IMG/VR virus record: IMGVR_UViG_3300033564_000224
Source: a virus
DNA length: 39,764 nucleotides
Strand: one strand, 5' to 3'
Made by a program: the position numbers and the translations under genes
Shown here: positions 1 to 39,764 of the stretch, piece after piece
How the letters are laid out: every line of letters starts with the position of its first letter
Numbering within the stretch: the first letter of the stretch is position 1
The notes under the pieces: generated by a model
Database searches by the model: none
What the model was told of the DNA's origin: nothing
What the model saw: only the letters and a program-made list of their open reading frames with translations

Positions 1-43
1 CAACGATCACAAGGATTGAACCCGCTGCGCCTGCAATTGCCGC
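1..43. repeat. 43-bp terminal direct repeat, identical to 39722..39764; assembly overlap of a circular or circularly permuted 39,721-bp genome
   Basis: caacgatcacaaggattgaacccgctgcgcctgcaattgccgc occurs at both ends. A minus-strand ORF stays open and in phase across the junction. Confidence 0.9.
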
Positions 44-1096
44 TTGTACTGCCAGAATGCCCGCCCCAACTGGACCTGTGGCAATGCCCAAAGCGGTCAG
101 CACTTTCACAACCATTGCCGCTACGCCCACCCATTTGATAAACGTTCTAGCTAAGCCAAAAATACCGCCTGAAAATGGATTGAGGCTTTTGGTAGCTCCG
201 CTAAATGCCAAAGGTAGAGCCTTGCCCAATAAAAATAATACTGGACCCACTACAGCCGCCAAAATAAAGAAACCTAACACCCAATCCATTACGCCAGGCG
301 GCATATTGGAAAGTGCAATTATTACTGGAGTAAGTGCGTCCATAAATCGTATTAGGGATGGGATTAGAGCCTTTCCAATAACTTCTTTGAAATCATCTAA
401 TGTGTTTTTGAATTGAACAAATTTTCCTTGAGTAGTGTCGCCTGCAGCTCGCGCCAAACCTCCAAATTCAGTTTCCAGCTCTTGCAATATAATTTTTTGA
501 GCGGATGCAATGTCATTGACAGCCATAAAGCCTTTGACTTGTTTTTCCTGTTCATCGGTAAGCATTACGCCAACGCGCCGCAAAGCGCCTACACCCGCAA
601 TAGGATCATTCAATGCCTTGCCAAGCTGAATAGATGCGTTTTTCACACTTCCAAACTTTTCGCCCATATTCAACATGGCTTCGGTTGCCATCGGGAAAAC
701 ATCTTTCCCGATTTTCGTAAAAGTCAAAAGCATAGATTGCCCAGACATAATTTCTTCGTCTGAAAACTTTGTCACTTTTTGAAGTTCGGAAGACATCTTT
801 TGTACTTGCTCAGATGTCACTCCGGCAATGCCGCCTGTGGACTTCAAAACTGCGTTCAATTCAGCCAAAGCGCTCTCTGCATCCATAGCAGATTTTATAG
901 ATGAAGCGAAGAACGCGACAATTGGAACAGTAAGCCCAATGGTCATCGCACTTCCAATTTGCTGCATTGAAGCACCAATTTTTTTAGCTGTTTCTCCTAA
1001 TGTTCCTAAACTTTTTACAGCGTTATCAACTCCGCTCTGCACACCGCTGGAATCAATATTCACTTTCCCATACGCACTACCTAACTGTATTGCCAT
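1..1096 (-). CDS. tail tape measure protein, N-terminal 365 codons; continues across the circular junction into 39180..39721, 545 aa in total
   Basis: Own translation from ATG at 1096 (SD GGAGGT 5 nt upstream): MAIQLGSAYGKVNIDSSG...ALAELNAVLKSTGG...SGQSMLLTFTKIGKDVFPMATEAMLNMGEKFG...LGKALNDPIAGVGALRRVGVMLTDEQ. This is a typical tape-measure core motif. There are no in-frame stops down to base 1. Confidence 0.85.
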   Translation of the reverse strand, partial: MAIQLGSAYGKVNIDSSGVQSGVDNAVKSLGTLGETAKKIGASMQQIGSAMTIGLTVPIVAFFASSIKSAMDAESALAELNAVLKSTGGIAGVTSEQVQKMSSELQKVTKFSDEEIMSGQSMLLTFTKIGKDVFPMATEAMLNMGEKFGSVKNASIQLGKALNDPIAGVGALRRVGVMLTDEQEKQVKGFMAVNDIASAQKIILQELETEFGGLARAAGDTTQGKFVQFKNTLDDFKEVIGKALIPSLIRFMDALTPVIIALSNMPPGVMDWVLGFFILAAVVGPVLFLLGKALPLAFSGATKSLNPFSGGIFGLARTFIKWVGVAAMVVKVLTALGIATGPVGAGILAVQAAIAGAAGSILVIV

Positions 1097-1105
1097 GCGT
1101 TACCT

Positions 1106-1162
1106 CCAAAACAAAAAACAGGCTTGCCATAGGAACGCAAATTCCTACAGAAAGCCTGTTTT
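1106..1162 (-). terminator. rho-independent terminator closing the two-gene moron, just upstream of the tape-measure RBS
   Basis: Minus strand: AAAACAGGCTT(1162-1152)...AAGCCTGTTTT(1125-1115) is an 11-bp stem with an inner TAGGAA/TTCCTA stem, followed by TTGTTTTGG. Confidence 0.7.
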
Positions 1163-1178
1163 ACAAGATTGATTTTAT

Positions 1179-1523
1179 TTATCGCAATGCGCGTGCATGT
1201 ACTAATTTGGGATATTGAGAATGCCCAAAGTCGTCTCTCTGGCTGGTCAATGATTGAACTTGCGACATGATATTTTCCACAGTTACGGGCAACACGTTCT
1301 TGACTGCCTGATCTGCATAAAACAATTCTTCGTCGTTCAAAATACCATCGCGCAACGCCATGCGGTTCGCCGTGGATTCCGCATACAAGAGCATCAAAAC
1401 GTCTTCCGCCAATTCCTTGAGCTGCGGCGCTTTCTCGGCAATTTGTGACAGCAACAAAGCGCGTCCAGCATGCCCCACCATCTTTATTTTGCTCAATCGT
1501 ATTTGATAGGTTTCGGCGTCCAT
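1179..1523 (-). CDS. hypothetical protein, moron gene 2 (114 aa)
   Basis: ORF track. Its ATG directly follows the TAG of the upstream ORF (TAGATG). No family recognised. Confidence 0.6.
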   Translation of the reverse strand: MDAETYQIRLSKIKMVGHAGRALLLSQIAEKAPQLKELAEDVLMLLYAESTANRMALRDGILNDEELFYADQAVKNVLPVTVENIMSQVQSLTSQRDDFGHSQYPKLVHARALR

Positions 1524-1835
1524 CTAAGCCTCCACCATATCTCTGAACTTGCCGCCCATCGCCAGCACTTGATGACTGACATTCCCAATTGCCTCGCCCA
1601 CGCTCTGGTTGTACACCCACATATTTTCGGATTGAGGCTGAGGCACAGACAGAATGATCAGATCGTCGAGCAACTTCACTGCGCCGTCCTGGTCGGTTCT
1701 TTCCAAATAAGCGCGCAAAGTCTCGTATGCGCGATCCTGCATCATCCCAACAAATTCTTGCGAGAACATTGGCTTGGCATCGGGTTCTGAAACTACTATA
1801 ACCGTCTTGGGCGTTACTTGAATATCTTGAAGCAT
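1524..1835 (-). CDS. hypothetical protein, moron gene 1 (103 aa, start re-assigned)
   Basis: ATG at 1835 is preceded by the strong SD AAGGAGA (1841-1847). The tracked 145-aa version would read through a terminator-like hairpin and its U-tract. Confidence 0.6.
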   Translation of the reverse strand: MLQDIQVTPKTVIVVSEPDAKPMFSQEFVGMMQDRAYETLRAYLERTDQDGAVKLLDDLIILSVPQPQSENMWVYNQSVGEAIGNVSHQVLAMGGKFRDMVEA

Positions 1836-2022
1836 GACCGTCTCCTTTAGATATAAAAAATCTGCCACAGAATACAACTGGGAGACGGTCATCTCGGCAG
1901 CGTGCATCTTCTGTGGCAGATTTCTTCCCACGATTGGGAATGGTTGAATTATGTGTAACAAACGCAGTCTCGCTTATAAAAGCGAAAACGCTGCCTTCGT
2001 GGGATAGAGATTGACCGTCTCG
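1836..2022 (-). promoter_or_regulatory. structured 5' leader with a terminator-like hairpin and an SD-sequestering repeat triad
   Basis: A 13-bp perfect stem ATCTGCCACAGAA (1921-1909) / TTCTGTGGCAGAT (1872-1860) is followed by TTTTTTAT. Its loop carries GACCGTCTCC (1890-1881), complementary to GGAGACGGTC (1845-1836, SD up to the ATG) and to CGAGACGGTC (2022-2013). Confidence 0.5.
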
Positions 2023-2028
2023 ATTTCC

Positions 2029-2057
2029 ATTATACATTAGTCTGTTACACATTTCAA
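2029..2057 (-). promoter_or_regulatory. sigma70-type promoter inside the tail gene block
   Basis: Minus strand: TTGAAA (2057-2052), a 17-nt spacer, then TATAAT (2034-2029), starting right after the upstream stop codon. Confidence 0.6.
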
Positions 2058-2330
2058 TCACCAAACTCCACTTGCTGGGATCTGCATTTTTTTGATATTG
2101 CCATTCGCCACAGGCGCATAGGATGATCTTTGACCTTCAACCTTTGACGCATCAGCAAACGGGTTTTTGCCATCGTTCAGCATATTTTCAAACTTGCGCC
2201 CAATCACCAAACAGGCTTCATCCAACGCCCACGCCGCGATCTCAGTTTCCAACTGCATAAACTCGCTCGGGCGTTTACCGTAGGAAGTTGCAGAGTTATA
2301 CAACCGCCACAGGTTCGTTTTGTCCTTCAC
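2058..2330 (-). CDS. possible frameshift extension (gpT-like part) of the tail assembly chaperone, or a separate small ORF
   Basis: It overlaps the 3' end of 2296..2742 by 35 nt in the +1 frame. It has no SD and only a GTG start. Its position (after the major tail gene, after the chaperone) matches the G/GT arrangement. Confidence 0.4.
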   Translation of the reverse strand: MKDKTNLWRLYNSATSYGKRPSEFMQLETEIAAWALDEACLVIGRKFENMLNDGKNPFADASKVEGQRSSYAPVANGNIKKMQIPASGVW

Positions 2331-2742
2331 GAAAGGACTGCAAAGCAGTTACCTCCCGATTGACAAAGTTGAATATTTCCATCTTGTCATCACTTAGAAG
2401 TTCAGCCAGCGTAATATGCTCATCATCTGCCTGCGCCCCGATCTGCGGCGAAACCAGCGCAACATTCACCAGCGCATCCAACATCAGCCGAAAATCTTCG
2501 CCGTTCTTCGCCAGTTGCTTCAGGTCAAAACCAGCGCCGCCATTCTGCGCGGCTTCATCAGCCATATCCACAAAAGACGCGGGCAGTTTGCCGGTCAATA
2601 ACAGATCGGTCATGGTCACATCGCGCACCGTCACCGGCAATCCACTAGGTAGGGTAAAATCATGCAAACGGCTTGCGCGCCAATCAGCCAGGTTCATCCG
2701 CTTTGCATTCTCCGCAGTTTTCAAACTTTTTAGATTTGTCAT
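2296..2742 (-). CDS. tail assembly chaperone (gpG-like)
   Basis: A 148-aa acidic protein immediately downstream of the major tail protein, with an overlapping downstream ORF. The call is positional. Confidence 0.55.
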   Translation of the reverse strand: MTNLKSLKTAENAKRMNLADWRASRLHDFTLPSGLPVTVRDVTMTDLLLTGKLPASFVDMADEAAQNGGAGFDLKQLAKNGEDFRLMLDALVNVALVSPQIGAQADDEHITLAELLSDDKMEIFNFVNREVTALQSFREGQNEPVAVV

Positions 2743-2775
2743 AATCGTAACCAGATGAAGGACAAAGGAATTATT

Positions 2776-2806
2776 TCATCCTTCATCCTTCATCATTCAT
2801 CCTTTC
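2776..2806 (-). repeat. GGATGAA-type heptamer tandem repeat at a gene junction
   Basis: Minus strand: GGATGAATGATGAAGGATGAAGGATGAA directly after the major tail stop codon. GATGAAGGA (2754-2762) can pair with TCCTTCATC (2779-2787). Confidence 0.7.
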
Positions 2807-2808
2807 TT

Positions 2809-3642
2809 TTATGCTGTTGTAAAGTTCACGACCGTATCAGCCAAAGACTGACCGAACACATCCACTACACCTGGCACGATCACCAAATGCTCAGTTGCCG
2901 CGCCCATATTGCTGGACGGGTTGAGTGTGACCACCTTACGCGCCGAATCAATGCTACGAGCCACCGCCACGGGCACACCCGCCGCAGTGGTCAAAATGAT
3001 TCCATTCTCAGCCCCAACTTTCAGCGCATTGCTAAAGGTCAAGACCGTATTCACGCTCACCACCACAGCCGTGGCAGCATCCGCAGGCACAGAACTCAAT
3101 GTAAATGCGGGAGCCGAGGCAGTTGCACCAGGCAATGCAGTGGCGGTTTCATTGGCTACCAATTCATAGGCTTTGCCGCCAACTTTCACGCCCGCAAATT
3201 CAGCCTCAAGCATGAAGAACTCACCGCGCTTGAAAGAACCTTTTGGTGAACCGGTCAATTTGATCTTCATCAGTTTGACATGCACATCATCGCCCACATC
3301 GCCCAGTGACTTGCCATAGGCTTTGAAATACGGGAAGGTGACTGAATCACCTGCCAGAGTTGCCACCTCATTGGGCGTGGAACCTGAAACGCCATACGAG
3401 TGACCGGTCATCAGGGCATACGCATCGAGCGAAATACCGCCTGCCTTGAACTTGCCCTTCACGCCCAGCGGCTGGGTGACGATTCCCTGCAATTCATCAT
3501 TGCCGAAAAACTCACCGCTCACCACAGTCTCTTCAAACTCCAACTCTAACGCGGCTGGTAACGAAATCGCAGTCACGCCATCATAAGAGACCACCACGAT
3601 CTCTTTCAGCCCAAAAGGCTTATTGTCTTCACCTGTAGCCAT
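2809..3642 (-). CDS. major tail protein with C-terminal Ig-like domain
   Basis: 277 aa. The N-terminal part resembles siphovirus tail-tube proteins. The C-terminal ~95 aa (SSVPADAATAVVVSVNTVLTFSNAL...VTLNP...VIVPGVVDVFGQSL) fits a bacterial Ig-like domain pattern. Confidence 0.7.
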   Translation of the reverse strand: MATGEDNKPFGLKEIVVVSYDGVTAISLPAALELEFEETVVSGEFFGNDELQGIVTQPLGVKGKFKAGGISLDAYALMTGHSYGVSGSTPNEVATLAGDSVTFPYFKAYGKSLGDVGDDVHVKLMKIKLTGSPKGSFKRGEFFMLEAEFAGVKVGGKAYELVANETATALPGATASAPAFTLSSVPADAATAVVVSVNTVLTFSNALKVGAENGIILTTAAGVPVAVARSIDSARKVVTLNPSSNMGAATEHLVIVPGVVDVFGQSLADTVVNFTTA

Positions 3643-3716
3643 ATTATTTCTCCTTGAAAAGTTATGTCATTACGAGGAGCGGAGCGACGAAGCAATCTCC
3701 ACTCACCAATTACCAA

Positions 3717-4130
3717 TTACCGAAGTCTTACAGCCACAAACCTCAGCGACCCCAGCGCACAATCCAACGCCGTGTCCCGCTGTTGACTCACACTCACGTC
3801 ATAGGTCAACTCCCAAACGCCCGTCCCAACCTGGGCATCATTCAAAAGGTTGTACGCCATCACCATTGCGCTTGCGATGTTGGCATATCCCTGCCGCTCA
3901 TAAAAATAGATGGTCAGCGGAGTTTGCACACTGCGCAAAAAGGGACCGCGCTTCGTTTCCACCCCCAGCTTGATCAGAGCCGAAGGCTTGATCTCTCTGT
4001 TAGTGTCAAATGCCGCCGCCGTATTTTGGCGCGAAATCTCTTCCACATCGCAAAAAATACCGCCGGTCAAAATCGCCATCAACGGGGCATTCGCCTGCAA
4101 AACGGTTTTTATCTCACTGGAAAGAGTCAT
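3717..4130 (-). CDS. tail completion / tail terminator-like protein (DUF3168-like), start re-assigned
   Basis: MTLSSEIKTVLQANAPLMAILTGGIF... has an N-terminus typical of this family. It sits just before the major tail gene. The ATG at 4130 overlaps the upstream small-ORF stop (ATGA). Confidence 0.55.
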   Translation of the reverse strand: MTLSSEIKTVLQANAPLMAILTGGIFCDVEEISRQNTAAAFDTNREIKPSALIKLGVETKRGPFLRSVQTPLTIYFYERQGYANIASAMVMAYNLLNDAQVGTGVWELTYDVSVSQQRDTALDCALGSLRFVAVRLR

Positions 4131-4216
4131 CTCACCACCACGATCAAAGCGATCACCAACGCCCAAAACAAAAAAGCCTCTGGCAAAATAAACAAACAAC
4201 CTTCTGCAAATTTCAT
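4127..4216 (-). CDS. possible 29-aa hydrophobic peptide
   Basis: MKFAEGCLFILPEAFLFWALVIALIVVVR, with AAGGA 8 nt upstream and its stop overlapping the next ATG (ATGA). Confidence 0.25.
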   Translation of the reverse strand: MKFAEGCLFILPEAFLFWALVIALIVVVR

Positions 4217-4221
4217 GTTGA

Positions 4222-4250
4222 TCATCCTTTATCCTTCATCCTTCATCCTT
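4222..4250 (-). repeat. GGATGAA-type heptamer tandem repeat at a gene junction
   Basis: Minus strand: AAGGATGAAGGATGAAGGATAAAGGATGA, containing the MuF-like stop codon. Confidence 0.7.
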
Positions 4251-5394
4251 GCAGTGACAACCCTTCGCCGAACAACCACACCGCCAAACTCACCGCCTGC
4301 GGCATCAACGAAATATTCACATCCCCGCCGATCATGGATTTATATTCATCCATTTCGGGGTAACTTTCTCCATTCAACCAGCCATTGAGTTTGGATGTAA
4401 ATTCTTTTTCATCCACCAGCACCGCCGTCTTATAGCAAAAACAATGCGGATGAAGTGGATACTCAATTGTGCCCACCGCATAAATCCCTTCACCATTCTC
4501 GCCGGAAGAGATCACATCATCGCATTCATCCGGTTCAGGGTGCGCCGCCGAAAGATGACATTGCTCTTTCTCAACCCACGGCTGAGACGCCAATAACTTA
4601 TCGGTAGCCAATGCGTGCGCCTTCTGAATTTCAGTCCGCGCCAACCGCAGCGCGTTATAACTCACACCGCGCCCGTCACAGTCATTGCCACTGAGCAAAC
4701 CAGTCGTATCACCCGCAGATTTATCCGATGCCGTCCGACCATACAAACGGGTAGATGTCCAGCGCGGACAGTTCTGACCGGCTCCGAGGAACGCTTCCAA
4801 TTTCTTCGCAATGTTCCAAGCCGAATCGCCGTCTGTCACGCCCTGCATAATCACCGTATTGATCGCATCCCGCCCGGCGCCTTCAATGTTCCAAATCCGC
4901 GCCGATATATTGATTCCATCGCCGTACAAATGCTCACCCGCCGCATTCAACAAAATATCACTCTGCGGCTTGAAAACACCATCATCAATGGATTCGGTCA
5001 AAGGTTGAAGGTCAAAGGTCGAAACGCTCTCGACTTTTGACTTTTGACTTTCGACGATAAGCCTTTCATGCCTCACCGCCAAAACGCCAAACGGCAAACT
5101 AACCGCTTCCTTCCGCGCCTGCAAAAACTCATCCTGCCAAATCTTGAAGGTATCGCCCCACAGTTTCAGCAACGCACTCTGCGCCTGAAAACCGCGTGAC
5201 CCATCCAATACACCGTCCTGCCCGCCATAATCCACCAGCACCGCACGCGCCTGCTTGCCGAACTCGATCATTAGCTCATGCGTTCTGCCAGTGAAATAAA
5301 CCTGCAAACGTAAAACAGCTTTGAAAGATGCCTTGTCCAAACTGCCCCAAGCCACCTCATCCAAACGGGAAAGAATTTCTTCATCCTTCATCAT
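4243..5394 (-). CDS. minor head protein, MuF / SPP1 gp7-like head morphogenesis protein
   Basis: 383 aa with LRLARTEIQKAHA and YPLHPHCFCY motifs typical of the family. It lies directly downstream of the portal gene. Confidence 0.75.
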   Translation of the reverse strand: MMKDEEILSRLDEVAWGSLDKASFKAVLRLQVYFTGRTHELMIEFGKQARAVLVDYGGQDGVLDGSRGFQAQSALLKLWGDTFKIWQDEFLQARKEAVSLPFGVLAVRHERLIVESQKSKVESVSTFDLQPLTESIDDGVFKPQSDILLNAAGEHLYGDGINISARIWNIEGAGRDAINTVIMQGVTDGDSAWNIAKKLEAFLGAGQNCPRWTSTRLYGRTASDKSAGDTTGLLSGNDCDGRGVSYNALRLARTEIQKAHALATDKLLASQPWVEKEQCHLSAAHPEPDECDDVISSGENGEGIYAVGTIEYPLHPHCFCYKTAVLVDEKEFTSKLNGWLNGESYPEMDEYKSMIGGDVNISLMPQAVSLAVWLFGEGLSLQG

Positions 5395-5410
5395 TCAGCC
5401 TTCATCCTTA
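5379..5410 (-). repeat. GGATGAA-type heptamer repeat at the portal/MuF junction
   Basis: Minus strand: TAAGGATGAAGGCTGAATGATGAAGGATGAAG, spanning the portal stop and the MuF start. Confidence 0.7.
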
Positions 5411-6703
5411 GATGCTCAACCCTTTCAGGTTATTGGCAAACTGCGTGCTATCCATACCGTCACCGCTCATAATCTCAAGGTCTACATCACGCAAATAGCT
5501 CGCCAGAATGAGTTGAATGGTTTCTTCCTTCACACCCAAAATCCGCAGGCGTGAAGCGGCATCTGCCAGATCGCGCAGGTCAGTGGGTGAAAGGCTCTTT
5601 GCCTTGCGCCAGATGATCTTATATTTCACATTCGCCGGATAAATGCCGTGCAGCATCCACTCACGCTCGATCAACGGCTGAATGATTTGTACAGTTGCCC
5701 ACTCACGCCCCTGGTTGAGTGTCTCTTCATACGCTTCTTTTTTCTCGCCTAAAATATCGCGGTTCAGATCGGCGCCATACGCCATCAATTCCATCGGCAC
5801 ATCCGAAGCCGTGAATATGGTCCCGATGTGATGCTGTACATCACCAATCTTGTCAATATTTCCATCGCCCTGGTGTACTGTCAGCGAAGACGCCTTATTG
5901 CTGAAAAAATCAATCACCGCCGCCAGTTTGCCCAGCGCGGCTTTATTGTTTTCCTTGTACGTTTCCACATCCGCGGCATTGCCTTCGATTACATGTTGAC
6001 GCAACTGCGCCCCCCCGATCTTGCGCCGCACGGCTACATTCAATTCGCCGTCTTCCACATAGCGGAAGTGTTTGCGCGCGCTCTGCATCATCGGGCGTCC
6101 ATAGCGGCTTTCTTCATCGTGGTTCCAGCGCGCATGGATCAATTTCCATTCAGGAAACCACAGCGCATCTTTGGGAACATCCATACCGTAGAAATTATCG
6201 TCACCCATCCAGAAAGCGCGGTTCGCGCTATCAAACCGATCCGCAGTGTTTGAATTGCGGTGCATTCGCATCGTGGGTTTGCGTGTCACACTCGCCACCT
6301 GATAGATGGAGTTCGTCACCTGTGCGGGCGTCACCTCAAGAAACGAATCCCCATCGCGCATCGAAAGTCTCAGCCAATCTTCCAACGCTTGATTCAAGTG
6401 CAAACGTTCCTGCAAAGCCGAAACCACCTCGCTCGCCTGCGTGTTATCCGTCTTCAGCACAAACCCGCCGCGCAATAGATCGCGGGCATACATGCGGTGC
6501 ATCTTCTCAACCCGCGGATCACCGTCATACATGGCTCTGCAATCCTTGATGACAGACAGACGGTCACGCTCCACCTTGAAACGCGAATACACATCCTCAG
6601 TAATCACCGGTGCCGGGCTGGATGTCATTGCGAGCGCACTCTGCGAAGCAATCTCTGCATTTGGGTTCATAAACGCTCTAAAGCGATCTGATAATGTTGG
6701 CAT
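5408..6703 (-). CDS. portal protein
   Basis: 431 aa. Size, the MuF gene immediately downstream, and general portal-like sequence character support the call. No exact family was assigned. Confidence 0.65.
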   Translation of the reverse strand: MPTLSDRFRAFMNPNAEIASQSALAMTSSPAPVITEDVYSRFKVERDRLSVIKDCRAMYDGDPRVEKMHRMYARDLLRGGFVLKTDNTQASEVVSALQERLHLNQALEDWLRLSMRDGDSFLEVTPAQVTNSIYQVASVTRKPTMRMHRNSNTADRFDSANRAFWMGDDNFYGMDVPKDALWFPEWKLIHARWNHDEESRYGRPMMQSARKHFRYVEDGELNVAVRRKIGGAQLRQHVIEGNAADVETYKENNKAALGKLAAVIDFFSNKASSLTVHQGDGNIDKIGDVQHHIGTIFTASDVPMELMAYGADLNRDILGEKKEAYEETLNQGREWATVQIIQPLIEREWMLHGIYPANVKYKIIWRKAKSLSPTDLRDLADAASRLRILGVKEETIQLILASYLRDVDLEIMSGDGMDSTQFANNLKGLSI

Positions 6704-6730
6704 ATTTTGACCTTCTCAATTTTTACAAAA

Positions 6731-7141
6731 TTACTTCAACGCATCCTGCAACATCCGTTCCAGTTTTGGCAAATTGCGCTCGATGGTGCTCATTACCACT
6801 GCATACCGTCCGCCGTTGGATGTCTCCAGATATTTGCCATAAAAGACCGTGTGCCCCAATGTCACAACCAATGTATTGGCATCGCCGCTTTCCACAGCCA
6901 CGTCGCTCATCTCAGACTTTGACTCAGGTGTCACCATGCCAGTGATGGGACTCATCCCGAAGCCGTCCACAGCAAAAAACAAACCGCCGCGCGCATTCGC
7001 CGTCCGATCTTCCCAAATCGCTTCCTGCCGCGCCTCATCCTGAATAGACTGCCCCCAATAAGTTGCCACCGCCTGCACAGCGATCAAGGCATTTGCGCCA
7101 TACTTTTTGATGGCTGGAATCAACTGGTCACTCGGAGCCAC
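6731..7141 (-). CDS. HK97 gp10-like tail/neck component (start uncertain)
   Basis: LIPAIKKYGANALIAVQAVATYW...AIWEDRTANARGGL fits the gp10-family pattern. The tracked start at 7240 would overlap the upstream gene by 83 nt, so GTG at 7141 is preferred. Confidence 0.5.
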   Translation of the reverse strand: MAPSDQLIPAIKKYGANALIAVQAVATYWGQSIQDEARQEAIWEDRTANARGGLFFAVDGFGMSPITGMVTPESKSEMSDVAVESGDANTLVVTLGHTVFYGKYLETSNGGRYAVVMSTIERNLPKLERMLQDALK

Positions 7142-7157
7142 AACCCACTGAAAGCCG

Positions 7158-7475
7158 CTATTCAACTGCCACCGCCTCAGCAATCGTGCAAGCCAGTTTA
7201 TTGGGCTGCACAAAAACGACGTTGAACAAAATGCCGCCATAGGTCAAACGGTCATCAATCGCAATATCCATATTCGGCTCGCCCAAAATAAAAACAGCCT
7301 GGTTCGCCGAACGCGCCGCGTCACTCTGCAAGCGGAATCCGCGTGTGCCTGCATATTCGATCCGCATAGCCTGAGTTGTCAATGACGTAGCGCCGCGCCG
7401 AATAACCAGCGAAACCTCATTCTCCGCACGGATGGCGCGCATATCTTTCTGAGCCTGCGTCCAATCAAATGCCAT
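7158..7475 (-). CDS. head-tail adaptor / head closure protein
   Basis: 105 aa. Position and size fit. ATGA-type overlap with the upstream gene at 7475. Confidence 0.5.
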   Translation of the reverse strand: MAFDWTQAQKDMRAIRAENEVSLVIRRGATSLTTQAMRIEYAGTRGFRLQSDAARSANQAVFILGEPNMDIAIDDRLTYGGILFNVVFVQPNKLACTIAEAVAVE

Positions 7476-8101
7476 TACGCCATCCCAACTGCGCCGTTAT
7501 ATTGCGCGCACGCTTCAACGAATTCGCCATGCAGCTTGTACATCATCTGAGTCAATGATTCGATGCCCGCGCCCTTATCTACACTCACCGCGCCCAGGCT
7601 GTACTTCATGCCGCCCGCCGCCGCCGCAGAGTTGGCGATCTTCTCACTTGCCAGTTGTTTGGCTTTGATCAACACGATCTGCGTCTCAATATCTCCCAGC
7701 GTGGTGTAATCTCCAGCACTGGCAATCCAACCGGATTTATATTTATAGTTGCGCGTCAGGCTATAGGTGGGTGTTGGGGTAAAGGTGATCTGCTTGTTGG
7801 CAATCGTATATTGCTCATCCCAATCCGCAGACACCGGAATAATGCCGCTATTGGAGATAATCACGCCATCCACACCCGTCAGGCTGTCCAGAACGATCAT
7901 GCTCAAAAAATCAGACGCCAGGCTATAGGCAGGCGTGCCAGAAACAATATTCAACTCTGCCCACTTTGCCAATCCGCAACGGCGTGAAAATTCGAGCACG
8001 GCATCCTTCACCGCCTGCTCGTATTGCGCCGTGGTGGGGACGCTGTTCACCGCGGGAACTTCACTTTGTAAAACTGTCACCATTGCCGCAAGAGTTGTCA
8101 T
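7475..8101 (-). CDS. putative head-tail connector (gp6-like) protein
   Basis: 208 aa, downstream of the capsid gene and translationally coupled to its neighbours. Confidence 0.4.
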   Translation of the reverse strand: MTTLAAMVTVLQSEVPAVNSVPTTAQYEQAVKDAVLEFSRRCGLAKWAELNIVSGTPAYSLASDFLSMIVLDSLTGVDGVIISNSGIIPVSADWDEQYTIANKQITFTPTPTYSLTRNYKYKSGWIASAGDYTTLGDIETQIVLIKAKQLASEKIANSAAAAGGMKYSLGAVSVDKGAGIESLTQMMYKLHGEFVEACAQYNGAVGMA

Positions 8102-8322
8102 CTTCGTTTACCTTTTGATTTTCTTTTCACGGGTTCAACAACCAATAAGTTTTCTTGCATCTTCTCAGGCACGGGTTCTTTATTTTCATAAGTGATCCTA
8201 AAATCCGCATCACCTTCGAGGGTCATTGCCTGCTTATCGCTCATGTCCAGTACATGCCCCTCATGCACGTACTTTCCAAAAACCATCCGCACCCGCCGTC
8301 CCGTATAAACAATTTTCGCCAT
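8098..8322 (-). CDS. hypothetical small basic-tailed protein (74 aa, start re-assigned)
   Basis: ATG at 8322 with GGAG 7 nt upstream. The tracked longer form would include the post-capsid hairpin. Confidence 0.5.
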   Translation of the reverse strand: MAKIVYTGRRVRMVFGKYVHEGHVLDMSDKQAMTLEGDADFRITYENKEPVPEKMQENLLVVEPVKRKSKGKRR

Positions 8323-8333
8323 CGAAATCTCCA

Positions 8334-8366
8334 AAGGATGAGGGATAACTTTCATCCCTCATCCTT
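8334..8366 (-). promoter_or_regulatory. perfect 13-bp stem-loop directly after the capsid gene
   Basis: Minus strand: AAGGATGAGGGAT GAAAGTT ATCCCTCATCCTT. There is no U-tract. It abuts the SD of the next gene. Confidence 0.6.
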
Positions 8367-8380
8367 CATCATTCATCCTT
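8354..8380 (-). repeat. GGATGAA-type heptamer repeat after the capsid stop codon
   Basis: Minus strand: AAGGATGAATGATGAAGGATGAGGGAT. Confidence 0.7.
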
Positions 8381-8384
8381 GCTT

Positions 8385-10961
8385 TTAGGCTTGGATCTTC
8401 ACGTAAGCGCCCTTGCCGCCAATCGGGGCGAGAGAGCCGTTGTATTCTTCAGAGTAGTACTGTTCACCGGCAATGATCTTGCCGTTGCTGTAAATCGGGT
8501 AAGGACCCTTGACGGTCATCGGCTGGAAGACGCGGTGCATTACCAATTCGCGGTTCATGACCAACGCCCAGCCTTCGCGCATCTGAGTGGATGCGAACAC
8601 CGGCAAACCCTTCACACTGCCTGCAAATCCGGCAGAGTTGAGCACTGCATTGGAAAATCCCTGAACCTTGAAACCATCCCAATTGCTGAGAAGGTCCGCA
8701 TTGGTCACGCTCATCAAAATGCCGGTCGGTTCGTAATAACGGTTGGCAACCAACACTTTAGCGCTGCCAAGTTTTTCGACAAAACTGGCAATCGTATCGG
8801 CTGAAATATCATAGGTGCCGCCGCTGTTGCTTGCCACACCCAATGCAGCCGCCAAACCTTTCTCGATCAAAGCCTTGTCAATGTTGAGGCGTGTCTGACG
8901 GATGATGTTCGCCATGGTGCGAGCTACGGCGTCCCAGCCGAGTTGTGAACGGCTAAAGACAATCGCTTCACTGGAGATGTAATCAGCCAGGCGTAAAGCG
9001 GTCGCTTCAAGTGTCTGATAGCTGAGTGTCACTTTGGCGCGTTCAATTTCGGCATTCTCGCCCTTGGCAATTGCGTTATAGCTGTAATCCACAAGCAGAT
9101 CATTGGCGTCAATTGCGCCAGCGGCTAAAGCCTTGATCTTGCCCAATTCGTAATCGATCACGAAGTCAGTGCCTTCCACGTAGGTGGTGCCTGCGGGGTT
9201 GCTGGTGACAACGACAGTGCCGGGAGTAACATACGCATGAGCCAGCGCGTACCAGGTGCTTTCTGCGCCCGCAGTAACCTCTTCATCGGTGATGGCTACG
9301 GTATAGCCAGTTTCGCCGGTGAACGCCTCAAAATAAATGCGCTCAGATTGTGAGTTCATCATGCCCACATCGAACAGATTGGCAGCCACCAAATTGGGGA
9401 ATGCCTCAGCGATGATCGCGCGGCTGACCGAATACGGCAGGTTCAAATCAGTGGTCAATTCGGCTTCGTTGAACAGGCGGGCTTCGTTGATCAGTTTGCC
9501 TTTGTTCTGTTCGTCAAAACGAGCCAGCAATTGAGCGGTGAAAACACCAGCGCGGCTTTCTGCGCGCAAGTTGAGTTCAGTCTTCGAGCGCATTTCATTC
9601 TTGCGCAGGGATTCGGTGATCTCAAACGAAGCGCGTGCGAATTCGGGCGTGCCGGTCTCACGTTCGAGAACATCACCCAAAACCACGATGCCTTTCTTTT
9701 CATCGAAACCCATACCAACCAAAGCGCCTTTCGCGGCGAGCTTGCCGTATTCAGCGCGTTTGCTCTCGGTGAATTTCTTCACGGCATCAACGTCTTTCAG
9801 TTCAGCCGCTTTGAGCGCATCCACAAACGACTCATTCAAATCCTTGCCGAAAGGCAGGTCTTTGGTCGCTTCGGTAATGGCAACTTCAACAGCCGCCTTG
9901 CGCTGAGATTCCACCAATTGAGCCTTGGCAGTTTCGCCTTCAGCGATCATCTTCTGGGCTTCCTGCAATTGCTTGGCAAGATCAGCCTTTTCGTTTTGTA
10001 CTTTTTCTAAAAGTTCGTCAGACATTTCATCATCTCCATGTGATTGATTGATTGATTCGATTAGCGCGGCTGAATTCTCAAAGGATGGCTCCAGCACCAG
10101 GTCAAATCCTGTAATATGCAGTTCGCTCACTTCAAAAATCTTATCGCCGCTTTCAGTAACATTCTTGCCGTCACCATAACCGCGCAGACTCACGCCTGGC
10201 ATCACGCCGCCTTCCATCAAAGTCAGGATGTCCTTGCCTTTGGATGTTTCCAGCACGCGACCGATCACGTCTACGCGCTGACCGTTGAAAGTGACATCTT
10301 CCCACTTCACAACCGTTTCCAAAAAGCTAGCACGCCCGCCCTTGTCAGACGGATGTTCCGTCTCACCAAGAACCTGCACCGCCATGCCTTGCCCGTTGCT
10401 CTCATGCAGATGACCGCGTAATTCAGCGACCGCCGCAGAGATAACATTTGCAGAATATCGGCGACGATTGCCATTGACAATCCCCGCCGTCATTGCTCCT
10501 TCAATAATGATGCGCTTTTTTCCAGATTCGCTTTCTTCCAAAGCCACACGCGCATTCAATCGCTCTTCAAATTTCTTGCCGCGTTTCTTGCCGCTAACCA
10601 AAGCGCGCTCCCCTAACTGGGAGGATGTCATCATGCTTGCCGAGAGGGGCGCGGCAGGTTGATAACTCAACTCGACCTTTTCCCATAGATCACGTGTCTG
10701 GAAAACATAATCAGGACCTTCCGCGCCTTCTGTTTTCGGCGCATAAGTCACTTTCCAATATTCATCAGTCTTCAACGCCGAAAGCGAACCATATTCAGAA
10801 ACGATCACATGATCGGCAAAGATTTCATTGACGTAATACTCATCCCCGTTTTCATAAGGGAATTGTTTTCTGAAAGCCTCACGGATTTCGCTCATGGTGT
10901 AATCCATCGAACCTTTCACCAACTCTTCCAACGCTGTACCTTTATCAATTTTGTTAGCCAT
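8385..10961 (-). CDS. fused prohead protease-like / coiled-coil scaffold / HK97-fold major capsid polyprotein (858 aa)
   Basis: Residues ~150-300 (IIIEGAMTAGIVNGNRRRYS...VLGETEHPSD...GVSLRGYG) resemble prohead proteases. Residues ~310-420 are E/K/A-rich and coiled-coil-like. The C-terminal ~400 aa look like a major capsid protein. No separate protease, scaffold or capsid gene is present. Confidence 0.65.
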   Translation of the reverse strand: MANKIDKGTALEELVKGSMDYTMSEIREAFRKQFPYENGDEYYVNEIFADHVIVSEYGSLSALKTDEYWKVTYAPKTEGAEGPDYVFQTRDLWEKVELSYQPAAPLSASMMTSSQLGERALVSGKKRGKKFEERLNARVALEESESGKKRIIIEGAMTAGIVNGNRRRYSANVISAAVAELRGHLHESNGQGMAVQVLGETEHPSDKGGRASFLETVVKWEDVTFNGQRVDVIGRVLETSKGKDILTLMEGGVMPGVSLRGYGDGKNVTESGDKIFEVSELHITGFDLVLEPSFENSAALIESINQSHGDDEMSDELLEKVQNEKADLAKQLQEAQKMIAEGETAKAQLVESQRKAAVEVAITEATKDLPFGKDLNESFVDALKAAELKDVDAVKKFTESKRAEYGKLAAKGALVGMGFDEKKGIVVLGDVLERETGTPEFARASFEITESLRKNEMRSKTELNLRAESRAGVFTAQLLARFDEQNKGKLINEARLFNEAELTTDLNLPYSVSRAIIAEAFPNLVAANLFDVGMMNSQSERIYFEAFTGETGYTVAITDEEVTAGAESTWYALAHAYVTPGTVVVTSNPAGTTYVEGTDFVIDYELGKIKALAAGAIDANDLLVDYSYNAIAKGENAEIERAKVTLSYQTLEATALRLADYISSEAIVFSRSQLGWDAVARTMANIIRQTRLNIDKALIEKGLAAALGVASNSGGTYDISADTIASFVEKLGSAKVLVANRYYEPTGILMSVTNADLLSNWDGFKVQGFSNAVLNSAGFAGSVKGLPVFASTQMREGWALVMNRELVMHRVFQPMTVKGPYPIYSNGKIIAGEQYYSEEYNGSLAPIGGKGAYVKIQA

Positions 10962-10997
10962 GTTTTCACCTCATAAACGTTATAAACTTTATAAACA

Positions 10998-12584
10998 TCA
11001 AATACTTGCAATCGCAAACAAACTTTCAGAACTCACCACAATTGCCGGACTGCTCACCGTCTTACCGCTTCCACTCGCGTTATCAGCGATCATCTGATTG
11101 CCGCCGCTGACCGTATCCACTTCATCGTCATGCCGTCCCTTCGGGAAAGCCGAAGCCGTCCGTAGGAAGGAAAGGTTCCACGTACCGCGCACCAATCGCA
11201 CACGTCCCTGCTTTGAGCGCAAACGCCAGGGTTGTGCCCACTGCGTCTTATCGCCATCGTGACTTCCGCGCGTCATACCCATAATCGGAATTCTCGCCAA
11301 TCGTTGGTCCTTCAAAAAGTCCCTCACAACCAACGTCTGGAAAGCATTATCTTCAATGCCCCAGATCGTACCGATCTCACGCTCCGAAAGCATCAACTCC
11401 ACGCACAACGGCAAAAACATATCCAGCTTCTGCTCCACCAGCATGTCACGGATATATTCGTAACCGTCTGCATCCATTGCCACCGCCGCGGTTGCGTTTG
11501 AATCTGCCTGTTGGCTATTACCCAAAGCCAGATCAACATAGCGATACCACTGCAAACCCGCTGGAGCTTTTTCAACGATTTCAAAATCATCCTCGTCAAA
11601 GAAATTGCCCGCTGATAATCTCGGCATTTGCTGAAACTGTGCGCCGAATTCAAAATCATTCATATTCACAGCCAGGGCGTGCAACTGTTCCGAATCATGT
11701 TTCTTTTCCCAAAGCGGTTCCCCCGGAGCGCGCCCCAGTTGATCGCCGTGCATTGGCACATATACACCGCGCAATAAATTTTCTGTAAATTCAGCTTGCG
11801 TCTTTGGGTATTGGTTTTCCTCCAACGCCACCGCAGGCATAAAAACAACATCCCATTGATCCGCCTCACCATCACTCGCCATTGCCTTCAACAGCTCGCC
11901 AGACAGATCCTCAACATCCCAGCGCGTCATAATCACAATGATTGCCGCATGGTCTTCGAGCCGTGTATAAGCCGTGGACTGATACCACTCATAATTATCT
12001 TTGCGGAGCGTGTCACTGCTCGCCTCTTTCCTACCCTTTACAGGGTCATCAATCAGGAACAGATTCGCCCCGAAGCCTGTGATACCGCCGCCCACACCCG
12101 CCGCCAGCATCCCACCGTTTCGGTCTGCAATTTCCCACGCCGCGCTCGCCTTGCTATCCGGGTCCAACAAAACCGGCTCATTCGACGAAGCCAACGCGCC
12201 GAAGACTTGCGAATACTCCTCAGACATAATTAGATCGCGCACCGCCTTGGAATGCTTCGATGCCAGGTCTGCGTTATACGAAGTCATAATGATGCGCAGG
12301 TCAGGATTTTTGCCGAGCAACCATGCTGGGAATTTGCGCGATGCCGTTTGAGATTTCCAATAGCGCGGAGGCATGAAAACCATCAAACGCGAAATCCCTT
12401 CCTTGCCGCCGCTCAAAATATATTTGGCAACCTGCTCGAGCTTGTACGCCAAAACCTGCACGTGTTTTGCATCTGTTGGATGCTTCTTATCCACGTGCCT
12501 GCAAAACGAAAGAAAATCCCGTTCAGCCATAATCCGGCTGCGGATTTCTTCACGAATTGCGGTTTTATTGGAGTCACTCGGCAT
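10998..12584 (-). CDS. terL: terminase large subunit
   Basis: Motifs MPPRYWKSQ (P-loop region), LFLIDDP (Walker B-like), and a C-terminal nuclease-like part. The ATG at 12584 lies inside the TerS 3' end; the tracked start at 12605 is TTG. Confidence 0.85.
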   Translation of the reverse strand: MPSDSNKTAIREEIRSRIMAERDFLSFCRHVDKKHPTDAKHVQVLAYKLEQVAKYILSGGKEGISRLMVFMPPRYWKSQTASRKFPAWLLGKNPDLRIIMTSYNADLASKHSKAVRDLIMSEEYSQVFGALASSNEPVLLDPDSKASAAWEIADRNGGMLAAGVGGGITGFGANLFLIDDPVKGRKEASSDTLRKDNYEWYQSTAYTRLEDHAAIIVIMTRWDVEDLSGELLKAMASDGEADQWDVVFMPAVALEENQYPKTQAEFTENLLRGVYVPMHGDQLGRAPGEPLWEKKHDSEQLHALAVNMNDFEFGAQFQQMPRLSAGNFFDEDDFEIVEKAPAGLQWYRYVDLALGNSQQADSNATAAVAMDADGYEYIRDMLVEQKLDMFLPLCVELMLSEREIGTIWGIEDNAFQTLVVRDFLKDQRLARIPIMGMTRGSHDGDKTQWAQPWRLRSKQGRVRLVRGTWNLSFLRTASAFPKGRHDDEVDTVSGGNQMIADNASGSGKTVSSPAIVVSSESLFAIASI

Positions 12585-13260
12585 CGTCGCTCGTTTCCTC
12601 GTCAAGCACTTTGTCTTCTAATTCCTTTACCAGCTCCAGCGCATCATCACCCAGCAAAACCAATAATTCAGCCGTTGTATGTTTCTTGAGCTTATCCAGC
12701 ATCTTACGACCCACGCCCAATCCGTCATCAGATGTGATCTTTTGTTTCGGCGTGTAATCTCCAGACATCTCAAAAAACAACTTCCGATCAGACGCCGCCC
12801 GATAACTGGGATCAGCCGCAACCGTTCCCAACGCATAAAACGCGCCTGGACGAAACTCCAACATGGATTCGGCTTGTAGCTCAGAGATCATCATGTCGAT
12901 CTCTGGAAACTTCTTGCGCCATGTGGCAATTGCGCGGTCACTGGTCAGCCCCAAAACTTCGGTTGCTAGTTTTTCCTGCGTCTCTGGATACCTATATTTT
13001 TTGGGCATGGTAGCCCACGCCACAAACGCCGCAATCCGCGGACGAACATTGGCATTCAACAAATTCTGGTATCCATCAGCCCACGATGGGATTTCTTCGC
13101 CCTCTACGATCTTGCCCGAAGAGATCAGCAAATTTCGGAAGATGATCTCACGCGCGCGCACATCCGCAACAGAAAACAAGGGAGCTTCTGCCTCTTCCGC
13201 ACCCTGTATGCCTACTGCAAAATTTTCGAGTTCCAACTGCGACACACGTTTGATAGACAT
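12574..13260 (-). CDS. terS: terminase small subunit (HTH-containing)
   Basis: 228 aa directly upstream of and overlapping terL. HTH-like ETQEKLATEVLGLTSDRAIATWRK and an acidic C-terminus. Confidence 0.6.
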   Translation of the reverse strand: MSIKRVSQLELENFAVGIQGAEEAEAPLFSVADVRAREIIFRNLLISSGKIVEGEEIPSWADGYQNLLNANVRPRIAAFVAWATMPKKYRYPETQEKLATEVLGLTSDRAIATWRKKFPEIDMMISELQAESMLEFRPGAFYALGTVAADPSYRAASDRKLFFEMSGDYTPKQKITSDDGLGVGRKMLDKLKKHTTAELLVLLGDDALELVKELEDKVLDEETSDDAE

Positions 13261-13577
13261 TATGTATTCCTATTTCTATTGGGAGTTGGTTTCACCAAAG
13301 TATGAAATTTACTACTCAGGTTATTGACTTCCAAAGAGATATTCTTTACTTCATCCGCCATGCGCGCCATTCCTGCCGCATGGATTTCGTTTTGTTCACG
13401 CATGAATAACCGGTTATTTTCTTCCTGTGTTCCAAGGAACTCGATCATTCTGGTTTGTGCGTTGTCTTGCCGCTCTTCCGATTGGCGTAAATGTTTGAGA
13501 AACATCCACACGACAAACGCAACAACGCCCGCTAATGGGATCTGCAATAAAAGGTTGATTACCGGTTCAGTCAGCAT
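13260..13577 (-). CDS. single-pass membrane protein with coiled-coil tail
   Basis: N-terminal hydrophobic segment INLLLQIPLAGVVAFVVWMFL. TAATG overlap with terS. Confidence 0.5.
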   Translation of the reverse strand: MLTEPVINLLLQIPLAGVVAFVVWMFLKHLRQSEERQDNAQTRMIEFLGTQEENNRLFMREQNEIHAAGMARMADEVKNISLEVNNLSSKFHTLVKPTPNRNRNT

Positions 13578-13585
13578 ATTGATTC

Positions 13586-13645
13586 CAAAAGAAAGGCGGG
13601 CAGCGCGTCCATAGCCAGATTGTCAATGTGACAGCCTGCCCCGCC
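13586..13645 (-). terminator. candidate terminator with a large loop
   Basis: Minus strand: GGCGGGGCAG (13645-13636)...CTGCCCGCC (13603-13595), followed by TTTCTTTTGG. Confidence 0.4.
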
Positions 13646-13658
13646 GAATTCCTACCGG

Positions 13659-14093
13659 TTATTTACCTGCCCAACCGTCAAAAACGCGCTTGAGCAAAAT
13701 GTTATAGATCAATGTGGCAAACGCGACCGCCGGTGAAAGTGCGATCAATAATGCAGTGACCCATCCGAAGACGGCAGACATAAATGTTATAGGGTCGCTA
13801 AATGTGCCAACAGACGGCAGGACAACTCCGCCCCAAACTACTGAGAGGATCAGCGCCACAACATAAAGCAAAACAGCCATCCATTCGCGCTTGATCATAA
13901 TTTGCGGGAAACGCGCAGCAAGCAATTTCAAACCATAGAGCATCGCCGAGGCAAATATACCGATCACATACATCTGCACCGCCGTCACCTCAGACGGATT
14001 CAGGCTTGCCCCATCCGCAGGCGCAATGGCACAGGCTGAGAGCATCACCGCAAAAAGCAATCCGACCAAAAGAATATTGATAGTTTTTTTCAT
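13659..14093 (-). CDS. multi-pass membrane protein with lipoprotein-like signal (possible holin or exclusion protein)
   Basis: MKKTINILLVGLLFAVMLSAC contains a lipobox-like LSAC, plus three or more further hydrophobic helices. SD AAAGGAGA. Confidence 0.55.
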   Translation of the reverse strand: MKKTINILLVGLLFAVMLSACAIAPADGASLNPSEVTAVQMYVIGIFASAMLYGLKLLAARFPQIMIKREWMAVLLYVVALILSVVWGGVVLPSVGTFSDPITFMSAVFGWVTALLIALSPAVAFATLIYNILLKRVFDGWAGK

Positions 14094-14115
14094 AGCAAAA
14101 ATCTCCTTTTCAAAG

Positions 14116-14163
14116 TTGAAAAACGATAGCGCCCGATGCTGACCTAAGTCAACATCGGGCGCT
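14116..14163 (-). terminator. rho-independent terminator downstream of the cassette array
   Basis: Minus strand: AGCGCCCGATGTTGAC TTAG GTCAGCATCGGGCGCT, then ATCGTTTTTC. The single non-Watson-Crick pair is G.U on the minus strand only. Confidence 0.75.
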
Positions 14164-14295
14164 TATCTCCGAAATCACCTGCCACACTGGGCGGGTATTG
14201 CAAAAAGAACAACTGTACTAATTTCAATTATTTTAAAACATTTTCATAATTCTGCAAGAGTCAATTTATTCAAAATATGTTTTTTATTCTGAGCC

Positions 14296-14420
14296 GTCTA
14301 ACGGTTTGCGTTAGTGGTGATGGGTGAGAACCAAACCACCACGAACGGGATAATTTCAAAGTGTGGATGATGCCTGCAAACGGGGAGCATACCCATCATC
14401 CACTGCGCGCTTTGTTCGGC
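14296..14420 (-). repeat. attC-like site 10 (125 bp)
   Basis: Minus strand: R'' GCCGAAC...GTGG(A)TGATGGGT / ACCCATCACCAC stem...TAACGCAAACC, R' GTTAGAC. Confidence 0.75.
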
Positions 14421-14425
14421 GGCGT

Positions 14426-14872
14426 TTATCTTCCGATGCGTATAATTAGCATTAGGAAAATAGAAAATATAACCACGCACCCCACAATTGCGCCTGCGCC
14501 AATGTTTACCCACACCCATGCCGCCACCAATATTCCAACTGCCAGAAATAGCATTCCAGCGATTGAAGCAATAGTACCGCTCTTGTATTCTTCCGCCTCG
14601 CGGCGATGGTCGTAGGCTCTCAAATCTTTCGAGGCTTGTGTGCGCTCTCGGACGCTCTTATGGATTTCGGCATTGTCGCCTCTGCGATTCCGTATCCAAT
14701 TACGCCACGACTCATTATTTTCGCGTGCCGAAGCAATACCCTTGAGGGATCGCTTGATGTAGTTTCTTTGGTCAAACTGCTCCATACTATCCCAATTTGC
14801 GGGCTGTTCAATCGTGTGCATACAGCCGTTATCTTCATCCCACATTGTGACAGTTTCGGTTTTTTTACTCAT
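14426..14872 (-). CDS. cassette 10 ORF: C-terminally membrane-anchored protein (148 aa)
   Basis: ORF track. C-terminal hydrophobic stretch IASIAGMLFLAVGILVAAWVWVNIGAGAIVGCVVIFSIFLMLII. Its stop lies 5 nt before R''. Confidence 0.65.
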   Translation of the reverse strand: MSKKTETVTMWDEDNGCMHTIEQPANWDSMEQFDQRNYIKRSLKGIASARENNESWRNWIRNRRGDNAEIHKSVRERTQASKDLRAYDHRREAEEYKSGTIASIAGMLFLAVGILVAAWVWVNIGAGAIVGCVVIFSIFLMLIIRIGR

Positions 14873-14904
14873 AGTTTTCTCGCTTCTCGGCTGGCAAGGT
14901 AGCC

Positions 14905-15013
14905 GCCGAACGGACTGCGTTAGCCGCGTGTGCGACCAACCATAACCTTATTTTTTGGATGATACTTCTTTACGCCACAGCCTTGCACACGTCGGGTGAA
15001 CGCTTTGTTAGGT
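14905..15013 (-). repeat. attC-like site 9 (109 bp)
   Basis: R'' ACCTAAC...CCG(A)CGTGTGC / GCACACGCGG stem...CTAACGCAGTCC, R' GTTCGGC. Confidence 0.7.
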
Positions 15014-15183
15014 GCGCTCATAATTGTGGATGGTTCTATTTTTCCATCAGACGGGAAATCCACGTAGAGCGTACCATCATCATACGAGAAAACTTTAGCA
15101 CACGGAACGTGCCACAAATAGCCACGCGATTGTATTGTTTCCAGATTCTTATTTTCTTTACCACACGATAGACATTTTTCCAT
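14920..15183 (-). CDS. cassette 9 ORF: small Cys-containing (zinc-ribbon-like) protein whose 3' end reads through attC
   Basis: MEKCLSCGKEN...WHVPCAK. The stop is the conserved TAA of the attC 3' arm. Confidence 0.55.
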   Translation of the reverse strand: MEKCLSCGKENKNLETIQSRGYLWHVPCAKVFSYDDGTLYVDFPSDGKIEPSTIMSAPNKAFTRRVQGCGVKKYHPKNKVMVGRTRG

Positions 15184-15188
15184 GAAGC

Positions 15189-15301
15189 ACCTAATGATTT
15201 TCTTTACCCGCTCACGGCAGGCTCGGCATTTTCAACGAACACGACATCAGGCAGGCAATGAGCCGCCGTCTGGAGGGAGTCGGGTGCAAGCTGTGTTAAC
15301 C
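15189..15301 (-). repeat. attC-like site 8 (113 bp, degenerate R')
   Basis: R'' GGTTAAC ACA GCTT G CACCCG A C...GCGGGTAAAGAAAATC, R' ATTAGGT. Confidence 0.6.
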
Positions 15302-15491
15302 CGCTTTCTTGCTGGCTCACGCACTTTGCCAATAAAGCACCAAGACGGTAAACCTTGAAACTTCGATTTTCAACGCCGATCTTGTGACCAAGTACCAATT
15401 GTTTTGCGCTCATCGTTAGCATAATTTGTATGTTTGCTATATTATCTTTGTCGTCATAGAAAATCACTACGCTATAACTTTCTTTTGGCAT
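15204..15491 (-). CDS. cassette 8 ORF: hypothetical protein (95 aa, start re-assigned)
   Basis: ATG at 15491 after GGAAGGAGAG. The C-terminal ~35 aa are encoded by attC 8. Confidence 0.6.
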   Translation of the reverse strand: MPKESYSVVIFYDDKDNIANIQIMLTMSAKQLVLGHKIGVENRSFKVYRLGALLAKCVSQQESGLTQLAPDSLQTAAHCLPDVVFVENAEPAVSG

Positions 15492-15514
15492 ATTCTCTCC
15501 TTCCAAAAAGTGAG

Positions 15515-15606
15515 GGCTAACGGTTTGCTTTACTGGATTGGGGCGTTATAACCTCGGCAATAAAACGCCACGCCCGCCCCAAGTCCAGTGCAAGCGATTG
15601 TTAGAC
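15515..15606 (-). repeat. attC-like site 7 (92 bp)
   Basis: R'' GTCTAAC...R' GTTAGCC. It is 90/92 identical to site 6. Confidence 0.8.
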
Positions 15607-15951
15607 CCCGCCCCGTTCTGACGGGGCTTTGATTACACCGCCGTACTTTTCTATCAATTTCTGGCAGAACCCTTCGCTGATTTTTCCGCGCCAAATCTCT
15701 TGGGCGGGAACATCAATAACATATTTCTTTTTTCTCTCGACAGTTATCGCTCCGTTGCCTTCTATGCGTTCTCCGCGCAAATAGTAACTTCCATCATCTA
15801 CATTCGCTTCGTTTTCATAATGACCGACGGCTTGCGAGTGCTCGACAACTACGCCATCAGTGTAGATGGTTACTATATGGATTTCTTTCCCGTCGGAGTC
15901 AGGGAAAAAACGAAATGTTTCTCCAAACGTGAACTTCTCAACTTTTGCCAT
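15601..15951 (-). CDS. cassette 7 ORF: hypothetical protein (116 aa), paralog of the cassette 1 ORF
   Basis: 102/116 aa identical to 18613..18963. SD AAAGGAGAG. The stop TAA lies inside R'' (GTCTAAC). Confidence 0.75.
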   Translation of the reverse strand: MAKVEKFTFGETFRFFPDSDGKEIHIVTIYTDGVVVEHSQAVGHYENEANVDDGSYYLRGERIEGNGAITVERKKKYVIDVPAQEIWRGKISEGFCQKLIEKYGGVIKAPSERGGV

Positions 15952-15976
15952 TGCAACTCTCCTTTTACAAGATAAG

Positions 15977-16068
15977 GTCTAACGGTTTGCTTTACTGGCT
16001 TGGGGCGTTATAACCTCGGCAATAAAACGCCACGCCCGCCCCAAGTCCAGTGCAAGCGATTGTTAGAC
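15977..16068 (-). repeat. attC-like site 6 (92 bp)
   Basis: GTCTAAC AATC GCTT G CACTGG A CTTGGGGCG...CGCCCCAAG CCAGTA AAGC AAACC GTTAGAC. Confidence 0.8.
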
Positions 16069-16422
16069 CCCGCCCTGTTGAGCGGGAACGACTGCCAGTA
16101 GTGCGGCTCGACATATTGCAAGCGGTGCGGTTTCTGCGTTTGCTTCAAAACTCTCGAATGCATTGAAGATAACGCATACCCATCCGCGAATAGATGTACG
16201 TAAATCTACGTCATGCAATTCGTCAACAGACCCCATTTTTTCAACCACGTCCCACACACTTGTTATATTTTTTGAGTACGGATAAACACTTTCCCGACTT
16301 CCCAAAACATAAATAAACGGTGCGCCACGCTCCCAAACTATCTCACGCTTAAAAACATGCTCATCAATAAGCGCGTCCATTTTTCGCCCTGCGGGCATAT
16401 TCAAAATTTCATCTTTGGTCAT
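16063..16422 (-). CDS. cassette 6 ORF: hypothetical phage-type small protein (119 aa, start re-assigned)
   Basis: ATG at 16422 after GAAGGAGAAGG. MPAGRKMDALIDEHVF...YSKNITSVWDVVEKM...APLAICRAALLAV loosely recalls small phage accessory proteins. The tracked N-terminal extension is attC 5 sequence. Confidence 0.65.
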   Translation of the reverse strand: MTKDEILNMPAGRKMDALIDEHVFKREIVWERGAPFIYVLGSRESVYPYSKNITSVWDVVEKMGSVDELHDVDLRTSIRGWVCVIFNAFESFEANAETAPLAICRAALLAVVPAQQGGV

Positions 16423-16443
16423 AACCTTCTCCTTCACGAAGGG

Positions 16444-16554
16444 GTCTAACGGTTTGCGTAACCCGCAGGAGCGAGAACGCAAGACCACAAAATTATTTAC
16501 CAGAACGCTTTTTCGGCGTGACGTTGCTCCTGTCGGGTTCACGCTGTGTTAGGC
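16444..16554 (-). repeat. attC-like site 5 (111 bp)
   Basis: R'' GCCTAAC ACA GCGT G AACCCG A CAGGAGC...GCTCCTG CGGGTT ACGC AAACC, R' GTTAGAC. Confidence 0.8.
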
Positions 16555-16556
16555 AA

Positions 16557-17435
16557 CTAGCCATTAGACTCGCCTTCAACTGGCGAAGTAATTACATAAT
16601 CTTTCATCACAATGCCTTTTTCAATACTTCCGCGCACTTGGCTATTCCACCAATACATATCTTTATATTTTCCGAAAAGACCTTCTCCTTTTGAAAAATC
16701 CTTGAAATGTCCACGACAGATATGCAGTGATTGTTTCAATCCTAAACTTTCGGATTTTCCTTCCTCACGCAAAACTTTTTTCATCGGTTCAATTTCGAGA
16801 ACCTTATACTTAATTTTTGATGAATTCCTATTGCGTTTTTCATTTTTTTTATCATCTGATTTACGCGGAATAATTTCTACATTTTTACAATGTAGAAATG
16901 AAATTGCTAAAAGTGCTGGGTAAACATTCACAAATAATTCATCATATATTTTATGAACTCTTTCCGTTGCATTTATTTCTTCTGGAATAATTGCCATGTA
17001 TTGAACTTCTTCGCCATATTTAGCAATCCTTCCGTCTTTTTCGATTGCAAGCCCATACATAAAATAATCATTATTTACGCGCTCTGAATTTCCTAAAAAC
17101 AATGACATTAATAATCCCCACTTCGCCCCGCTCTCTGTAATGTCAACTGAACTAAATAAAACTCCAACACGAGTTCCGCTTGAATCGCGTTTATGATTTT
17201 CTCCATCGAAATGAAGCACTCCAGACGGCATTGAATATTCCATCCACATATTTTCAAATGGAGGCGCAAGGTTTGGAAAATCTTTTTCAAAATCCCATTC
17301 ATCTTGTTCACTTTTCCAAAAGTATTCAGCGACATTATCAATTAATATGATTTCCGAATTATCAATTTTAGAAATCATATCTTTAGTCAGAATACTGTTT
17401 TTGTTCTTAAGAATATTTCTATAAAGCGTATTCAT
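16557..17435 (-). CDS. cassette 5 ORF: hypothetical protein (292 aa), visibly AT-rich
   Basis: ORF track with SD AAAGGA. K/N/E/I-rich composition unlike the rest of the genome. C-terminal motif HICRGHFKDF...GLFGKY...WWNSQVRG was not recognised. Confidence 0.7.
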   Translation of the reverse strand: MNTLYRNILKNKNSILTKDMISKIDNSEIILIDNVAEYFWKSEQDEWDFEKDFPNLAPPFENMWMEYSMPSGVLHFDGENHKRDSSGTRVGVLFSSVDITESGAKWGLLMSLFLGNSERVNNDYFMYGLAIEKDGRIAKYGEEVQYMAIIPEEINATERVHKIYDELFVNVYPALLAISFLHCKNVEIIPRKSDDKKNEKRNRNSSKIKYKVLEIEPMKKVLREEGKSESLGLKQSLHICRGHFKDFSKGEGLFGKYKDMYWWNSQVRGSIEKGIVMKDYVITSPVEGESNG

Positions 17436-17453
17436 AATTTATCCTTTTGGGTT

Positions 17454-17541
17454 GCCTAACTTTTGCGTTACCCGCGCCGCGCCTGTAACCTGTCCAAAAA
17501 TGGCGGACGTGGCGCGGCGTCGGGTGCACGCCTTGTTAGAC
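17454..17541 (-). repeat. attC-like site 4 (88 bp)
   Basis: R'' GTCTAAC AAG GCGT G CACCCG A CGCCGCGCC...GGCGCGGCG CGGGTA ACGC AAAA, R' GTTAGGC. Confidence 0.8.
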
Positions 17542-17712
17542 CGCGCTCTCAATCACAAAGGTGTTGAAGTACGCAACAACCTTTTCCATCTCGGTAATTG
17601 CTACGGCATAACGCCGTGCTTCTTCGGTGCGCTCGGCTGGCTTTGCTTCACGCAACTTCATCAGCGCGAGTTTCAGAGATAGCATAACTTCTTCGTTTAC
17701 TGTTGTTTCCAT
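17536..17712 (-). CDS. cassette 4 ORF: 58-aa helical protein (below the ORF-track cutoff)
   Basis: Own translation: METTVNEEVMLSLKLALMKLREAKPAERTEEARRYAVAITEMEKVVAYFNTFVIESAV. SD AAGGA 7 nt upstream. The stop TAA lies inside R''. Confidence 0.55.
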   Translation of the reverse strand: METTVNEEVMLSLKLALMKLREAKPAERTEEARRYAVAITEMEKVVAYFNTFVIESAV

Positions 17713-17750
17713 TTTATTTTCCTTTACCGACTTCCTTTTGCAAGGGAGCG

Positions 17751-17841
17751 GCCTAACGGCTTGCGTTACTGGCTTGCGCCACTAACTTGATTGCTTTCAG
17801 GCGCGACGGCTGGCGCAAGTCCAGTGCACGCGGTGTTGGAA
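17751..17841 (-). repeat. attC-like site 3 (91 bp)
   Basis: R'' TTCCAAC ACC GCGT G CACTGG A CTTGCGCCA...TGGCGCAAG CCAGTA ACGC AAGCC, R' GTTAGGC. Confidence 0.8.
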
Positions 17842-18191
17842 GGCGTAGATGGATTTATGTATTCAAATTCGATACGTGTGACTTCAGCGGATGACGGCAC
17901 ACCCATTTCACGCATGAACATATCAATAAACCATTCCACGCTTTGACCTTCAAAACCTTCACGAATAACATCATCAGGAGTGATGTCGTAAAGCCTTTCA
18001 CGGCGGACATTTACCACGCGGATTTTTGCAAGGCGTTCAATCTTTTCACCTTGCTTCAAACCCATGCACTTTACACAGGCATTGAGTTCATCGCCTTTCT
18101 TCAACATCAGCCAACCCAAACGGCGAGTGACTGTCTTTTGTTGCTTTCGTACCTGCTCAGTTGTGAGCATGAATGAGATATTTCTAGCCAT
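17766..18191 (-). CDS. cassette 3 ORF: ASCH-domain-like protein (141 aa) with an attC-encoded tail
   Basis: ISFMLTTEQVRKQQKTVTRRLGW..LKKGDEL matches the ASCH N-terminal pattern. The last ~28 aa are translated from attC 3. Confidence 0.6.
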   Translation of the reverse strand: MARNISFMLTTEQVRKQQKTVTRRLGWLMLKKGDELNACVKCMGLKQGEKIERLAKIRVVNVRRERLYDITPDDVIREGFEGQSVEWFIDMFMREMGVPSSAEVTRIEFEYINPSTPSNTACTGLAPAVAPESNQVSGASQ

Positions 18192-18211
18192 AAGACACCT
18201 TTGCTTTAGCC

Positions 18212-18339
18212 TTCCAACGGTTTGCTTTACCAGCGCTGGGTGGGCGCGGATTCGGCTTGGGATGTGGATAATGCTGAGGCTTGTAAACTGCTTGTAGAAA
18301 CCGCCGAATCCCCAGCGTCGGGTGCAAGCTGTGTTGGGC
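18212..18339 (-). repeat. attC-like site 2 (128 bp)
   Basis: R'' GCCCAAC ACA GCTT G CACCCG A CGCTGGG...CCCAGCG CTGGTA AAGC AAACC, R' GTTGGAA. Confidence 0.75.
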
Positions 18340-18493
18340 GTTGTTTATCTTTACGAGCGGCTTCTATTGCCTTCAAGCGCGTCGCTGTTTCTGCAATGCA
18401 ATGACCTACGCCTGCACTAGACCACTCGTAAACATGATACATGCCATCAGCCCATTGAAAAATACGATAACCATTTGGAGCGCGTTTTGTCAT
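18227..18493 (-). CDS. cassette 2 ORF: hypothetical protein (88 aa, start re-assigned) with an attC-encoded tail
   Basis: ATG at 18493 after AAGGA. The C-terminal ~37 aa (RPTQLAPDAGDSAVS...) are encoded by attC 2. Confidence 0.6.
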   Translation of the reverse strand: MTKRAPNGYRIFQWADGMYHVYEWSSAGVGHCIAETATRLKAIEAARKDKQRPTQLAPDAGDSAVSTSSLQASALSTSQAESAPTQRW

Positions 18494-18526
18494 TTTCAAT
18501 TCCTTTATTGTGTTGAGCAAGGAAAC

Positions 18527-18618
18527 GCCCAACGGTTTGCGTTAGTTGCGTGGGGCGGCGTTACCTTCGCTTTCAGTACGCCAGCCCGCCCCACGTCAAC
18601 TGCACGCGATTGTTAGAC
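18527..18618 (-). repeat. attC-like site 1 (92 bp)
   Basis: R'' GTCTAAC AATC GCGT G CAGTTG A CGTGGGGCGG...CCGCCCCACG CAACTA ACGC AAACC, R' GTTGGGC. Confidence 0.8.
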
Positions 18619-18963
18619 CCCGCCCCGTTCTGACGGGGCTTTGATTACGCGGCCATACTTTGCTATAAGTTTTTGGCAGAAACTTTCACTGATTTGTCCG
18701 CGCCAAATTTCTTTGGGCGGGACATCCACAATGTATTTCTTTTTCCTTTCGACAGTTGTTCTTCCGTTACCTTCTATGCGTTCTCCGCGCAAATAGTAAC
18801 TTCCATCATCTACATTCACTTCGTTTTCATAATGACCGACGGCTTGCGTGTGTTCGACAACTACGCCATCAGTGTAGATGGTTACCACATGAATTTCTTT
18901 CCCGTTTGAGTCAGGGAAAAAACGGAACGTTTCCCCAAATGTGAACTTTTCAACTTTTGCCAT
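18613..18963 (-). CDS. cassette 1 ORF: hypothetical protein (116 aa), paralog of the cassette 7 ORF
   Basis: ORF track. Its leader TTAGACCTTATCTTGTAAAAGGAGAGTTGCA is identical to cassette 7. Confidence 0.75.
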   Translation of the reverse strand: MAKVEKFTFGETFRFFPDSNGKEIHVVTIYTDGVVVEHTQAVGHYENEVNVDDGSYYLRGERIEGNGRTTVERKKKYIVDVPPKEIWRGQISESFCQKLIAKYGRVIKAPSERGGV

Positions 18964-18988
18964 TGCAACTCTCCTTTTACAAGATAAG

Positions 18989-18995
18989 GTCTAAC
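18989..18995 (-). other. first core recombination site (GTTAGAC) at the head of the array, in an attI-like position
   Basis: Minus strand: TGA G TTAGAC. The core site directly follows the stop of the intI remnant. Identity with the cassette 7 copy starts exactly at this G. Confidence 0.65.
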
Positions 18996-19181
18996 TCATG
19001 ATTCTACTAGCGCACGCCGTATAACAGGTGACGCCAATTGACGATCCAACGGTGAACGAACTGCCGCGCCCCCAAGTAAATGTACATAGATCATTGTTGT
19101 CTCAAGTTTCTGATGTCCGAGCAACTCCTGAATAGTCCGAATATCCGTTCCCGATTGATATAAATGCGTCGCGTACTTCAT
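18996..19181 (-). pseudogene. intI: 5'-truncated integron integrase (intI-like tyrosine recombinase) remnant, C-terminal ~60 codons only
   Basis: [45 protein letters not shown] matches box II of tyrosine recombinases (LLGH...Y) plus the IntI-typical VRSPLD ending. An in-frame TGA lies 2 codons upstream of the first Met. Confidence 0.75.
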
Positions 19182-19215
19182 CCATCAACTTAGCCATAGC
19201 ATCACCCTATACAAC

Positions 19216-19360
19216 GCAAATTCCTGCCAAAGAACCGAAATCTCCGGGAGCTACCAACTCAACGGCGACACGCATTTCTCTGGCAGGAATTTGCCTGTGA
19301 ATATGAAATTGTAATAGAACGATCTTCACAAAATAAAACGCATCGCCCGTGGAAAAGAGT
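19216..19360. repeat. two interleaved perfect inverted repeats (14 bp and 13 bp)
   Basis: gcaaattcctgcca (19216-19229) pairs with tggcaggaatttgc (19281-19294). gagctaccaactc (19248-19260) pairs with gagttggtagctc (19347-19359). The order is A-B-A'-B'. Confidence 0.8.
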
Positions 19361-19375
19361 TGGTAGCTCGGTTTC

Positions 19376-19404
19376 ATTTTACAAGCTACGATTCTCAATG
19401 TCAA
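19376..19404 (-). promoter_or_regulatory. near-consensus sigma70 promoter pointing into the intI remnant and cassette array
   Basis: Minus strand: TTGACA (19404-19399), a 17-nt spacer, then TAAAAT (19381-19376). Confidence 0.6.
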
Positions 19405-19418
19405 TAGGAATACAAACG

Positions 19419-19952
19419 CTATCTGCGCCACGTAGCCGCGCGAAGCTCGGGAGCAACATACTTCAGCCCGCACAGTTGAAAAAAATCTTCCTCCTCCAAA
19501 ATATGCACTGGGCTATTATCTCGGCTGCTCCAAACCGCGCCGTCTTTTACATACACCGTATCAGGCAGCGCCCCGCCAATCGCCCGATGCGAAACCATCC
19601 ACTGGCTGAAATCCGCAGGACCCGTGCGGATCATATATTGCACCCCCCAATCCGCTGGGGGAGTCACAATAAACAAATCCAAACTGATCCCGCTATACAA
19701 AGCAATTTTTTTATATTTATGCCCGTTCTTTTCAACCTTGCCCAAGTTGGAAAAATCAAACACATCCAAAGAATGGTCTTCCAGCACCGCACCAAACATA
19801 TCCGTTTGCATAAAAGGCACTGCCACGATCTCAATATCTTTCACCTCCGGCTTCCCTCGCCGAATAGAACCCGCGATCTCAATCCGCTTGCAAACGTCCC
19901 CCAATGTAGAAACCAATTGATTAGCCAACTGCAAAGCCTCAGTGTGTTCCAC
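19419..19952 (-). CDS. minimal Pol-beta/PolX-like nucleotidyltransferase (177 aa)
   Basis: IAGSIRRGKPEVKDIEIVAV fits the GS-x-RRGK...D-x-D/E palm motif of family X polymerases. A later ISLDLF supplies a third acidic residue. Confidence 0.6.
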   Translation of the reverse strand: MEHTEALQLANQLVSTLGDVCKRIEIAGSIRRGKPEVKDIEIVAVPFMQTDMFGAVLEDHSLDVFDFSNLGKVEKNGHKYKKIALYSGISLDLFIVTPPADWGVQYMIRTGPADFSQWMVSHRAIGGALPDTVYVKDGAVWSSRDNSPVHILEEEDFFQLCGLKYVAPELRAATWRR

Positions 19953-20262
19953 CGCGTACCTCCATATTCTTTTCCAGCAACACCTGCGAAAATTTGAAAA
20001 CCGTCTGCGCGTCCAGCTCCATAAACAACGAAACCAATCCCGGCACGCTGATCTCCCAAACTTTCACATCGTCGCAAATAGAACAGCGGATCGGCATCCG
20101 CCCATCCAGCGGACCTAACAGATCCACCTCATTAGGTTGTTCAACATCCATATCCAACGCCTTCCGCAGTACACTCAATTGCGGAAGATCATCACCATTC
20201 CAACGGATAAACCCGAGGATATGGTTATTTCTACAACGCCACTGCTTTATCTGCCTAGCCAT
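19939..20262 (-). CDS. hypothetical Cys/His-containing protein (107 aa, start re-assigned)
   Basis: ATG at 20262 after AAAGGAG. WRCRNNH...RCSICDD suggests a zinc-binding site. Confidence 0.5.
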   Translation of the reverse strand: MARQIKQWRCRNNHILGFIRWNGDDLPQLSVLRKALDMDVEQPNEVDLLGPLDGRMPIRCSICDDVKVWEISVPGLVSLFMELDAQTVFKFSQVLLEKNMEVRGGTH

Positions 20263-20275
20263 CACACTCCTTTGG

Positions 20276-20752
20276 TTACGCCATGCCGCCAACAGCCACA
20301 CATCGCGCAGGCATCCACTCCGCAGCCTGCAAAATACAACCATGCACATCCATGCCCATCGCCATGCCCTTTGACAACTCCGCAACATACGCATCCCGCG
20401 GCGCAAAATGAGTCCGTATAAAAAACTGTTCCCAAGCCATCTCAATGCACGTACTCACGCGCTCGGCATATAAATAATGCACGAACATAAACCTGCGGAA
20501 TTTCTTCGGGCTGAGATATTGCACCTCCCACGGACCATATACCGCCCACGTCACATCCAACGAGAACAATCCCAAATCCGCATCTGCCGCCGCCTCAACC
20601 TGCATCTTCGCCACAGACAGTTCCGGCACCTGAATGCCATATTGCCATAATGCCGTCACAGCATCATCCGCCGCAAACGCAGAATCACCAATAATTTTGA
20701 CTTGTCTCATTCCATCGTGTGAAAGTTTATTCGTTGTTACCTGTCGCATCAC
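20276..20752 (-). CDS. hypothetical protein (158 aa)
   Basis: ORF track. No family recognised. Confidence 0.5.
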   Translation of the reverse strand: MMRQVTTNKLSHDGMRQVKIIGDSAFAADDAVTALWQYGIQVPELSVAKMQVEAAADADLGLFSLDVTWAVYGPWEVQYLSPKKFRRFMFVHYLYAERVSTCIEMAWEQFFIRTHFAPRDAYVAELSKGMAMGMDVHGCILQAAEWMPARCVAVGGMA

Positions 20753-20760
20753 ATCACCAT

Positions 20761-20780
20761 TTATCTTTCATCTTTCATCG
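20761..20780 (-). repeat. GATGAAA heptamer repeat variant upstream of 20276..20752
   Basis: Minus strand: CGATGAAAGATGAAAGATAA. Confidence 0.5.
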
Positions 20781-20882
20781 CTCAACCCGCCAAACTCTCC
20801 CCTCCCCTATCTATGGAGGATGTCCGTTTCCACGTCCACACCCAGCGCACGCACAAAACCATACATCGGGGGAGGGGGGTTA

Positions 20883-20922
20883 TTGACGGTTAAATTGATA
20901 TTTGCGTATTTGACGGTTAAAT
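20883..20922. repeat. two perfect 13-bp direct repeats, 27 bp apart (candidate centromere or operator)
   Basis: ttgacggttaaat occurs at 20883-20895 and 20910-20922, immediately 3' of the ParR-like gene. Confidence 0.6.
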
Positions 20923-20925
20923 ACT

Positions 20926-21195
20926 CTAAGAGCCAAAAGCCGAAAGCAAATCATGCAGAGCATCCATAGCTTCCTCAGTATTGCCATCTTTCACAGCCAC
21001 CGCAACCCGCTCACCCAGTTCACCATTCAGCGCAGCCACCAACAAACCCCACGCCACAGGGAACGCAGTCCGGTTTTTTACATTTTCAAAATACCAATCC
21101 AAGGCTTTCTGCTCACGCTGATCAACAACAGGCTGACGAATATTTCCATCCAACCGCACACGCAAAGAAGGAACTTTATTTTTTGGCTTTGCCAT
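20926..21195 (-). CDS. ParR-like small DNA-binding protein (possible ribbon-helix-helix; 89 aa, start re-assigned)
   Basis: It lies directly downstream of the ParM-like gene. Basic N-terminus MAKPKNKVPSLRVRLD has beta-strand character. SD AAGGA. Confidence 0.4.
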   Translation of the reverse strand: MAKPKNKVPSLRVRLDGNIRQPVVDQREQKALDWYFENVKNRTAFPVAWGLLVAALNGELGERVAVAVKDGNTEEAMDALHDLLSAFGS

Positions 21196-21258
21196 TCTTT
21201 TCCTTTTCTTTTGTTTTCCCAGATGAAGCAAATCATCTGGGAAAACTTTTAGAAGACA

Positions 21259-22239
21259 CTATTTCAAAGAGAAACCGATCTTATACAAACCGTTTGCAAT
21301 TGCCATAACAGGATCATCCGCCATAATGGACTTTCCATTGAACTTGGCTCGTAAATATTTTTCAAGCAATATTGATCCGCCGCCAACTAAAAACACACGA
21401 TGGAAACGGTGATAACTCTGACCCCAAAGCGAGTTCACAAAACCAACCACCTCACTCGCCCAACTCTCCAAATGCGGAGTTACATCCAATTCATCGGGCA
21501 GCGTTCCAGCGCGCAGCATTTCGTCAAACTCGCCGAACGTGTAATAACCGTTTGGGTCTACCCGCCGCCATAGTTGACGCACTCCAATCGACTTGCCGCC
21601 GTTGAATCGCTTTGTATCTTCATCGCGTTTTGTTACCAACGCCTCAACCGTATTGGAGCCAATTGAAATTGTTGCGCATTCATTTTTCAGCGCCTTTATT
21701 CGCTCTTCGCTGATTGCCTTGCCAAAAATATCCAACGCATAATCAACTGGCGCGCCTAAAGCCTGCGGATAAAGTTCCACTCGCTCTACCTCAAGCGTAT
21801 AGCGTTCACCGTCTGCCATCCACTCATGCGAGCCAGCCAGCCAGCCATTCACGCCCTTGCGAAACTTTGCCACGTTTGCGCCTTCGCCCATCAACATCTG
21901 GAAAGGCAAACCAACGATCAGAGTCAACGCATCATCAAACGCGCCATATTTACGCATATAAGATGTCATCGCTCCGTAAAACACGCCGCGCATTTCAGGC
22001 GTTCCAGCCAGGCGGTCAAAGTCCAAATTCTCAATAGGCGTCCCGTAGGAATGCGCGCCATGCCCCACGAACAATTTCCCGAAATCACCTTCCACAACCA
22101 CAGGCTTCTTGCGTTTCTTGCCAAAATCAGCCACATCAGAACCGTACAACGCCGCCATACTTGCAAACTGCAAAGCCCCGCGCACACCTACAAATTTCAA
22201 AGAACTTTGTCCCAAATCACAACCAAATTTGATAGTCAT
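21259..22239 (-). CDS. parM: actin-like segregation ATPase (ParM/StbA family)
   Basis: 326 aa with actin-fold motifs: FGCDLGQSSLK (phosphate 1), IVGLP, ISIGSNTVE (phosphate 2), VFLVGGGS (adenosine), AIANGLY. Confidence 0.7.
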   Translation of the reverse strand: MTIKFGCDLGQSSLKFVGVRGALQFASMAALYGSDVADFGKKRKKPVVVEGDFGKLFVGHGAHSYGTPIENLDFDRLAGTPEMRGVFYGAMTSYMRKYGAFDDALTLIVGLPFQMLMGEGANVAKFRKGVNGWLAGSHEWMADGERYTLEVERVELYPQALGAPVDYALDIFGKAISEERIKALKNECATISIGSNTVEALVTKRDEDTKRFNGGKSIGVRQLWRRVDPNGYYTFGEFDEMLRAGTLPDELDVTPHLESWASEVVGFVNSLWGQSYHRFHRVFLVGGGSILLEKYLRAKFNGKSIMADDPVMAIANGLYKIGFSLK

Positions 22240-22255
22240 TCCATTCTCCTTTTAT

Positions 22256-23158
22256 CTAATTGATCTTCTTGACATTATGCGCAGACATGTACTCTTTCAC
22301 CGTCATTTGCGCCCGATCTCGTTCCAACCGCGCTATCCTCTGCATATCCGCATCCGACAACTCAGCCTCGACAACCTTAGAAACCTTAGAAACCTCAGAA
22401 ACCTCAACAACTTTAGAAACCTCAGCAACCTCAGCAACCTTACCAACCTCACTCACCACCGGCGCTCTCACCGCCACCGGCACATCCACCGCCTCACCGC
22501 CGCCCAGCGCAATCCCAAACTGCCGCGCCACCAACGCCGGATTCCACGGCTCGATCCACTGCCCCGGCTGATTTCCAAACGCCTCAGTTGCAATCAACCG
22601 GTTGATCAAAATTCGGTGAAACGCCTGGTACTGCTCACGATCCGTAATCACCTTATCCGGGTCAAAATGGCACGCGCCCTCATTGAAACTATTCGCCGGA
22701 TACATGGCATACTGCGAAGAGTGCTCTAGCAAGTACTCCACAAACTCCACCCGCACCCTCGGGTCAGCATCCAGCACCCAATCCACCAGATCACCCAACT
22801 TCGCTTCAGTGACCCGCCATTTGGTTTTTCTTTGCATCAGCAACAGCTTCACCGCCTCCGGGTGCATCGTCCGCGCAAACTCAAACAATCGAGTTTCAGG
22901 AGTCGTAGTAACCGCATTGCGCTTATCGATGTAATCCTGCACATCCAAATGCCGATAATACGCACCAAACGCCGCCCAAGCCTGAATCCCCAAAATGGGC
23001 ATCATCCCGATCACGAGGAAGTTGCACCAGCCCAGCCACAGCCAGGTATTGCGCTCAGAGATCATATTCACCCACGCCCCCAGCGGAACCATCGCCAGCA
23101 TCACAATCGCAGGCACCAGCCACTTCCATACTCTCGGTTCGCTAATCATCCCAATCAC
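22256..23158 (-). CDS. membrane protein with C-terminal (V-x-E/K)n repeat (300 aa)
   Basis: Two or three N-terminal hydrophobic helices. EVGKVAEVAEVSKVVEVSEVSKVSKVVE is encoded by 9-bp tandem repeats. Confidence 0.55.
   Translation of the reverse strand: MIGMISEPRVWKWLVPAIVMLAMVPLGAWVNMISERNTWLWLGWCNFLVIGMMPILGIQAWAAFGAYYRHLDVQDYIDKRNAVTTTPETRLFEFARTMHPEAVKLLLMQRKTKWRVTEAKLGDLVDWVLDADPRVRVEFVEYLLEHSSQYAMYPANSFNEGACHFDPDKVITDREQYQAFHRILINRLIATEAFGNQPGQWIEPWNPALVARQFGIALGGGEAVDVPVAVRAPVVSEVGKVAEVAEVSKVVEVSEVSKVSKVVEAELSDADMQRIARLERDRAQMTVKEYMSAHNVKKIN
22371..22451. repeat. nine tandem copies of a 9-bp unit (consensus gaaacctca) inside a CDS
   Basis: acaacctta gaaacctta gaaacctca gaaacctca acaacttta gaaacctca gcaacctca gcaacctta ccaacctca. 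Confidence 0.85.
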
Positions 23159-23333
23159 CTCGCATCGTCTTTTTCAAAAGTTTCTTCTTTTCTTTCTCAC
23201 TCATAAAACTGAGCGAAAGCCGAAACGAATGCCACAGGTACCAAACGCACGCCGTAAGAAAAAAACCGACAAAGATCACACCGCTCGCACCCAGCACCCG
23301 CAGCGCAAAATCCAACCATTGAAAGAAAGTCAT
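23142..23333 (-). CDS. small membrane protein (63 aa)
   Basis: Hydrophobic core LGASGVIFVGFFLTACVWYLW, overlapping both neighbouring genes. Confidence 0.45.
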   Translation of the reverse strand: MTFFQWLDFALRVLGASGVIFVGFFLTACVWYLWHSFRLSLSFMSEKEKKKLLKKTMRGDWDD

Positions 23334-23797
23334 TGCATCGCCCTCCCCATCATCGCGTTACGGAAGTGAAGCATCTCGCAGATCGCAAAGTGAATTTCTT
23401 CCTTTGTCAATTCGCGCGCGCTACGGATGGCGATCTGCATGGCAACATCGTATTCAACGAACATATCGCGCAGCCGCCAATGATCTGCCCGCATCATCAA
23501 CCCCCACATTTCATAATATTTTTTCAGATCCATTCGCGCACACAAAATCACCGTAGGGTCAGCCCGCATAAATGGAGTCACATCAAAAGACGCCACACTA
23601 CCCAGCCGAAAGCGGGGGCGTGCCCTCTCAAATCCCAACCCATCCACCAAACGCGCGATCAACGCAGGCATAACATCCTGCTCATACGCCGTGAGCTGGA
23701 ACTTCTCAGGCTGAAACTCCAATTGCATCGTCTCAAACGTCCGAGACATCATCACCAACTGGGCAATCGGCAATAATCCAAAAGTTGTGTACATCAT
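23330..23797 (-). CDS. hypothetical protein (155 aa)
   Basis: ORF track, with ATGA-type overlaps on both neighbours. Confidence 0.5.
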   Translation of the reverse strand: MMYTTFGLLPIAQLVMMSRTFETMQLEFQPEKFQLTAYEQDVMPALIARLVDGLGFERARPRFRLGSVASFDVTPFMRADPTVILCARMDLKKYYEMWGLMMRADHWRLRDMFVEYDVAMQIAIRSARELTKEEIHFAICEMLHFRNAMMGRAMQ

Positions 23798-24156
23798 CTT
23801 GCGCCATCCTTTCCAAGTCTAAATTCGTACAATCTACCTTGACCATCTTTCAACACCGTCCCCGGCGTGAAAGTCAAATCTTTCACCATCAATTCCCAAT
23901 AATCTTTCGGGAACGAAGTCCCTGGCTTGAACCCGCCGCACTCCAACGGATCACTCACCACAGACAAACTACCCACGCCTCGGGCAAGTGCCCGCTCGAT
24001 GGGCGCCGCATAGTTTTTTGCCTTCGCGCGGCTTTTATGCAACCGCGCCAACTGCGCCTCACGATCACATTTGCCATTTCTACAAACGCCGTTGCTCACC
24101 TTTTTATTGCCAACGTAGCTATTACCGCAAATAGAACAAATATTCACGTAACTCAT
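23794..24156 (-). CDS. hypothetical zinc-ribbon protein (120 aa, start re-assigned)
   Basis: ATG at 24156 after AAGGAG. CSICGNS...CRNGKC. Confidence 0.5.
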   Translation of the reverse strand: MSYVNICSICGNSYVGNKKVSNGVCRNGKCDREAQLARLHKSRAKAKNYAAPIERALARGVGSLSVVSDPLECGGFKPGTSFPKDYWELMVKDLTFTPGTVLKDGQGRLYEFRLGKDGAR

Positions 24157-24401
24157 AAGGTCTGCTCCTTTCCACAAACTCGGCACCTGCCAAGTTTGAA
24201 ATCCAAACCGTCATGTTGCCCCATCCACACATCCCACAAACCCGTAATAAAGCACTTCACACAACGCCGCTCTTCCACACCCACCGCCACCGTCACAAAC
24301 TCATTCGCCGGAGCATGTACAGCAACCTCACGCCGCACGATTGCCATAAACTGCTGAACTAAGACCGAAGTACCTTTTACTGAAATCAATTTGTCTGACA
24401 T
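24153..24401 (-). CDS. hypothetical protein (82 aa)
   Basis: ORF track. First gene after the AT-rich iteron region. C-terminal CxxC. Confidence 0.45.
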   Translation of the reverse strand: MSDKLISVKGTSVLVQQFMAIVRREVAVHAPANEFVTVAVGVEERRCVKCFITGLWDVWMGQHDGLDFKLGRCRVCGKEQTL

Positions 24402-24418
24402 ATCTGCACCTTTCTCTA

Positions 24419-24735
24419 ATTTATGAAGGTTTATGAAGAACGCCTAAAAAGCAAGTTCATAAAAACAACCATTACAAAACTAGACTTACAAAAATTTTGC
24501 ATAAATACCCCTTCTTCATAAACATTCATAATGTTCATAAAATAGGTGTATGTATGTGTAGGTTTAGTAAAAAACTTACCGCCCATAATTCGCATAGTTG
24601 AATTTATGAACATTATGAAGGAAAATGAACATGAAAACGCACTTTGAGCACAGTAAAAGAAAAAAAATACATGTTTTTTTTCTGGAAGTGCCCAGTACCC
24701 CCTAAAATGCTTCATGATGTTCATGATGTTCATAA
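24419..24735. repeat. AT-rich iteron cluster (TTATGAA/TTCATAA), candidate replication origin
   Basis: Perfect heptamers start at 24421, 24431, 24456, 24515, 24525, 24534, 24604 and 24613. TTCATGA/TTCATAA tandems lie at 24707-24734. The cluster lies immediately 3' of the primase-helicase gene. Confidence 0.55.
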
Positions 24736-27700
24736 ACGGGTTTCCCATTCGCCGCTATCCTCATTGAAATACATTGCGTCATCACTCGGTTTTATAAAAT
24801 CCTCTTGCACCGGCACAGGCATTTTTACCGGCTCCACTACAGCCAGAGCTTCATCCAGTTCAGATTTCGGGTTATATTCCGCTTCACGGTCAAGCCCCAG
24901 CCTCAATTTCGCCACCTCTAAACGTTCACGATGCAGAATCACAGCCCACCCATCCCCTGTTCTCTCAACTGGCAGGCGGAATGAATCGCGACAAACATCT
25001 CCAATTGTTTTACTTTTCACCCCTTGTTTTTTCTTATCGTCTGCGCCATCCGCAAAATTTTCAACGTCAAAGATTTCATTGGCTATTGCAGCTACGTCTT
25101 TATACAGGATATAGCGCACAGTCCCATGTCTTCCCACCTTCCCCACCTTCACCTTATCCCCATAACCCTTCACTTTTTCGGCATAGGTCTTGCTTGCCTG
25201 TGGCTCAAATCCGAGTTTCACGTCTCCGGCAATATCAGCCGCCAAAGTAGCCCGCAAAATTACCGCCTCAAACGAACCTGCACGCTTGATCATTTCATCT
25301 TCATAGTTTGCGCGTCCGATTTTCATCAGGTCATCCAACAGTTGTTGATCGTTCTGCAAAACTGCCAGTACCTTCATCGGGCGCAGCACCTGGTTCACTC
25401 GCGGCGAAACCAGTGGGTCTGCAAGATGGAATGCCTGCCGCTGTTCTGGTGATAGTTCGATCTTCGGCATCCACATTTGAAGCCGCCAGCGCAGGCACAT
25501 ATTCCGAATACTGTCCGCGTCCTCTTCCAGTTCTGGCGGGTAATAGCCTGGTTCCATTCCTGCTCGGTCAAGTGTCAAGGTGTCCACTTGCGAAAGATCA
25601 AACGTAATACAGCGGTTTTCAATGCCAGGGTCAGCAAACGATTTGTACATGGTGATAAAAGTTACGCCATAAACATTGGAGGTCGATGGAACAAATACTT
25701 TCCCGGTGGGTGTCATCATCTCCATCATGTTCAACGAATTTGCATAGCGTTTCATTGAACGCCCCTTCAAAAACGCCTCCATTGTGCCGTCGTCTTTTTT
25801 CATCAGGTTGTCCGCTTCATCAATCATGACTGAGGCGTTATACAATTTTGCCAGCCCCTTATACGAGGCGGATGATGATGTTGAAAGCGTCACCGCAAAC
25901 CGGTAGCTGGTTAGTCCAACTAAATACATCAAATCCGACTTACCCGATCCACTGCCACCGCGCGCCCGCAGAAAATTCAGCGCCTCGAACGAATCAAAAA
26001 CCCAACTAAACAGCGAATACGCCCCGCAGAATTTATAGCGGCTCTTTTCTTCCAAATAAAAATACTTCTCATAATATTCAGCGTTCCGGTTGATCAACTC
26101 GCGCGAGTTCTTCAGCGGACCTAACGCGCTGGGGAGTTTCACTACGCACACCTCAATCAATTCGTCATATTCCGGTGGCTCAAGTTTCTTGCCACCCACT
26201 ACCAAAAACGGCGCAGTATCAATTTCGCGCTCCCCGTTTTTCATGTCCGTAATATGAGCATAGGCAAAACGTATTTTCTTATTTACCTTGTCATAGATCA
26301 GATCAATCAAATAACCGCTGTTCTCGGCTTTATCTTCTGGATACCACCCGCCATAAGTGGTGACAACTTCGAGTTCATCATCGTCGTCATCTTCATTTTT
26401 CGCCGCCTTCATCTCTCCACCCAGCCAACGGCTATAAGCCAGCGTTCTTTCAGCCTTTCCCAAACTTGGATAAAAAGCCTCAGCAAGCGCAGCCGTATAG
26501 TTGACGCGGCTTCCATTGGGCATTGCCAAAACCAGCGGACGCACAACCTGATTCAGCGCCTGTTCCTTGAACTTCCCTTCCTGCGCACCCGCATACCGCG
26601 CCGCCAACAGGACAATCGGCTCGGCTTTTGCGATAATATCCTTCACAAAAGGTTTGCGCTTATCATCCTCAATTTTGTTATCCATGAAATATTGAGCAAT
26701 GTCATTTGTATCTTTCAGCCGCTTCGTATGTCCATCTGGACGCACCCACTCAATCGCAGGCGTGCGTTCCACCCACAGCATCGAACCGAAAGCAGTAGAT
26801 AGAGGAAAATCATTCTTGCTGCCGCACACAACGGTTTCGCCGGGAACATCCGCATCAACTGTATAAGCAATTTCTTCGTACTCTTCTTTCAATCGGTCAA
26901 TAATTCCGCTCTCGATCAGGTATTGCCATGACGAGCCGCACATAGCCATTGCCGCATCGCCAAACTGCCCCCACGTCACCGCATCGCCCTGCCCCTCAAC
27001 GATGTGGATCAGATCGCCCTTCGCCTGTCCCACAACATGATGCGCCCGATGCCGCCAGTTGAAATATGGTCTGCGAGGTCCCGCCAGTGTGGAATTCGGA
27101 TTGTGAGATTTGCGCTCCGCATCGAAACCCGGCAGTAGTCTCGCCGAAATATATTCAATCTTCCCGTCAAGTTTATGCGCGTACACTAACCCCGGTTTGC
27201 TCATCATCCCTTGCACGTAGTTATCAGCTAATCCCTTCGGGTCAATCTGGTGCTCAAGCGCCCACTTCTCAACATCGCCCTGGAACCCCAATATCATCAC
27301 AGCGTCAGGAGACAGCAGGTCAATCCCGTGCATCGTGAATTCGCCGCGCATTTCCTTGTACGCCTCAGCAGTAGCACGCCCAGAAAAACCTATGCCCGCC
27401 AGCTTGATAGTTTCCAACGTCCAACCGCGGTCAAGCGCATACGCCAACGCATCCTTATCAGGCGCACGGGTAACTGTTCCATCTTTCTCAGCCGTGCCCA
27501 ATAGCCAACGCTTGAACACACCCTGCGCCACACGCAACGCAGATTCGTGCGCACGCGCCGAAATTCTCTGCCCCAAATTTTCCTTATCACCCTGCAAAGC
27601 AATTCCCGCCTTGCCAGCCAATTCTTTTATTGCCTCTTTCAGATCATAGCCAGGGTTTTTCTTGATCACCCAATCGAATATATCTCCGCCATCATTGCAT

Positions 27701-27882
27701 GTTCCAAAGCATTTCCACGTGCCAGTCCCAGCGAACACCACCAAACTGGGCGTATGCGTATTGGTATGAAATGGACAAAACCCAGTGTAGTTAGCTCCGC
27801 TTTTGCGCAGCTTCACTGTTCCCGTTTCTGCCACCAAATCCTCGATAGCGATTTTCTCTTTGATCTCATCAATGACTGTCAT
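24730..27882 (-). CDS. primase-helicase fusion: CHC2 zinc finger, TOPRIM and P-loop NTPase (1050 aa, start re-assigned)
   Basis: CPFHTNTHTPSLVV...WKCFGTCNDGGDIFDW (DnaG-type zinc finger), IVEGQGDAVTW (TOPRIM), GGSGSGKSD (Walker A), VMIDEADN (Walker B). ATG at 27882 after GGAGAG. Confidence 0.8.
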   Translation of the reverse strand: MTVIDEIKEKIAIEDLVAETGTVKLRKSGANYTGFCPFHTNTHTPSLVVFAGTGTWKCFGTCNDGGDIFDWVIKKNPGYDLKEAIKELAGKAGIALQGDKENLGQRISARAHESALRVAQGVFKRWLLGTAEKDGTVTRAPDKDALAYALDRGWTLETIKLAGIGFSGRATAEAYKEMRGEFTMHGIDLLSPDAVMILGFQGDVEKWALEHQIDPKGLADNYVQGMMSKPGLVYAHKLDGKIEYISARLLPGFDAERKSHNPNSTLAGPRRPYFNWRHRAHHVVGQAKGDLIHIVEGQGDAVTWGQFGDAAMAMCGSSWQYLIESGIIDRLKEEYEEIAYTVDADVPGETVVCGSKNDFPLSTAFGSMLWVERTPAIEWVRPDGHTKRLKDTNDIAQYFMDNKIEDDKRKPFVKDIIAKAEPIVLLAARYAGAQEGKFKEQALNQVVRPLVLAMPNGSRVNYTAALAEAFYPSLGKAERTLAYSRWLGGEMKAAKNEDDDDDELEVVTTYGGWYPEDKAENSGYLIDLIYDKVNKKIRFAYAHITDMKNGEREIDTAPFLVVGGKKLEPPEYDELIEVCVVKLPSALGPLKNSRELINRNAEYYEKYFYLEEKSRYKFCGAYSLFSWVFDSFEALNFLRARGGSGSGKSDLMYLVGLTSYRFAVTLSTSSSASYKGLAKLYNASVMIDEADNLMKKDDGTMEAFLKGRSMKRYANSLNMMEMMTPTGKVFVPSTSNVYGVTFITMYKSFADPGIENRCITFDLSQVDTLTLDRAGMEPGYYPPELEEDADSIRNMCLRWRLQMWMPKIELSPEQRQAFHLADPLVSPRVNQVLRPMKVLAVLQNDQQLLDDLMKIGRANYEDEMIKRAGSFEAVILRATLAADIAGDVKLGFEPQASKTYAEKVKGYGDKVKVGKVGRHGTVRYILYKDVAAIANEIFDVENFADGADDKKKQGVKSKTIGDVCRDSFRLPVERTGDGWAVILHRERLEVAKLRLGLDREAEYNPKSELDEALAVVEPVKMPVPVQEDFIKPSDDAMYFNEDSGEWETRL

Positions 27883-28230
27883 AAAACTCTCCAGCGTTTT
27901 TCCAGAATTTTTATAAATATTCGAGCTTGCCCGCCCCAAGCCTCTCCGCACAAACAAAACAATTCGCCGAGCACCCCCACCCCCCTCCCTTACCACCTTA
28001 TGCGACAGATAATCATCGCCTTACAGACCAATCTAACCGCTATGTATGCCCGCTATCAGGCTGTTTATGTCGCATAATGCGTGTTCTACGACACATCCAA
28101 TCGTTTCTGGGAGTGCGCCCGCCCGTGCCAGCCCACGCATAATATGGAAGTGAACTTTGGGACTTTTTCTTCTACTGCTTATATTGTTGAGCGCGCGCGG
28201 GCGAACACACCTGAGAAACATTGCGACCTG

Positions 28231-29169
28231 CTAGACTTCGACGGCTGACTGCAATTCGTCAAACGATGAACGCAGGTATTTGCGGGTTGTCTCTATGCTG
28301 TTGTGACCTAGCAGGTCACGGATGATCTCAATCGGACGCCCGGCACGCTCGAGAGTTTTGGCGAAGGTGAAGCGCAGCCAATGTGGACTCATATCGGGGA
28401 TGCCGATTTGAGCGCCGGTGTAGGTGACGATGCGCTCGATCTGACGGGTTGAGAGGCGCGGCGAGTTTTTGCCTCTAAACAATGCAGTAGCAGCAGAAGT
28501 TCCGCATAGTTCACTTATGGCATTTCGCGCTTCGATGGAGAGGGGAACGATGCGCTCTTTGTTGCCTTTGCCATTACGGACGCGGACTGAGCCACTGCGC
28601 TCGTTGATTACGATGTCTGATAAATCAAGGGCTGCTACTTCTGCGACGCGCAGTCCTGAGCGAACCATGAGGGTGATGAGTGCCTGGGCACGTTTGGCTG
28701 TTGTGTTTTCAAAGAGGGTAGCTGCGCCGCGGACGTTGCGCTCGATCTGTTGCATGAGGTCGTGGATCTCTTTCTCGGAGAGGGAGCGATATGCCGAGGG
28801 ACGAATCCCCTGCTCTTTGTTTTTTAGACCCACTGTCAGATTAGTGTAGGATGCGCCGCAGGTGGTCTCTATCCAATTGCAAAATATCTGCAATGCCCAG
28901 AGGCGTGAGTTCCATGTGTTGGGAGCGACGCGCACTACATCGAGCGAGTATTTTTGATATTGGCGTAGGGCATAGTTGGTGATGACATCAGGCGTGAATG
29001 GCTGGTTGAAGGTGTCCTCGAACCATTTGGTGAAGACGTTGATGTGCTGATTGGCGGTGCTGATGGTGGCGCTGGCTGTGTAGGTTTCTTGCAGATGCGC
29101 GGTGAAGGCATCTTGCCAGGTGGTGAGACGGGTGAGGGTCAGAGGTTGCGCGGTTTGAAGGTTATTCAT
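28231..29169 (-). CDS. Xer/phage-integrase family tyrosine recombinase (not IntI-type)
   Basis: SGLRVAEVAAL, HWLRFTFA and LLGHNSIETTRKY supply the R...HxxR...H...Y catalytic set. ATG at 29169 is coupled (ATGA) to the upstream gene; an alternative start lies at 29184. Confidence 0.8.
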   Translation of the reverse strand: MNNLQTAQPLTLTRLTTWQDAFTAHLQETYTASATISTANQHINVFTKWFEDTFNQPFTPDVITNYALRQYQKYSLDVVRVAPNTWNSRLWALQIFCNWIETTCGASYTNLTVGLKNKEQGIRPSAYRSLSEKEIHDLMQQIERNVRGAATLFENTTAKRAQALITLMVRSGLRVAEVAALDLSDIVINERSGSVRVRNGKGNKERIVPLSIEARNAISELCGTSAATALFRGKNSPRLSTRQIERIVTYTGAQIGIPDMSPHWLRFTFAKTLERAGRPIEIIRDLLGHNSIETTRKYLRSSFDELQSAVEV

Positions 29170-29612
29170 TTTGAGCCGCTCCATATCCCAGAAGTATCAT
29201 TGTTCATACTGTCAAGAATATCGGCGATGCGTTTGAGTTGAGCGGCTTGCAATAGTGTGGCGCGGATTTGTGTCTGCATGAGTTCGATCTTTACCTGTTC
29301 CGATAACTCGCCAATCTGTGCGACATAGCGGTCTTGGCTTGATACCATGCGTTCAATTTCATTCCATGTGTTGATAGCCGAAACAATATCGGCATCTATT
29401 ACGCCGGTTTGTTCGCGGACGAGTGCGGCGTGCGCGTTTTTGAGATCCTGTTGTTTCGCGCTCCACTGAGCCTCGGTCTGCCTGCGGAAGTTGAGAAGTT
29501 CTTCGGCGTGCGCGCCAAAACCTTCGGCGTCTTCAAGATCAAAGCAGGGGTCATACAACCAAGCGGCTTTCAGCTTTTCAATTTCTGAGGGTGTTCTTTT
29601 TTTATCGGTCAT
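29166..29612 (-). CDS. hypothetical protein (148 aa)
   Basis: ORF track. No family recognised. Confidence 0.5.
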   Translation of the reverse strand: MTDKKRTPSEIEKLKAAWLYDPCFDLEDAEGFGAHAEELLNFRRQTEAQWSAKQQDLKNAHAALVREQTGVIDADIVSAINTWNEIERMVSSQDRYVAQIGELSEQVKIELMQTQIRATLLQAAQLKRIADILDSMNNDTSGIWSGSK

Positions 29613-29697
29613 CGTGGATTTCCTTATTGATTGATTTGTCTGCGAGATGGGCGAGGAGGGCGAGGGCGAGTATGAAGAGTGCTTCGGGGATGGTCAT
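29602..29697 (-). CDS. possible 31-aa hydrophobic peptide
   Basis: MTIPEALFILALALLAHLADKSINKEIHDDR. ATGA overlap with the upstream stop, and it overlaps the next start. Confidence 0.25.
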   Translation of the reverse strand: MTIPEALFILALALLAHLADKSINKEIHDDR

Positions 29698-29909
29698 TGC
29701 GCGCCGTGGATGGGACATTTGCGGTCATCGCCGTCACGTTCGAGGCAGATGCAATACAGACCGGATGCGGTGCGCTGTTCGTCGAAGGCGAACCCGCCCA
29801 AGCCGCGGACTATGTTGGCGCATTTGTCGCATTTATCGCCCTGGCTGGTGGTGATGGCATTGATGCCGAGGGTGCATTCACGTTCACATTCAGTACATTT
29901 TGTTTTCAT
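29694..29909 (-). CDS. small Cys-rich (zinc-ribbon-like) protein (71 aa)
   Basis: CTECERECT...CDKC...CICLERDGDDRKCPIH. SD AGGAG. Confidence 0.5.
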   Translation of the reverse strand: MKTKCTECERECTLGINAITTSQGDKCDKCANIVRGLGGFAFDEQRTASGLYCICLERDGDDRKCPIHGAQ

Positions 29910-30140
29910 GGGTAGCTCCTATTTGATTTGATGTTCCTTCGGGGGAGTGGCCTTGCGTCCGCTCCCCGTCATAAGGAGGAGAACACTGCGGGTCATCACG
30001 CCGCAAGTTGAGCGATTAGGATTGAACCTGTTATAGATTGCGCCCTGTGCGCGGATCGCTCAATTTGATAAACGGGCGGGCATGGTCAGTTGCCATGTCA
30101 TCATTCGCTCGCGGATTTCTCTCCGCCGCCCGTGTTATTT

Positions 30141-30653
30141 CTATTCGCCTTCGCTTGATTTTGCTTCTATAAGGTGACGAAGGGATTTTGATACGTTGAG
30201 GGCAATGATGGGAATGAGTTCATATTTTTTGTCTGTCATCACCTGCCCGAGTTTGTGCTCTGCGGCGAGAAGTTCATCTATTGCATCTGCGATGAGCCTG
30301 CCTGCCACATAAGGGAGAGGCTTTCTGCGCGGCGCTTTCTTGGCTTCGGTGGCGACGTGTTCACGGTGATTGATGGCGCGGTAGACATCACCCAGGATCA
30401 TGGCGGTGCCGGATGCGGTGAGGGCGACCAGTACGATCAGCGCGGCTTTCCACGAGAAAACCGCGACCACTGCCAGAGTAATAAGATTGCCGATTGCAAC
30501 GAGGATAGCGAGGTAGCCTTCTTTCTTTTCTCCGAGCGCAGCCATCCAGTGGTTGTAGAGGACTGAGAAGACTGCCAATAATAGGAATGCTCCAATTGCG
30601 AGCGGGATAATGGCTTGCATTTCTGTTACATATTCATTCAGAAAATTGCCCAT
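30141..30653 (-). CDS. multi-pass membrane protein (start re-assigned)
   Basis: Three or four hydrophobic helices. ATG at 30653 after AAGGTGA; the tracked start is GTG. Confidence 0.5.
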   Translation of the reverse strand: MGNFLNEYVTEMQAIIPLAIGAFLLLAVFSVLYNHWMAALGEKKEGYLAILVAIGNLITLAVVAVFSWKAALIVLVALTASGTAMILGDVYRAINHREHVATEAKKAPRRKPLPYVAGRLIADAIDELLAAEHKLGQVMTDKKYELIPIIALNVSKSLRHLIEAKSSEGE

Positions 30654-30873
30654 ATTCGTTTTCACCTTTGTTTTTTGCTATGATTGAATCAATGGAGCAC
30701 GCCACTGCTTCTGTCTGACTGACCGTTTCCAACTCCGCAGCGGGGACGGTCAGTACTTTTGTATTTTCTTCGGCGAACATAATTTCAGAAAAATAAACGA
30801 TTGCCGCCCAGTACGCCTCTTCTTTTTCGGGAGGCAGGGGCACAAAGATAAATGTGAGTTCAGTTGTCCACAT
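30634..30873 (-). CDS. hypothetical protein (79 aa)
   Basis: ORF track. Confidence 0.4.
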   Translation of the reverse strand: MWTTELTFIFVPLPPEKEEAYWAAIVYFSEIMFAEENTKVLTVPAAELETVSQTEAVACSIDSIIAKNKGENEYGQFSE

Positions 30874-30879
30874 CCATAT

Positions 30880-31176
30880 CTATTTCGTTATCGGGAGATT
30901 GAATACAACCATGCCGCTTTCAAAAACTTCGGGAAGTTTTGCTTTGAGACAGGACATTGCCCATGATCTGCGCCAATCCTCGTAGACGACTGCACAGACC
31001 AAAAGAAAATCCGTGCTGGGTGACGATTTGGAGTTACACCAATTCGTGACCGAGACACGGCTGATATTTGTATTGACCAGGCTGGATGTGATCTGCGCGG
31101 CGAATTTCTCCTGCGTGAGATCGTAGCTGTCCATGTAGTTTTTCATTACATCTTTGATGGTACCTTCTTCTTGCAT
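30880..31176 (-). CDS. Cro-like XRE-family HTH regulator, first gene of the minus-strand early operon
   Basis: LTQEKFAAQITSSLVNTNISRVSVTNWCNSKSSPS is an HTH pattern. It is divergent from the plus-strand HTH gene. Confidence 0.6.
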   Translation of the reverse strand: MQEEGTIKDVMKNYMDSYDLTQEKFAAQITSSLVNTNISRVSVTNWCNSKSSPSTDFLLVCAVVYEDWRRSWAMSCLKAKLPEVFESGMVVFNLPITK

Positions 31177-31206
31177 GATGCTCTCCTTCGTGCTTTTTGT
31201 TATTTC

Positions 31207-31253
31207 TATGTAACTTCTGTTACATATTACACCAACACGCGCAAATATGTCAA
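31207..31253 (-). promoter_or_regulatory. immunity switch: palindromic operator overlapping an early (minus-strand) promoter
   Basis: TATGTAAC ttct GTTACATA (31207-31226). Minus-strand promoter: TTGACA (31253-31248), an 18-nt spacer, then TAATAT (31229-31224). A further half-site CTTACATA lies at 31258-31265. Confidence 0.55.
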
Positions 31254-31265
31254 GGGTCTTACATA

Positions 31266-31670
31266 ATGATATATACTAGCAAAATGACAACGCTTCCTGA
31301 TTATCTGACACAGAAGTTTTTAGAGTGGCAGGCTTCTGAGGGGCAAAGAAAGACGCTTGAAGATTTCGCCATCTACATTGGCGTGACCCGTCCCATAGTT
31401 TCATATTGGATGAACGGGAAACGCACGCCCAATATGGAGCATTGCGAAAAAATATCATTGAGGTTTGGGAATGAGATTTATGACGTACTTGGCATTGCCC
31501 GCCCTGATATTTATTTACAACGAATCAATCGTATCTGGAACGAACTATCTCCAGAAATTCAAAAACGCATTGCAGACGAAGCCGAAGGTTATAGAGTAGA
31601 AAATGAAACCAAACCCGAAAAGCTGCCAATTGCCAGACCTAAAAAGAAACGATCAGGAAAGACTAAATAG
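31266..31670 (+). CDS. CI-like XRE-family HTH repressor (start uncertain; 31284 is an alternative)
   Basis: TLEDFAIYIGVTRPIVSYWMNGKRTP is an HTH pattern. It heads the only plus-strand operon, which ends in the integrase. Confidence 0.6.
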   Translation: MIYTSKMTTLPDYLTQKFLEWQASEGQRKTLEDFAIYIGVTRPIVSYWMNGKRTPNMEHCEKISLRFGNEIYDVLGIARPDIYLQRINRIWNELSPEIQKRIADEAEGYRVENETKPEKLPIARPKKKRSGKTK

Positions 31671-31817
31671 CTGTTGGTTGTTTCTAACCCACTCACAAAG
31701 ATCAGCTCTTTTGATCCGTGCGACACGCTCCGCACTAAACACTGGAAAATCAAAAAAAAACGCAGCAATATACCTGGATTCGCTCCCCTTCCAGATAGCT
31801 CCTGTCAGGATAATGCA

Positions 31818-32054
31818 ATGTCACTGAGCGAGCAAAAAACATTTTTGATGATGTACAAATCACAGATCGAGCGGGAATTAGCATCACTACAAACAATTTT
31901 CAACGAGCACAATATTGTTATTCTGCCCGAGTCAATTACGGGGCACACTCTCTACACCCTTTCAATCGATTATATAAAGTCAATCGAAACCGCAATCCAA
32001 TTCAACAAACAATATCTGCAACAGATCAATAAAAAATTACAGGAATTATCGTGA
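31818..32054 (+). CDS. hypothetical coiled-coil protein (78 aa, start re-assigned)
   Basis: ATG at 31818 after AGGA. Its stop overlaps the next start. Confidence 0.4.
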   Translation: MSLSEQKTFLMMYKSQIERELASLQTIFNEHNIVILPESITGHTLYTLSIDYIKSIETAIQFNKQYLQQINKKLQELS

Positions 32055-32629
32055 TGGATAATCTTGAAGCTGGCATAGCAGCATTCAAAGCGGGCAAACG
32101 CGATGAAGCGCGAAGCCTATTGATAGCCGCCATGAAAGACGCTCCCAATAATGAAAACGTTTGGGGATGGCTATATCAAGTATCCAACAATGACATTGAG
32201 CGAATTCAGGCGTTGAGAAAAGTTGTTGCGATCAATCCGCAGAATGTAAAGGCAAAAGAATTGCTGGACAAACTGCTTGCTCCGCCGCAGTTTGAGCCTG
32301 TCCGCAATAAGAAAAAAAACAACATACTTATATTTAGCGTGGTGTTCGTCAGCCTGTGTGTGATGTGCGCCGTGGCTGCGCTGGGTATCAAAGCCAGTGA
32401 AAAAACGAACGCGAATACAAATACAGTAGATCAATACATGCAGGAATATGGTGGAAACCCAGATGTGTACACTGAAATTATTGCACTCACAGACTGCGCC
32501 ATGCTCCAAATAAAGTTTGACACCGCCGCAGACAATCTCCATGCGCCAGGCACACAGCAATATCATTGGAGCCAGGGGTATATGGCTGCATCCGACGCGC
32601 GCATGAAGGATATTGGTTGTTATAAATAA
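32051..32629 (+). CDS. TPR-like single-pass membrane protein in the lysogeny operon
   Basis: N-terminal TPR-like AGIAAFKAGKRDEARSLL...NENVWGWLY, then the transmembrane segment ILIFSVVFVSLCVMCAVAALGI. Confidence 0.5.
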   Translation: MMDNLEAGIAAFKAGKRDEARSLLIAAMKDAPNNENVWGWLYQVSNNDIERIQALRKVVAINPQNVKAKELLDKLLAPPQFEPVRNKKKNNILIFSVVFVSLCVMCAVAALGIKASEKTNANTNTVDQYMQEYGGNPDVYTEIIALTDCAMLQIKFDTAADNLHAPGTQQYHWSQGYMAASDARMKDIGCYK

Positions 32630-34293
32630 TGCCATCAGATAAATTTCGCCTAGAACCCCCGCCCAGCGCCCTGCCACCCGGCTCCACCGTTTGGGCGTAT
32701 CTGCGCGATTCGGGCGGACCTACGCAGGACAGATCGGTGCAACAACAGCGCGAAAGTATTATGGAATTTTGCGCACACCATGGATTGATCCTCACCCATG
32801 CACCGTTTGAAGATATTCACAAATCGGGCGGTTCCACTCAGGGACGCAATGATTTTGATTATATGATGTCCCTTTCCAGTTCAGCCGATCAACGCCCCGA
32901 TGGTTTGCTCATTTGGAATTTTGCACGCTTCTCACGCGGTGGCGCATGGGACTCGCAGTTTTACACATCCACATTGCGCACGCGCAATATTGTCATCCAC
33001 TCACTGACCGATAAAATCCCAGAGGGCGAGTTTGGACCTGTCATTGAGACCATCATCCACATTGCCAACAAACAAAAAAAAGATGAAGCCTCAATGGGCG
33101 CATGGCGCGGTCTGCGGCATAACGTAAAACAGCGAGCCGTCCCGGGCAATCCTCCGCTCGGATTTGTGCGCACGCCCATTCAGATCACATCGCTTGATGG
33201 AGTTACACGCACCGCCCACCGTTGGGACCCTGACCCAGATTTCAAACTCCGCATCAATAAAGCGTTTCGCATGAAGGCGCAGGACAAAAGCCTTTCACAG
33301 ATCCACGCCGAAACGCAACTTTATAAATCCATCAACTCGTATGTCACTTTTTTTATCAACCCCATTTATATTGGCATCTTGAATTTTGGTGATCTGGTCA
33401 TCGAAGATTATTGCCCGCCCACTATTCCGCGCAAGACATGGGACAAAGTGCAAACTATCACCTCCGCCGCGAAAGAGCGCAACCACCTGCACAGTAAAAC
33501 CGTACATCCGCGGCGCGTGGTCAGCGTGTACCTTTTATCATCGATTGCCAAATGCGCGCGTTGTGGCGGATCGCTGAATGGTCAAACCACCAAACAACCC
33601 TACGGCGAAGATTACCGCCAATATATCTGCGCGACTGCAAAAAATAAAAAGACCTGCACCGCCAAAGCCATCCCCGCCAAAGTGCTTGAAAAACTTGTCA
33701 TTGATGGAATGTGTAATTTTTTTGATGACCCCCAAAACCTGATAAACGTCCTCACGAAATTTCAATCCACCCACGCCAACCATCAAAATATAGTGGATGA
33801 AGAGCGCGCATCCATCACGCCCCAGCTTGCTACCGTCCGAAAGAAATTGACTCATCTGATAGATGTCCTCACCGAAAAACCCGCATCCTCAACATTACTC
33901 AAAAAACTAACCTCGCTCGAAGAGGAAGAATCGATACTTATTAGTAAACTGGCACAACTCAAAAACAAAAACCATGCCCCCATCAGCATCCCCACTTTAG
34001 AGCAAGCCCGCACAGCCACCCAGCGCATACAGGAAGACCTACGCTCCAGCGACCCCGCCAAAGTCCGCCAAGTGCTAATTGGCATTATTGACGGCATCAA
34101 AGCAGACCGCATTGGAAAGCACATAGTCGCCAAAGTGGATTATTATCATGTGCCTGCTGTAAAAAAAAAGAATAGTATAGTAAACTATGTCTATATCACT
34201 CCCCCCCGTGGGGGCACCATTTATAGACATAGTTTATCGTTTGAGACAACCATCCCAAACAGTGGACGCCCAAACAAAAAGCCTCTCAAATGA
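32629..34293 (+). CDS. int: large serine recombinase (phage integrase)
   Basis: 554 aa. N-terminal resolvase-type domain (VWAYLRDSGG..Q), recombinase domain, Cys cluster CARCGGSL...YICATAKNKKTC, and a C-terminal coiled coil. Confidence 0.8.
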   Translation: MPSDKFRLEPPPSALPPGSTVWAYLRDSGGPTQDRSVQQQRESIMEFCAHHGLILTHAPFEDIHKSGGSTQGRNDFDYMMSLSSSADQRPDGLLIWNFARFSRGGAWDSQFYTSTLRTRNIVIHSLTDKIPEGEFGPVIETIIHIANKQKKDEASMGAWRGLRHNVKQRAVPGNPPLGFVRTPIQITSLDGVTRTAHRWDPDPDFKLRINKAFRMKAQDKSLSQIHAETQLYKSINSYVTFFINPIYIGILNFGDLVIEDYCPPTIPRKTWDKVQTITSAAKERNHLHSKTVHPRRVVSVYLLSSIAKCARCGGSLNGQTTKQPYGEDYRQYICATAKNKKTCTAKAIPAKVLEKLVIDGMCNFFDDPQNLINVLTKFQSTHANHQNIVDEERASITPQLATVRKKLTHLIDVLTEKPASSTLLKKLTSLEEEESILISKLAQLKNKNHAPISIPTLEQARTATQRIQEDLRSSDPAKVRQVLIGIIDGIKADRIGKHIVAKVDYYHVPAVKKKNSIVNYVYITPPRGGTIYRHSLSFETTIPNSGRPNKKPLK

Positions 34294-34303
34294 GTGGCTT
34301 TTT
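34276..34303. terminator. bidirectional terminator between convergent genes
   Basis: AAAAAGCCTCTC aaat GAGTGGCTTTTT overlaps the integrase stop codon. Confidence 0.65.
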
Positions 34304-34310
34304 GCTTTAT

Positions 34311-34508
34311 TCATACCAGCGGCTTGACCTTGTTTTTCTCGTCCAGCAAGCCAGCGAGTTGCCCCATCGCCCCCATAAATTGCCTGAGTTCTTTGTCGGT
34401 CATCTTGTTCACGTCCGCGCCAACCAGCGCGGTCAGTGTGGCGGATGCTGATTGTCTTTCTTGTTTCAGCCTTGCGCCGTCGTCTTTTTTGATTGCATTT
34501 TTAGCCAT
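34311..34508 (-). CDS. hypothetical protein (65 aa), last gene of the tail operon
   Basis: ORF track. Confidence 0.4.
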   Translation of the reverse strand: MAKNAIKKDDGARLKQERQSASATLTALVGADVNKMTDKELRQFMGAMGQLAGLLDEKNKVKPLV

Positions 34509-34755
34509 ACGTCACCTCCAGCGGAAATTGGACTAAATCGGGATTGCTAAAATTCTGCGGCACGTCTCGAAGCGTCTGAATATACTCCGCTATTTCCTGC
34601 CGCTTCGTAAACGAGATAGGCACGTCAGGACGCAGATATTTTTCAACTGCCTCAATACGCCGCGTGCGCTCTAATTTTATAAGTATCCATTTAGTTTCAT
34701 CCGATACCTCGCTTCCGATTGGTGGCACGGCTTCCCACAATTTAGATATATTCAT
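34501..34755 (-). CDS. tail-fibre-assembly-like chaperone (84 aa, start re-assigned)
   Basis: ATG at 34755 after AAGGAG. It follows the fibre gene. EIAEYIQTLRDVPQNFSNPDLVQFP resembles the C-terminal motif of fibre assembly proteins. Confidence 0.4.
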   Translation of the reverse strand: MNISKLWEAVPPIGSEVSDETKWILIKLERTRRIEAVEKYLRPDVPISFTKRQEIAEYIQTLRDVPQNFSNPDLVQFPLEVTYG

Positions 34756-34763
34756 AATACTCC

Positions 34764-36086
34764 TTATGGCAATATACCCCAAAATTTTATACGGATAAAG
34801 TCCGATGCGCCCCATGTAAACGGGACGGTTGAGCTTAGTGATGTACTTAGAGAGATATAGTCAGTCCCAATACGCTTTTTTACTCTTGCATAAATATTTG
34901 TTGTTGTTGCATCTGACGCACCCTCGTACGCTGCCACTCCTAAATCAAACAAATCAACAGACATTGTTCCGACAACCGACAGCGTTGCGGGGAAAGAAAA
35001 ATAAACATCGCCAGTAATTGCGCTGGTTGATCCTAAAGTAAAAAGGATTGATCCGAAAATTATCTTGTCTATTTTAGAATACGATGCCACAACCGAGCCA
35101 TTACCCAACGTAATCCCGCCTGTTGTGGGTGTCCATGTGTGCGCTGTAACGTGCGTGTGCAAAGTGGTCGCGCCGCCGTCGGTCAGGTCGAGCGCGTTTG
35201 CTGCGGACATGCTCGATAGTTTGAGATAAACGCTATCAAGCAAAGTTTGTAAAATCGTCACTGTTTGCGCCAGCGTTTTTTTGATCCAGGATCCTGCCCC
35301 ATCGCCCACCTGAAAATCATTAGCCGCATCCGTCACGGGCGGAGTATATCCACCCGCTGAATATCCCGAAAAGCGCAGATCCACAAAATCAGTATTGACC
35401 GTGGCATCCTGTGGCGTGATTTGTCCATAATAAACGCGGACTGCGCCGCTCTCAAAAATGGTGTTGGCGGGCGTGGCGGGAACATCAGCACGCACCAAAT
35501 CGGCAATGTCAACCTCGGAGCCTTTTGTTTGGACAACCGTCCCTGCGTCGTCGATGGTAATCAAAACAAACGCCGCCTTGCCCGCTGTGGTTGGAACATG
35601 GGTAGAAACATCCAAGTCCTGCCGGGGAATATAAAATCTGTCAGTGCCGTTATGGACATATCCCTTGTATAAATCTATTTTCAGCCCGCCCGCTTTTGAG
35701 GCTCCTATGCGGAGCGGCATGAATGCGCGCAGCTCAGCCGGTAATGGGTCTATGCCGCCCCACCTATACCTACTGGATGGAGCATAGCCTGCAAAACCGC
35801 CCTGCGCTCCCGTTGGAGATTCAGACCGCGTGGAAAGCACCTGGAACAAAGTGCGTTCCTCAGTGGCATACCCCACCCAAATCTTTTTCCCCGAATCTAC
35901 AGAAACGCGGTTGTTGAAGACCGGCAAAACTTTATCATCCATTTTTACATAGACAAAATTATCAAAACCGGGGACGGCTGTTTTCCCATCACCATCGCCC
36001 ATCTCTGCCGCCCAACGTTGAAGCTCGTCCTGCTTTTTATCAAGCTGGGATTTTAGTGCTTTGCTAAAGTATTTTTTTGCATTCAT
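34764..36086 (-). CDS. tail fibre / receptor-binding protein
   Basis: 440 aa. The LTDGGATTLHTH motif is common in phage fibre proteins. G/T/S-rich C-terminal half. Positioned after the large tail-tip protein. Confidence 0.6.
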   Translation of the reverse strand: MNAKKYFSKALKSQLDKKQDELQRWAAEMGDGDGKTAVPGFDNFVYVKMDDKVLPVFNNRVSVDSGKKIWVGYATEERTLFQVLSTRSESPTGAQGGFAGYAPSSRYRWGGIDPLPAELRAFMPLRIGASKAGGLKIDLYKGYVHNGTDRFYIPRQDLDVSTHVPTTAGKAAFVLITIDDAGTVVQTKGSEVDIADLVRADVPATPANTIFESGAVRVYYGQITPQDATVNTDFVDLRFSGYSAGGYTPPVTDAANDFQVGDGAGSWIKKTLAQTVTILQTLLDSVYLKLSSMSAANALDLTDGGATTLHTHVTAHTWTPTTGGITLGNGSVVASYSKIDKIIFGSILFTLGSTSAITGDVYFSFPATLSVVGTMSVDLFDLGVAAYEGASDATTTNIYARVKKRIGTDYISLSTSLSSTVPFTWGASDFIRIKFWGILP

Positions 36087-38794
36087 TATTCACCCACCGG
36101 ACAAACGTTGAGAATCGCCGCCATGCCGAGTGCTATCGGCTCATCTAAAACAGTTACGGGGCGAAGGATATAGCCTAGCGAACCGCCATTATCACCGAAA
36201 ATAAAGTCAGAACAAACAAAATTGAAAAACCCACTTTCGTTTGCCTGAAAATATACGCGAGCATACAAATCACCTAGTGGTTCGATAAGCAAACAACCAT
36301 AAGGCATTTGTAATGACATATAACCAAATCCGCCTATTGGGTTAACTGCTGTTCCAGACCATCCCGCGCCATGCTCATCCTGCAGGTATCCACCCGCGCC
36401 ACTCCAAAAGTTATAAAACTTCCACTCTGGTTGGTCGGATTTGTAGTACCAGGGGCCGCCCGTGCCTTCGATGGAATAATAATTTCCTTCCGTCACTGGC
36501 ACGTTGACGCCCTCCCCGTTTGTTCCTAATACTGTACCGCTTGCAATCGCCGCGCCGATTTTATAAAATACAGTTGTCAGCACCTCAATTTCAAAACCAT
36601 CCACGTCCAATTCGCTCGGCAGGTTGAACACTCCGCCAGCATTGGCAGTTGCTACTCTGCTATCACCTACCATTGCATAAATTGTATAACTCACGCCGTC
36701 TATGCCACTTACGCGCGAGCGTGCCGCGTCAACACCGCCATGCAATTTACACGGAAAATAACAGCGTGCTGTTTGGATTGAATCTGTAATCGTTGGTCTG
36801 TCCCAATAGGCGGTATATCTATTTTCTGTTTCAGAGGTACACGTGCCAGTTGGCAATGGTGCAGGGATAACAGGCGGAAACCAGGTATTATCCAATGGGA
36901 AATCATCAAAGCCCGCATCTCCGAAGCCGTCAGTCAAATTGGTCTGCACCACGGGCGGGGGAATATACGTCACGCCGTCTATGCTGGTTACTTCAAACTC
37001 AAAGGTTATTTGCGTGGTGATGCTTGCGCTGTCTTCATCGAACATATATTCTATTCGACGCGGAATCAATTTAGCCGAAGTGAACGCTACGCCTCTGGGA
37101 TTATCCTCTGCCGAAACGCTGAGGGTGCAATATTGGCGCGGAGCAATATCGATCAGACGGCTATTGGCTGAAAGCTCAATGTCCAGCGGTTCATAGTCAG
37201 GATTGCTAACTGCCAGCAGCCTGCCTGCAATACGGTTGCAGTCGCTTTGATCTACGATGGCGTAATCATCATACGTTCCAGGTTCGCCGTATTTTTTACC
37301 GATGGTGCCCGGCGCTCTCGAATAGATTTGAGTGGATGCCACACCGTCATAATCTGACGCGGCGGAGAGTTCGACCAATGATGTTTTTTCGCTGGTGTTG
37401 CGCACGATCTCCAATCCGTCTATGCGGTCAATTTTGGTAATGTCCATTATTACGGGCAGAGTGGCGCGCTCTGTGTCAGAGATGATCTGCGAGTCAACCT
37501 CTACAAAAAGCTGACCGTAGCTATTGACCAGCGCAGTTGAAAAAACCTTGCCCGCCATCTTGGTCATCTGGTCCAGCAATGACCCGCTGGGTTCTGCGAA
37601 AATCTTCCAACGCGCGGGGCTATCTGTCAGGAAACAATCCATCACCGTAGGCGCGGTGGTTGTCCAGGACAATAGATGTGCGAGTGCCTTGCCAACGGTC
37701 ATGCCCTGCAATTGCTTCCAGTTGATCGGCGCGCCGCTCACATATTGCAATTCAAACGGGAACGCGCGGATTTTCTTCAGCCAGTACGCCGCGCCTTGCA
37801 CCGTGAAAGTAACTTCGCCGCTCTCACTGTCATACACAATACTTTCGCCGTCGATCCAACCCGAACAGATCACATTTTCATAGCCTGCAATTTTGCCCAC
37901 CGAGCCTTTCACGCCGCCATAATAATCTGTGGCGTAGAGCGTGCATAATGCGCGGTCGTAAACCTGCGAGCGGGCAACATCAGCCAGGCACGTCACGGCA
38001 AACGACCAACCGCCCTCGCCGTAATCGCCGGTGGGATTGCTCTCCATTTTGAACGGGATGCGCGCCGGGTCTACAAATACCCAGCGATGCGAAACCGTCT
38101 CACGCCCCAGATCGTCTGTGATGGTACACGACCAGCGATATTCGCCGCTGCTGGAATAGCTCCAAGATGGATGATCTGTATCCATATTGGCGGTACTGAC
38201 CGCACCCGGGGCGGAGTATAAAAAGCTGACGATGTTTGCGCCGTCATAGCACGCCGAAAGCGTGGGATCGGGCGGGCTAAATTCAACAGCGCCATCCACA
38301 CCATCAGATAAATGCAAAACAGCCACCAGCGGAGCAATGCGCGGAATTACGCCTCCGCTGGTGACAGTTCCAAAATCAAGGTCATAATCCATACGCACAA
38401 CGCCGCCGGTCACGGTCAAATCGCGCTGCCATAATCCAAATGAGTTGACGACGGTCAGGATGTCATCGTTTGCAAATTGGATGTCACTGCTCTGGTTGAT
38501 GTAAAGCCGGTCAGAGGTTGGCGTTTTGCGCACACGGCACACGCCCTTCCCAACGCCCGCAGAGGTGCTGACGTAGAGCGTCATATCTGGCAAAACATCA
38601 GCCAATGTACCCACGCCGCCATCGTAGATCAATTCGGCGATGCCATCCACGGTCTCGAAATCTTGATTGATGTGTGCCGCGTAAACCGTGACCGGATGCT
38701 GAATTGCCAAGCCCAATCTTGTAGCCTGGTTGTCACTGCGCTGTTTGACCAATTCGCCAGAGGTGGCAGGACGCGCCGCAAAGTTGCTTGTCAT
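36086..38794 (-). CDS. large tail tip / baseplate hub protein (902 aa)
   Basis: Size and position: second gene after the tape measure, ATGA-coupled. Confidence 0.55.
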   Translation of the reverse strand: MTSNFAARPATSGELVKQRSDNQATRLGLAIQHPVTVYAAHINQDFETVDGIAELIYDGGVGTLADVLPDMTLYVSTSAGVGKGVCRVRKTPTSDRLYINQSSDIQFANDDILTVVNSFGLWQRDLTVTGGVVRMDYDLDFGTVTSGGVIPRIAPLVAVLHLSDGVDGAVEFSPPDPTLSACYDGANIVSFLYSAPGAVSTANMDTDHPSWSYSSSGEYRWSCTITDDLGRETVSHRWVFVDPARIPFKMESNPTGDYGEGGWSFAVTCLADVARSQVYDRALCTLYATDYYGGVKGSVGKIAGYENVICSGWIDGESIVYDSESGEVTFTVQGAAYWLKKIRAFPFELQYVSGAPINWKQLQGMTVGKALAHLLSWTTTAPTVMDCFLTDSPARWKIFAEPSGSLLDQMTKMAGKVFSTALVNSYGQLFVEVDSQIISDTERATLPVIMDITKIDRIDGLEIVRNTSEKTSLVELSAASDYDGVASTQIYSRAPGTIGKKYGEPGTYDDYAIVDQSDCNRIAGRLLAVSNPDYEPLDIELSANSRLIDIAPRQYCTLSVSAEDNPRGVAFTSAKLIPRRIEYMFDEDSASITTQITFEFEVTSIDGVTYIPPPVVQTNLTDGFGDAGFDDFPLDNTWFPPVIPAPLPTGTCTSETENRYTAYWDRPTITDSIQTARCYFPCKLHGGVDAARSRVSGIDGVSYTIYAMVGDSRVATANAGGVFNLPSELDVDGFEIEVLTTVFYKIGAAIASGTVLGTNGEGVNVPVTEGNYYSIEGTGGPWYYKSDQPEWKFYNFWSGAGGYLQDEHGAGWSGTAVNPIGGFGYMSLQMPYGCLLIEPLGDLYARVYFQANESGFFNFVCSDFIFGDNGGSLGYILRPVTVLDEPIALGMAAILNVCPVGE

Positions 38795-39180
38795 TAGACC
38801 ACCTCAGCCCATGCTAAAAACTCAATGCTCAATCCACTGCGATACCCAACAAAGCCATTCATGTGATCGCCGTCCTGCCGTGGATCTGTCCAGTTCATGG
38901 TCACTTCAAAGACCGCAAATGTGCCATCGCGCTTACAGGCGCGGATGTAGATCGTTTCTGTTGATTTATACGCCTCCAACTGCGCGATCTGGTCATCTTC
39001 TGCCAGGGGAAAGCTCCACACAATGGTAGAGGGTCCCTGTCCGCGCATGGAACCATCCGCCAGGCGTGCCATTTTGCTGTATTTCTGAAACTCCCATTGT
39101 GGGTCTGGTACGGGAGTTGCCAGCGCGTCGAGCGCGGTCAATGTTTCGGGGGTTGTGCCAATTTGAAAGTCAGATGCCAT
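38794..39180 (-). CDS. small distal tail protein (128 aa)
   Basis: Immediately downstream of the tape measure gene with a TAATG overlap. Confidence 0.5.
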   Translation of the reverse strand: MASDFQIGTTPETLTALDALATPVPDPQWEFQKYSKMARLADGSMRGQGPSTIVWSFPLAEDDQIAQLEAYKSTETIYIRACKRDGTFAVFEVTMNWTDPRQDGDHMNGFVGYRSGLSIEFLAWAEVV

Positions 39181-39764
39181 TAGAGTGCTCCTGCAACGTT
39201 CTTCGCAAAACGATTGATTTTTGAATCCATCATCCGATCTACATCGCGCAGGGTCAGCCCATTGCTCAAGTTGACCGTGTTACTGGTGGATTGTTGCGTG
39301 GTCATATTGCTGACGGGTTTCGCCATCATGCGCGCGATCACATTCGGGTTGACGGAATCTTTCAGCCCCAGTTTGTAACCATCGCCGCTATCAATGCCCA
39401 GCTTGAAAAATTTACGTGAAGGTGAATGTGAATCCAGAGCCTTGCGCATGGCTTCCAATGCCGCCGCGCCTGCCTGCGCCGCCGCCATAATAATGGATGG
39501 GATGCCGCCCAATATTCCGCTGGCAAGCCCCACCAGCATATTCTTACCAACCTGCCCCCAGTTGATATTTTTGAACATGTTTTTCATTTTATCTACGATC
39601 TGGGCTATGTAATACCCAAGCAGAAACCATGCCTGTTTCAACGTGTCGGTGATGCCCATCCAGTTATTTTTGAATGCCCAATACAGCAATCCCAAAGTAG
39701 CAATAATCAATAAAATAGGACCAACGATCACAAGGATTGAACCCGCTGCGCCTGCAATTGCCGC
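39180..39764 (-). CDS. tail tape measure protein, C-terminal part (continuation of 1..1096 across the circular junction)
   Basis: The frame is continuous: ...AGAAGSILV IVGPILLIIATLG. The tracked M at 39731 is an internal GTG (Val). Hydrophobic segments are typical of tape measure proteins. Confidence 0.85.
   Translation of the reverse strand, partial: AAIAGAAGSILVIVGPILLIIATLGLLYWAFKNNWMGITDTLKQAWFLLGYYIAQIVDKMKNMFKNINWGQVGKNMLVGLASGILGGIPSIIMAAAQAGAAALEAMRKALDSHSPSRKFFKLGIDSGDGYKLGLKDSVNPNVIARMMAKPVSNMTTQQSTSNTVNLSNGLTLRDVDRMMDSKINRFAKNVAGAL

Follow-up and report, generated by a model that had tools for sequence, protein, structure and literature searches.

A decayed integron cassette array in the genome of a temperate tailed phage

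The stretch of viral DNA analysed here (39.7 kb, hereafter the window) carries, between positions 14296 and 19181, ten co-oriented minus-strand gene cassettes, each closed by an attC site of 88-128 nt and all of them preceded by the 3' end of an integron integrase gene (ΔintI). We consider it highly probable that these cassettes belong to an integron which resides in a lineage of temperate tailed phages, with Anaerolineae (phylum Chloroflexota) as probable hosts, and that the window is a decayed member (ΔintI-attI-10 cassettes) of this phage-borne integron lineage. An integron-type array with ten cassettes, ten attC sites and an intI remnant inside a tailed-phage genome had been proposed from a sequence-only reading; the array is indeed present at this place, and the sizes then given (attC sites of 88-128 nt, cassettes of 284-1010 bp) were reproduced by crossover-to-crossover measurement (Table 1). 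As a whole, that interpretation is partly supported, its observation being confirmed.

Anatomy of the array and its phage genome

The window is a complete temperate tailed-phage genome. A 43-nt terminal overlap indicates circularity, and the genes encoded include TerL, a protease-capsid fusion, a portal-like protein, a major tail protein and a tape measure protein. The array (GC content 0.42-0.47, against about 0.50 in the backbone) is flanked by phage genes on both sides. Upstream, the PolX-like ORF (19419-19952) gave a weak match to the pol-beta thumb, and its neighbour w19939 no family match, although homologues of the latter are present in related phage contigs.

Table 1. Features of the array and of its phage flanks in transcriptional order; cassette lengths run from crossover to crossover, and attC sites are given in plus-strand coordinates.
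Feature	Coordinates	Strand	Length	Details
Upstream phage backbone	19419..20445	-		PolX-like ORF and ORF 19939-20445 (w19939)
Promoter-like site	19376..19404	-		TTGACA-17-TAAAAT, 11/12 matches; reads towards ΔintI and cassettes
Leader region	19182..19375	-		Between promoter-like site and ΔintI
ΔintI	18996..19181	-		Last 61 codons of integron integrase
attI crossover box	18989..18995	-		GTTAGAC on minus strand, abutting intI stop codon (TGA/GTT)
Cassette 1	18533..18994	-	462 bp	ORF 18613-18963, 116 aa; attC j 18527-18618, 92 nt
Cassette 2	18218..18532	-	315 bp	ORF 18227-18493, 88 aa, reading through attC i 18212-18339, 128 nt
Cassette 3	17757..18217	-	461 bp	ORF 17766-18191, 141 aa; attC h 17751-17841, 91 nt
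Cassette 4	17460..17756	-	297 bp	ORF 17536-17712, 58 aa; attC g 17454-17541, 88 nt
Cassette 5	16450..17459	-	1010 bp	ORF 16557-17435, 292 aa; attC f 16444-16554, 111 nt
Cassette 6	15983..16449	-	467 bp	ORF 16063-16422, 119 aa, Phage_ABA_S domain; attC e 15977-16068, 92 nt
Cassette 7	15521..15982	-	462 bp	ORF 15601-15951, 116 aa; attC d 15515-15606, 92 nt
Cassette 8	15195..15520	-	326 bp	ORF 15204-15491, 95 aa; attC c 15189-15301, 113 nt
Cassette 9	14911..15194	-	284 bp	ORF 14920-15183, 87 aa, Cys-rich N-terminus; attC b 14905-15013, 109 nt
Cassette 10	14302..14910	-	609 bp	ORF 14426-14872, 148 aa, hydrophobic C-terminus; attC a 14296-14420, 125 nt, last site of array
Terminator-like hairpin	14128..14163	-		16-bp stem, then T run
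Downstream phage backbone	10998..14093	-		Membrane protein 13659-14093, TerS-like gene 12574-13260, TerL 10998-12605; order repeated 3' of arrays in relatives

The recombinase fragment heading the array, described as IntI-like in the sequence-only reading, is confirmed as such: the best NCBIfam match of the 61-aa ORF is the integron integrase family TIGR02249 (profile positions 268-314 of 315, E = 2.7e-16), and it includes the ...LLGH..TTMIY.H...GVxSPLD... C-terminus. Homology to full-length phage intI spans 18993-19173 and ceases at 19172/19173, with about 260 codons lost. Nucleotide identity to the intI of L096, L099, L127, L168 and L174 is 79-88% (79-82% for L096, L099 and L127; 87.7% for L168), those four being phage-borne or sharing a backbone with the window, while the remaining close matches are short contigs in which the genomic context is not contained. 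No full-length intI was found in the window; besides ΔintI it encodes one tyrosine recombinase (28231-29184), a Xer-like one with 55 bits on TIGR02249 and without the IntI-specific insertion. The retained 3' end of intI presumably contains the remainder of attI. The leader holds two interleaved inverted repeats (19216-19234/19276-19294 and 19248-19260/19357-19369) and its RNA folds with z = -2.9; the 237 nt 5' of ΔintI that include it (19182-19418) had no homologue in any fetched locus.

Along the minus strand, the proposed functional order would be promoter-like site, structured leader, ΔintI with attI, the G/TT crossover, ten promoterless cassettes and terminator. Judging from sequence, the site at 19376..19404 may act as a promoter, from which the cassettes would be expressed by read-through transcription, and the hairpin would close the transcription unit. 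Each attC site is predicted to fold as a single-stranded hairpin on the plus (bottom) strand, as in other integrons. Recombination between two attC sites (attC x attC), carried out by the tyrosine recombinase IntI, would release a cassette, which IntI would then integrate at attI. Owing to the loss of most of intI, any gain, loss or reshuffling of cassettes would need IntI in trans, either from an integron in the host chromosome or from another phage of the family resident in the same cell; the array is probably usable only on these terms. The data show the anatomy, the families to which the sites and the integrase remnant belong, the phage context and the cassette-wise turnover in relatives; present-day recombination and a benefit of the cassettes to the phage are inferred, and the array may also be a frozen relic, given that the window holds no full intI and only a Xer-like recombinase.

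attC sites and cassettes

Within the stem cells of the ten sites, 94.7% of positions pair, as compared with 76.4% after shuffling, a value as high being reached by none of 500 shuffles, and the value drops to 31-42% when partners are slid; compensatory double changes occur in 14 of 25 stem pairs. When the ten sites were turned into a covariance model, it matched nothing else in the 39.7 kb window. The folding z-score is ≤ -2.5 for seven sites; sites b (-1.6), c (-0.4) and i (-1.4) are weaker. Site c, the weakest, shows no folding signal above shuffles and carries AAT in place of the core AAC; its mutated core and the weak folding of b and i count against the main reading. Every repeat had been said to start with RYYYAAC and end with GTTRRRY, which holds strictly at both ends for four of the ten only, the others deviating (e.g., GCCGAAC, GGCTAAC, TTCCAAC, GTTCGGC, GTTAACC, GTTGGAA). 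These deviations are informative: the 3' box is complementary to the 5' box of the adjacent site at 7/7 positions in seven cassettes and 6/7 in three, whereas the two boxes inside one single attC match at 7/7 in one site only, so that complementarity of the R boxes follows the cassettes and not the individual sites. The strand opposite the ORFs carries the bulged bases, on its 3' arm; Vibrio VCR sites have the same polarity, and the covariance model matches VCRs, within the array, on the bottom strand only. No T run follows the attC sites, the single terminator-like site being located at the array end. The sites are identified as attC because of the compensatory changes, the bulge strand, the cassette-wise R boxes and the occurrence of the same repeat type beside genuine IntI genes, both in genomes of Anaerolineales and in contigs of related phages.

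Each cassette contains one ORF (58-292 aa) with a 5' leader of 11-44 nt, in most of them with an AAGGAG- or AAGGA-like motif, and a stop codon inside attC or at most 5 nt from it. Cassette 7 is a paralogue of cassette 1 (90% nucleotide identity), and sites d and e differ at 2 of 92 positions. Cassette 5, for which structure prediction and fold searches were made, belongs to phrog_20769, a family without assigned function, and also occurs in other arrays with other neighbours: its homology to L175 (97% nucleotide identity) ends at 16446 and that to L176 begins at 17459, both breakpoints coinciding with cassette boundaries. Homologues of cassette 6 are found in a Chloroflexi MAG locus (L049) and in two phage loci (L099 and L127), and cassette 3 gave weak PHROG matches only. 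Phage_ABA_S is the sole Pfam domain matched among the window cassettes, next to two PHROGs without assigned function, and a PADLOC search of them gave no match; the functional labels given earlier to these cassettes are accordingly not borne out, including "ASCH-like", for which no Pfam match at E ≤ 0.01 was obtained. The suggested shuffling of anti-defence genes receives only indirect support, from at least four DNA methyltransferase cassettes in related phage arrays, but none is present in the array of the window. Such cassettes recur in phage-borne arrays (Qi, Rajabal, Ghaly, Tetu, and Gillings, 2023, Front Microbiol, PMC9892861).

Integrons at the same locus in related phages and in Anaerolineae

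The search for related phages with different cassettes at the same locus, proposed as a check, was successful. An integron with full-length intI and 1-4 or more different cassettes is present, at this junction of the replication and packaging modules, in one prophage and in eight or more related phage contigs, which come from different metagenomes. Full-length IntI (368-442 bits on TIGR02249) is encoded in L080, L081, L084, L085, L086, L096, L099 and L127; the gene directly follows PolX-like or w19939 homologues in L080, L084, L086 and L127, and comes after ParM/replication genes in L081, L096 and L099, while downstream of it L081, L085, L096, L099 and L127 have cassettes, then a membrane-protein and/or TerS-like gene and TerL. 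The prophage (L072) lies within a 329 kb Anaerolineales contig; its backbone is 93-94% identical to that of L080 on both sides of the array, the cassettes differ, and the GTT in the last attC is the exact point at which homology restarts. Cassette-wise turnover is also seen at the other end, where 14 attI junctions lead to 13 different first cassettes after GAGTT; ten elements are conserved through GAGTT and divergent beyond, homology between elements breaking exactly at the G/TT crossover. Most TerL relatives with enough upstream sequence lack attC at this locus, and because the integron is this patchy in the clade, it may have been repeatedly acquired by the phages instead of inherited.

The attC type of the window gave 124 matches in 31 genome loci, mostly of Anaerolineae, where the sites adjoin IntI genes (405-419 bits, cut-off 265 for TIGR02249) oriented as in the window, with intI reading into the array. 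MAG labels together with the one prophage are the grounds for the probable host assignment.

Competing explanations and known systems

A single passive capture, by which a piece of a host chromosomal integron would recently have entered through illegitimate recombination as cargo without history or role in the phage lineage (as likewise proposed for Vibrio anguillarum phages), would fit the truncated intI, the lack of homologues for the 237 nt upstream of it, the deviating GC content of the array and the abundance of the same attC type in Anaerolineae contigs whose fetched 8 kb contain no phage genes. We nevertheless regard it as unlikely, as related phages and a prophage carry full-length intI and cassettes at the same junction, the nearest ΔintI relatives of known context are phage-borne or share the window's backbone, and the array stops downstream at the R' box of the last attC, a limit found likewise in L072 and L080, instead of at an arbitrary breakpoint. 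An artefact, be it a chimera of phage and chromosomal integron or a prophage call including host flank, is less credible still. It is true that attC repeats are known to break or mis-join assemblies, that the published Vibrio "phage integron" record MK672802 adjoins the host genes thrS-infC-rpmI-rplT, and that the separately assembled contig L001 terminates within attC d, near-identical to e; the internal cassette order could still be mis-assembled between sites d and e. However, L001 spans the left junction at 14296 with 99.97% identity, phage genes stand on both flanks in a circular contig, and the architecture is found again in a prophage and in many contigs that were assembled separately. 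Least plausible of all are generic intergenic hairpins (REP-like elements or transcription terminators) merely resembling attC: the repeats are GC-rich imperfect palindromes located 3' of ORFs, and three of the ten repeats fold no better than shuffles, but the explanation is already contradicted by conserved AAC/GTT cores with flanking bases complementary cassette by cassette, strand-specific bulges, physical linkage to genuine IntI genes in genomes and phages, homology breakpoints exactly at G/TT, and the absence of a T run after the sites, the one true terminator-like site standing at the array end.

Integron parts in phages are not without precedent, and it is outdated to say, as the earlier reading did, that cassette arrays in phages are not an established category. 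Three complete integrons, one In0 and 17 CALINs have been reported from a set of 10,705 phage genomes, and IntI1 recombines phage attC sites, including those of lytic phages (Qi et al., 2023, PMC9892861). Counted as "complete" were a Vibrio record, which on inspection includes host genes, a cryptic prophage of Shewanella and class 1 integrons carried by P1 phage-plasmids, and the CALINs described or figured as examples have about 2-3 sites (PMC9892861). The present array resembles these in the occurrence of attC arrays, with or without intI, in phage genomes, and differs in its ten cassettes, its probable Anaerolineae hosts, its conserved module junction and its related temperate phages with their own full-length IntI. 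The term CALIN is reportedly part of the IntegronFinder terminology of Cury et al. from 2016. It designates a cluster of attC sites without integron integrase (PMC9024848), and several co-oriented attC sites and the absence of a functional intI are common to both; the window array, however, still has the 3' end of intI together with the attI crossover, and is therefore a recently decayed complete integron, not an orphan cluster.

Sedentary chromosomal integrons share with it small cassettes mostly without assigned function, attC sites similar within a lineage and ORFs ending in attC, but the Vibrio cholerae superintegron is far larger, resides on a chromosome and not on a 39.7 kb phage genome, and has its intI pointing away from the array, not into it. 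In inverted-intI integrons (Treponema denticola type), intI is co-directional with the cassettes, with attI located at the 3' end of the gene, as in the window; this group was reportedly described by Boucher et al. in 2007 from Spirochaetes, Chlorobi and Planctomycetes, whereas the carriers here are phages and Anaerolineae, and the crossover GTT abuts the intI stop codon. Finally, the replication/packaging position and the hypervariable small accessory genes among close relatives recall phage accessory ("moron") hot spots, with the difference that variability at this locus comes from attC/attI/IntI site-specific recombination and not from illegitimate or homologous exchange.

Structure and polarity of the cassette array

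Every plausible gene at 14296–19181 lies on the minus strand, where ten ORFs are each followed by an imperfect palindrome of 88–128 nt, read on the + strand. The resulting cassettes, numbered from 1 on the attI side (attC j) to 10 (attC a), measure 284–1010 bp between inferred crossover points, with 5′ leaders of 11–44 nt (most with an AAGGAG- or AAGGA-like motif) and ORF stop codons located inside the repeat or at most 5 nt away. The figures first proposed for the ten sites and cassettes, both sizes and repeat lengths, were reproduced, and the observation itself is confirmed. The sequence-only reading had also placed RYYYAAC and GTTRRRY boxes at every repeat; the AAC..GTT core held, with a GTT end in all ten sites and an ..AAC start in nine (AAT in site c), but the full heptamers are present at both ends in only four. 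A strict RYYYAAC..GTTRRRY scan retrieved four of the ten sites along with chance pairs at other positions, and was replaced by structural alignment and a covariance model. The site ends align well, with a common 5′ part, (R)YYYAAC-GGTTT-GC(G/T)TTA.., and a common 3′ part, ..GTC...TGCA(A/C)GC-nnT-GTTRRRY.

The 3′ box of a site is complementary to the 5′ box of the next one at 7/7 positions in seven cassettes and at 6/7 in three, while the two boxes of one and the same site match at 7/7 just once among the ten. Unusual box pairs are found around cassette 3 (GTTGGAA/TTCCAAC) and cassette 10 (GTTCGGC/GCCGAAC). This complementarity by cassette, the most telling attC feature of the array, is what separate insertion of each cassette, with a crossover between G and TT, would produce; homology between elements likewise ends at GTT (G|TT).

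Compensatory double substitutions occur in 14 of the 25 pairs that make up the RNAalifold consensus of the ten sites. Paired cells amount to 94.7%, vs. 76.4% after shuffling of columns (none of 500 shuffles reached the observed value) and 31–42% in a slid control with partners moved by 1–3 columns. Individually, site c gives no folding signal (z = −0.4), and sites b and i fold weakly. Extrahelical bases reportedly occupy the bottom strand of attC sites, setting their polarity with respect to the cassette ORF; here, columns 107 and 114 are unpaired and belong to the 3′ arm as read on the + strand. Since every ORF is read from the minus strand, these bases sit on the strand complementary to the ORFs, as expected for an attC bottom strand.

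The covariance model, built from the window's own ten sites, had no further match elsewhere in the window. On the Vibrio record MK672802 it returned 15 individually weak hits (E = 0.02–1.5), seven of which lie within the cassette array and on its bottom strand; the matches to Vibrio attC sites (VCRs) are bottom-strand only and correctly positioned. Furthermore, the same site type is physically linked to genuine IntI genes in genomes and phage contigs. The initial interpretation as an integron-type cassette array with an intI remnant was structurally right: judged by core boxes, covarying structure, polarity and G|TT boundaries, the ten repeats would rightly be called attC sites, for which recombination is predicted, except for site c (AAT), predicted to be inactive. 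With ten sites within 4.3 kb and no full IntI in the whole circular genome, the array is a CALIN, i.e., a cluster of two or more attC sites without an integron integrase in the vicinity. A strong terminator-like hairpin (14163–14128) follows the last attC.

Coordinates of attC sites (+ coordinates) and of recombination and partition genes in the window, and of integrase loci with a single attC in two related contigs
Feature	Sequence	Coordinates	Remark
attC a	window	14296–14420	
attC b	window	14905–15013	
attC c	window	15189–15301	
attC d	window	15515–15606	
attC e	window	15977–16068	
attC f	window	16444–16554	
attC g	window	17454–17541	
attC h	window	17751–17841	
attC i	window	18212–18339	
attC j	window	18527–18618	
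ParM-like partition protein	window	21259–22239	
Xer-like tyrosine integrase	window	28231–29184	
Large serine recombinase	window	32629–34293	
IntI + single attC	L088	9230–11460	TerL 80% identity
IntI + single attC	L094	9953–12676	TerL 72%

The integrase remnant and the attachment site

No intact integron integrase was found in the window, where only 61 C-terminal codons are left (ΔintI, 18996–19181, minus strand). The 61-aa product covers positions 268–314 of the 315 of the integron-integrase model TIGR02249 (E = 2.7e-16), its score being 59.8 bits where the cut-off is 265; it matches this model better than the XerC/XerD models, and aligns with the C-terminus of full IntI proteins, GVxSPLD motif included. 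The Xer-like tyrosine integrase of the window was considered as a hidden IntI and rejected, with 55 bits against the cut-off of 265 and without the IntI-specific insertion.

The ΔintI stop codon directly abuts a GTTAGAC box (TGA|GTT). A junction alignment of ten elements shows conservation of the intI 3′ end as far as GAGTT and unrelated sequence beyond it; a search with the junction pattern returned 3 viral and 11 metagenome contigs, giving 13 different sequences after GAGTT when the window is included, and in 14 elements the sequences downstream of GAGTT are unrelated. Conservation up to this point followed by divergence marks it as the attI crossover, and attI would necessarily overlap the intI 3′ end, which would also be the reason why decayed copies keep that end. 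Nucleotide identity between the window and full-length intI genes is 79–88%, always ending at 19172/19173, the truncation point. Decay of intI with attI kept is recurrent: among metagenome contigs, L164 and L165 carry truncated genes, whereas L167 and L168 have lost internal intI segments in frame, which joins the N-terminus to the attI-bearing C-terminal part. Decay was independent in several of the attI-keeping elements.

The 237 nt between the PolX-like gene and ΔintI (19182–19418) have no homologue in any relative locus compared. They contain interleaved inverted repeats (19216–19234/19276–19294 and 19248–19260/19357–19369; RNA fold z = −2.9), together with a sigma-70-like match facing the array (19404–19376, minus strand, 11/12), promoter-like sites overall being no more frequent than in shuffled sequence. 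This segment may serve the array as a regulatory leader.

The phage group and its probable hosts

A 43-nt terminal direct repeat in the 39,764-nt window indicates a circular element of 39,721 bp. PHROG matches include TerL (E = 7e-93), a head protease-capsid fusion, a portal-like protein and a major tail protein; head-morphogenesis proteins and a primase are also encoded, as is a tape measure protein, another PHROG match, which extends over both contig ends. With TerL, portal-like, capsid/protease and tail genes on one complete contig, the element is a tailed phage (Caudoviricetes). Since it encodes a Xer-like integrase, a serine recombinase and a ParM-like protein, the phage may both integrate and persist as a plasmid, integration being suggested by a prophage of its group (L072). 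Among GenBank phages, the array had no match, and the backbone matched only the TerL of Virus Rctr41k (74%); Rfam and tRNA scans of the window found nothing. GC skew is positive at 28001–31000, where the long ORFs are still on the minus strand, and negative elsewhere in the genome.

The array/backbone junction at 14296 is spanned by a separately assembled IMG/VR contig (L001), which corresponds to 12501–15556 at 99.97% identity. It ends inside attC d; the near-twin attC e, 460 nt away and belonging to a different cassette, differs from d in just 2 of 92 nt. Within the array, an assembly error would most readily affect the relative order of cassettes 6 and 7.

TerL relatives in IMG/VR are syntenic with the window (w22256, ParM, w20276/w19939, a variable region, TerS and TerL, where w numbers give the start coordinate of window ORFs). 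Upstream of the packaging genes, attC sites of the window's type and relative orientation occur in L005, L018, L022, L026, L031 and L036, and a PAS-HD-GYP protein and a DNA methyltransferase are among the products of their cassettes; in L005 and L022, whose upstream sequence is long enough, the sites lie inside the variable region between w20276/w19939 and TerS. Other TerL relatives, e.g., L010 and L013, have no attC at this locus, and the integron trait is therefore patchy in the clade.

Searching IMG/VR with an IntI alignment identified 364 viral contigs with IntI-like genes, and among the best 80 of the 364, which were compared, several share phage genes with the window and carry a full-length IntI (TIGR02249, 368–442 bits; relatives L080–L127). 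This IntI occupies the ΔintI position, directly after the PolX-like or w19939 homologue, in L080, L084, L086 and L127, and follows ParM/replication genes in L081, L096 and L099. The full-length intI of these relatives is followed by 1–4 or more attC sites, and downstream of the array a membrane-protein and/or TerS-like gene precedes TerL in L081, L085, L096, L099 and L127. Two TerL relatives, the contigs of L002/L088 and L013/L094, have a full-length IntI with a single attC beside the Xer-like integrase, in the lysogeny module and thus outside the window's locus. In L009, two attC-like hits (333–391 and 533–726) upstream of a homologue of window ORF 24153–24401 would be a third attC location in the phage group. 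IntI genes with arrays also occur in long IMG/VR contigs having no genes in common with the window (L083, L093, L101).

The site-derived pattern was found in 31 genome loci, mostly from MAGs of Anaerolineae or other Chloroflexota, where the covariance model recognized 124 attC sites. Loci L072 and L062 encode a genuine IntI (419 and 405 bits), with intI reading into the array as in the window. L072 is a prophage of the window's phage group within a 329-kb Anaerolineales contig, and has the same gene order: TerL, TerS, membrane protein, array and IntI. The data point to abundant integron arrays in Anaerolineae (Chloroflexota), a class barely linked to integrons in the open-access papers and preprints searched, which gave no account of Anaerolineae integrons and a single, unrelated sul4 paper.

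Cassette turnover, contents and relation to known phage integrons

L072 and the viral contig L080 are 93–94% identical across intI and downstream of the array, yet their arrays (four and three cassettes, respectively) share no similarity at ≥85%, homology resuming at the GTT of the last attC. Cassette 5 recurs in L175 at 97% nucleotide identity with different neighbors, including an N6/N4 methyltransferase, and the similarity breaks off at the R′ box of attC f (16446); the match in L176 (88.8%) starts precisely at cassette boundary 17459. Cassettes homologous to cassette 6 (Phage_ABA_S) occur in L099, L127 and a 155-kb Chloroflexi contig (L049). The cassette shuffling suggested by the sequence-only reading thus has its counterpart in related phages with different cassettes at the same locus, as the pair L072/L080 and the variety of sequences after GAGTT exemplify.

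The functional labels originally given to the window cassettes (ASCH-like, zinc-ribbon and membrane proteins) found no support: Pfam assigned a domain to cassette 6 only (Phage_ABA_S, an ABA-sandwich), and PADLOC hit no window cassette. Cassettes 5 and 6 match PHROGs without known function; overall, hardly any cassette function could be derived from Pfam, PHROGs, PADLOC and NCBIfam, PDB sequence searches with cassettes 1, 3 and 5 gave nothing significant, and cassettes 7 and 1 have no family or PDB sequence match. The AlphaFold model of cassette 5 (16557–17435) is confident (pLDDT 80.5); it has no PDB fold match, and its BFVD matches are limited to six uncharacterised Caudovirales proteins. 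The cassette 5 protein is one of at least 575 family members, in which the motifs H182-C183-x-N185 and H238-I-C-R-G-H243 are invariant. A family survey of 60 cassette ORFs from phage arrays found DNA methyltransferases (two C5, one N6/N4 and one MT-A70), three ABA-sandwich domains, a HD-GYP protein and a radical-SAM protein. Since methyltransferase families recur in phage arrays, an anti-restriction role is plausible for some cassettes of the relatives.

Integrons are usually regarded as devices of bacterial chromosomes or plasmids, and the travel of cassettes between cells and lineages is poorly understood. Qi et al. (2023; PMC9892861) have already described integrons and CALINs from phage genomes and demonstrated recombination of phage attC sites by IntI1. 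Their work establishes the category, so that describing a cassette array in a phage genome as outside any established one was an overstatement, and the window locus belongs to the known phage-borne integrons/CALINs. No account of a lineage of phage-resident integrons turned up in the open-access papers and preprints searched, apart from the work of Qi et al. (2023) on phage integrons. In contrast to the phage cases reported there, the present one combines ten cassettes, a conserved position between modules, relatives with their own intact IntI and turnover precise to the cassette. The published “complete” Vibrio phage integron MK672802 (L160) also differs from the window in having host housekeeping genes beside intIA: thrS, infC, rpmI and rplT are directly adjacent to it (23843–28053), which suggests that the record includes a host flank.

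Integrons appear to be a resident, turning-over module in a temperate phage group whose probable hosts are Anaerolineae. The alternative is stray host DNA; on balance, we lean toward a native and currently active module of temperate Anaerolineae phages, with cassettes exchanged and the window array serviced in trans. Under such a native module, the phages would keep their own IntI at a fixed replication/packaging junction, with attI within the intI 3′ end, and would swap cassettes (DNA methyltransferases among them) both among themselves and with arrays on host chromosomes; the ten-cassette array of the window would have lost its integrase and still be serviceable in trans. If this native-module reading is true, phages would be vehicles moving cassettes between cells. 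Compared with phage examples published so far, the locus and its relatives make a cleaner case, because the integron lies between phage modules, intact IntI genes occur in relatives from many metagenomes, and turnover is cassette-precise. Should the integrons be active, the phages would both use them, to shuffle accessory genes (e.g., DNA methyltransferases), and carry cassettes from host to host.

Within the window, cassettes 7 (15601–15951) and 1 (18613–18963) are paralogues, with 90% nucleotide and 88% amino-acid identity. Their sites, attC d and j, have diverged, with pairing kept via compensatory changes. An identical GC-rich hairpin, GCCCCGTTCTGACGGGGC, is found just outside both sites (15610–15627 and 18622–18639), where it falls in the last codons of the two cassette ORFs.

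Follow-up and report, generated by a model that had tools for sequence, protein, structure and literature searches.

Insertion of a gene cassette into an integron reportedly splits the core site of the 59-base element, or attC, as Hall, Brookes and Stokes described in 1991 and Stokes et al. in 1997. By this mechanism, the integrase IntI would act on the bottom strand of attC (here the + strand) in its folded form and recombine it with either attI or another attC. Insertion would cut the cassette's own R box: the linear cassette would keep RYYYAAC, the stem and a G at its 3' end and have the TTRRRY of the split box as its first six bases. Each attC of an array would then carry a chimeric R' box, i.e. 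its own G and the TTRRRY of the next cassette downstream, and the perfectly pairing boxes should be those that border one cassette, not those within one site. Cassette boundaries have been described as 'defined by two GTTRRRY sequences' (PMC3053210). Published attC sites measure 57-141 bp and cross over within the AAC of R'; their bottom strand is marked by extrahelical bases opposite AAC, and a conserved T lies some 6 bp away from the first of these (PMC5027507). In the literature, that first base is 'usually G'. Integrons are also found in less typical settings. The CALIN, by the IntegronFinder definition an attC cluster lacking an integron-integrase, occurs in phages, and Vibrio and Shewanella prophages offer cases of integron capture (Qi et al. 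2023, PMC9892861). Class 1 integrons are present in P1-like phage-plasmids (PMC9600943), and in the atypical, co-oriented integrons of the Treponema denticola type intI is transcribed towards attI (PMC3607928).

How does the present locus compare? The window, i.e. the whole 39,764-nucleotide stretch analysed (IMG/VR record IMGVR_UViG_3300033564_000224), is a circular tailed-phage genome of ~39.7-kb whose contig ends overlap by 43 nt. A tailed phage (Caudoviricetes) gene set lies on this one replicon, with PHROGs matches to TerL (7e-93), a head protease/capsid fusion, and portal-like and head-morphogenesis proteins. The phage also encodes plasmid-like ParM and primase functions and is syntenic with the GenBank virus Rctr41k. 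Judged from sequence data, and with a probability of about 93%, positions 14296-19181 (minus strand) would represent a ten-cassette integron array within this phage genome, each cassette having been inserted by IntI as a circle.

A scripted recount of the window gives ten attC sites within 14296-18618, and a covariance model (R1) built from these ten found no further attC in the window. As read on the + strand, each of the ten has NNNNAAC as its left box and GTTNNNN as its right box, and the terminal boxes RYYYAAC and GTTRRRY are present in inverted orientation at 10 of 10 sites, the sole deviation being an AAT at site 3. Assigned to the minus strand, with R1 scores in bits, they are site 10 (18527..18618; 78.6; boxes GCCCAAC/GTTAGAC), site 9 (18212..18339; 86.6; TTCCAAC/GTTGGGC), site 8 (17751..17841; 79.8), site 7 (17454..17541; 68.9; GCCTAAC/GTTAGAC), site 6 (16444..16554; 87.2), site 5 (15977..16068; 86.6), site 4 (15515..15606; 80.4), site 3 (15189..15301; 62.8, the lowest; ACCTAAT/GTTAACC), site 2 (14905..15013; 89.6; GCCGAAC/GTTAGGT) and site 1 (14296..14420; 85.2). 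The span first noted, 14296-18995, reaches exactly from the first box of site 1 to the last base of the attI box described below.

Central to the interpretation is the relationship between the boxes. For ten junctions, the right box of one site, less its first base, was compared with the left box of the following site, less its last base; the lone left box GTCTAAC at 18989-18995, the 11th, closes the series. The sequence-only reading had claimed perfect complementarity with the next site at 8 of 10 junctions, non-consensus pairs included, and one mismatch at each of the other two. The recount gives the same figure of 8/10: GTTCGGC/GCCGAAC, GTTAGGT/ACCTAAT, GTTGGAA/TTCCAAC and GTTGGGC/GCCCAAC are all perfect, and single mismatches occur at junctions 3>4 and 7>8, both C.A on the bottom strand. 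Within sites, only site 5 has a right box that matches its own left box perfectly, which is the 1 in 10 first reported, and own-site complementarity falls far short of next-site complementarity (17 mismatches in total versus 2). The offset is beyond chance: with the boxes randomly re-paired in 200,000 permutations, P is 5e-5 for eight or more perfect matches and 1.5e-5 for a mismatch sum no higher than observed. Other offsets between -3 and +3 yield 0-2 perfect matches each, and the variable box positions 4-7 track the next site (0.89-0.97), not their own (0.42-0.86). The complementary boxes are thus those flanking a cassette, and the one-site offset is real, the textbook scar of integron cassette insertion. 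Since it is the classical basis of the cassette boundary definition, the footprint is not new.

The sites also fold as attC. Their inner stems are 96% paired versus 83% for the own-site R box, compensatory changes are present in 10 of 16 inner-stem pairs, and the covariation score is reached by none of 500 shuffles (slid controls show 34-39% pairing). The palindrome of L box and stem is thereby conserved in structure, not sequence. When the cassettes are circularised in silico, the reconstituted attC folds better at seven sites, equally well at three and worse at none; the summed single-stranded DNA folding energy of the ten sites goes from -210.6 to -233.3 kcal/mol, with gains of 1.9-4.4 kcal/mol per improved site and no gain from boxes borrowed from other sites. 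The same rule is found in other arrays. Virus Rctr41k (L001) has a full-length IntI (TIGR02249, 383 bits versus a cutoff of 265), an attI box and 6 attC, and its junctions pair perfectly with the next site in 6/6 cases and with the own site in 0/6. Of 200 non-redundant junctions in IMG/VR viral arrays, 161 pair perfectly and 24 with a single mismatch; own-site pairing is found in 34/267, and random pairing gives a mean of 21.6/200. Recount, permutation, circularised folding and independent arrays all favour the original proposal that IntI-mediated insertion predicts the offset, and its corollary, that a linear cassette opens with the TTRRRY of its own circular-form attC, is upheld.

With classical integron arrays the locus shares the RYYYAAC/GTTRRRY boxes, L box, unpaired spacer, extrahelical bases and variable loop, single-ORF cassettes with attC downstream, and a chimeric R' box whose last six bases come from the next cassette, which is the observed offset; in the footprint itself there is no difference. 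What sets it apart is a distinctive attC subtype, AAC-GGTTT-GCKTTAC...GTC...GTGCAMGC-N3-4-GTT, in which the first unpaired base may be C instead of G.

The array is adjoined by a remnant of an integron-integrase gene, delta-intI (18996..19181, minus strand), consisting of the last ~58 codons and ending ...RSPLD...VES*. It matches Pfam PF00589 (E=3.5e-10), and its best NCBIfam match is to positions 268-314 of 315 of the TIGR02249 integron integrase (E=2.7e-16). A full-length intI with the IntI-specific additional domain is absent, the equivalent of TIGR02249 268-314 being all that is present, and no more intI fragments were found upstream of the remnant, which aligns with the C-termini of full-length IntI proteins from related viral contigs. 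A second tyrosine recombinase (28231-29184) is Xer-like. Directly next to the delta-intI TGA stop lies the putative attI crossover box (18989..18995; minus-strand sequence GTTAGAC). The true R'' of site 10 is complementary to this box, whose G is that of attI and whose TTAGAC is that of cassette 10. The original attI would be the source of the outer six bases of site 1 (GTCTAA as read on the + strand). The layout GAATCA-TGA-GTTRRRY recurs in two further loci, L216 and L231; in most of ten IntI loci inspected, the intI stop is followed by a GTTRRRY box at a distance of 0-16 nt. At such a distance attI must overlap the coding end of intI, and delta-intI probably also carries the integrase-binding part of attI.

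With ten attC sites and a truncated intI, the locus has the at least two attC and the lack of a functional intI in the element that define a CALIN, here in a phage genome. However, delta-intI and the attI box are still attached, which makes it a once complete, now decayed integron and not an orphan cluster; it also differs in that its ten cassettes form a long array and its syntenic relatives keep the complete platform. Because intI is truncated, the array may be a fossil; with the resident gene dead, its cassettes could be shuffled further only by an IntI provided in trans. As in the Treponema denticola type, intI, attI and cassettes all point in the same direction, remnant and ORFs being on the minus strand, and this co-orientation recurs in the relatives examined. 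The likeness seen is one of layout, and here the replicon is a phage and the attI box is 0-16 nt from the intI stop. An integron platform on a phage genome, and one encoding ParM and primase, is likewise shared with phage-plasmid and prophage integrons, but the present one is not class 1/Tn402 and is without resistance genes.

The ten cassettes, all with minus-strand ORFs and each with its attC downstream of the ORF's stop codon, encode mostly proteins of unknown function by Pfam and PHROGs. First after attI is cassette 10 (18533-18994; ORF 18613-18963, 116 aa), followed by cassette 9 (18218-18532; ORF 18227-18493), cassette 8 (17757-18217; ORF 17766-18191, 141 aa), cassette 7 (17460-17756; ORF 17536-17712, 58 aa), cassette 6 (16450-17459; ORF 16557-17435, 292 aa, matching phrog_20769 of unknown function), cassette 5 (15983-16449; ORF 16063-16422, with a Phage_ABA_S domain, Pfam PF18066), cassette 4 (15521-15982; ORF 15601-15951, 116 aa, a paralogue of cassette 10), cassette 3 (15195-15520; ORF 15204-15491), cassette 2 (14911-15194; ORF 14920-15183, 87 aa, its end inside attC) and, last of the array, cassette 1 (14302-14910; ORF 14426-14872, a 148-aa membrane protein). 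Mobility is seen in the same cassette at different arrays or positions. Cassettes 4 and 10 form a direct repeat (D1) of 89% identity over 300 nt, and their likeness breaks off directly after GTCTAAC (repeats D1 and D6). Cassette 8 is also present in the arrays of L083 (92% identity) and L049 (82%), among different neighbours. Its end boxes covary between arrays, GTTGGAA/TTCCAAC becoming GTTGGCA/AGCCAAC; in L049 one mismatch is left, at the outermost base (full complementarity would read TGCCAAC).

Was the array assembled or inherited within the phage lineage, or did the phage take a genuine array as one block out of a bacterial chromosomal integron, through illegitimate recombination or imprecise excision? 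Capture has precedent, as the complete phage integrons in publications are mostly such captures (PMC9892861); a truncated intI is expected at a capture boundary, and the cassette proteins, being mostly of unknown function, would also suit that origin. It is nevertheless unlikely here, in view of the related genomes. In Rctr41k and four other relatives (L168, L181, L198 and L190), attC sites follow a full-length or near full-length intI at the same genome position, after a block of Xer, primase, ParM, g20276 and g19939; in L168 and Rctr41k the integron lies before the terminase module and is co-oriented with the phage genes. Among GTDB species representatives, no bacterial IntI relative found exceeds 50% identity to the Rctr41k IntI, versus 68-72% among viral contigs, and no DNA matches were found in plasmid or phage record collections. 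Unlike the Vibrio and Shewanella prophage cases, no capture of a host chromosomal integron is visible, and the integron locus is a conserved feature of a family of environmental phages. The array stands where related phages hold a complete, co-oriented integron. This context, a ten-cassette array with a decayed integrase gene in a place where relatives are intact, is of more interest than the offset.

A second question concerns polarity. The same integron mechanism could in principle apply with the + strand as top strand and crossover in the GTTNNNN boxes, as read on that strand; each attC would then be assigned to the neighbouring ORF at lower coordinates, with every gene antisense to the array. 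The symmetric complementarity of the boxes suits either polarity equally, and the + strand looks like a textbook top strand, its sites reading RYYYAAC...GTTRRRY. Several features make this arrangement very improbable. The extrahelical bases lie on the 3' arm of the + strand, opposite AAC on the 5' arm. Counted from the 3' end, one is a bulged T, invariant, at 22/23 and the other a C/G at 15/16; 6 bp separate the two, which is the layout of the published bottom-strand signature (the first position is ambiguous between C and G, and at site 6 the C is clearly unpaired). Moreover, the ORFs are all on the minus strand with attC past each stop codon, the intI remnant and attI box read towards the array from its high-coordinate end, all related complete loci have their R1 matches downstream of intI on the strand opposite to the model, and it is at the NNNNAAC box, not a GTTNNNN box, that the duplicate cassettes cease to be similar. 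The cassette top strand is therefore the minus strand, the + strand is the bottom strand, and the crossover-bearing box, or true R', is NNNNAA|C as read on the + strand. At site 3, where the crossover triplet is AAT, the true R' becomes ATTAGGT. The pair ATTAGGT/ACCTAAC of the sequence-only reading thus holds on the minus strand, which that reading probably already used, but not on the + strand, where it is GTTAGGT/ACCTAAT. Its phrase 'footprint of G|TT crossover' stands as regards the scar of IntI insertion but not the exact position. With symmetric complementarity and invariant box positions 1-3, the exchange can be placed only within the GTT/AAC triplet or the adjacent spacer; the footprint alone settles neither polarity nor exact bond, and we infer the phosphodiester exchanged, G|TT, from published biochemistry.

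That the repeats are instead REP-like elements, terminator hairpins or MITE-like inverted repeats round small genes, the offset being a by-product of the terminal inverted repeats of another mobile unit, is hardly credible: the sites are intergenic imperfect palindromes, some terminator-like by score, and the window has no Rfam match, so no curated RNA/DNA-structure model confirms any of them, yet their RYYYAAC/GTTRRRY boxes, spacer, bulged T and asymmetric loop fit published attC anatomy, their lengths of 88-128 nt lie inside the published range, the first box is adjoined by a C-terminal IntI fragment, and the same repeat family directly follows full-length IntI genes in many loci.

The locus also has candidate transcription signals, both from a consensus scan and both on the minus strand. 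A promoter-like site at 19376..19404 (TTGACA-17-TAAAAT, 11/12 sigma-70-like) points into delta-intI and the cassettes and is a candidate cassette promoter, in a region where the total of promoter-like sites is not above chance. A strong terminator-like hairpin at 14128..14163 (16 pairs, then a T run), 130 nt beyond the last attC, may mark the end of the array transcript.

Ten imperfect palindromes of 88-128 nt, numbered here from low coordinates, lie at 14296-18618 (+), each starting with NNNNAAC and finishing with GTTNNNN, and an eleventh box, GTCTAAC, stands alone at 18989-18995. A covariance model made from the ten sites (R1, also A1) finds the same ten and no others in the 39.8-kb window. 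Between sites there is one ORF each, all on the minus strand, with the stop codon beside or within the site on the low-coordinate side. The sequence-only reading had noticed that the boxes match with an offset of one site, and this observation is confirmed. In a script recount, 8 of 10 junctions, every non-consensus pair included, show perfect complementarity between the last six bases of GTTNNNN and the six that open the next NNNNAAC; the remaining two, 3>4 and 7>8, carry one mismatch apiece, and a match to the own box is found in 1/10 (site 5 only), just as had been claimed. Apart from +1, the offsets between -3 and +3 yield only 0-2 perfect matches, and the same boxes re-paired randomly reach 8/10 with P = 5e-5. 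Both one-mismatch junctions (15295-15301/15515-15521 and 17535-17541/17751-17757) are transitions: on the bottom (+) strand the result is a C.A mismatch, on the top strand a G.T wobble. Site 3 (box at 15189-15195), with ATTAGGT as its true R', has the crossover triplet AAT, elsewhere universally conserved as AAC, and scores lowest with the model. Cassettes 2 and 3 may be locked in their positions.

The repeats are attC sites, and there are four grounds for this: stem covariation, the pairing of R boxes, the adjoining C-terminus of an integron integrase (IntI) and the absence of further intI. In an alignment of the ten sites the inner stem is 96% paired, with compensatory double changes in 10/16 pairs, e.g. 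ACTGG/CCAGT, ACCCG/CGGGT, AGTGG/CCACT and AGTTG/CAACT. In 500 column shuffles the observed covariation was never reached, and pairing fell to 34-39% when partner columns were slid. The outer R box in this alignment is only 83% paired with its own-site partner, and every failure falls at variable positions: this is the offset seen at the level of structure. Giving each crossover box, in silico, the six outer bases of the following site rebuilds attC as it would be in the circular cassette; on this check, proposed with the original observation, seven sites fold with a + strand DNA energy lower by 1.9-4.4 kcal/mol and three show no change. The summed energy goes from -210.6 (linear) to -233.3 kcal/mol (circularised), and control boxes from any other site give, on average, no gain. 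An Rfam gathering scan of the whole window gave no match.

IntI binds attC as a folded bottom strand. One strand is exchanged with attI or with another attC, replication resolves the atypical Holliday junction, and the inserted circle is thereby opened within its own R box. Cleavage takes place between A and C of R', which is the exact bond (PMC5027507). The chimeric boxes, the site structure, the polarity, the attI position and the recurrence of a cassette were all observed here, and the reading of the offset as IntI-mediated insertion is supported, with caveats on polarity and resolution.

Which strand is the top strand? Box complementarity is symmetric in either reading direction, so it does not identify the top strand. 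The minus strand is assigned as such on four independent lines: structure, ORF strand, the position of intI and attI, and the breakpoints of cassettes 4 and 10. In the + strand structure the AAC triplet lies on the 5' arm and unpaired extra bases lie on the 3' arm: a bulged T, which is invariant, at 22/23 from the 3' end and an asymmetric loop (T versus GC) at 15/16, with six pairs separating the two extrahelical positions. This agrees with the description of the recombinogenic bottom strand, where extrahelical bases are opposite AAC, at position 16 and at a conserved T 23/24, with a 6-bp stem between (Nivina et al. 2016, PMC5027507). The cassette ORFs are all on the minus strand, each with attC downstream, and the high-coordinate end holds the intI remnant and the lone box, both reading toward the array. 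In the 89% identical paralogous cassettes 4 and 10, similarity stops exactly past GTCTAAC, at 15983 and 18995 (direct repeats D1 and D6), which places the cassette boundary within the + strand NNNNAAC box. The true R' is therefore the reverse complement of this box, and the exchange point between AA and C on the + strand is that between G and TT on the minus strand. One non-consensus pair quoted earlier, ATTAGGT/ACCTAAC, holds in the minus-strand reading only, which the sequence-only reading seems to have used.

The claim of a crossover footprint between G and TT stands in part. Among 209 pooled junctions, box positions 4-7 show Watson-Crick complementarity of 0.89-0.97 to the next site and 0.42-0.86 to the own site; positions 1-3 (GTT) are invariant and uninformative, so the exchange is narrowed only to GTT/AAC or the neighbouring spacer. 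An exchange in that region holds good; the exact bond is known from the literature (PMC5027507) and not from the window. As a pointer to polarity or to the exact bond, the footprint is ruled out by the symmetric relation and the invariant positions. As the classical evidence on where cassettes cross over, it is already known biology. Its use lies in clean, assay-free delimitation of cassettes and in proof of attC identity. The chimeric R box rule reportedly goes back to Hall et al. 1991 and Stokes et al. 1997; on this rule, only a general definition of cassette boundaries was found in PMC3087341 and PMC3053210.

The true cassettes are, in + coordinates with the top strand minus, cassette 1 at 14302-14910, 2 at 14911-15194, 3 at 15195-15520, 4 at 15521-15982, 5 at 15983-16449, 6 at 16450-17459, 7 at 17460-17756, 8 at 17757-18217, 9 at 18218-18532 and 10, which adjoins attI, at 18533-18994. 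Cassette 8, which encodes a 141-aa protein, recurs in arrays of two viral contigs, L083 (7793-8278, 92% identity) and L049 (10105-10588, 82%), among unrelated neighbours. Its end boxes covary, GTTGGAA...TTCCAAC becoming GTTGGCA...AGCCAAC, with full complementarity missed by one base. This is direct evidence that a cassette's end boxes are the two halves of a single R box. What the cassettes do is hinted at little by Pfam and PHROGs, where the ten ORFs yield one domain (Phage_ABA_S, role unknown) and function-unknown phrogs, and nothing else. Cassettes 4 and 10 both encode 116-aa proteins of unknown function from ORFs that are 89% identical; their attC sites are only ~67% identical, with compensatory stem changes between them, and attC 4 is closer to its neighbour attC 5 (93% identity).

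Directly past the lone box is a 61-codon ORF (18996-19181, -) that encodes a tyrosine recombinase C-terminus (PF00589). The best NCBIfam match of this remnant, delta-intI, is the integron integrase TIGR02249, at positions 268-314 of 315, and no more intI sequence is detectable upstream of it. A GTTRRRY box lies 0-16 nt past the intI stop in most of ten IntI loci inspected, so attI would have to overlap the end of the intI coding sequence; this content may explain why just this 3' piece survived. The attI subtype of the window, GAATCA-TGA-GTTRRRY, where the stop TGA abuts GTT, is shared with the loci L216 and L231. An attI crossover box near the intI stop is seen in the window at 18989-19010, and also in L216, L231, L001 (Virus Rctr41k), L170 and others. 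A second tyrosine recombinase, at 28231-29184, was rejected as an IntI, as it is Xer-like and without the IntI-specific region. With intI cut to 58 codons, the array could presumably now be changed only by IntI acting in trans. Consensus scans, which are weak evidence, give an 11/12 near-consensus sigma-70 promoter-like site, TTGACA-17-TAAAAT, at 19404-19376 (-) upstream of delta-intI and a strong, GC-rich, 16-bp terminator-like hairpin at 14163-14128 (-) just beyond the last attC. These two signals bracket the array and may define its transcript. In the non-coding stretch 19216-19364, which lies upstream of delta-intI, two long-range inverted repeats are nested: GCAAATTCCTGCC/GGCAGGAATTTGC and GAGCTACCAACTC/GAGTTGGTAGCTC.

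The offset is repeated in a relative. The large terminase subunit (TerL) of the window is 66% identical to the terminase of Virus Rctr41k (GenBank KX853513), from a DAMO/anammox enrichment. R1 detects six attC sites in Rctr41k (4680-10101), and the gene upstream of them is annotated 'xerD' (integrase-like protein). This gene encodes a full-length integron integrase (TIGR02249, 383 bits vs a cutoff of 265, 2-315 of 315), and an attI box, GTTATGC, lies one base past its stop codon. The junctions attI>1 through 5>6 are perfect next-site matches in 6/6, and in no site do the own boxes match; non-consensus boxes are among them, e.g. GTTGTGC/GCACAAC and GTTGGCA/TGCCAAC. This deposited phage record contains a complete co-oriented integron, seemingly unrecognised. 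From IMG/VR contigs, a motif scan together with R1 searches yielded 200 non-redundant junctions: 161 match the next site perfectly and 24 with a single mismatch. The average under random pairing is 21.6/200 (maximum 41 in 2000 trials), and own-site pairing is perfect in 34/267 sites.

Window positions 1-43 are identical to 39722-39764, and these 43-nt ends indicate a closed circle of about 39,721 bp. Structural genes are those for TerL (phrog_38, 7e-93), a head protease/capsid fusion, and portal-like and head-morphogenesis proteins; a primase, a ParM-like actin, an Xer-like tyrosine recombinase and a large serine recombinase belong to replication and maintenance. This gene content points to the complete genome of a tailed temperate phage, or possibly a phage-plasmid. 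The gene order on the minus strand is Xer, primase, g22256, ParM, g20276, g19939, intI-attI-cassettes, small membrane protein, g12574, TerL and capsid. It is shared with viral contig L168, and also with L181, L198, L190 and Rctr41k as far as the loci extend. The IntI of L168 has one in-frame stop; the stop falls in the IntI-specific GWFWVFP patch (gene at 10001-10996) and could denote a pseudogene or a sequencing error. In L216 and L233 (TerL 72% and 80% identical) IntI is placed between Xer and primase instead. Nearly all IntI-bearing viral loci with R1-detected attC have the sites directly downstream of intI and co-oriented with it. An IntI profile search of IMG/VR gave 443 IntI-like stretches, most of them to be read as candidates, with hallmark phage genes checked in a minority; the best 80 of the 443 are 40-72% identical over the full length.

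How did a phage come to carry this array? As a decayed integron, i.e. a cluster of attC sites lacking an integron-integrase (CALIN) with delta-intI, it is of a kind already known in phages. The one systematic screen that the literature search brought up, of 10,705 NCBI phage genomes, found 3 complete integrons, 1 In0 and 17 CALINs (Qi et al. 2023, PMC9892861), and the complete ones were mostly captures from hosts or plasmids (PMC9892861). Partial genomes were left out of that screen, which is why Rctr41k was missed (PMC9892861). The array DNA has no match among INPHARED phages or PLSDB plasmids, and the Rctr41k IntI has none in a single-protein scan of GTDB genomes; a profile scan of GTDB with IntI returned relatives of <=50% identity only, with few attC of this subtype. 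Co-orientation of intI is shared with Treponema integrons, where it is known (PMC3607928). We put a probability of roughly 0.6 on the reading that an environmental phage or phage-plasmid family has its own vertically inherited integron platform, of which the window is a member with a decayed intI and ten cassettes kept. Such a family would consist of tailed phages or phage-plasmids of roughly 37-48 kb with ParM, primase, and Xer-like and serine recombinases, Rctr41k included; intI would be co-oriented with the cassettes, attI would overlap the intI stop codon, and the locus would be conserved between the replication/partition block and the packaging module. The array was probably built by IntI insertion events in the window phage or its ancestors. 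Judged from gene order, synteny supports this putative, apparently inherited platform. That a ten-cassette array is syntenic with the complete co-oriented integrons of relatives suggests that some phage lineages keep integrons as their own platform for accessory-gene exchange.

A literature search for an integron lineage native to phages brought up Qi et al. 2023 and Pfeifer et al. 2022 and no others; in the full text searched, no phage family was described as having an integron platform that is syntenic and apparently inherited, and nothing on 'Rctr41k' was found. The phage-family context is the part worth pursuing, ahead of the footprint itself. If the reading is true, integrons are a native cargo-exchange system in some phages, beyond accidental capture, and viral databases may hold hundreds of them. 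Phage-maintained integrons would open a phage route for cassette traffic among bacteria, and the functions of phage-borne cassettes become a testable question, with anti-defence and superinfection exclusion as candidate roles.

Some smaller features deserve mention. Among the 80 bacterial loci with the most similar IntIs (L248-L327, <=50% identity) the attC subtype is rare (7 matches), and the co-oriented layout is seen only in the Acidobacteriota MAGs L300 and L321, which may hint at host range. On the minus strand of the window, the heptad motif (A)AGGATGA occurs in tandem, in three or four copies, at 2758-2815, 4204-4261, 5363-5420, 8334-8391 and 20754-20788. The repeats sit right before the start codons of several genes, late or structural ones, and could be a shared leader or ribosome-binding element. 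Approximately 12 tandem 9-nt units at 22357-22464, in the ORF 22256-23158 beside the ParM-like gene, code for a peptide repeat of the (V/A)xE/K-V type.

Follow-up and report, generated by a model that had tools for sequence, protein, structure and literature searches.

Between positions 14296 and 18618 of a circularly assembled 39.7-kb tailed-phage genome (IMG/VR record IMGVR_UViG_3300033564_000224; 39,764 nt, the whole of which is referred to here as the window) lie ten hairpin-forming sites resembling the attC recombination sites of integrons. The locus raises the question of whether these are true attCs, which of their strands is the substrate, and whether they may still be functional in a phage. 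The region 14296-19181 is, with high confidence, a cassette array of ten canonical attCs plus a truncated integron-integrase gene (CALIN plus delta-intI) inside a complete temperate tailed-phage genome.

Architecture of the ten sites

All ten sites that a sequence-only reading of the window had proposed were found where it had placed them. They lie in one orientation, span 4.3 kb and share an R box, an unpaired spacer, a 4-bp L box, a 6-bp stem (stem 1), a second stem and a variable loop:

14296-14420, plus strand: attC S1, last (attI-distal) site of the array; L'' is GCGC, L box closed by a G·T wobble; 85.2 bits
14905-15013, plus strand: attC S2; proximal bulge A, one G·G mismatch in stem 1; among the two weakest structures
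15189-15301, plus strand: attC S3; R' is ACCTAAT (AAT, not AAC), T-C mismatch in the L box, stem 2 interrupted
15515-15606, plus strand: attC S4; identical to S5 at 90/92 positions
15977-16068, plus strand: attC S5
16444-16554, plus strand: attC S6; the only site with A-T, not a T·G wobble, closing stem 1
17454-17541, plus strand: attC S7; 5' spacer of 4 nt
17751-17841, plus strand: attC S8; belongs to the cassette at 17757-18217
18212-18339, plus strand: attC S9; 128 nt, the longest of the ten; one A·G mismatch in stem 1
18527-18618, plus strand: attC S10; site of the first cassette, adjoining attI

Site lengths are 88-128 nt (n=10), within the published range of 57-141 bp. R boxes of the RYYYAAC/GTTRRRY form are present on the plus strand, with the AAC triplet in nine sites (AAT in S3) and GTT in all ten, and the unpaired spacers measure 5 nt (4 in S7) against 3-4 nt on the 3' side. 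The L-box consensus GCKT/AMGC given in the sequence-only reading holds in general (97.5% paired, one pair covarying), the exceptions being GCGC in S1 and AAGA, together with AAT for AAC, in S3. No alignment is possible over the central 40-80 nt of the sites, but 94.9% of stem 2 is paired. Structure is intact in 8/10 sites; S2 and S3 show signs of decay, and S3, which scores lowest in the covariance model (62.8 bits), is possibly decaying. A covariance model built from the ten sites found no further attC in the window, and an extra candidate at 1449-1587, picked up by a loose regular expression, was without support from this model.

Pairing and covariation

Pairing was counted on an unfitted MAFFT alignment of the ten sites, using the structure as named in the sequence-only reading. 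Standard pairs occupy 92.1% of the 229 pair cells, compared with 33.8-38.7% when partners are slid by 1-3 columns, both-side changes occur in 11 of the 23 pairs, and the covariation score was reached by none of 500 shuffles, giving the proposed covariation statistical support. L-box pair 15-116 is G-C in six sites and T-A in four with no broken cells, as expected from the claim that the L box covaries. Stem 1 is 96.7% paired (T·G wobble included), and double changes at pairs 19-111 (two), 20-110 (five) and 21-109 (five) confirm the compensatory changes reported for it. The distal stems, described as differing in sequence while still pairing, do so, with both-side changes in five of six scored stem-2 pairs. 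Across 140 distinct related sites pairing reaches 98.8% in the helix of the L box and stems 1 and 2, with double changes in 14/16 of its pairs, and C7 and G188 are invariant.

Cassettes and insertion footprint

The array (14302-18994, minus strand) consists of ten cassettes of 284-1010 bp, bounded by the G|TT crossover points, each containing one ORF; all are co-oriented on the minus strand, and a terminator-like hairpin follows the last attC:

18533-18994, minus strand: cassette 1
18218-18532, minus strand: cassette 2
17757-18217, minus strand: cassette 3
17460-17756, minus strand: cassette 4
16450-17459, minus strand: cassette 5
15983-16449, minus strand: cassette 6
15521-15982, minus strand: cassette 7
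15195-15520, minus strand: cassette 8
14911-15194, minus strand: cassette 9
14302-14910, minus strand: cassette 10
14128-14163, minus strand: terminator-like hairpin past the last attC, with 16 pairs and a T run; consensus match only

Cassettes 1 and 7 are paralogues (ORF identity 88.6%), and their attCs are several pair changes apart, compensated on both arms. A cassette of viral contig L049, at another array position, matches the S8 cassette (17757-18217) at 91.7% identity. Scans of the ten cassette proteins identified one Phage_ABA_S domain, two PHROG families of unknown function and one borderline PHROG match; no defence families were found among them.

With crossover at G|TT, the R'' of a cassette is expected to pair with the first 6 nt of that same cassette, at its 5' end. 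When R'' is compared with the R' of the upstream neighbour, i.e. in the cassette form, 67/70 positions are Watson-Crick pairs, a value reached in none of 20000 permutations, whereas R'' and R' of the same site pair at only 52/70, the level expected by chance (random partners, 54.5±2.4). This neighbour-to-neighbour match is the trace left by the insertion of circular cassettes at G|TT, which also accounts for the imperfect pairing within sites.

Folding strand and extrahelical bases

Because all cassette ORFs lie on the minus strand, the plus strand of the window is the attC bottom strand; the sequence-only reading had described the minus strand, equivalent to the cassette top strand. On the plus strand both single-base bulges lie on the 3' arm in all ten sites and the 5' arm has none. 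The earlier placement of the extra bases on the R''/L'' arm was thus correct in 10/10 sites, and the random distribution over both arms that would have argued against it was not seen; the identity given for the L''-adjacent base (G or C) needs correction, as on the strand described it is G in nine sites, T in S2 and never C. Read on the plus strand, the proximal bulge is C in nine sites and A in one (S2), and the distal bulge is T in 10/10 (139/140 related sites), with 6 nt between the two in every site, the published spacing being 6 bp. Published extrahelical bases are likewise confined to one arm, opposite the AAC triplet of the recombined strand, with a conserved distal T.

The first pair of stem 1 is a T·G wobble on the plus strand in 9/10 sites and Watson-Crick in S6 alone. 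On the minus strand, for which the 6-bp stem had been described, it is a C·A mismatch in 9/10. Over the L box and the two stems there are ten G·T wobbles on the plus strand and none on the minus strand. Hairpins of -15 to -28 kcal/mol are predicted on either strand, with no consistent difference in folding energy across the ten sites (mean difference, plus versus minus, -0.29 kcal/mol; the bottom-strand advantage published for mobile-integron attCs is -2.12 kcal/mol), and no purine enrichment of the bottom strand was found in them.

These wobbles bear on whether the hairpins could instead act as RNA (terminators or attenuators between phage genes) or be generic REP- or MITE-like palindromes, as their position between co-oriented ORFs and their stability on either strand might suggest. 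The transcript would correspond to the minus strand, but all ten wobbles (10/10) are on the plus strand and become C·A mismatches on the minus strand. A terminator-like match is found inside one site only (S10, 18545-18529, with a short 6-pair stem), and the single strong terminator-like hairpin (14163-14128) is outside the array. No Rfam family matched anywhere in the window, which is uninformative with regard to attCs since Rfam appears to have no attC model. An RNA or palindrome origin would also leave unexplained both the neighbour R-box relation and the adjacency of IntI in 12 loci (see below), and is scarcely credible.

For attC sites, the closest comparison is with attCaadA7 of class 1 mobile integrons and the VCR of the Vibrio cholerae chromosomal integron. 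The sites described here share with these the RYYYAAC/GTTRRRY boxes, the L box, an unpaired central spacer and a terminal structure that varies. In both, the bulges of the bottom strand are found solely on the arm facing AAC, the distal base is a conserved T, 6 bp separate the first bulge from the last, G·T pairs are skewed towards the bottom strand, lengths lie in the range 57-141 nt and the crossover is at G|TT. They differ as follows: (i) the proximal base is C (9/10 here; 126 of the 140 related sites, with G in 11), where published sites usually have a G within or next to L''; (ii) the stem beside this base has a conserved T·G wobble as its closing pair; (iii) the 3' spacer is 3-4 nt, against a usual 5-6 nt for the published central spacer; and (iv) the bottom strand lacks purine enrichment or a clear stability advantage. 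As the published wording is 'usually a G', the proximal C is a deviation, not a failure. In addition, the lineage-specific model hardly recognises Vibrio-type attCs: its best match, strand-correct and located within the array, has 16 bits (E=0.044), which is too weak to decide membership. Apart from the identity of the proximal base and the purine and energy bias between strands, the published structural features that could be tested were found in these sites and, together with the G|TT insertion footprint and the adjoining intI remnant, they support the proposed attC identity with strand-marking extrahelical bases. The anatomy itself is textbook, with nothing new in principle; it is the phage setting beside a broken intI that is noteworthy. 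The array provides a clean, well-documented example: its pair changes are compensated, its wobbles are confined to one strand, and its R boxes bear the footprint that links neighbouring sites.

Integrase remnant and predicted attI

The sequence preceding the first cassette contains the following features:

18996-19181, minus strand: truncated integron-integrase gene (intI); 61 C-terminal codons, with the catalytic-Tyr region; same direction as the cassettes
18989-18995, minus strand: attI/first-cassette junction box GTTAGAC, directly after the intI stop codon (GAATCATGA|GTTAGAC), 7/7 complementary to R'' of S10
19376-19404, minus strand: sigma-70-like promoter match (TTGACA-17-TAAAAT, 11/12), directed towards the intI remnant and array; consensus match only
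19419-19952, minus strand: ORF for a PolX-like nucleotidyltransferase, in the place of the 5' four-fifths of intI in related phages

The best family for the intI remnant is integron integrase (TIGR02249, positions 268-314 of 315; 59.8 bits, cut-off 265), and it has 79-81% nt identity to the full-length intI of related phage contigs L086 and L034. No intact intI was found in the 39.7-kb genome. As only the last 61 codons remain, the array is a CALIN, i.e. at least two attC sites in one orientation without a functional intI nearby; a complete integron, with intact intI at the array, is absent from the window and present in L034, L086 and L075. Recombination now would need IntI in trans, since this genome encodes none. 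The attI site probably lies inside 18996-19181, apparently within the terminal part of intI.

Two other recombinase genes in the window are intact, the sole complete tyrosine recombinase (Xer-like; 28231-29184) and a large serine recombinase (32629-34293), and the sites could in principle be substrates of one of these rather than of an integron integrase. Tyrosine recombinases lacking the IntI domain have been seen near a few attC sites by Cury et al., who judged that they are not integron integrases. The Xer-like protein fails the integron-integrase model (54.9 bits, cut-off 265), matching it in two separate stretches, and in related phages a true IntI lies directly at the array. The substrate sites of serine recombinases are double-stranded and differ in form. 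Use of the attCs by either enzyme is accordingly very improbable.

Related phages and the origin of the array

A megablast of 25 kb against GenBank phages returned only a 745-nt terminase match (74%) and no close cultured relative. Related phage contigs have full-length IntI at the same genome position with cassettes in the same direction, IntI and cassettes being co-oriented in 12/12 related loci. The IntI homologues of L034, L086 and L075 score 368-411 bits on the integron-integrase model (cut-off 265), and that of L034 aligns end to end with VchIntIA (PDB 2A3V). One further contig, L019, has the same layout of PolX-like gene, truncated intI and array as the window, with six sites in its array.

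A pattern scan of a genome collection gave 120 matches, and the covariance model upheld about one-third of the first 100 loci, mostly from Anaerolineae. The enormous taxonomic range suggested by the 120 matches was not accepted, the unconfirmed loci being put down to chance or to the mis-binning of short contigs. Contigs of Anaerolineae (Chloroflexota), the putative hosts, are dominated by this attC type and also contain related IntI genes, making supply of IntI in trans feasible.

These comparisons tend to favour, by a modest degree, a native 'reverse' integron in a lineage of temperate tailed phages, probably of Anaerolineae (Chloroflexota), at a fixed position between the ParM/replication side and the packaging module. 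Its attI would overlap the end of intI (TGA abutting the GTTRRRY box), and the phages would take cassettes from a pool of one attC type in common with their hosts, with the integron as a platform for accessory-gene exchange. In the present phage and L019, intI would have been truncated and replaced by the PolX-like gene, with the array and the attI-bearing 3' end kept and possibly served in trans.

The single-stranded plus strand of the window, i.e. the cassette bottom strand, would fold into a hairpin in which R'/R'' and L'/L'' form two integrase-binding boxes with the unpaired spacer (5 nt versus 3-4 nt) between them. The two extrahelical bases on the 3' arm, proximal C and distal T, are predicted to mark this strand and not its complement as substrate. 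Cleavage by an integron integrase would then fall between A and C in the R' box of the 5' arm, corresponding to G|TT on the top strand, attC x attC recombination would excise cassettes, and these could be inserted at the attI junction, GAATCATGA|GTTAGAC. IntI acting in trans might come from a host integron or a co-resident phage.

Alternatively, these may be real attCs in a dead relic array that has not recombined since intI was truncated, the structure reflecting recent ancestry and not continuing selection. The 61 remaining intI codons with no other IntI in the 39.7-kb genome are consistent with this, as are the AAT and L-box mismatch of S3, the stem mismatch and atypical bulge of S2, and the location of the weakest sites (S1-S3) at the attI-distal end. 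However, every L-box and stem-1 pair is kept in 8/10 sites although their sequences differ, the attC differences between cassettes 1 and 7 (ORFs 88.6% identical) are compensated on both arms, and one cassette is common to another phage (91.7%) at a different array position. Persistence of the six-site array beside the truncated intI of L019 indicates that arrays outlast the truncation, and the attC type and related IntI of the putative Anaerolineae hosts make trans supply feasible. A dead array is therefore possible, though doubtful. The suggestion that the sites may still be functional is plausible, as eight of the ten have an intact structure and another phage has one of the cassettes in a different place of its array; judged from sequence, they could still be recombinable.

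Comparison with other phage-borne and reverse integrons

In the literature searched, integron parts in phages are rare, and mostly small or accidentally captured. The phage CALINs illustrated by Qi et al. 2023 (PMC9892861) are integrase-less attC clusters in phage genomes, as here, and are small, the one with a stated size having 3 attC sites; complete phage integrons in that study either had been taken up by prophages as pieces of host DNA or were class 1 mosaics. The present array differs in having ten cassettes plus an intI remnant, and in having relatives with an intact integron at the same genome position.

In the 'reverse' integrons of Treponema denticola and others, intI has the direction of the cassettes, as in the 12/12 loci here; in the window, the minus strand encodes both the intI remnant and the ten cassette ORFs. 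One table row for T. denticola-type amplicons gives 271 bp from intI to the first cassette ORF, whereas here the crossover box directly follows the intI stop codon and the first ORF starts ~30 nt past it. The present integron also differs in being phage-borne and, in the window, in the truncation of intI.

The proximal C bulge and an attI in the end of intI provide handles for how integrases read their sites. An integrase residue co-adapted to the proximal C was considered, the equivalent of W157 being H in the L034 IntI; as this position is already R in IntI1, no such inference was drawn.

A ten-cassette array in a complete phage, with an intact integron at the same place in relatives, suggests that integrons serve some phages as a gene-shuffling platform of their own, and that these phages share cassettes with hosts. 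In the phage cargo described by Qi et al. 2023 (PMC9892861), genes without a known function and methyltransferase genes prevail, and methyltransferase-like ORFs are likewise found in the L086 array.

Phage genome and attC array

Nucleotides 1-43 of the window are identical to 39722-39764, and this terminal identity indicates a circular assembly, probably the complete element of ~39.7 kb. The sequence encodes a large terminase (TerL), a portal, head-morphogenesis proteins, a prohead protease fused to a capsid-like protein, a major tail protein, a primase, a ParM-like protein and a large serine recombinase (554 aa; 32629-34293). The window is a complete temperate tailed-phage genome, with an array of ten attC sites inside it (S1 being the most distal from attI and S10 the nearest):

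14296-14420, + strand: attC S1
14905-15013, + strand: attC S2; G·G mismatch in stem 1, proximal bulge (extrahelical base beside L'') is A
15189-15301, + strand: attC S3; cleavage triplet AAT, where AAC is otherwise invariant; L box with a T-C mismatch
15515-15606, + strand: attC S4
15977-16068, + strand: attC S5
16444-16554, + strand: attC S6
17454-17541, + strand: attC S7
17751-17841, + strand: attC S8
18212-18339, + strand: attC S9
18527-18618, + strand: attC S10

A single ORF lies between each two neighbouring sites, always on the - strand, making this the cassette top strand and the + strand the bottom strand. Read on the + strand, all ten sites have their parts in the same order: R' (RYYYAAC), a 5-nt spacer (GGTTT), L' (GCKT) and a 6-nt stem arm (TACTGG and variants); then the second stem, a variable loop, the second-stem return arm and a single T; and finally the 6-nt first-stem return arm, a single C, L'' (AMGC), a 3-4 nt spacer and R'' (GTTRRRY). 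The sites have canonical attC anatomy and add to a known kind. S2 and S3 have the look of sites starting to decay, at the array end farthest from attI, where selection may be relaxed.

In a survey of 10,705 phage genomes, Qi et al. (PMC9892861) reported three complete integrons, one In0 and 17 CALINs (clusters of attC sites lacking an integron integrase); the complete examples were either host fragments or mosaics of class 1, and the illustrated CALINs were small, the sole one with a stated size having three attC sites. No other studies of phage-borne integrons were found in the full-text literature searched. Four features go beyond that literature: how large an array the complete phage genome holds, the conserved integron location among related phages, attI overlapping intI, and C as the proximal bulge.

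Pairing and covariation

Structure counts were made on a plain MAFFT alignment of the ten sites, not fitted to any structure. Standard pairs occupy 92.1% of pair cells, a share that falls to 33.8-38.7% once the 3' partners are shifted 1-3 columns out of register, and 11 of 23 pairs have changes on both sides. Covariation proposed in the sequence-only reading, which described the sites on the - strand, has statistical support, the observed score being reached by none of 500 shuffles. The L-box pair that it described as covarying is G-C in six sites, T-A in the other four and broken in none, and the distal stems, said to differ in sequence yet still pair, show double changes in five of six scored stem-2 pairs. 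Its covarying 6-bp stem holds, three stem-1 pairs showing 2, 5 and 5 double changes; on the strand it had read, the first pair of that stem is a C·A mismatch in 9/10 sites. Both bulges, as it proposed, lie on one arm only: in 10/10 sites this is the + strand's 3' arm, and the 5' arm is bulge-free.

A lineage-specific covariance model trained on the ten sites scored them at 62.8-89.6 bits on the + strand, gave the - strand at most 18.8 bits, and found no eleventh site in the 39.7-kb window. It matched 346 sites across 88 IMG/VR stretches and a further 112 on genome contigs; Vibrio-type sites were barely detected. For 140 distinct viral sites, pairing reaches 98.8% across the helix of L box, stem 1 and stem 2, with both-sided changes in 14/16 of its pairs, in an alignment that was fitted to the covariance model and so leans towards structure.

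Bulges, wobbles and strand choice

Nivina et al. (PMC5027507) list these features of attC sites: bulges that face the AAC triplet of the bottom strand; usually G as the bulge within or adjacent to L''; a conserved T as the bulge farthest away; a 6-bp stem from first to last bulge; and enrichment of G·T pairs on the bottom strand. The window sites agree in bulge arm, distal T, 6-bp spacing and G·T bias (10 G·T pairs in the L box and both stems on the + strand, none on the - strand), but differ in the proximal bulge, which is C in nine of the ten (C in 126 and G in 11 of the 140 related sites). The ten window sites showed no purine enrichment of the bottom strand and no clear gain in its folding stability.

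The 6-bp stem begins, next to the proximal bulge, with a pair that on the + strand is a T·G wobble in 9/10 window sites; the wobble is kept in 120/140 related sites. On the top strand it becomes a C·A mismatch, turning the single bulge into a 2x1 internal loop, and the conserved wobble may give this attC type a further means of telling the strands apart. Wobble and bulge occupy columns 17/178 and 179 of alignment A2, corresponding in S5 to 15993, 16053 and 16054.

Insertion footprint and cassettes

Within a site, R' and R'' form 52/70 Watson-Crick pairs, no better than random partners (54.5±2.4). When each R'' is instead paired with the R' box of the upstream neighbour, 67/70 positions are Watson-Crick, a value reached by none of 20,000 permutations, and eight of the ten pairings are perfect (7/7), including that of S10 R'' with the junction box beside the integrase remnant. 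The first six bases of a site's own cassette equal the last six bases of the upstream neighbour's R' box. This pattern is expected if the cassettes once existed as circles, each with an uninterrupted attC, and entered the array through cleavage at G|TT; the footprint fixes the boundaries of ten cassettes of 284-1010 bp.

The cassette at 17757-18217 is 91.7% identical to one in viral contig L049, where it occupies a different array position and where homology stops at the cassette boundaries and conserved attC parts. Cassettes one (18533-18994) and seven (15521-15982) are duplicates with 116-aa ORFs 88.6% identical in DNA. Their attC sites, S10 and S4, are identical at only 65/92 positions, several stem differences being compensated on both arms, and S4 matches S5, which belongs to a neighbouring, unrelated cassette, at 90/92. 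Identical copies of a 7-bp GC-rich hairpin (GCCCCGTTCTGACGGGGC) are found at 15610-15627 and 18622-18639, directly beside R'' of S4 and S10, within the 3' end of the duplicated 116-aa ORF.

Cassette cargo is uninformative: matches comprise one Phage_ABA_S domain, two phage protein families of unknown function and one borderline match, and scans of the ten cassette proteins found no known defence families.

Related loci and probable hosts

At least nine other contigs share the gene order ParM, (IntI), attC array, 228-aa protein, TerL and protease/capsid, with TerL 33-67% identical to that of the window. Arrays at the same genome position, upstream of the 228-aa protein and TerL, are present in L086, L034, L041, L038, L020, L085, L083, L049 and L175, with a full-length IntI (integron integrase) also in L086, L034 and L175. 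The location of L175 within a 329-kb Anaerolineales contig makes it a probable prophage, pointing towards the host clade. Most of the confirmed genome-contig sites are from Anaerolineae and other Chloroflexota.

Arrays of the same attC type were also found in contigs assigned by binning to widely separated phyla, candidate-phyla-radiation groups and an archaeal MAG among them: L106 and L148 (Saccharibacteria), L127 (Magasanikiibacteriota), L168 (Woesearchaeota MAG), L173 (Brocadia) and L188 (Planctomycetaceae). These could be real transfers, misbinned phage contigs or binning errors.

intI remnant and attI

An integrase remnant adjoins the first cassette on its upstream side and shares its strand; beyond the remnant, a different gene fills the space:

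18996-19181, - strand: intI remnant, 61-codon ORF; best family integron integrase, model positions 268-314 of 315
19419-19952: PolX-like nucleotidyltransferase ORF, upstream of the intI remnant

No integrase-like sequence was found farther upstream of the remnant. With only this C-terminal part present, intI is truncated, which makes the array a CALIN; the tyrosine recombinase that the phage encodes at 28231-29184 is a Xer-like protein rather than an IntI. The array sites may still be used. Related viral contigs encode full-length IntI (368-411 bits with the integron-integrase model, cut-off 265), with 3' ends 79-81% identical in DNA to the remnant, and the L034 protein aligns over its full length with the V. 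cholerae integrase (PDB 2A3V), IntI-specific segment included. The layout of the window is mirrored in L019 (PolX-like gene, 3551-4198; truncated intI, 3316-3522; array), where the PolX-like protein is 33% and the IntI fragment 59% identical to its window counterpart and the truncation point differs; the shared layout may reflect one old event or a recurrent replacement.

Four loci, with IntI proteins sharing only 60-78% identity, have a GTTRRRY crossover box right after the TGA stop of intI (GAATCATGA|GTTAG...):

18983-19000: stop/crossover junction, window
~9880-9905: stop/crossover junction, L034
~5790-5815: stop/crossover junction, L086
~2720-2745: stop/crossover junction, L075

As the box abuts the stop codon, attI must overlap the last codons of intI. 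By contrast, 271 bp separate intI from the first cassette ORF in one T. denticola-type amplicon from the literature. In every one of the 12 loci that have both, IntI points the same way as the cassettes, as in the known arrangement of reverse integrons.

Consensus searches gave a near-consensus sigma-70-like promoter match on the - strand (TTGACA-17-TAAAAT; 19376-19404), pointing into the intI remnant and array, and a strong terminator-like hairpin after the last attC (14128-14163, - strand). Together, these consensus matches would frame the array as one transcription unit.

Follow-up and report, generated by a model that had tools for sequence, protein, structure and literature searches.

The short integrase-like gene bordering a ten-cassette array in the virus genome studied here is, very probably, a pseudogene of an integron integrase (intI). 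It would have belonged to a co-oriented integron resident in a phage lineage, was disrupted by an internal deletion of about 784 bp, and now stands beside an array that has become a CALIN, a cluster of attC sites lacking an integrase. The genome, IMG/VR virus record IMGVR_UViG_3300033564_000224, was analyzed as one stretch of 39,764 nucleotides, which is referred to as the window in the following. In the history that we propose, the ancestral module would have had the order promoter, intI, attI at the intI stop codon, and cassettes. The deletion would have joined the native start and the first 8 to 12 codons to the final ~58 codons in a different reading frame, leaving the G|TT crossover, the adjoining upstream sequence, and the ten attC-bounded cassettes intact.

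The feature is an ORF of 61 amino acids (18996..19181, minus strand) with an integron-integrase-like tail, the start of which is an out-of-frame ATG. A preliminary description of this DNA had considered the fragment IntI-like rather than an Xer-type or phage integrase and had proposed a comparison of HMM profiles. This comparison was run, and the IntI model outscored the Xer models, which leaves the assignment standing: among NCBIfam models, the fragment reached 59.8 bits with TIGR02249, 45.3 bits with XerC, and 43.2 bits with XerD. With no more than 58 codons left, the score falls far short of the TIGR02249 cutoff of 265; the match covers model positions 268 to 314 of 315 and includes the IntI-type VRSPLD tail. 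Pfam places the fragment in Phage_integrase (40.4 bits). An XerC/XerD chromosome-dimer resolvase was rejected as an identity, since both Xer scores are lower than the IntI score and the match of the C-terminal tail fits IntI. Intact relatives, described later, score 368 to 379 bits and align over their full length with 2A3V, in further agreement with an IntI identity. Other observations of the preliminary description were reproduced: the remnant, the cassette ORFs, and the attC sites share one (minus) strand, the TGA stop of the remnant (18998..18996) touches G|TTAGAC at 18995..18989, and an in-frame TGA lies two codons before its first Met (TGA-TGG-ATG, 19187..19179).

The claim that no upstream integrase sequence remains did not hold up. 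A ribosome-binding site, the native start, and the first 8 to 12 codons survive in another frame, from 19197. In tblastn searches with three intact IntI proteins against the window, residues 1–12 and 268–326 were found and none between, residues 1–12 aligning to 19197..19162. The proposed search of 19182-19420 for decayed remnants, by three-frame translation and tblastn with the same three proteins, recovered these twelve residues and no further integrase remnant. Likewise, blastn against the intI gene of L004, an IMG/VR contig with an intact copy, gave two blocks. Block 1 (window 19206..19175) consists of 8 nt upstream of the start and the first 23 nt of the gene and is 90.6% identical to L004 9291-9321, and block 2 (window 19172..18988) consists of the last 177 nt, the stop, and the attI junction. 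The 5′ end of the deleted gene (19175..19206, minus strand) comprises 8 to 9 nt of upstream sequence, the native ATG (19197..19195), and the first ~8 codons, MAKLMDEV, with a Shine-Dalgarno-like AGGGTGA kept upstream of the ATG. The 3′ end (18996..19172, minus strand) comprises the last ~58 codons (ATHL...LLGH...MIYVH...VRSPLD...LVES) and the TGA stop. At the junction, 12 nt on the minus strand, ACGCGACGCATT (19163..19174), can be read either as N-terminal codons 9 to 12 or as C-terminal F-A-T-H-L.

On these alignments, the remnant is an internal frameshifting deletion that keeps the native start rather than a 5′ truncation. About 784 bp appear to be missing from the middle of the gene, codons ~9 to ~268, with the two halves out of frame, and some 80% of the IntI protein is absent from the window copy. 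A loss of this extent also disposes of the possibility, raised at the outset, that the full gene is present and merely frameshifted. Because the 12 nt at 19174..19163 fit either half, we suggest that the deletion was microhomology-mediated; the short repeat CGCNACGCATT may have been the mediator. The ATG of the 61-aa ORF arises from the sequence ...G ATG GAT GAA GT... when the N-terminal piece is translated out of frame. The native start now leads to a 31-aa out-of-frame product (19102..19197, minus strand; from the ORF list and frame analysis), the N-terminus of which matches intact homologues (L004 IntI) as well as P0003 and P0035, two short relatives found with the fragment. In P0003, an IntI N-terminus is joined straight to the C-terminus, MAKLMDEFQSRLRLKQYSLKTERTYMHWIRCYVRH|VGPHTLRH, and in P0035 the N-terminus is likewise fused to the C-terminal part, MSKLMDEVKNALRVQGY...GVRE| marking the end of its N-terminal portion. 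A remnant of the DUF5131 gene, which precedes intI in relatives, was not found at the window locus.

The window copy retains just two of the catalytic residues, namely the last His and the box II Tyr. The earlier statement that box II is kept with its catalytic Tyr is thus right as to these two residues and not as to the Arg of the HxxR motif, which is gone. The deletion has removed the Arg of box I, the Lys, and the His-x-x-Arg motif as well as the IntI-specific domain (residues ~13 to 267 are absent), which leaves incomplete both the catalytic set R-K-H-R-H-Y and the additional domain that recognizes the extrahelical attC bases. Because of these losses, the window intI is catalytically dead, such that no active recombinase can be made from it, and the 61-aa “integrase” ORF should rather be annotated as a pseudogene fragment.

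No second IntI was found anywhere in the 39.7-kb genome by tblastn with the three intact IntI proteins. The other tyrosine recombinase in the window (28231-29184, 317 aa) scored 54.9 bits with TIGR02249 versus 134 to 142 bits with XerC/XerA and is Xer-like, not an IntI. The description of the array as frozen unless an IntI acts in trans is compatible with these results. Since the window encodes no further IntI, rearrangement of the array would need an integrase supplied in trans, which is consistent with the evidence: excision, reordering, or addition of cassettes would occur only with a compatible IntI, provided for instance by a related phage in co-infection or by an integron of the host, although such a supply is speculative.

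The cassette array was first apparent from the heptamer GTCTAAC/GTTAGAC, which occurs eight times in the window compared with 1.9 expected, all copies lying within 14296-18995. No Rfam family matched the whole window or the integron locus, including the hairpin at 19216..19294 discussed below, and we therefore built an attC covariance model (R1) from a manual alignment of the window's ten sites. When applied to the window, the model recovered exactly these ten attC sites, each of them on the minus strand, with scores of 72 to 95 bits and spanning 4.3 kb (14293..18621). In the order of the array, these are 18524-18621, 18209-18342, 17748-17844, 17451-17544, 16441-16557, 15974-16071, 15512-15609, 15186-15304, 14902-15016, and 14293-14423. 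The consensus hairpin has 26 pairs, and 87.5% of the alignment cells are paired, compared with 30 to 35% (~32%) when partners are slid; compensatory changes were observed at 13 of the 19 pairs of the L helix. DNA folds gave R″/R′ boxes and two extrahelical bases (G and T) on the window plus strand, which corresponds to the integron bottom strand. With R″-L″...L′-R′ boxes, a GTTRRRY crossover, bulges, and a position after a cassette ORF in every case, all ten are canonical attC sites.

The ten cassettes (14296..18994, minus strand) each have their own ribosome-binding site, an ORF, and a terminal attC. Their ORFs, all on the minus strand, are located at 18613-18963 (cassette 1, 116 aa), 18227-18493 (cassette 2, 88 aa), 17766-18191 (cassette 3, 141 aa), 17536-17712 (cassette 4, 58 aa), 16557-17435 (cassette 5, 292 aa, phrog_20769), 16063-16422 (cassette 6, 119 aa, Phage_ABA_S), 15601-15951 (cassette 7, 116 aa), 15204-15491 (cassette 8, 95 aa), 14920-15183 (cassette 9, 87 aa), and 14426-14872 (cassette 10, 148 aa, membrane-like). 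Cassette 7 is a paralogue of cassette 1, the two differing by 19 synonymous and 14 nonsynonymous codons out of 117. Searches of Pfam and PHROGs for cassette functions gave matches limited to Phage_ABA_S, phrog_20769, and phrog_8017, plus weak hits.

Within the 220-bp spacer upstream of intI lies a sigma-70-like promoter match, TTGACA-17-TAAAAT (19376..19404, minus strand), which agrees with the consensus at 11 of 12 positions. It is the best such match in the region, by consensus only, the total number of promoter-like matches being no higher than expected from shuffled sequences. It is a candidate promoter for intI and, via read-through, for the cassettes, which could still be transcribed from this site or together with phage genes by read-through. 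Between this site and the intI start, an inverted repeat with 95% complementarity forms a hairpin with a 19-bp stem (19216..19294, minus strand; z = −2.5), which could be a leader or an operator. At the other end of the array, 133 nt after the last attC, a strong hairpin of 16 bp followed by a T run (14128..14163, minus strand) resembles an intrinsic terminator and is predicted to close the integron transcription unit.

With an exact terminal repeat of 43 bp and an entire structural module, the window is a complete, terminally redundant tailed-phage genome of 39.7 kb. Encoded proteins include a large terminase (TerL), a portal, head-morphogenesis proteins, a protease–capsid fusion, a ParM-like partition protein, and a primase; tRNA genes were not found in the window. 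The array takes up 4.7 kb, or 12% of the genome, and is flanked by the replication/partition genes on one side and the packaging genes on the other. Over its whole length, the window is collinear with the GenBank genome of Virus Rctr41k (KX853513). The TerL proteins are 67% identical and the structural proteins 31 to 72% identical (most 45 to 72%), and the shared gene order is primase, ParM, ..., intI, cassettes, membrane protein, a 228-aa protein (Rctr41k_28 homologue), and TerL.

Related phages had been proposed as a place to look for an intact intI, and such genes are indeed present at the same locus in syntenic contigs. The IMG/VR contigs L003, L004, and L005 encode an IntI of 326 to 327 residues at this position, scoring 368 to 379 bits on TIGR02249 (cutoff 265), in the common order primase, ParM, ..., intI, cassettes, ..., 228-aa protein, and TerL, with the membrane protein after the array common to L003 and L004. 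L004 IntI aligns end to end with VchIntIA (PDB 2A3V; 229.7 bits), with the IntI-specific insertion present and the alignment continuous over chain residues ~190 to 225. Intact genes were also found in L036 (NCBI, 55 kb; 395 bits), L037 (ENA, 75 kb; 383 bits), and Rctr41k (383 bits). L036 and L037 carry DUF5131, intI, five attC sites, and a second recombinase, with a terminase gene further downstream of the latter in L037. The intact IntI of Rctr41k has 332 residues, is annotated in GenBank as “xerD integrase-like,” and is followed by six co-oriented attC sites. It is only 38% identical to L004 IntI, and two IntI lineages therefore occupy one syntenic spot. In three further contigs, the genes upstream of intI encode ParB and a DnaA_N protein (L080), a second tyrosine recombinase and a serine recombinase (L081), or an Xer-like recombinase, primase, and ParM (L082). 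More broadly, full-length relatives at ≥59% identity form more than 100 metagenomic clusters; roughly a dozen of these lie on contigs of 27 to 75 kb.

The attC sites counted with model R1 number ten in the window, two in L003, one in L004, four in L005, five each in L036 and L037, and six in Rctr41k. In all six relatives they lie downstream of intI only and are co-oriented with it, which bears out the inverted-integrase layout suggested for the window.

Deletion of intI is not confined to the window. At least six different deletion alleles were observed among relatives, and other relatives have arrays without a remnant. In coordinates of the L004 gene, nt 1-152 and 892-984 are kept, in frame, in L038, and approximately nt 1-101 and 787-984, also in frame, in L039. 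In L001/L002, nt 651-984 are joined to the N-terminus of the DUF5131 gene, and in L040, nt 641-984 are joined to the N-terminus of a homologue of window gene 19419-19952. The allele nearest to that of the window, L066, also lies in a phage context, differs by one amino acid in the tail, and keeps about 10 N-terminal and 78 C-terminal codons. A scan of metagenomes for the 3′-end signature yielded 34 contigs, among them 11 intact genes and at least 15 remnants of 15 to 130 codons; most are followed by a co-oriented attC array. A search for the integrase signature in IMG/VR returned only three contigs, all of which were already known.

Since remnants were all found with 3′-end probes, the retention of the 3′ end is partly an ascertainment effect. 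An unbiased set was therefore obtained by collecting 48 IMG/VR loci by TerL similarity and fetching up to 10 kb upstream of TerL. No IntI match was present in these upstream regions in any of the 48 loci (tblastn, E ≤ 1e-4, repeated), and attC matches were present in 8 of them. In two TerL-collected loci, L104 and L087, the array starts at GTTGGGC or GTTAGAC, with a possible remnant of at most ~13 nt or none. Together, the lineage shows every stage, from an intact integron through a deleted integrase and a bare array to no integron.

A conserved junction is found where intI meets the array. The sequence ...GTAGAATCATGAG|TT is kept in the window, in L001/L002, L003–L005, and L036–L040, and in metagenome hits. 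In the junction alignment, similarity ends after GTTNNNN, and the first cassette differs in each relative. The junction of Rctr41k is different (TAA-A-GTTATGC), with the stop one base from the crossover. This pattern has the appearance of a signature of attI × attC insertion at a crossover abutting the intI stop, and a junction conserved up to G|TT next to a changing first cassette would therefore place attI inside the 3′ coding end of intI. In the window, the putative attI (18989..19025, minus strand) consists of a GTTATAC box (19025..19019), the conserved ...GTAGAATCATGA, and the R box G|TTAGAC (18995..18989). The GTTATAC box is 30 nt upstream of the crossover, a distance that we take to resemble the spacing of DR1 in attI1.

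These observations raise the idea that the 3′ end persists because it works as attI, the IntI binding boxes in the last ~30 codons being kept by selection for capture of cassettes in trans. We infer an attI function for the intI 3′ end, and the selective reading built upon it has tentative standing, at rather less than an even chance. In its favor are the invariant sequence up to G|TT beside variable first cassettes, the GTTATAC box, the many metagenomic remnants of only 18 to 30 codons, and the tandem duplicated remnants in L046 and L062. Synonymous sites were also compared within pairs of 15 intact genes, codons fixed by the search pattern being excluded; an initial per-column scan had been confounded by relatedness and by such pattern-fixed codons and was replaced by this comparison. 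The last ~30 codons have the lowest amino acid identity of the gene, yet in 84 of 103 (nonindependent) pairs they surpassed the remainder of the gene in synonymous-codon identity, whereas three control regions gave 55 to 58 of 105 pairs, near 50%. As evidence for attI, this synonymous constraint is suggestive. Weighing against the selective reading are the bias of a remnant set obtained with probes that required the 3′ end, the nonindependence of the pairs, the putative nature of the binding boxes, and L104 and L087, which speak against a strict length floor. Owing to the remnants of ≤13 nt in these backbone-ascertained relatives, the stronger version, in which selection keeps at least ~20 codons as attI, was downgraded.

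A broader proposition is that diverged tailed phages of ~35 to 45 kb, which carry ParM, a primase, and an Xer-like recombinase and are therefore probably plasmid-like prophages, keep the integron as their own module at a fixed position, with co-oriented intI, attI in its last codons, cassette turnover, exchange of platforms, and repeated loss of intI. We consider the arguments for and against this proposition to be about evenly balanced. IntI is far more conserved than TerL between L003 and L005 (87% versus 32% identity), which points to exchange of platforms between phages. Residence is patchy, because most TerL-defined relatives show no integron within 10 kb upstream of TerL, and the term “resident module” is true of part of the lineage only.

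The patchy presence and the contrast between IntI and TerL, itself an argument that the module has moved laterally, could also be taken to mean that the phage acquired array and stub from an integron of a host chromosome, through imprecise excision or illegitimate recombination. Capture from the host is the main documented route for phage integrons, with Vibrio anguillarum prophages as an example (PMC9892861), and L077 has at least 11 attC sites with no recognizable phage genes. We nevertheless regard such an origin as improbable, since the same position between replication/partition and packaging genes is occupied in several divergent, collinear phages with intact intI, and since the genome is closed, with a terminal repeat, no host flank, and an array that does not lie at a prophage edge. 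A captured host-integron fragment of the type seen in Vibrio phages (PMC9892861), situated where the prophage borders on host DNA, was rejected on the same grounds, the array being internal to a closed genome and at the same locus in collinear phages. Moreover, a scan of 185,579 species-representative genomes, with exact 8-residue patterns only, found no close IntI relative; it yielded only remote Acidimicrobiia recombinases with 25 to 30% identity.

The deletion junction is known from assembled sequence, and the sampled population could also hold an intact allele. One could argue that the deletion is an artefact or a minority variant and that the true phage is intact, given that the assembly is of the metagenome type and that attC repeats break related assemblies, L081 and L082 ending right after intI. 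This seems very improbable, as the similarity at the junction (at most ~11 nt) is too short to collapse a modern assembly graph and deletions with different end points occur in independent samples. Least credible of all, to a degree that makes it nearly negligible, is a functional mini-protein, for example a C-terminal modulator of a trans-acting integrase: the 61-aa ORF is ATG-initiated and similar short ORFs are called in other contigs, but its ATG comes from the N-terminal piece out of frame and lacks a Shine-Dalgarno sequence, the remnants of relatives vary in length and frame, and the native start now yields an unrelated 31-aa peptide.

CALINs with an adjoining intI pseudogene are known from bacteria. 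Cury et al. 2016 (PMC4889954) found an intI pseudogene beside 15 of 279 bacterial CALINs and proposed that CALINs originate by loss of intI from complete integrons, their cassettes being mobilizable in trans. With at least two attC sites on the same strand within the clustering distance and no intact intI nearby, the window locus is a CALIN; lacking a functional adjacent intI, it does not count as a complete integron. Like the CALINs of PMC4889954, it has no functional integron integrase and shows a recognizable adjoining intI remnant; unlike them, it is part of a complete phage genome, has an internal deletion with both gene ends preserved, and has intact alleles in sister phages.

In inverted-integrase integrons, such as that of Treponema denticola, intI is transcribed toward attI and the cassettes, and an R box GTTRRRY lies just downstream (PMC3607928). 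The window remnant and all intact relatives resemble this type, by layout alone, in having intI, attI, and cassettes on one strand, and differ from it in that the platform is a tailed phage instead of a bacterial chromosome and that the crossover directly abuts the stop (TGA-G|TT; one base away in Rctr41k). Inverted integrases as a group form a clade with members from Spirochaetes, Chlorobi, Planctomycetes, and cyanobacteria. The intact IntI proteins resemble VchIntIA/IntI4 (2A3V) and class 1 IntI1 in aligning over the full length, the IntI-specific domain included, L004 IntI being 42% identical to IntI1 as found in phage P1 and in a Salmonella record. In contrast to VchIntIA and IntI1, to which identity is only ~40%, their genes have the opposite orientation relative to the cassettes.

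Among 10,705 phage genomes, Qi et al. 2023 (PMC9892861) reported three complete integrons, one In0, and 17 CALINs. The four elements other than CALINs were pieces of host chromosomes, a class 1 mosaic carried by phage P1, or residents of an inactive prophage, and two to three attC sites are present in the CALINs that the authors illustrate. Rctr41k is not mentioned in the main text of that study. The window locus shares with these elements the presence of integron parts (intI, attC, cassettes), or of a CALIN, inside a phage genome, and is set apart by its ten cassettes, by a single syntenic locus across a diverged phage group, and by two IntI lineages. A CALIN with an intI pseudogene, in inverted layout and on a phage, is hence a kind already known. 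The phage-lineage-resident context appears undescribed, our literature search having turned up no account of a syntenic, resident integron in any phage lineage.

Integrons are viewed as bacterial capture platforms, and the few reports from phages have mostly been read as accidental captures. The window provides a clean and closed case, in which a ten-cassette array and both intact and decayed integrases occupy one locus in sister phages, and a public genome, Rctr41k, carries an integrase labeled xerD. As such, the locus offers a natural series on the origin of integrase-less cassette arrays, together with a candidate attI that overlaps the coding end of intI, and the phage-carried cassettes are candidates for genes in phage–host conflict. 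The pseudogene itself is ordinary in mechanism and at the same time an unusually clear marker of a phage-resident integron and of a decay series. If the resident-module reading is true, phages would make use of integrons themselves and give rise to integrase-less arrays, beyond being accidental carriers.

A complete integron is present in a public phage record, GenBank Virus Rctr41k (KX853513.1), whose gene order is collinear with the window. Its integron region (positions 4680–10104) contains a gene labelled as a xerD integrase-like protein, which scores 383 bits on the integron-integrase model TIGR02249 (cutoff, 265 bits) and is followed by six co-oriented attC sites. Judged by its sequence, the gene labelled xerD is a bona fide integron integrase. 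The Rctr41k integron is not mentioned in the main text of the 2023 phage-integron survey (Qi et al. 2023, PMC9892861). Two further contigs, L081 (34 kb) and L082 (42 kb), end no more than about 30 nt past the intI stop codon. Such end points are consistent with the assemblies having broken at the repeats of the attC array, and integrons of this kind are therefore probably underrepresented in short-read assemblies.

Within the window, cassette 7 (15515–15983) and cassette 1 (18527–18995), which adjoins the putative attI, are paralogues that share 86% identity across the entire 469-nt cassette and have identical 5′ leaders. A copy beside attI is the expected product of duplication and subsequent re-insertion at attI, so the duplication may record integrase activity in the past. 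Three different phage integrons each have a cassette that encodes a Phage_ABA_S (ABA-sandwich) domain protein, the proteins being 36 to 38% identical (window 16063–16422; related contigs L004, 10296–10697, and L005, 9930–10301). Another cassette (16557–17435; GC about 41%) encodes a 292-aa protein assigned to phrog_20769 (function unknown). On contigs L046 (~10390–11381) and L062 (1–1013), a short remnant of the intI 3′ end (…LVES*-GTT) occurs in two tandem copies, about 0.9 kb apart. The repeated unit looks like a cassette flanked by two attI-like ends, and the tandem remnants may have originated in attI × attI or attI × attC events.

The integrase start is preceded by a 220-bp spacer (19198–19418, minus strand) that relatives lack; in these, intI overlaps at its start with a DUF5131 gene. 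The spacer contains a near-consensus promoter match and a hairpin whose stem is 19 bp long (19294..19216, minus strand), interleaved with a perfect 13-nt inverted repeat, GAGCTACCAACTC / GAGTTGGTAGCTC. An Rfam search of the spacer matched no family. These features may represent a regulatory leader with alternative structures.

The window carries an exact 43-bp direct terminal repeat (1–43 and 39722–39764) and is therefore a complete phage genome of about 39.7 kb, circular or terminally redundant. It encodes a ParM/ALP partition protein (21259–22239), a large primase (24730–27996), and a Xer-like tyrosine recombinase (28231–29184), which are conserved in relatives (L001, L082, and Rctr41k). The conservation of this set suggests the lifestyle of a plasmid-like prophage rather than chromosomal integration.

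On the metagenome contig L077, which has no recognizable phage genes, an intI remnant of 47 codons precedes a co-oriented array of at least 11 attC sites spanning 12 kb (1389–13788), so this IntI clade may also exist outside the phage backbone. Among the related phages L003, L004, and L005, the integrases are 78 to 87% identical, whereas TerL and ParM are only 32 to 47% identical, except for TerL of L003 versus L004 (68%). The far better conservation of IntI suggests that the integron platform moves from one phage backbone to another.
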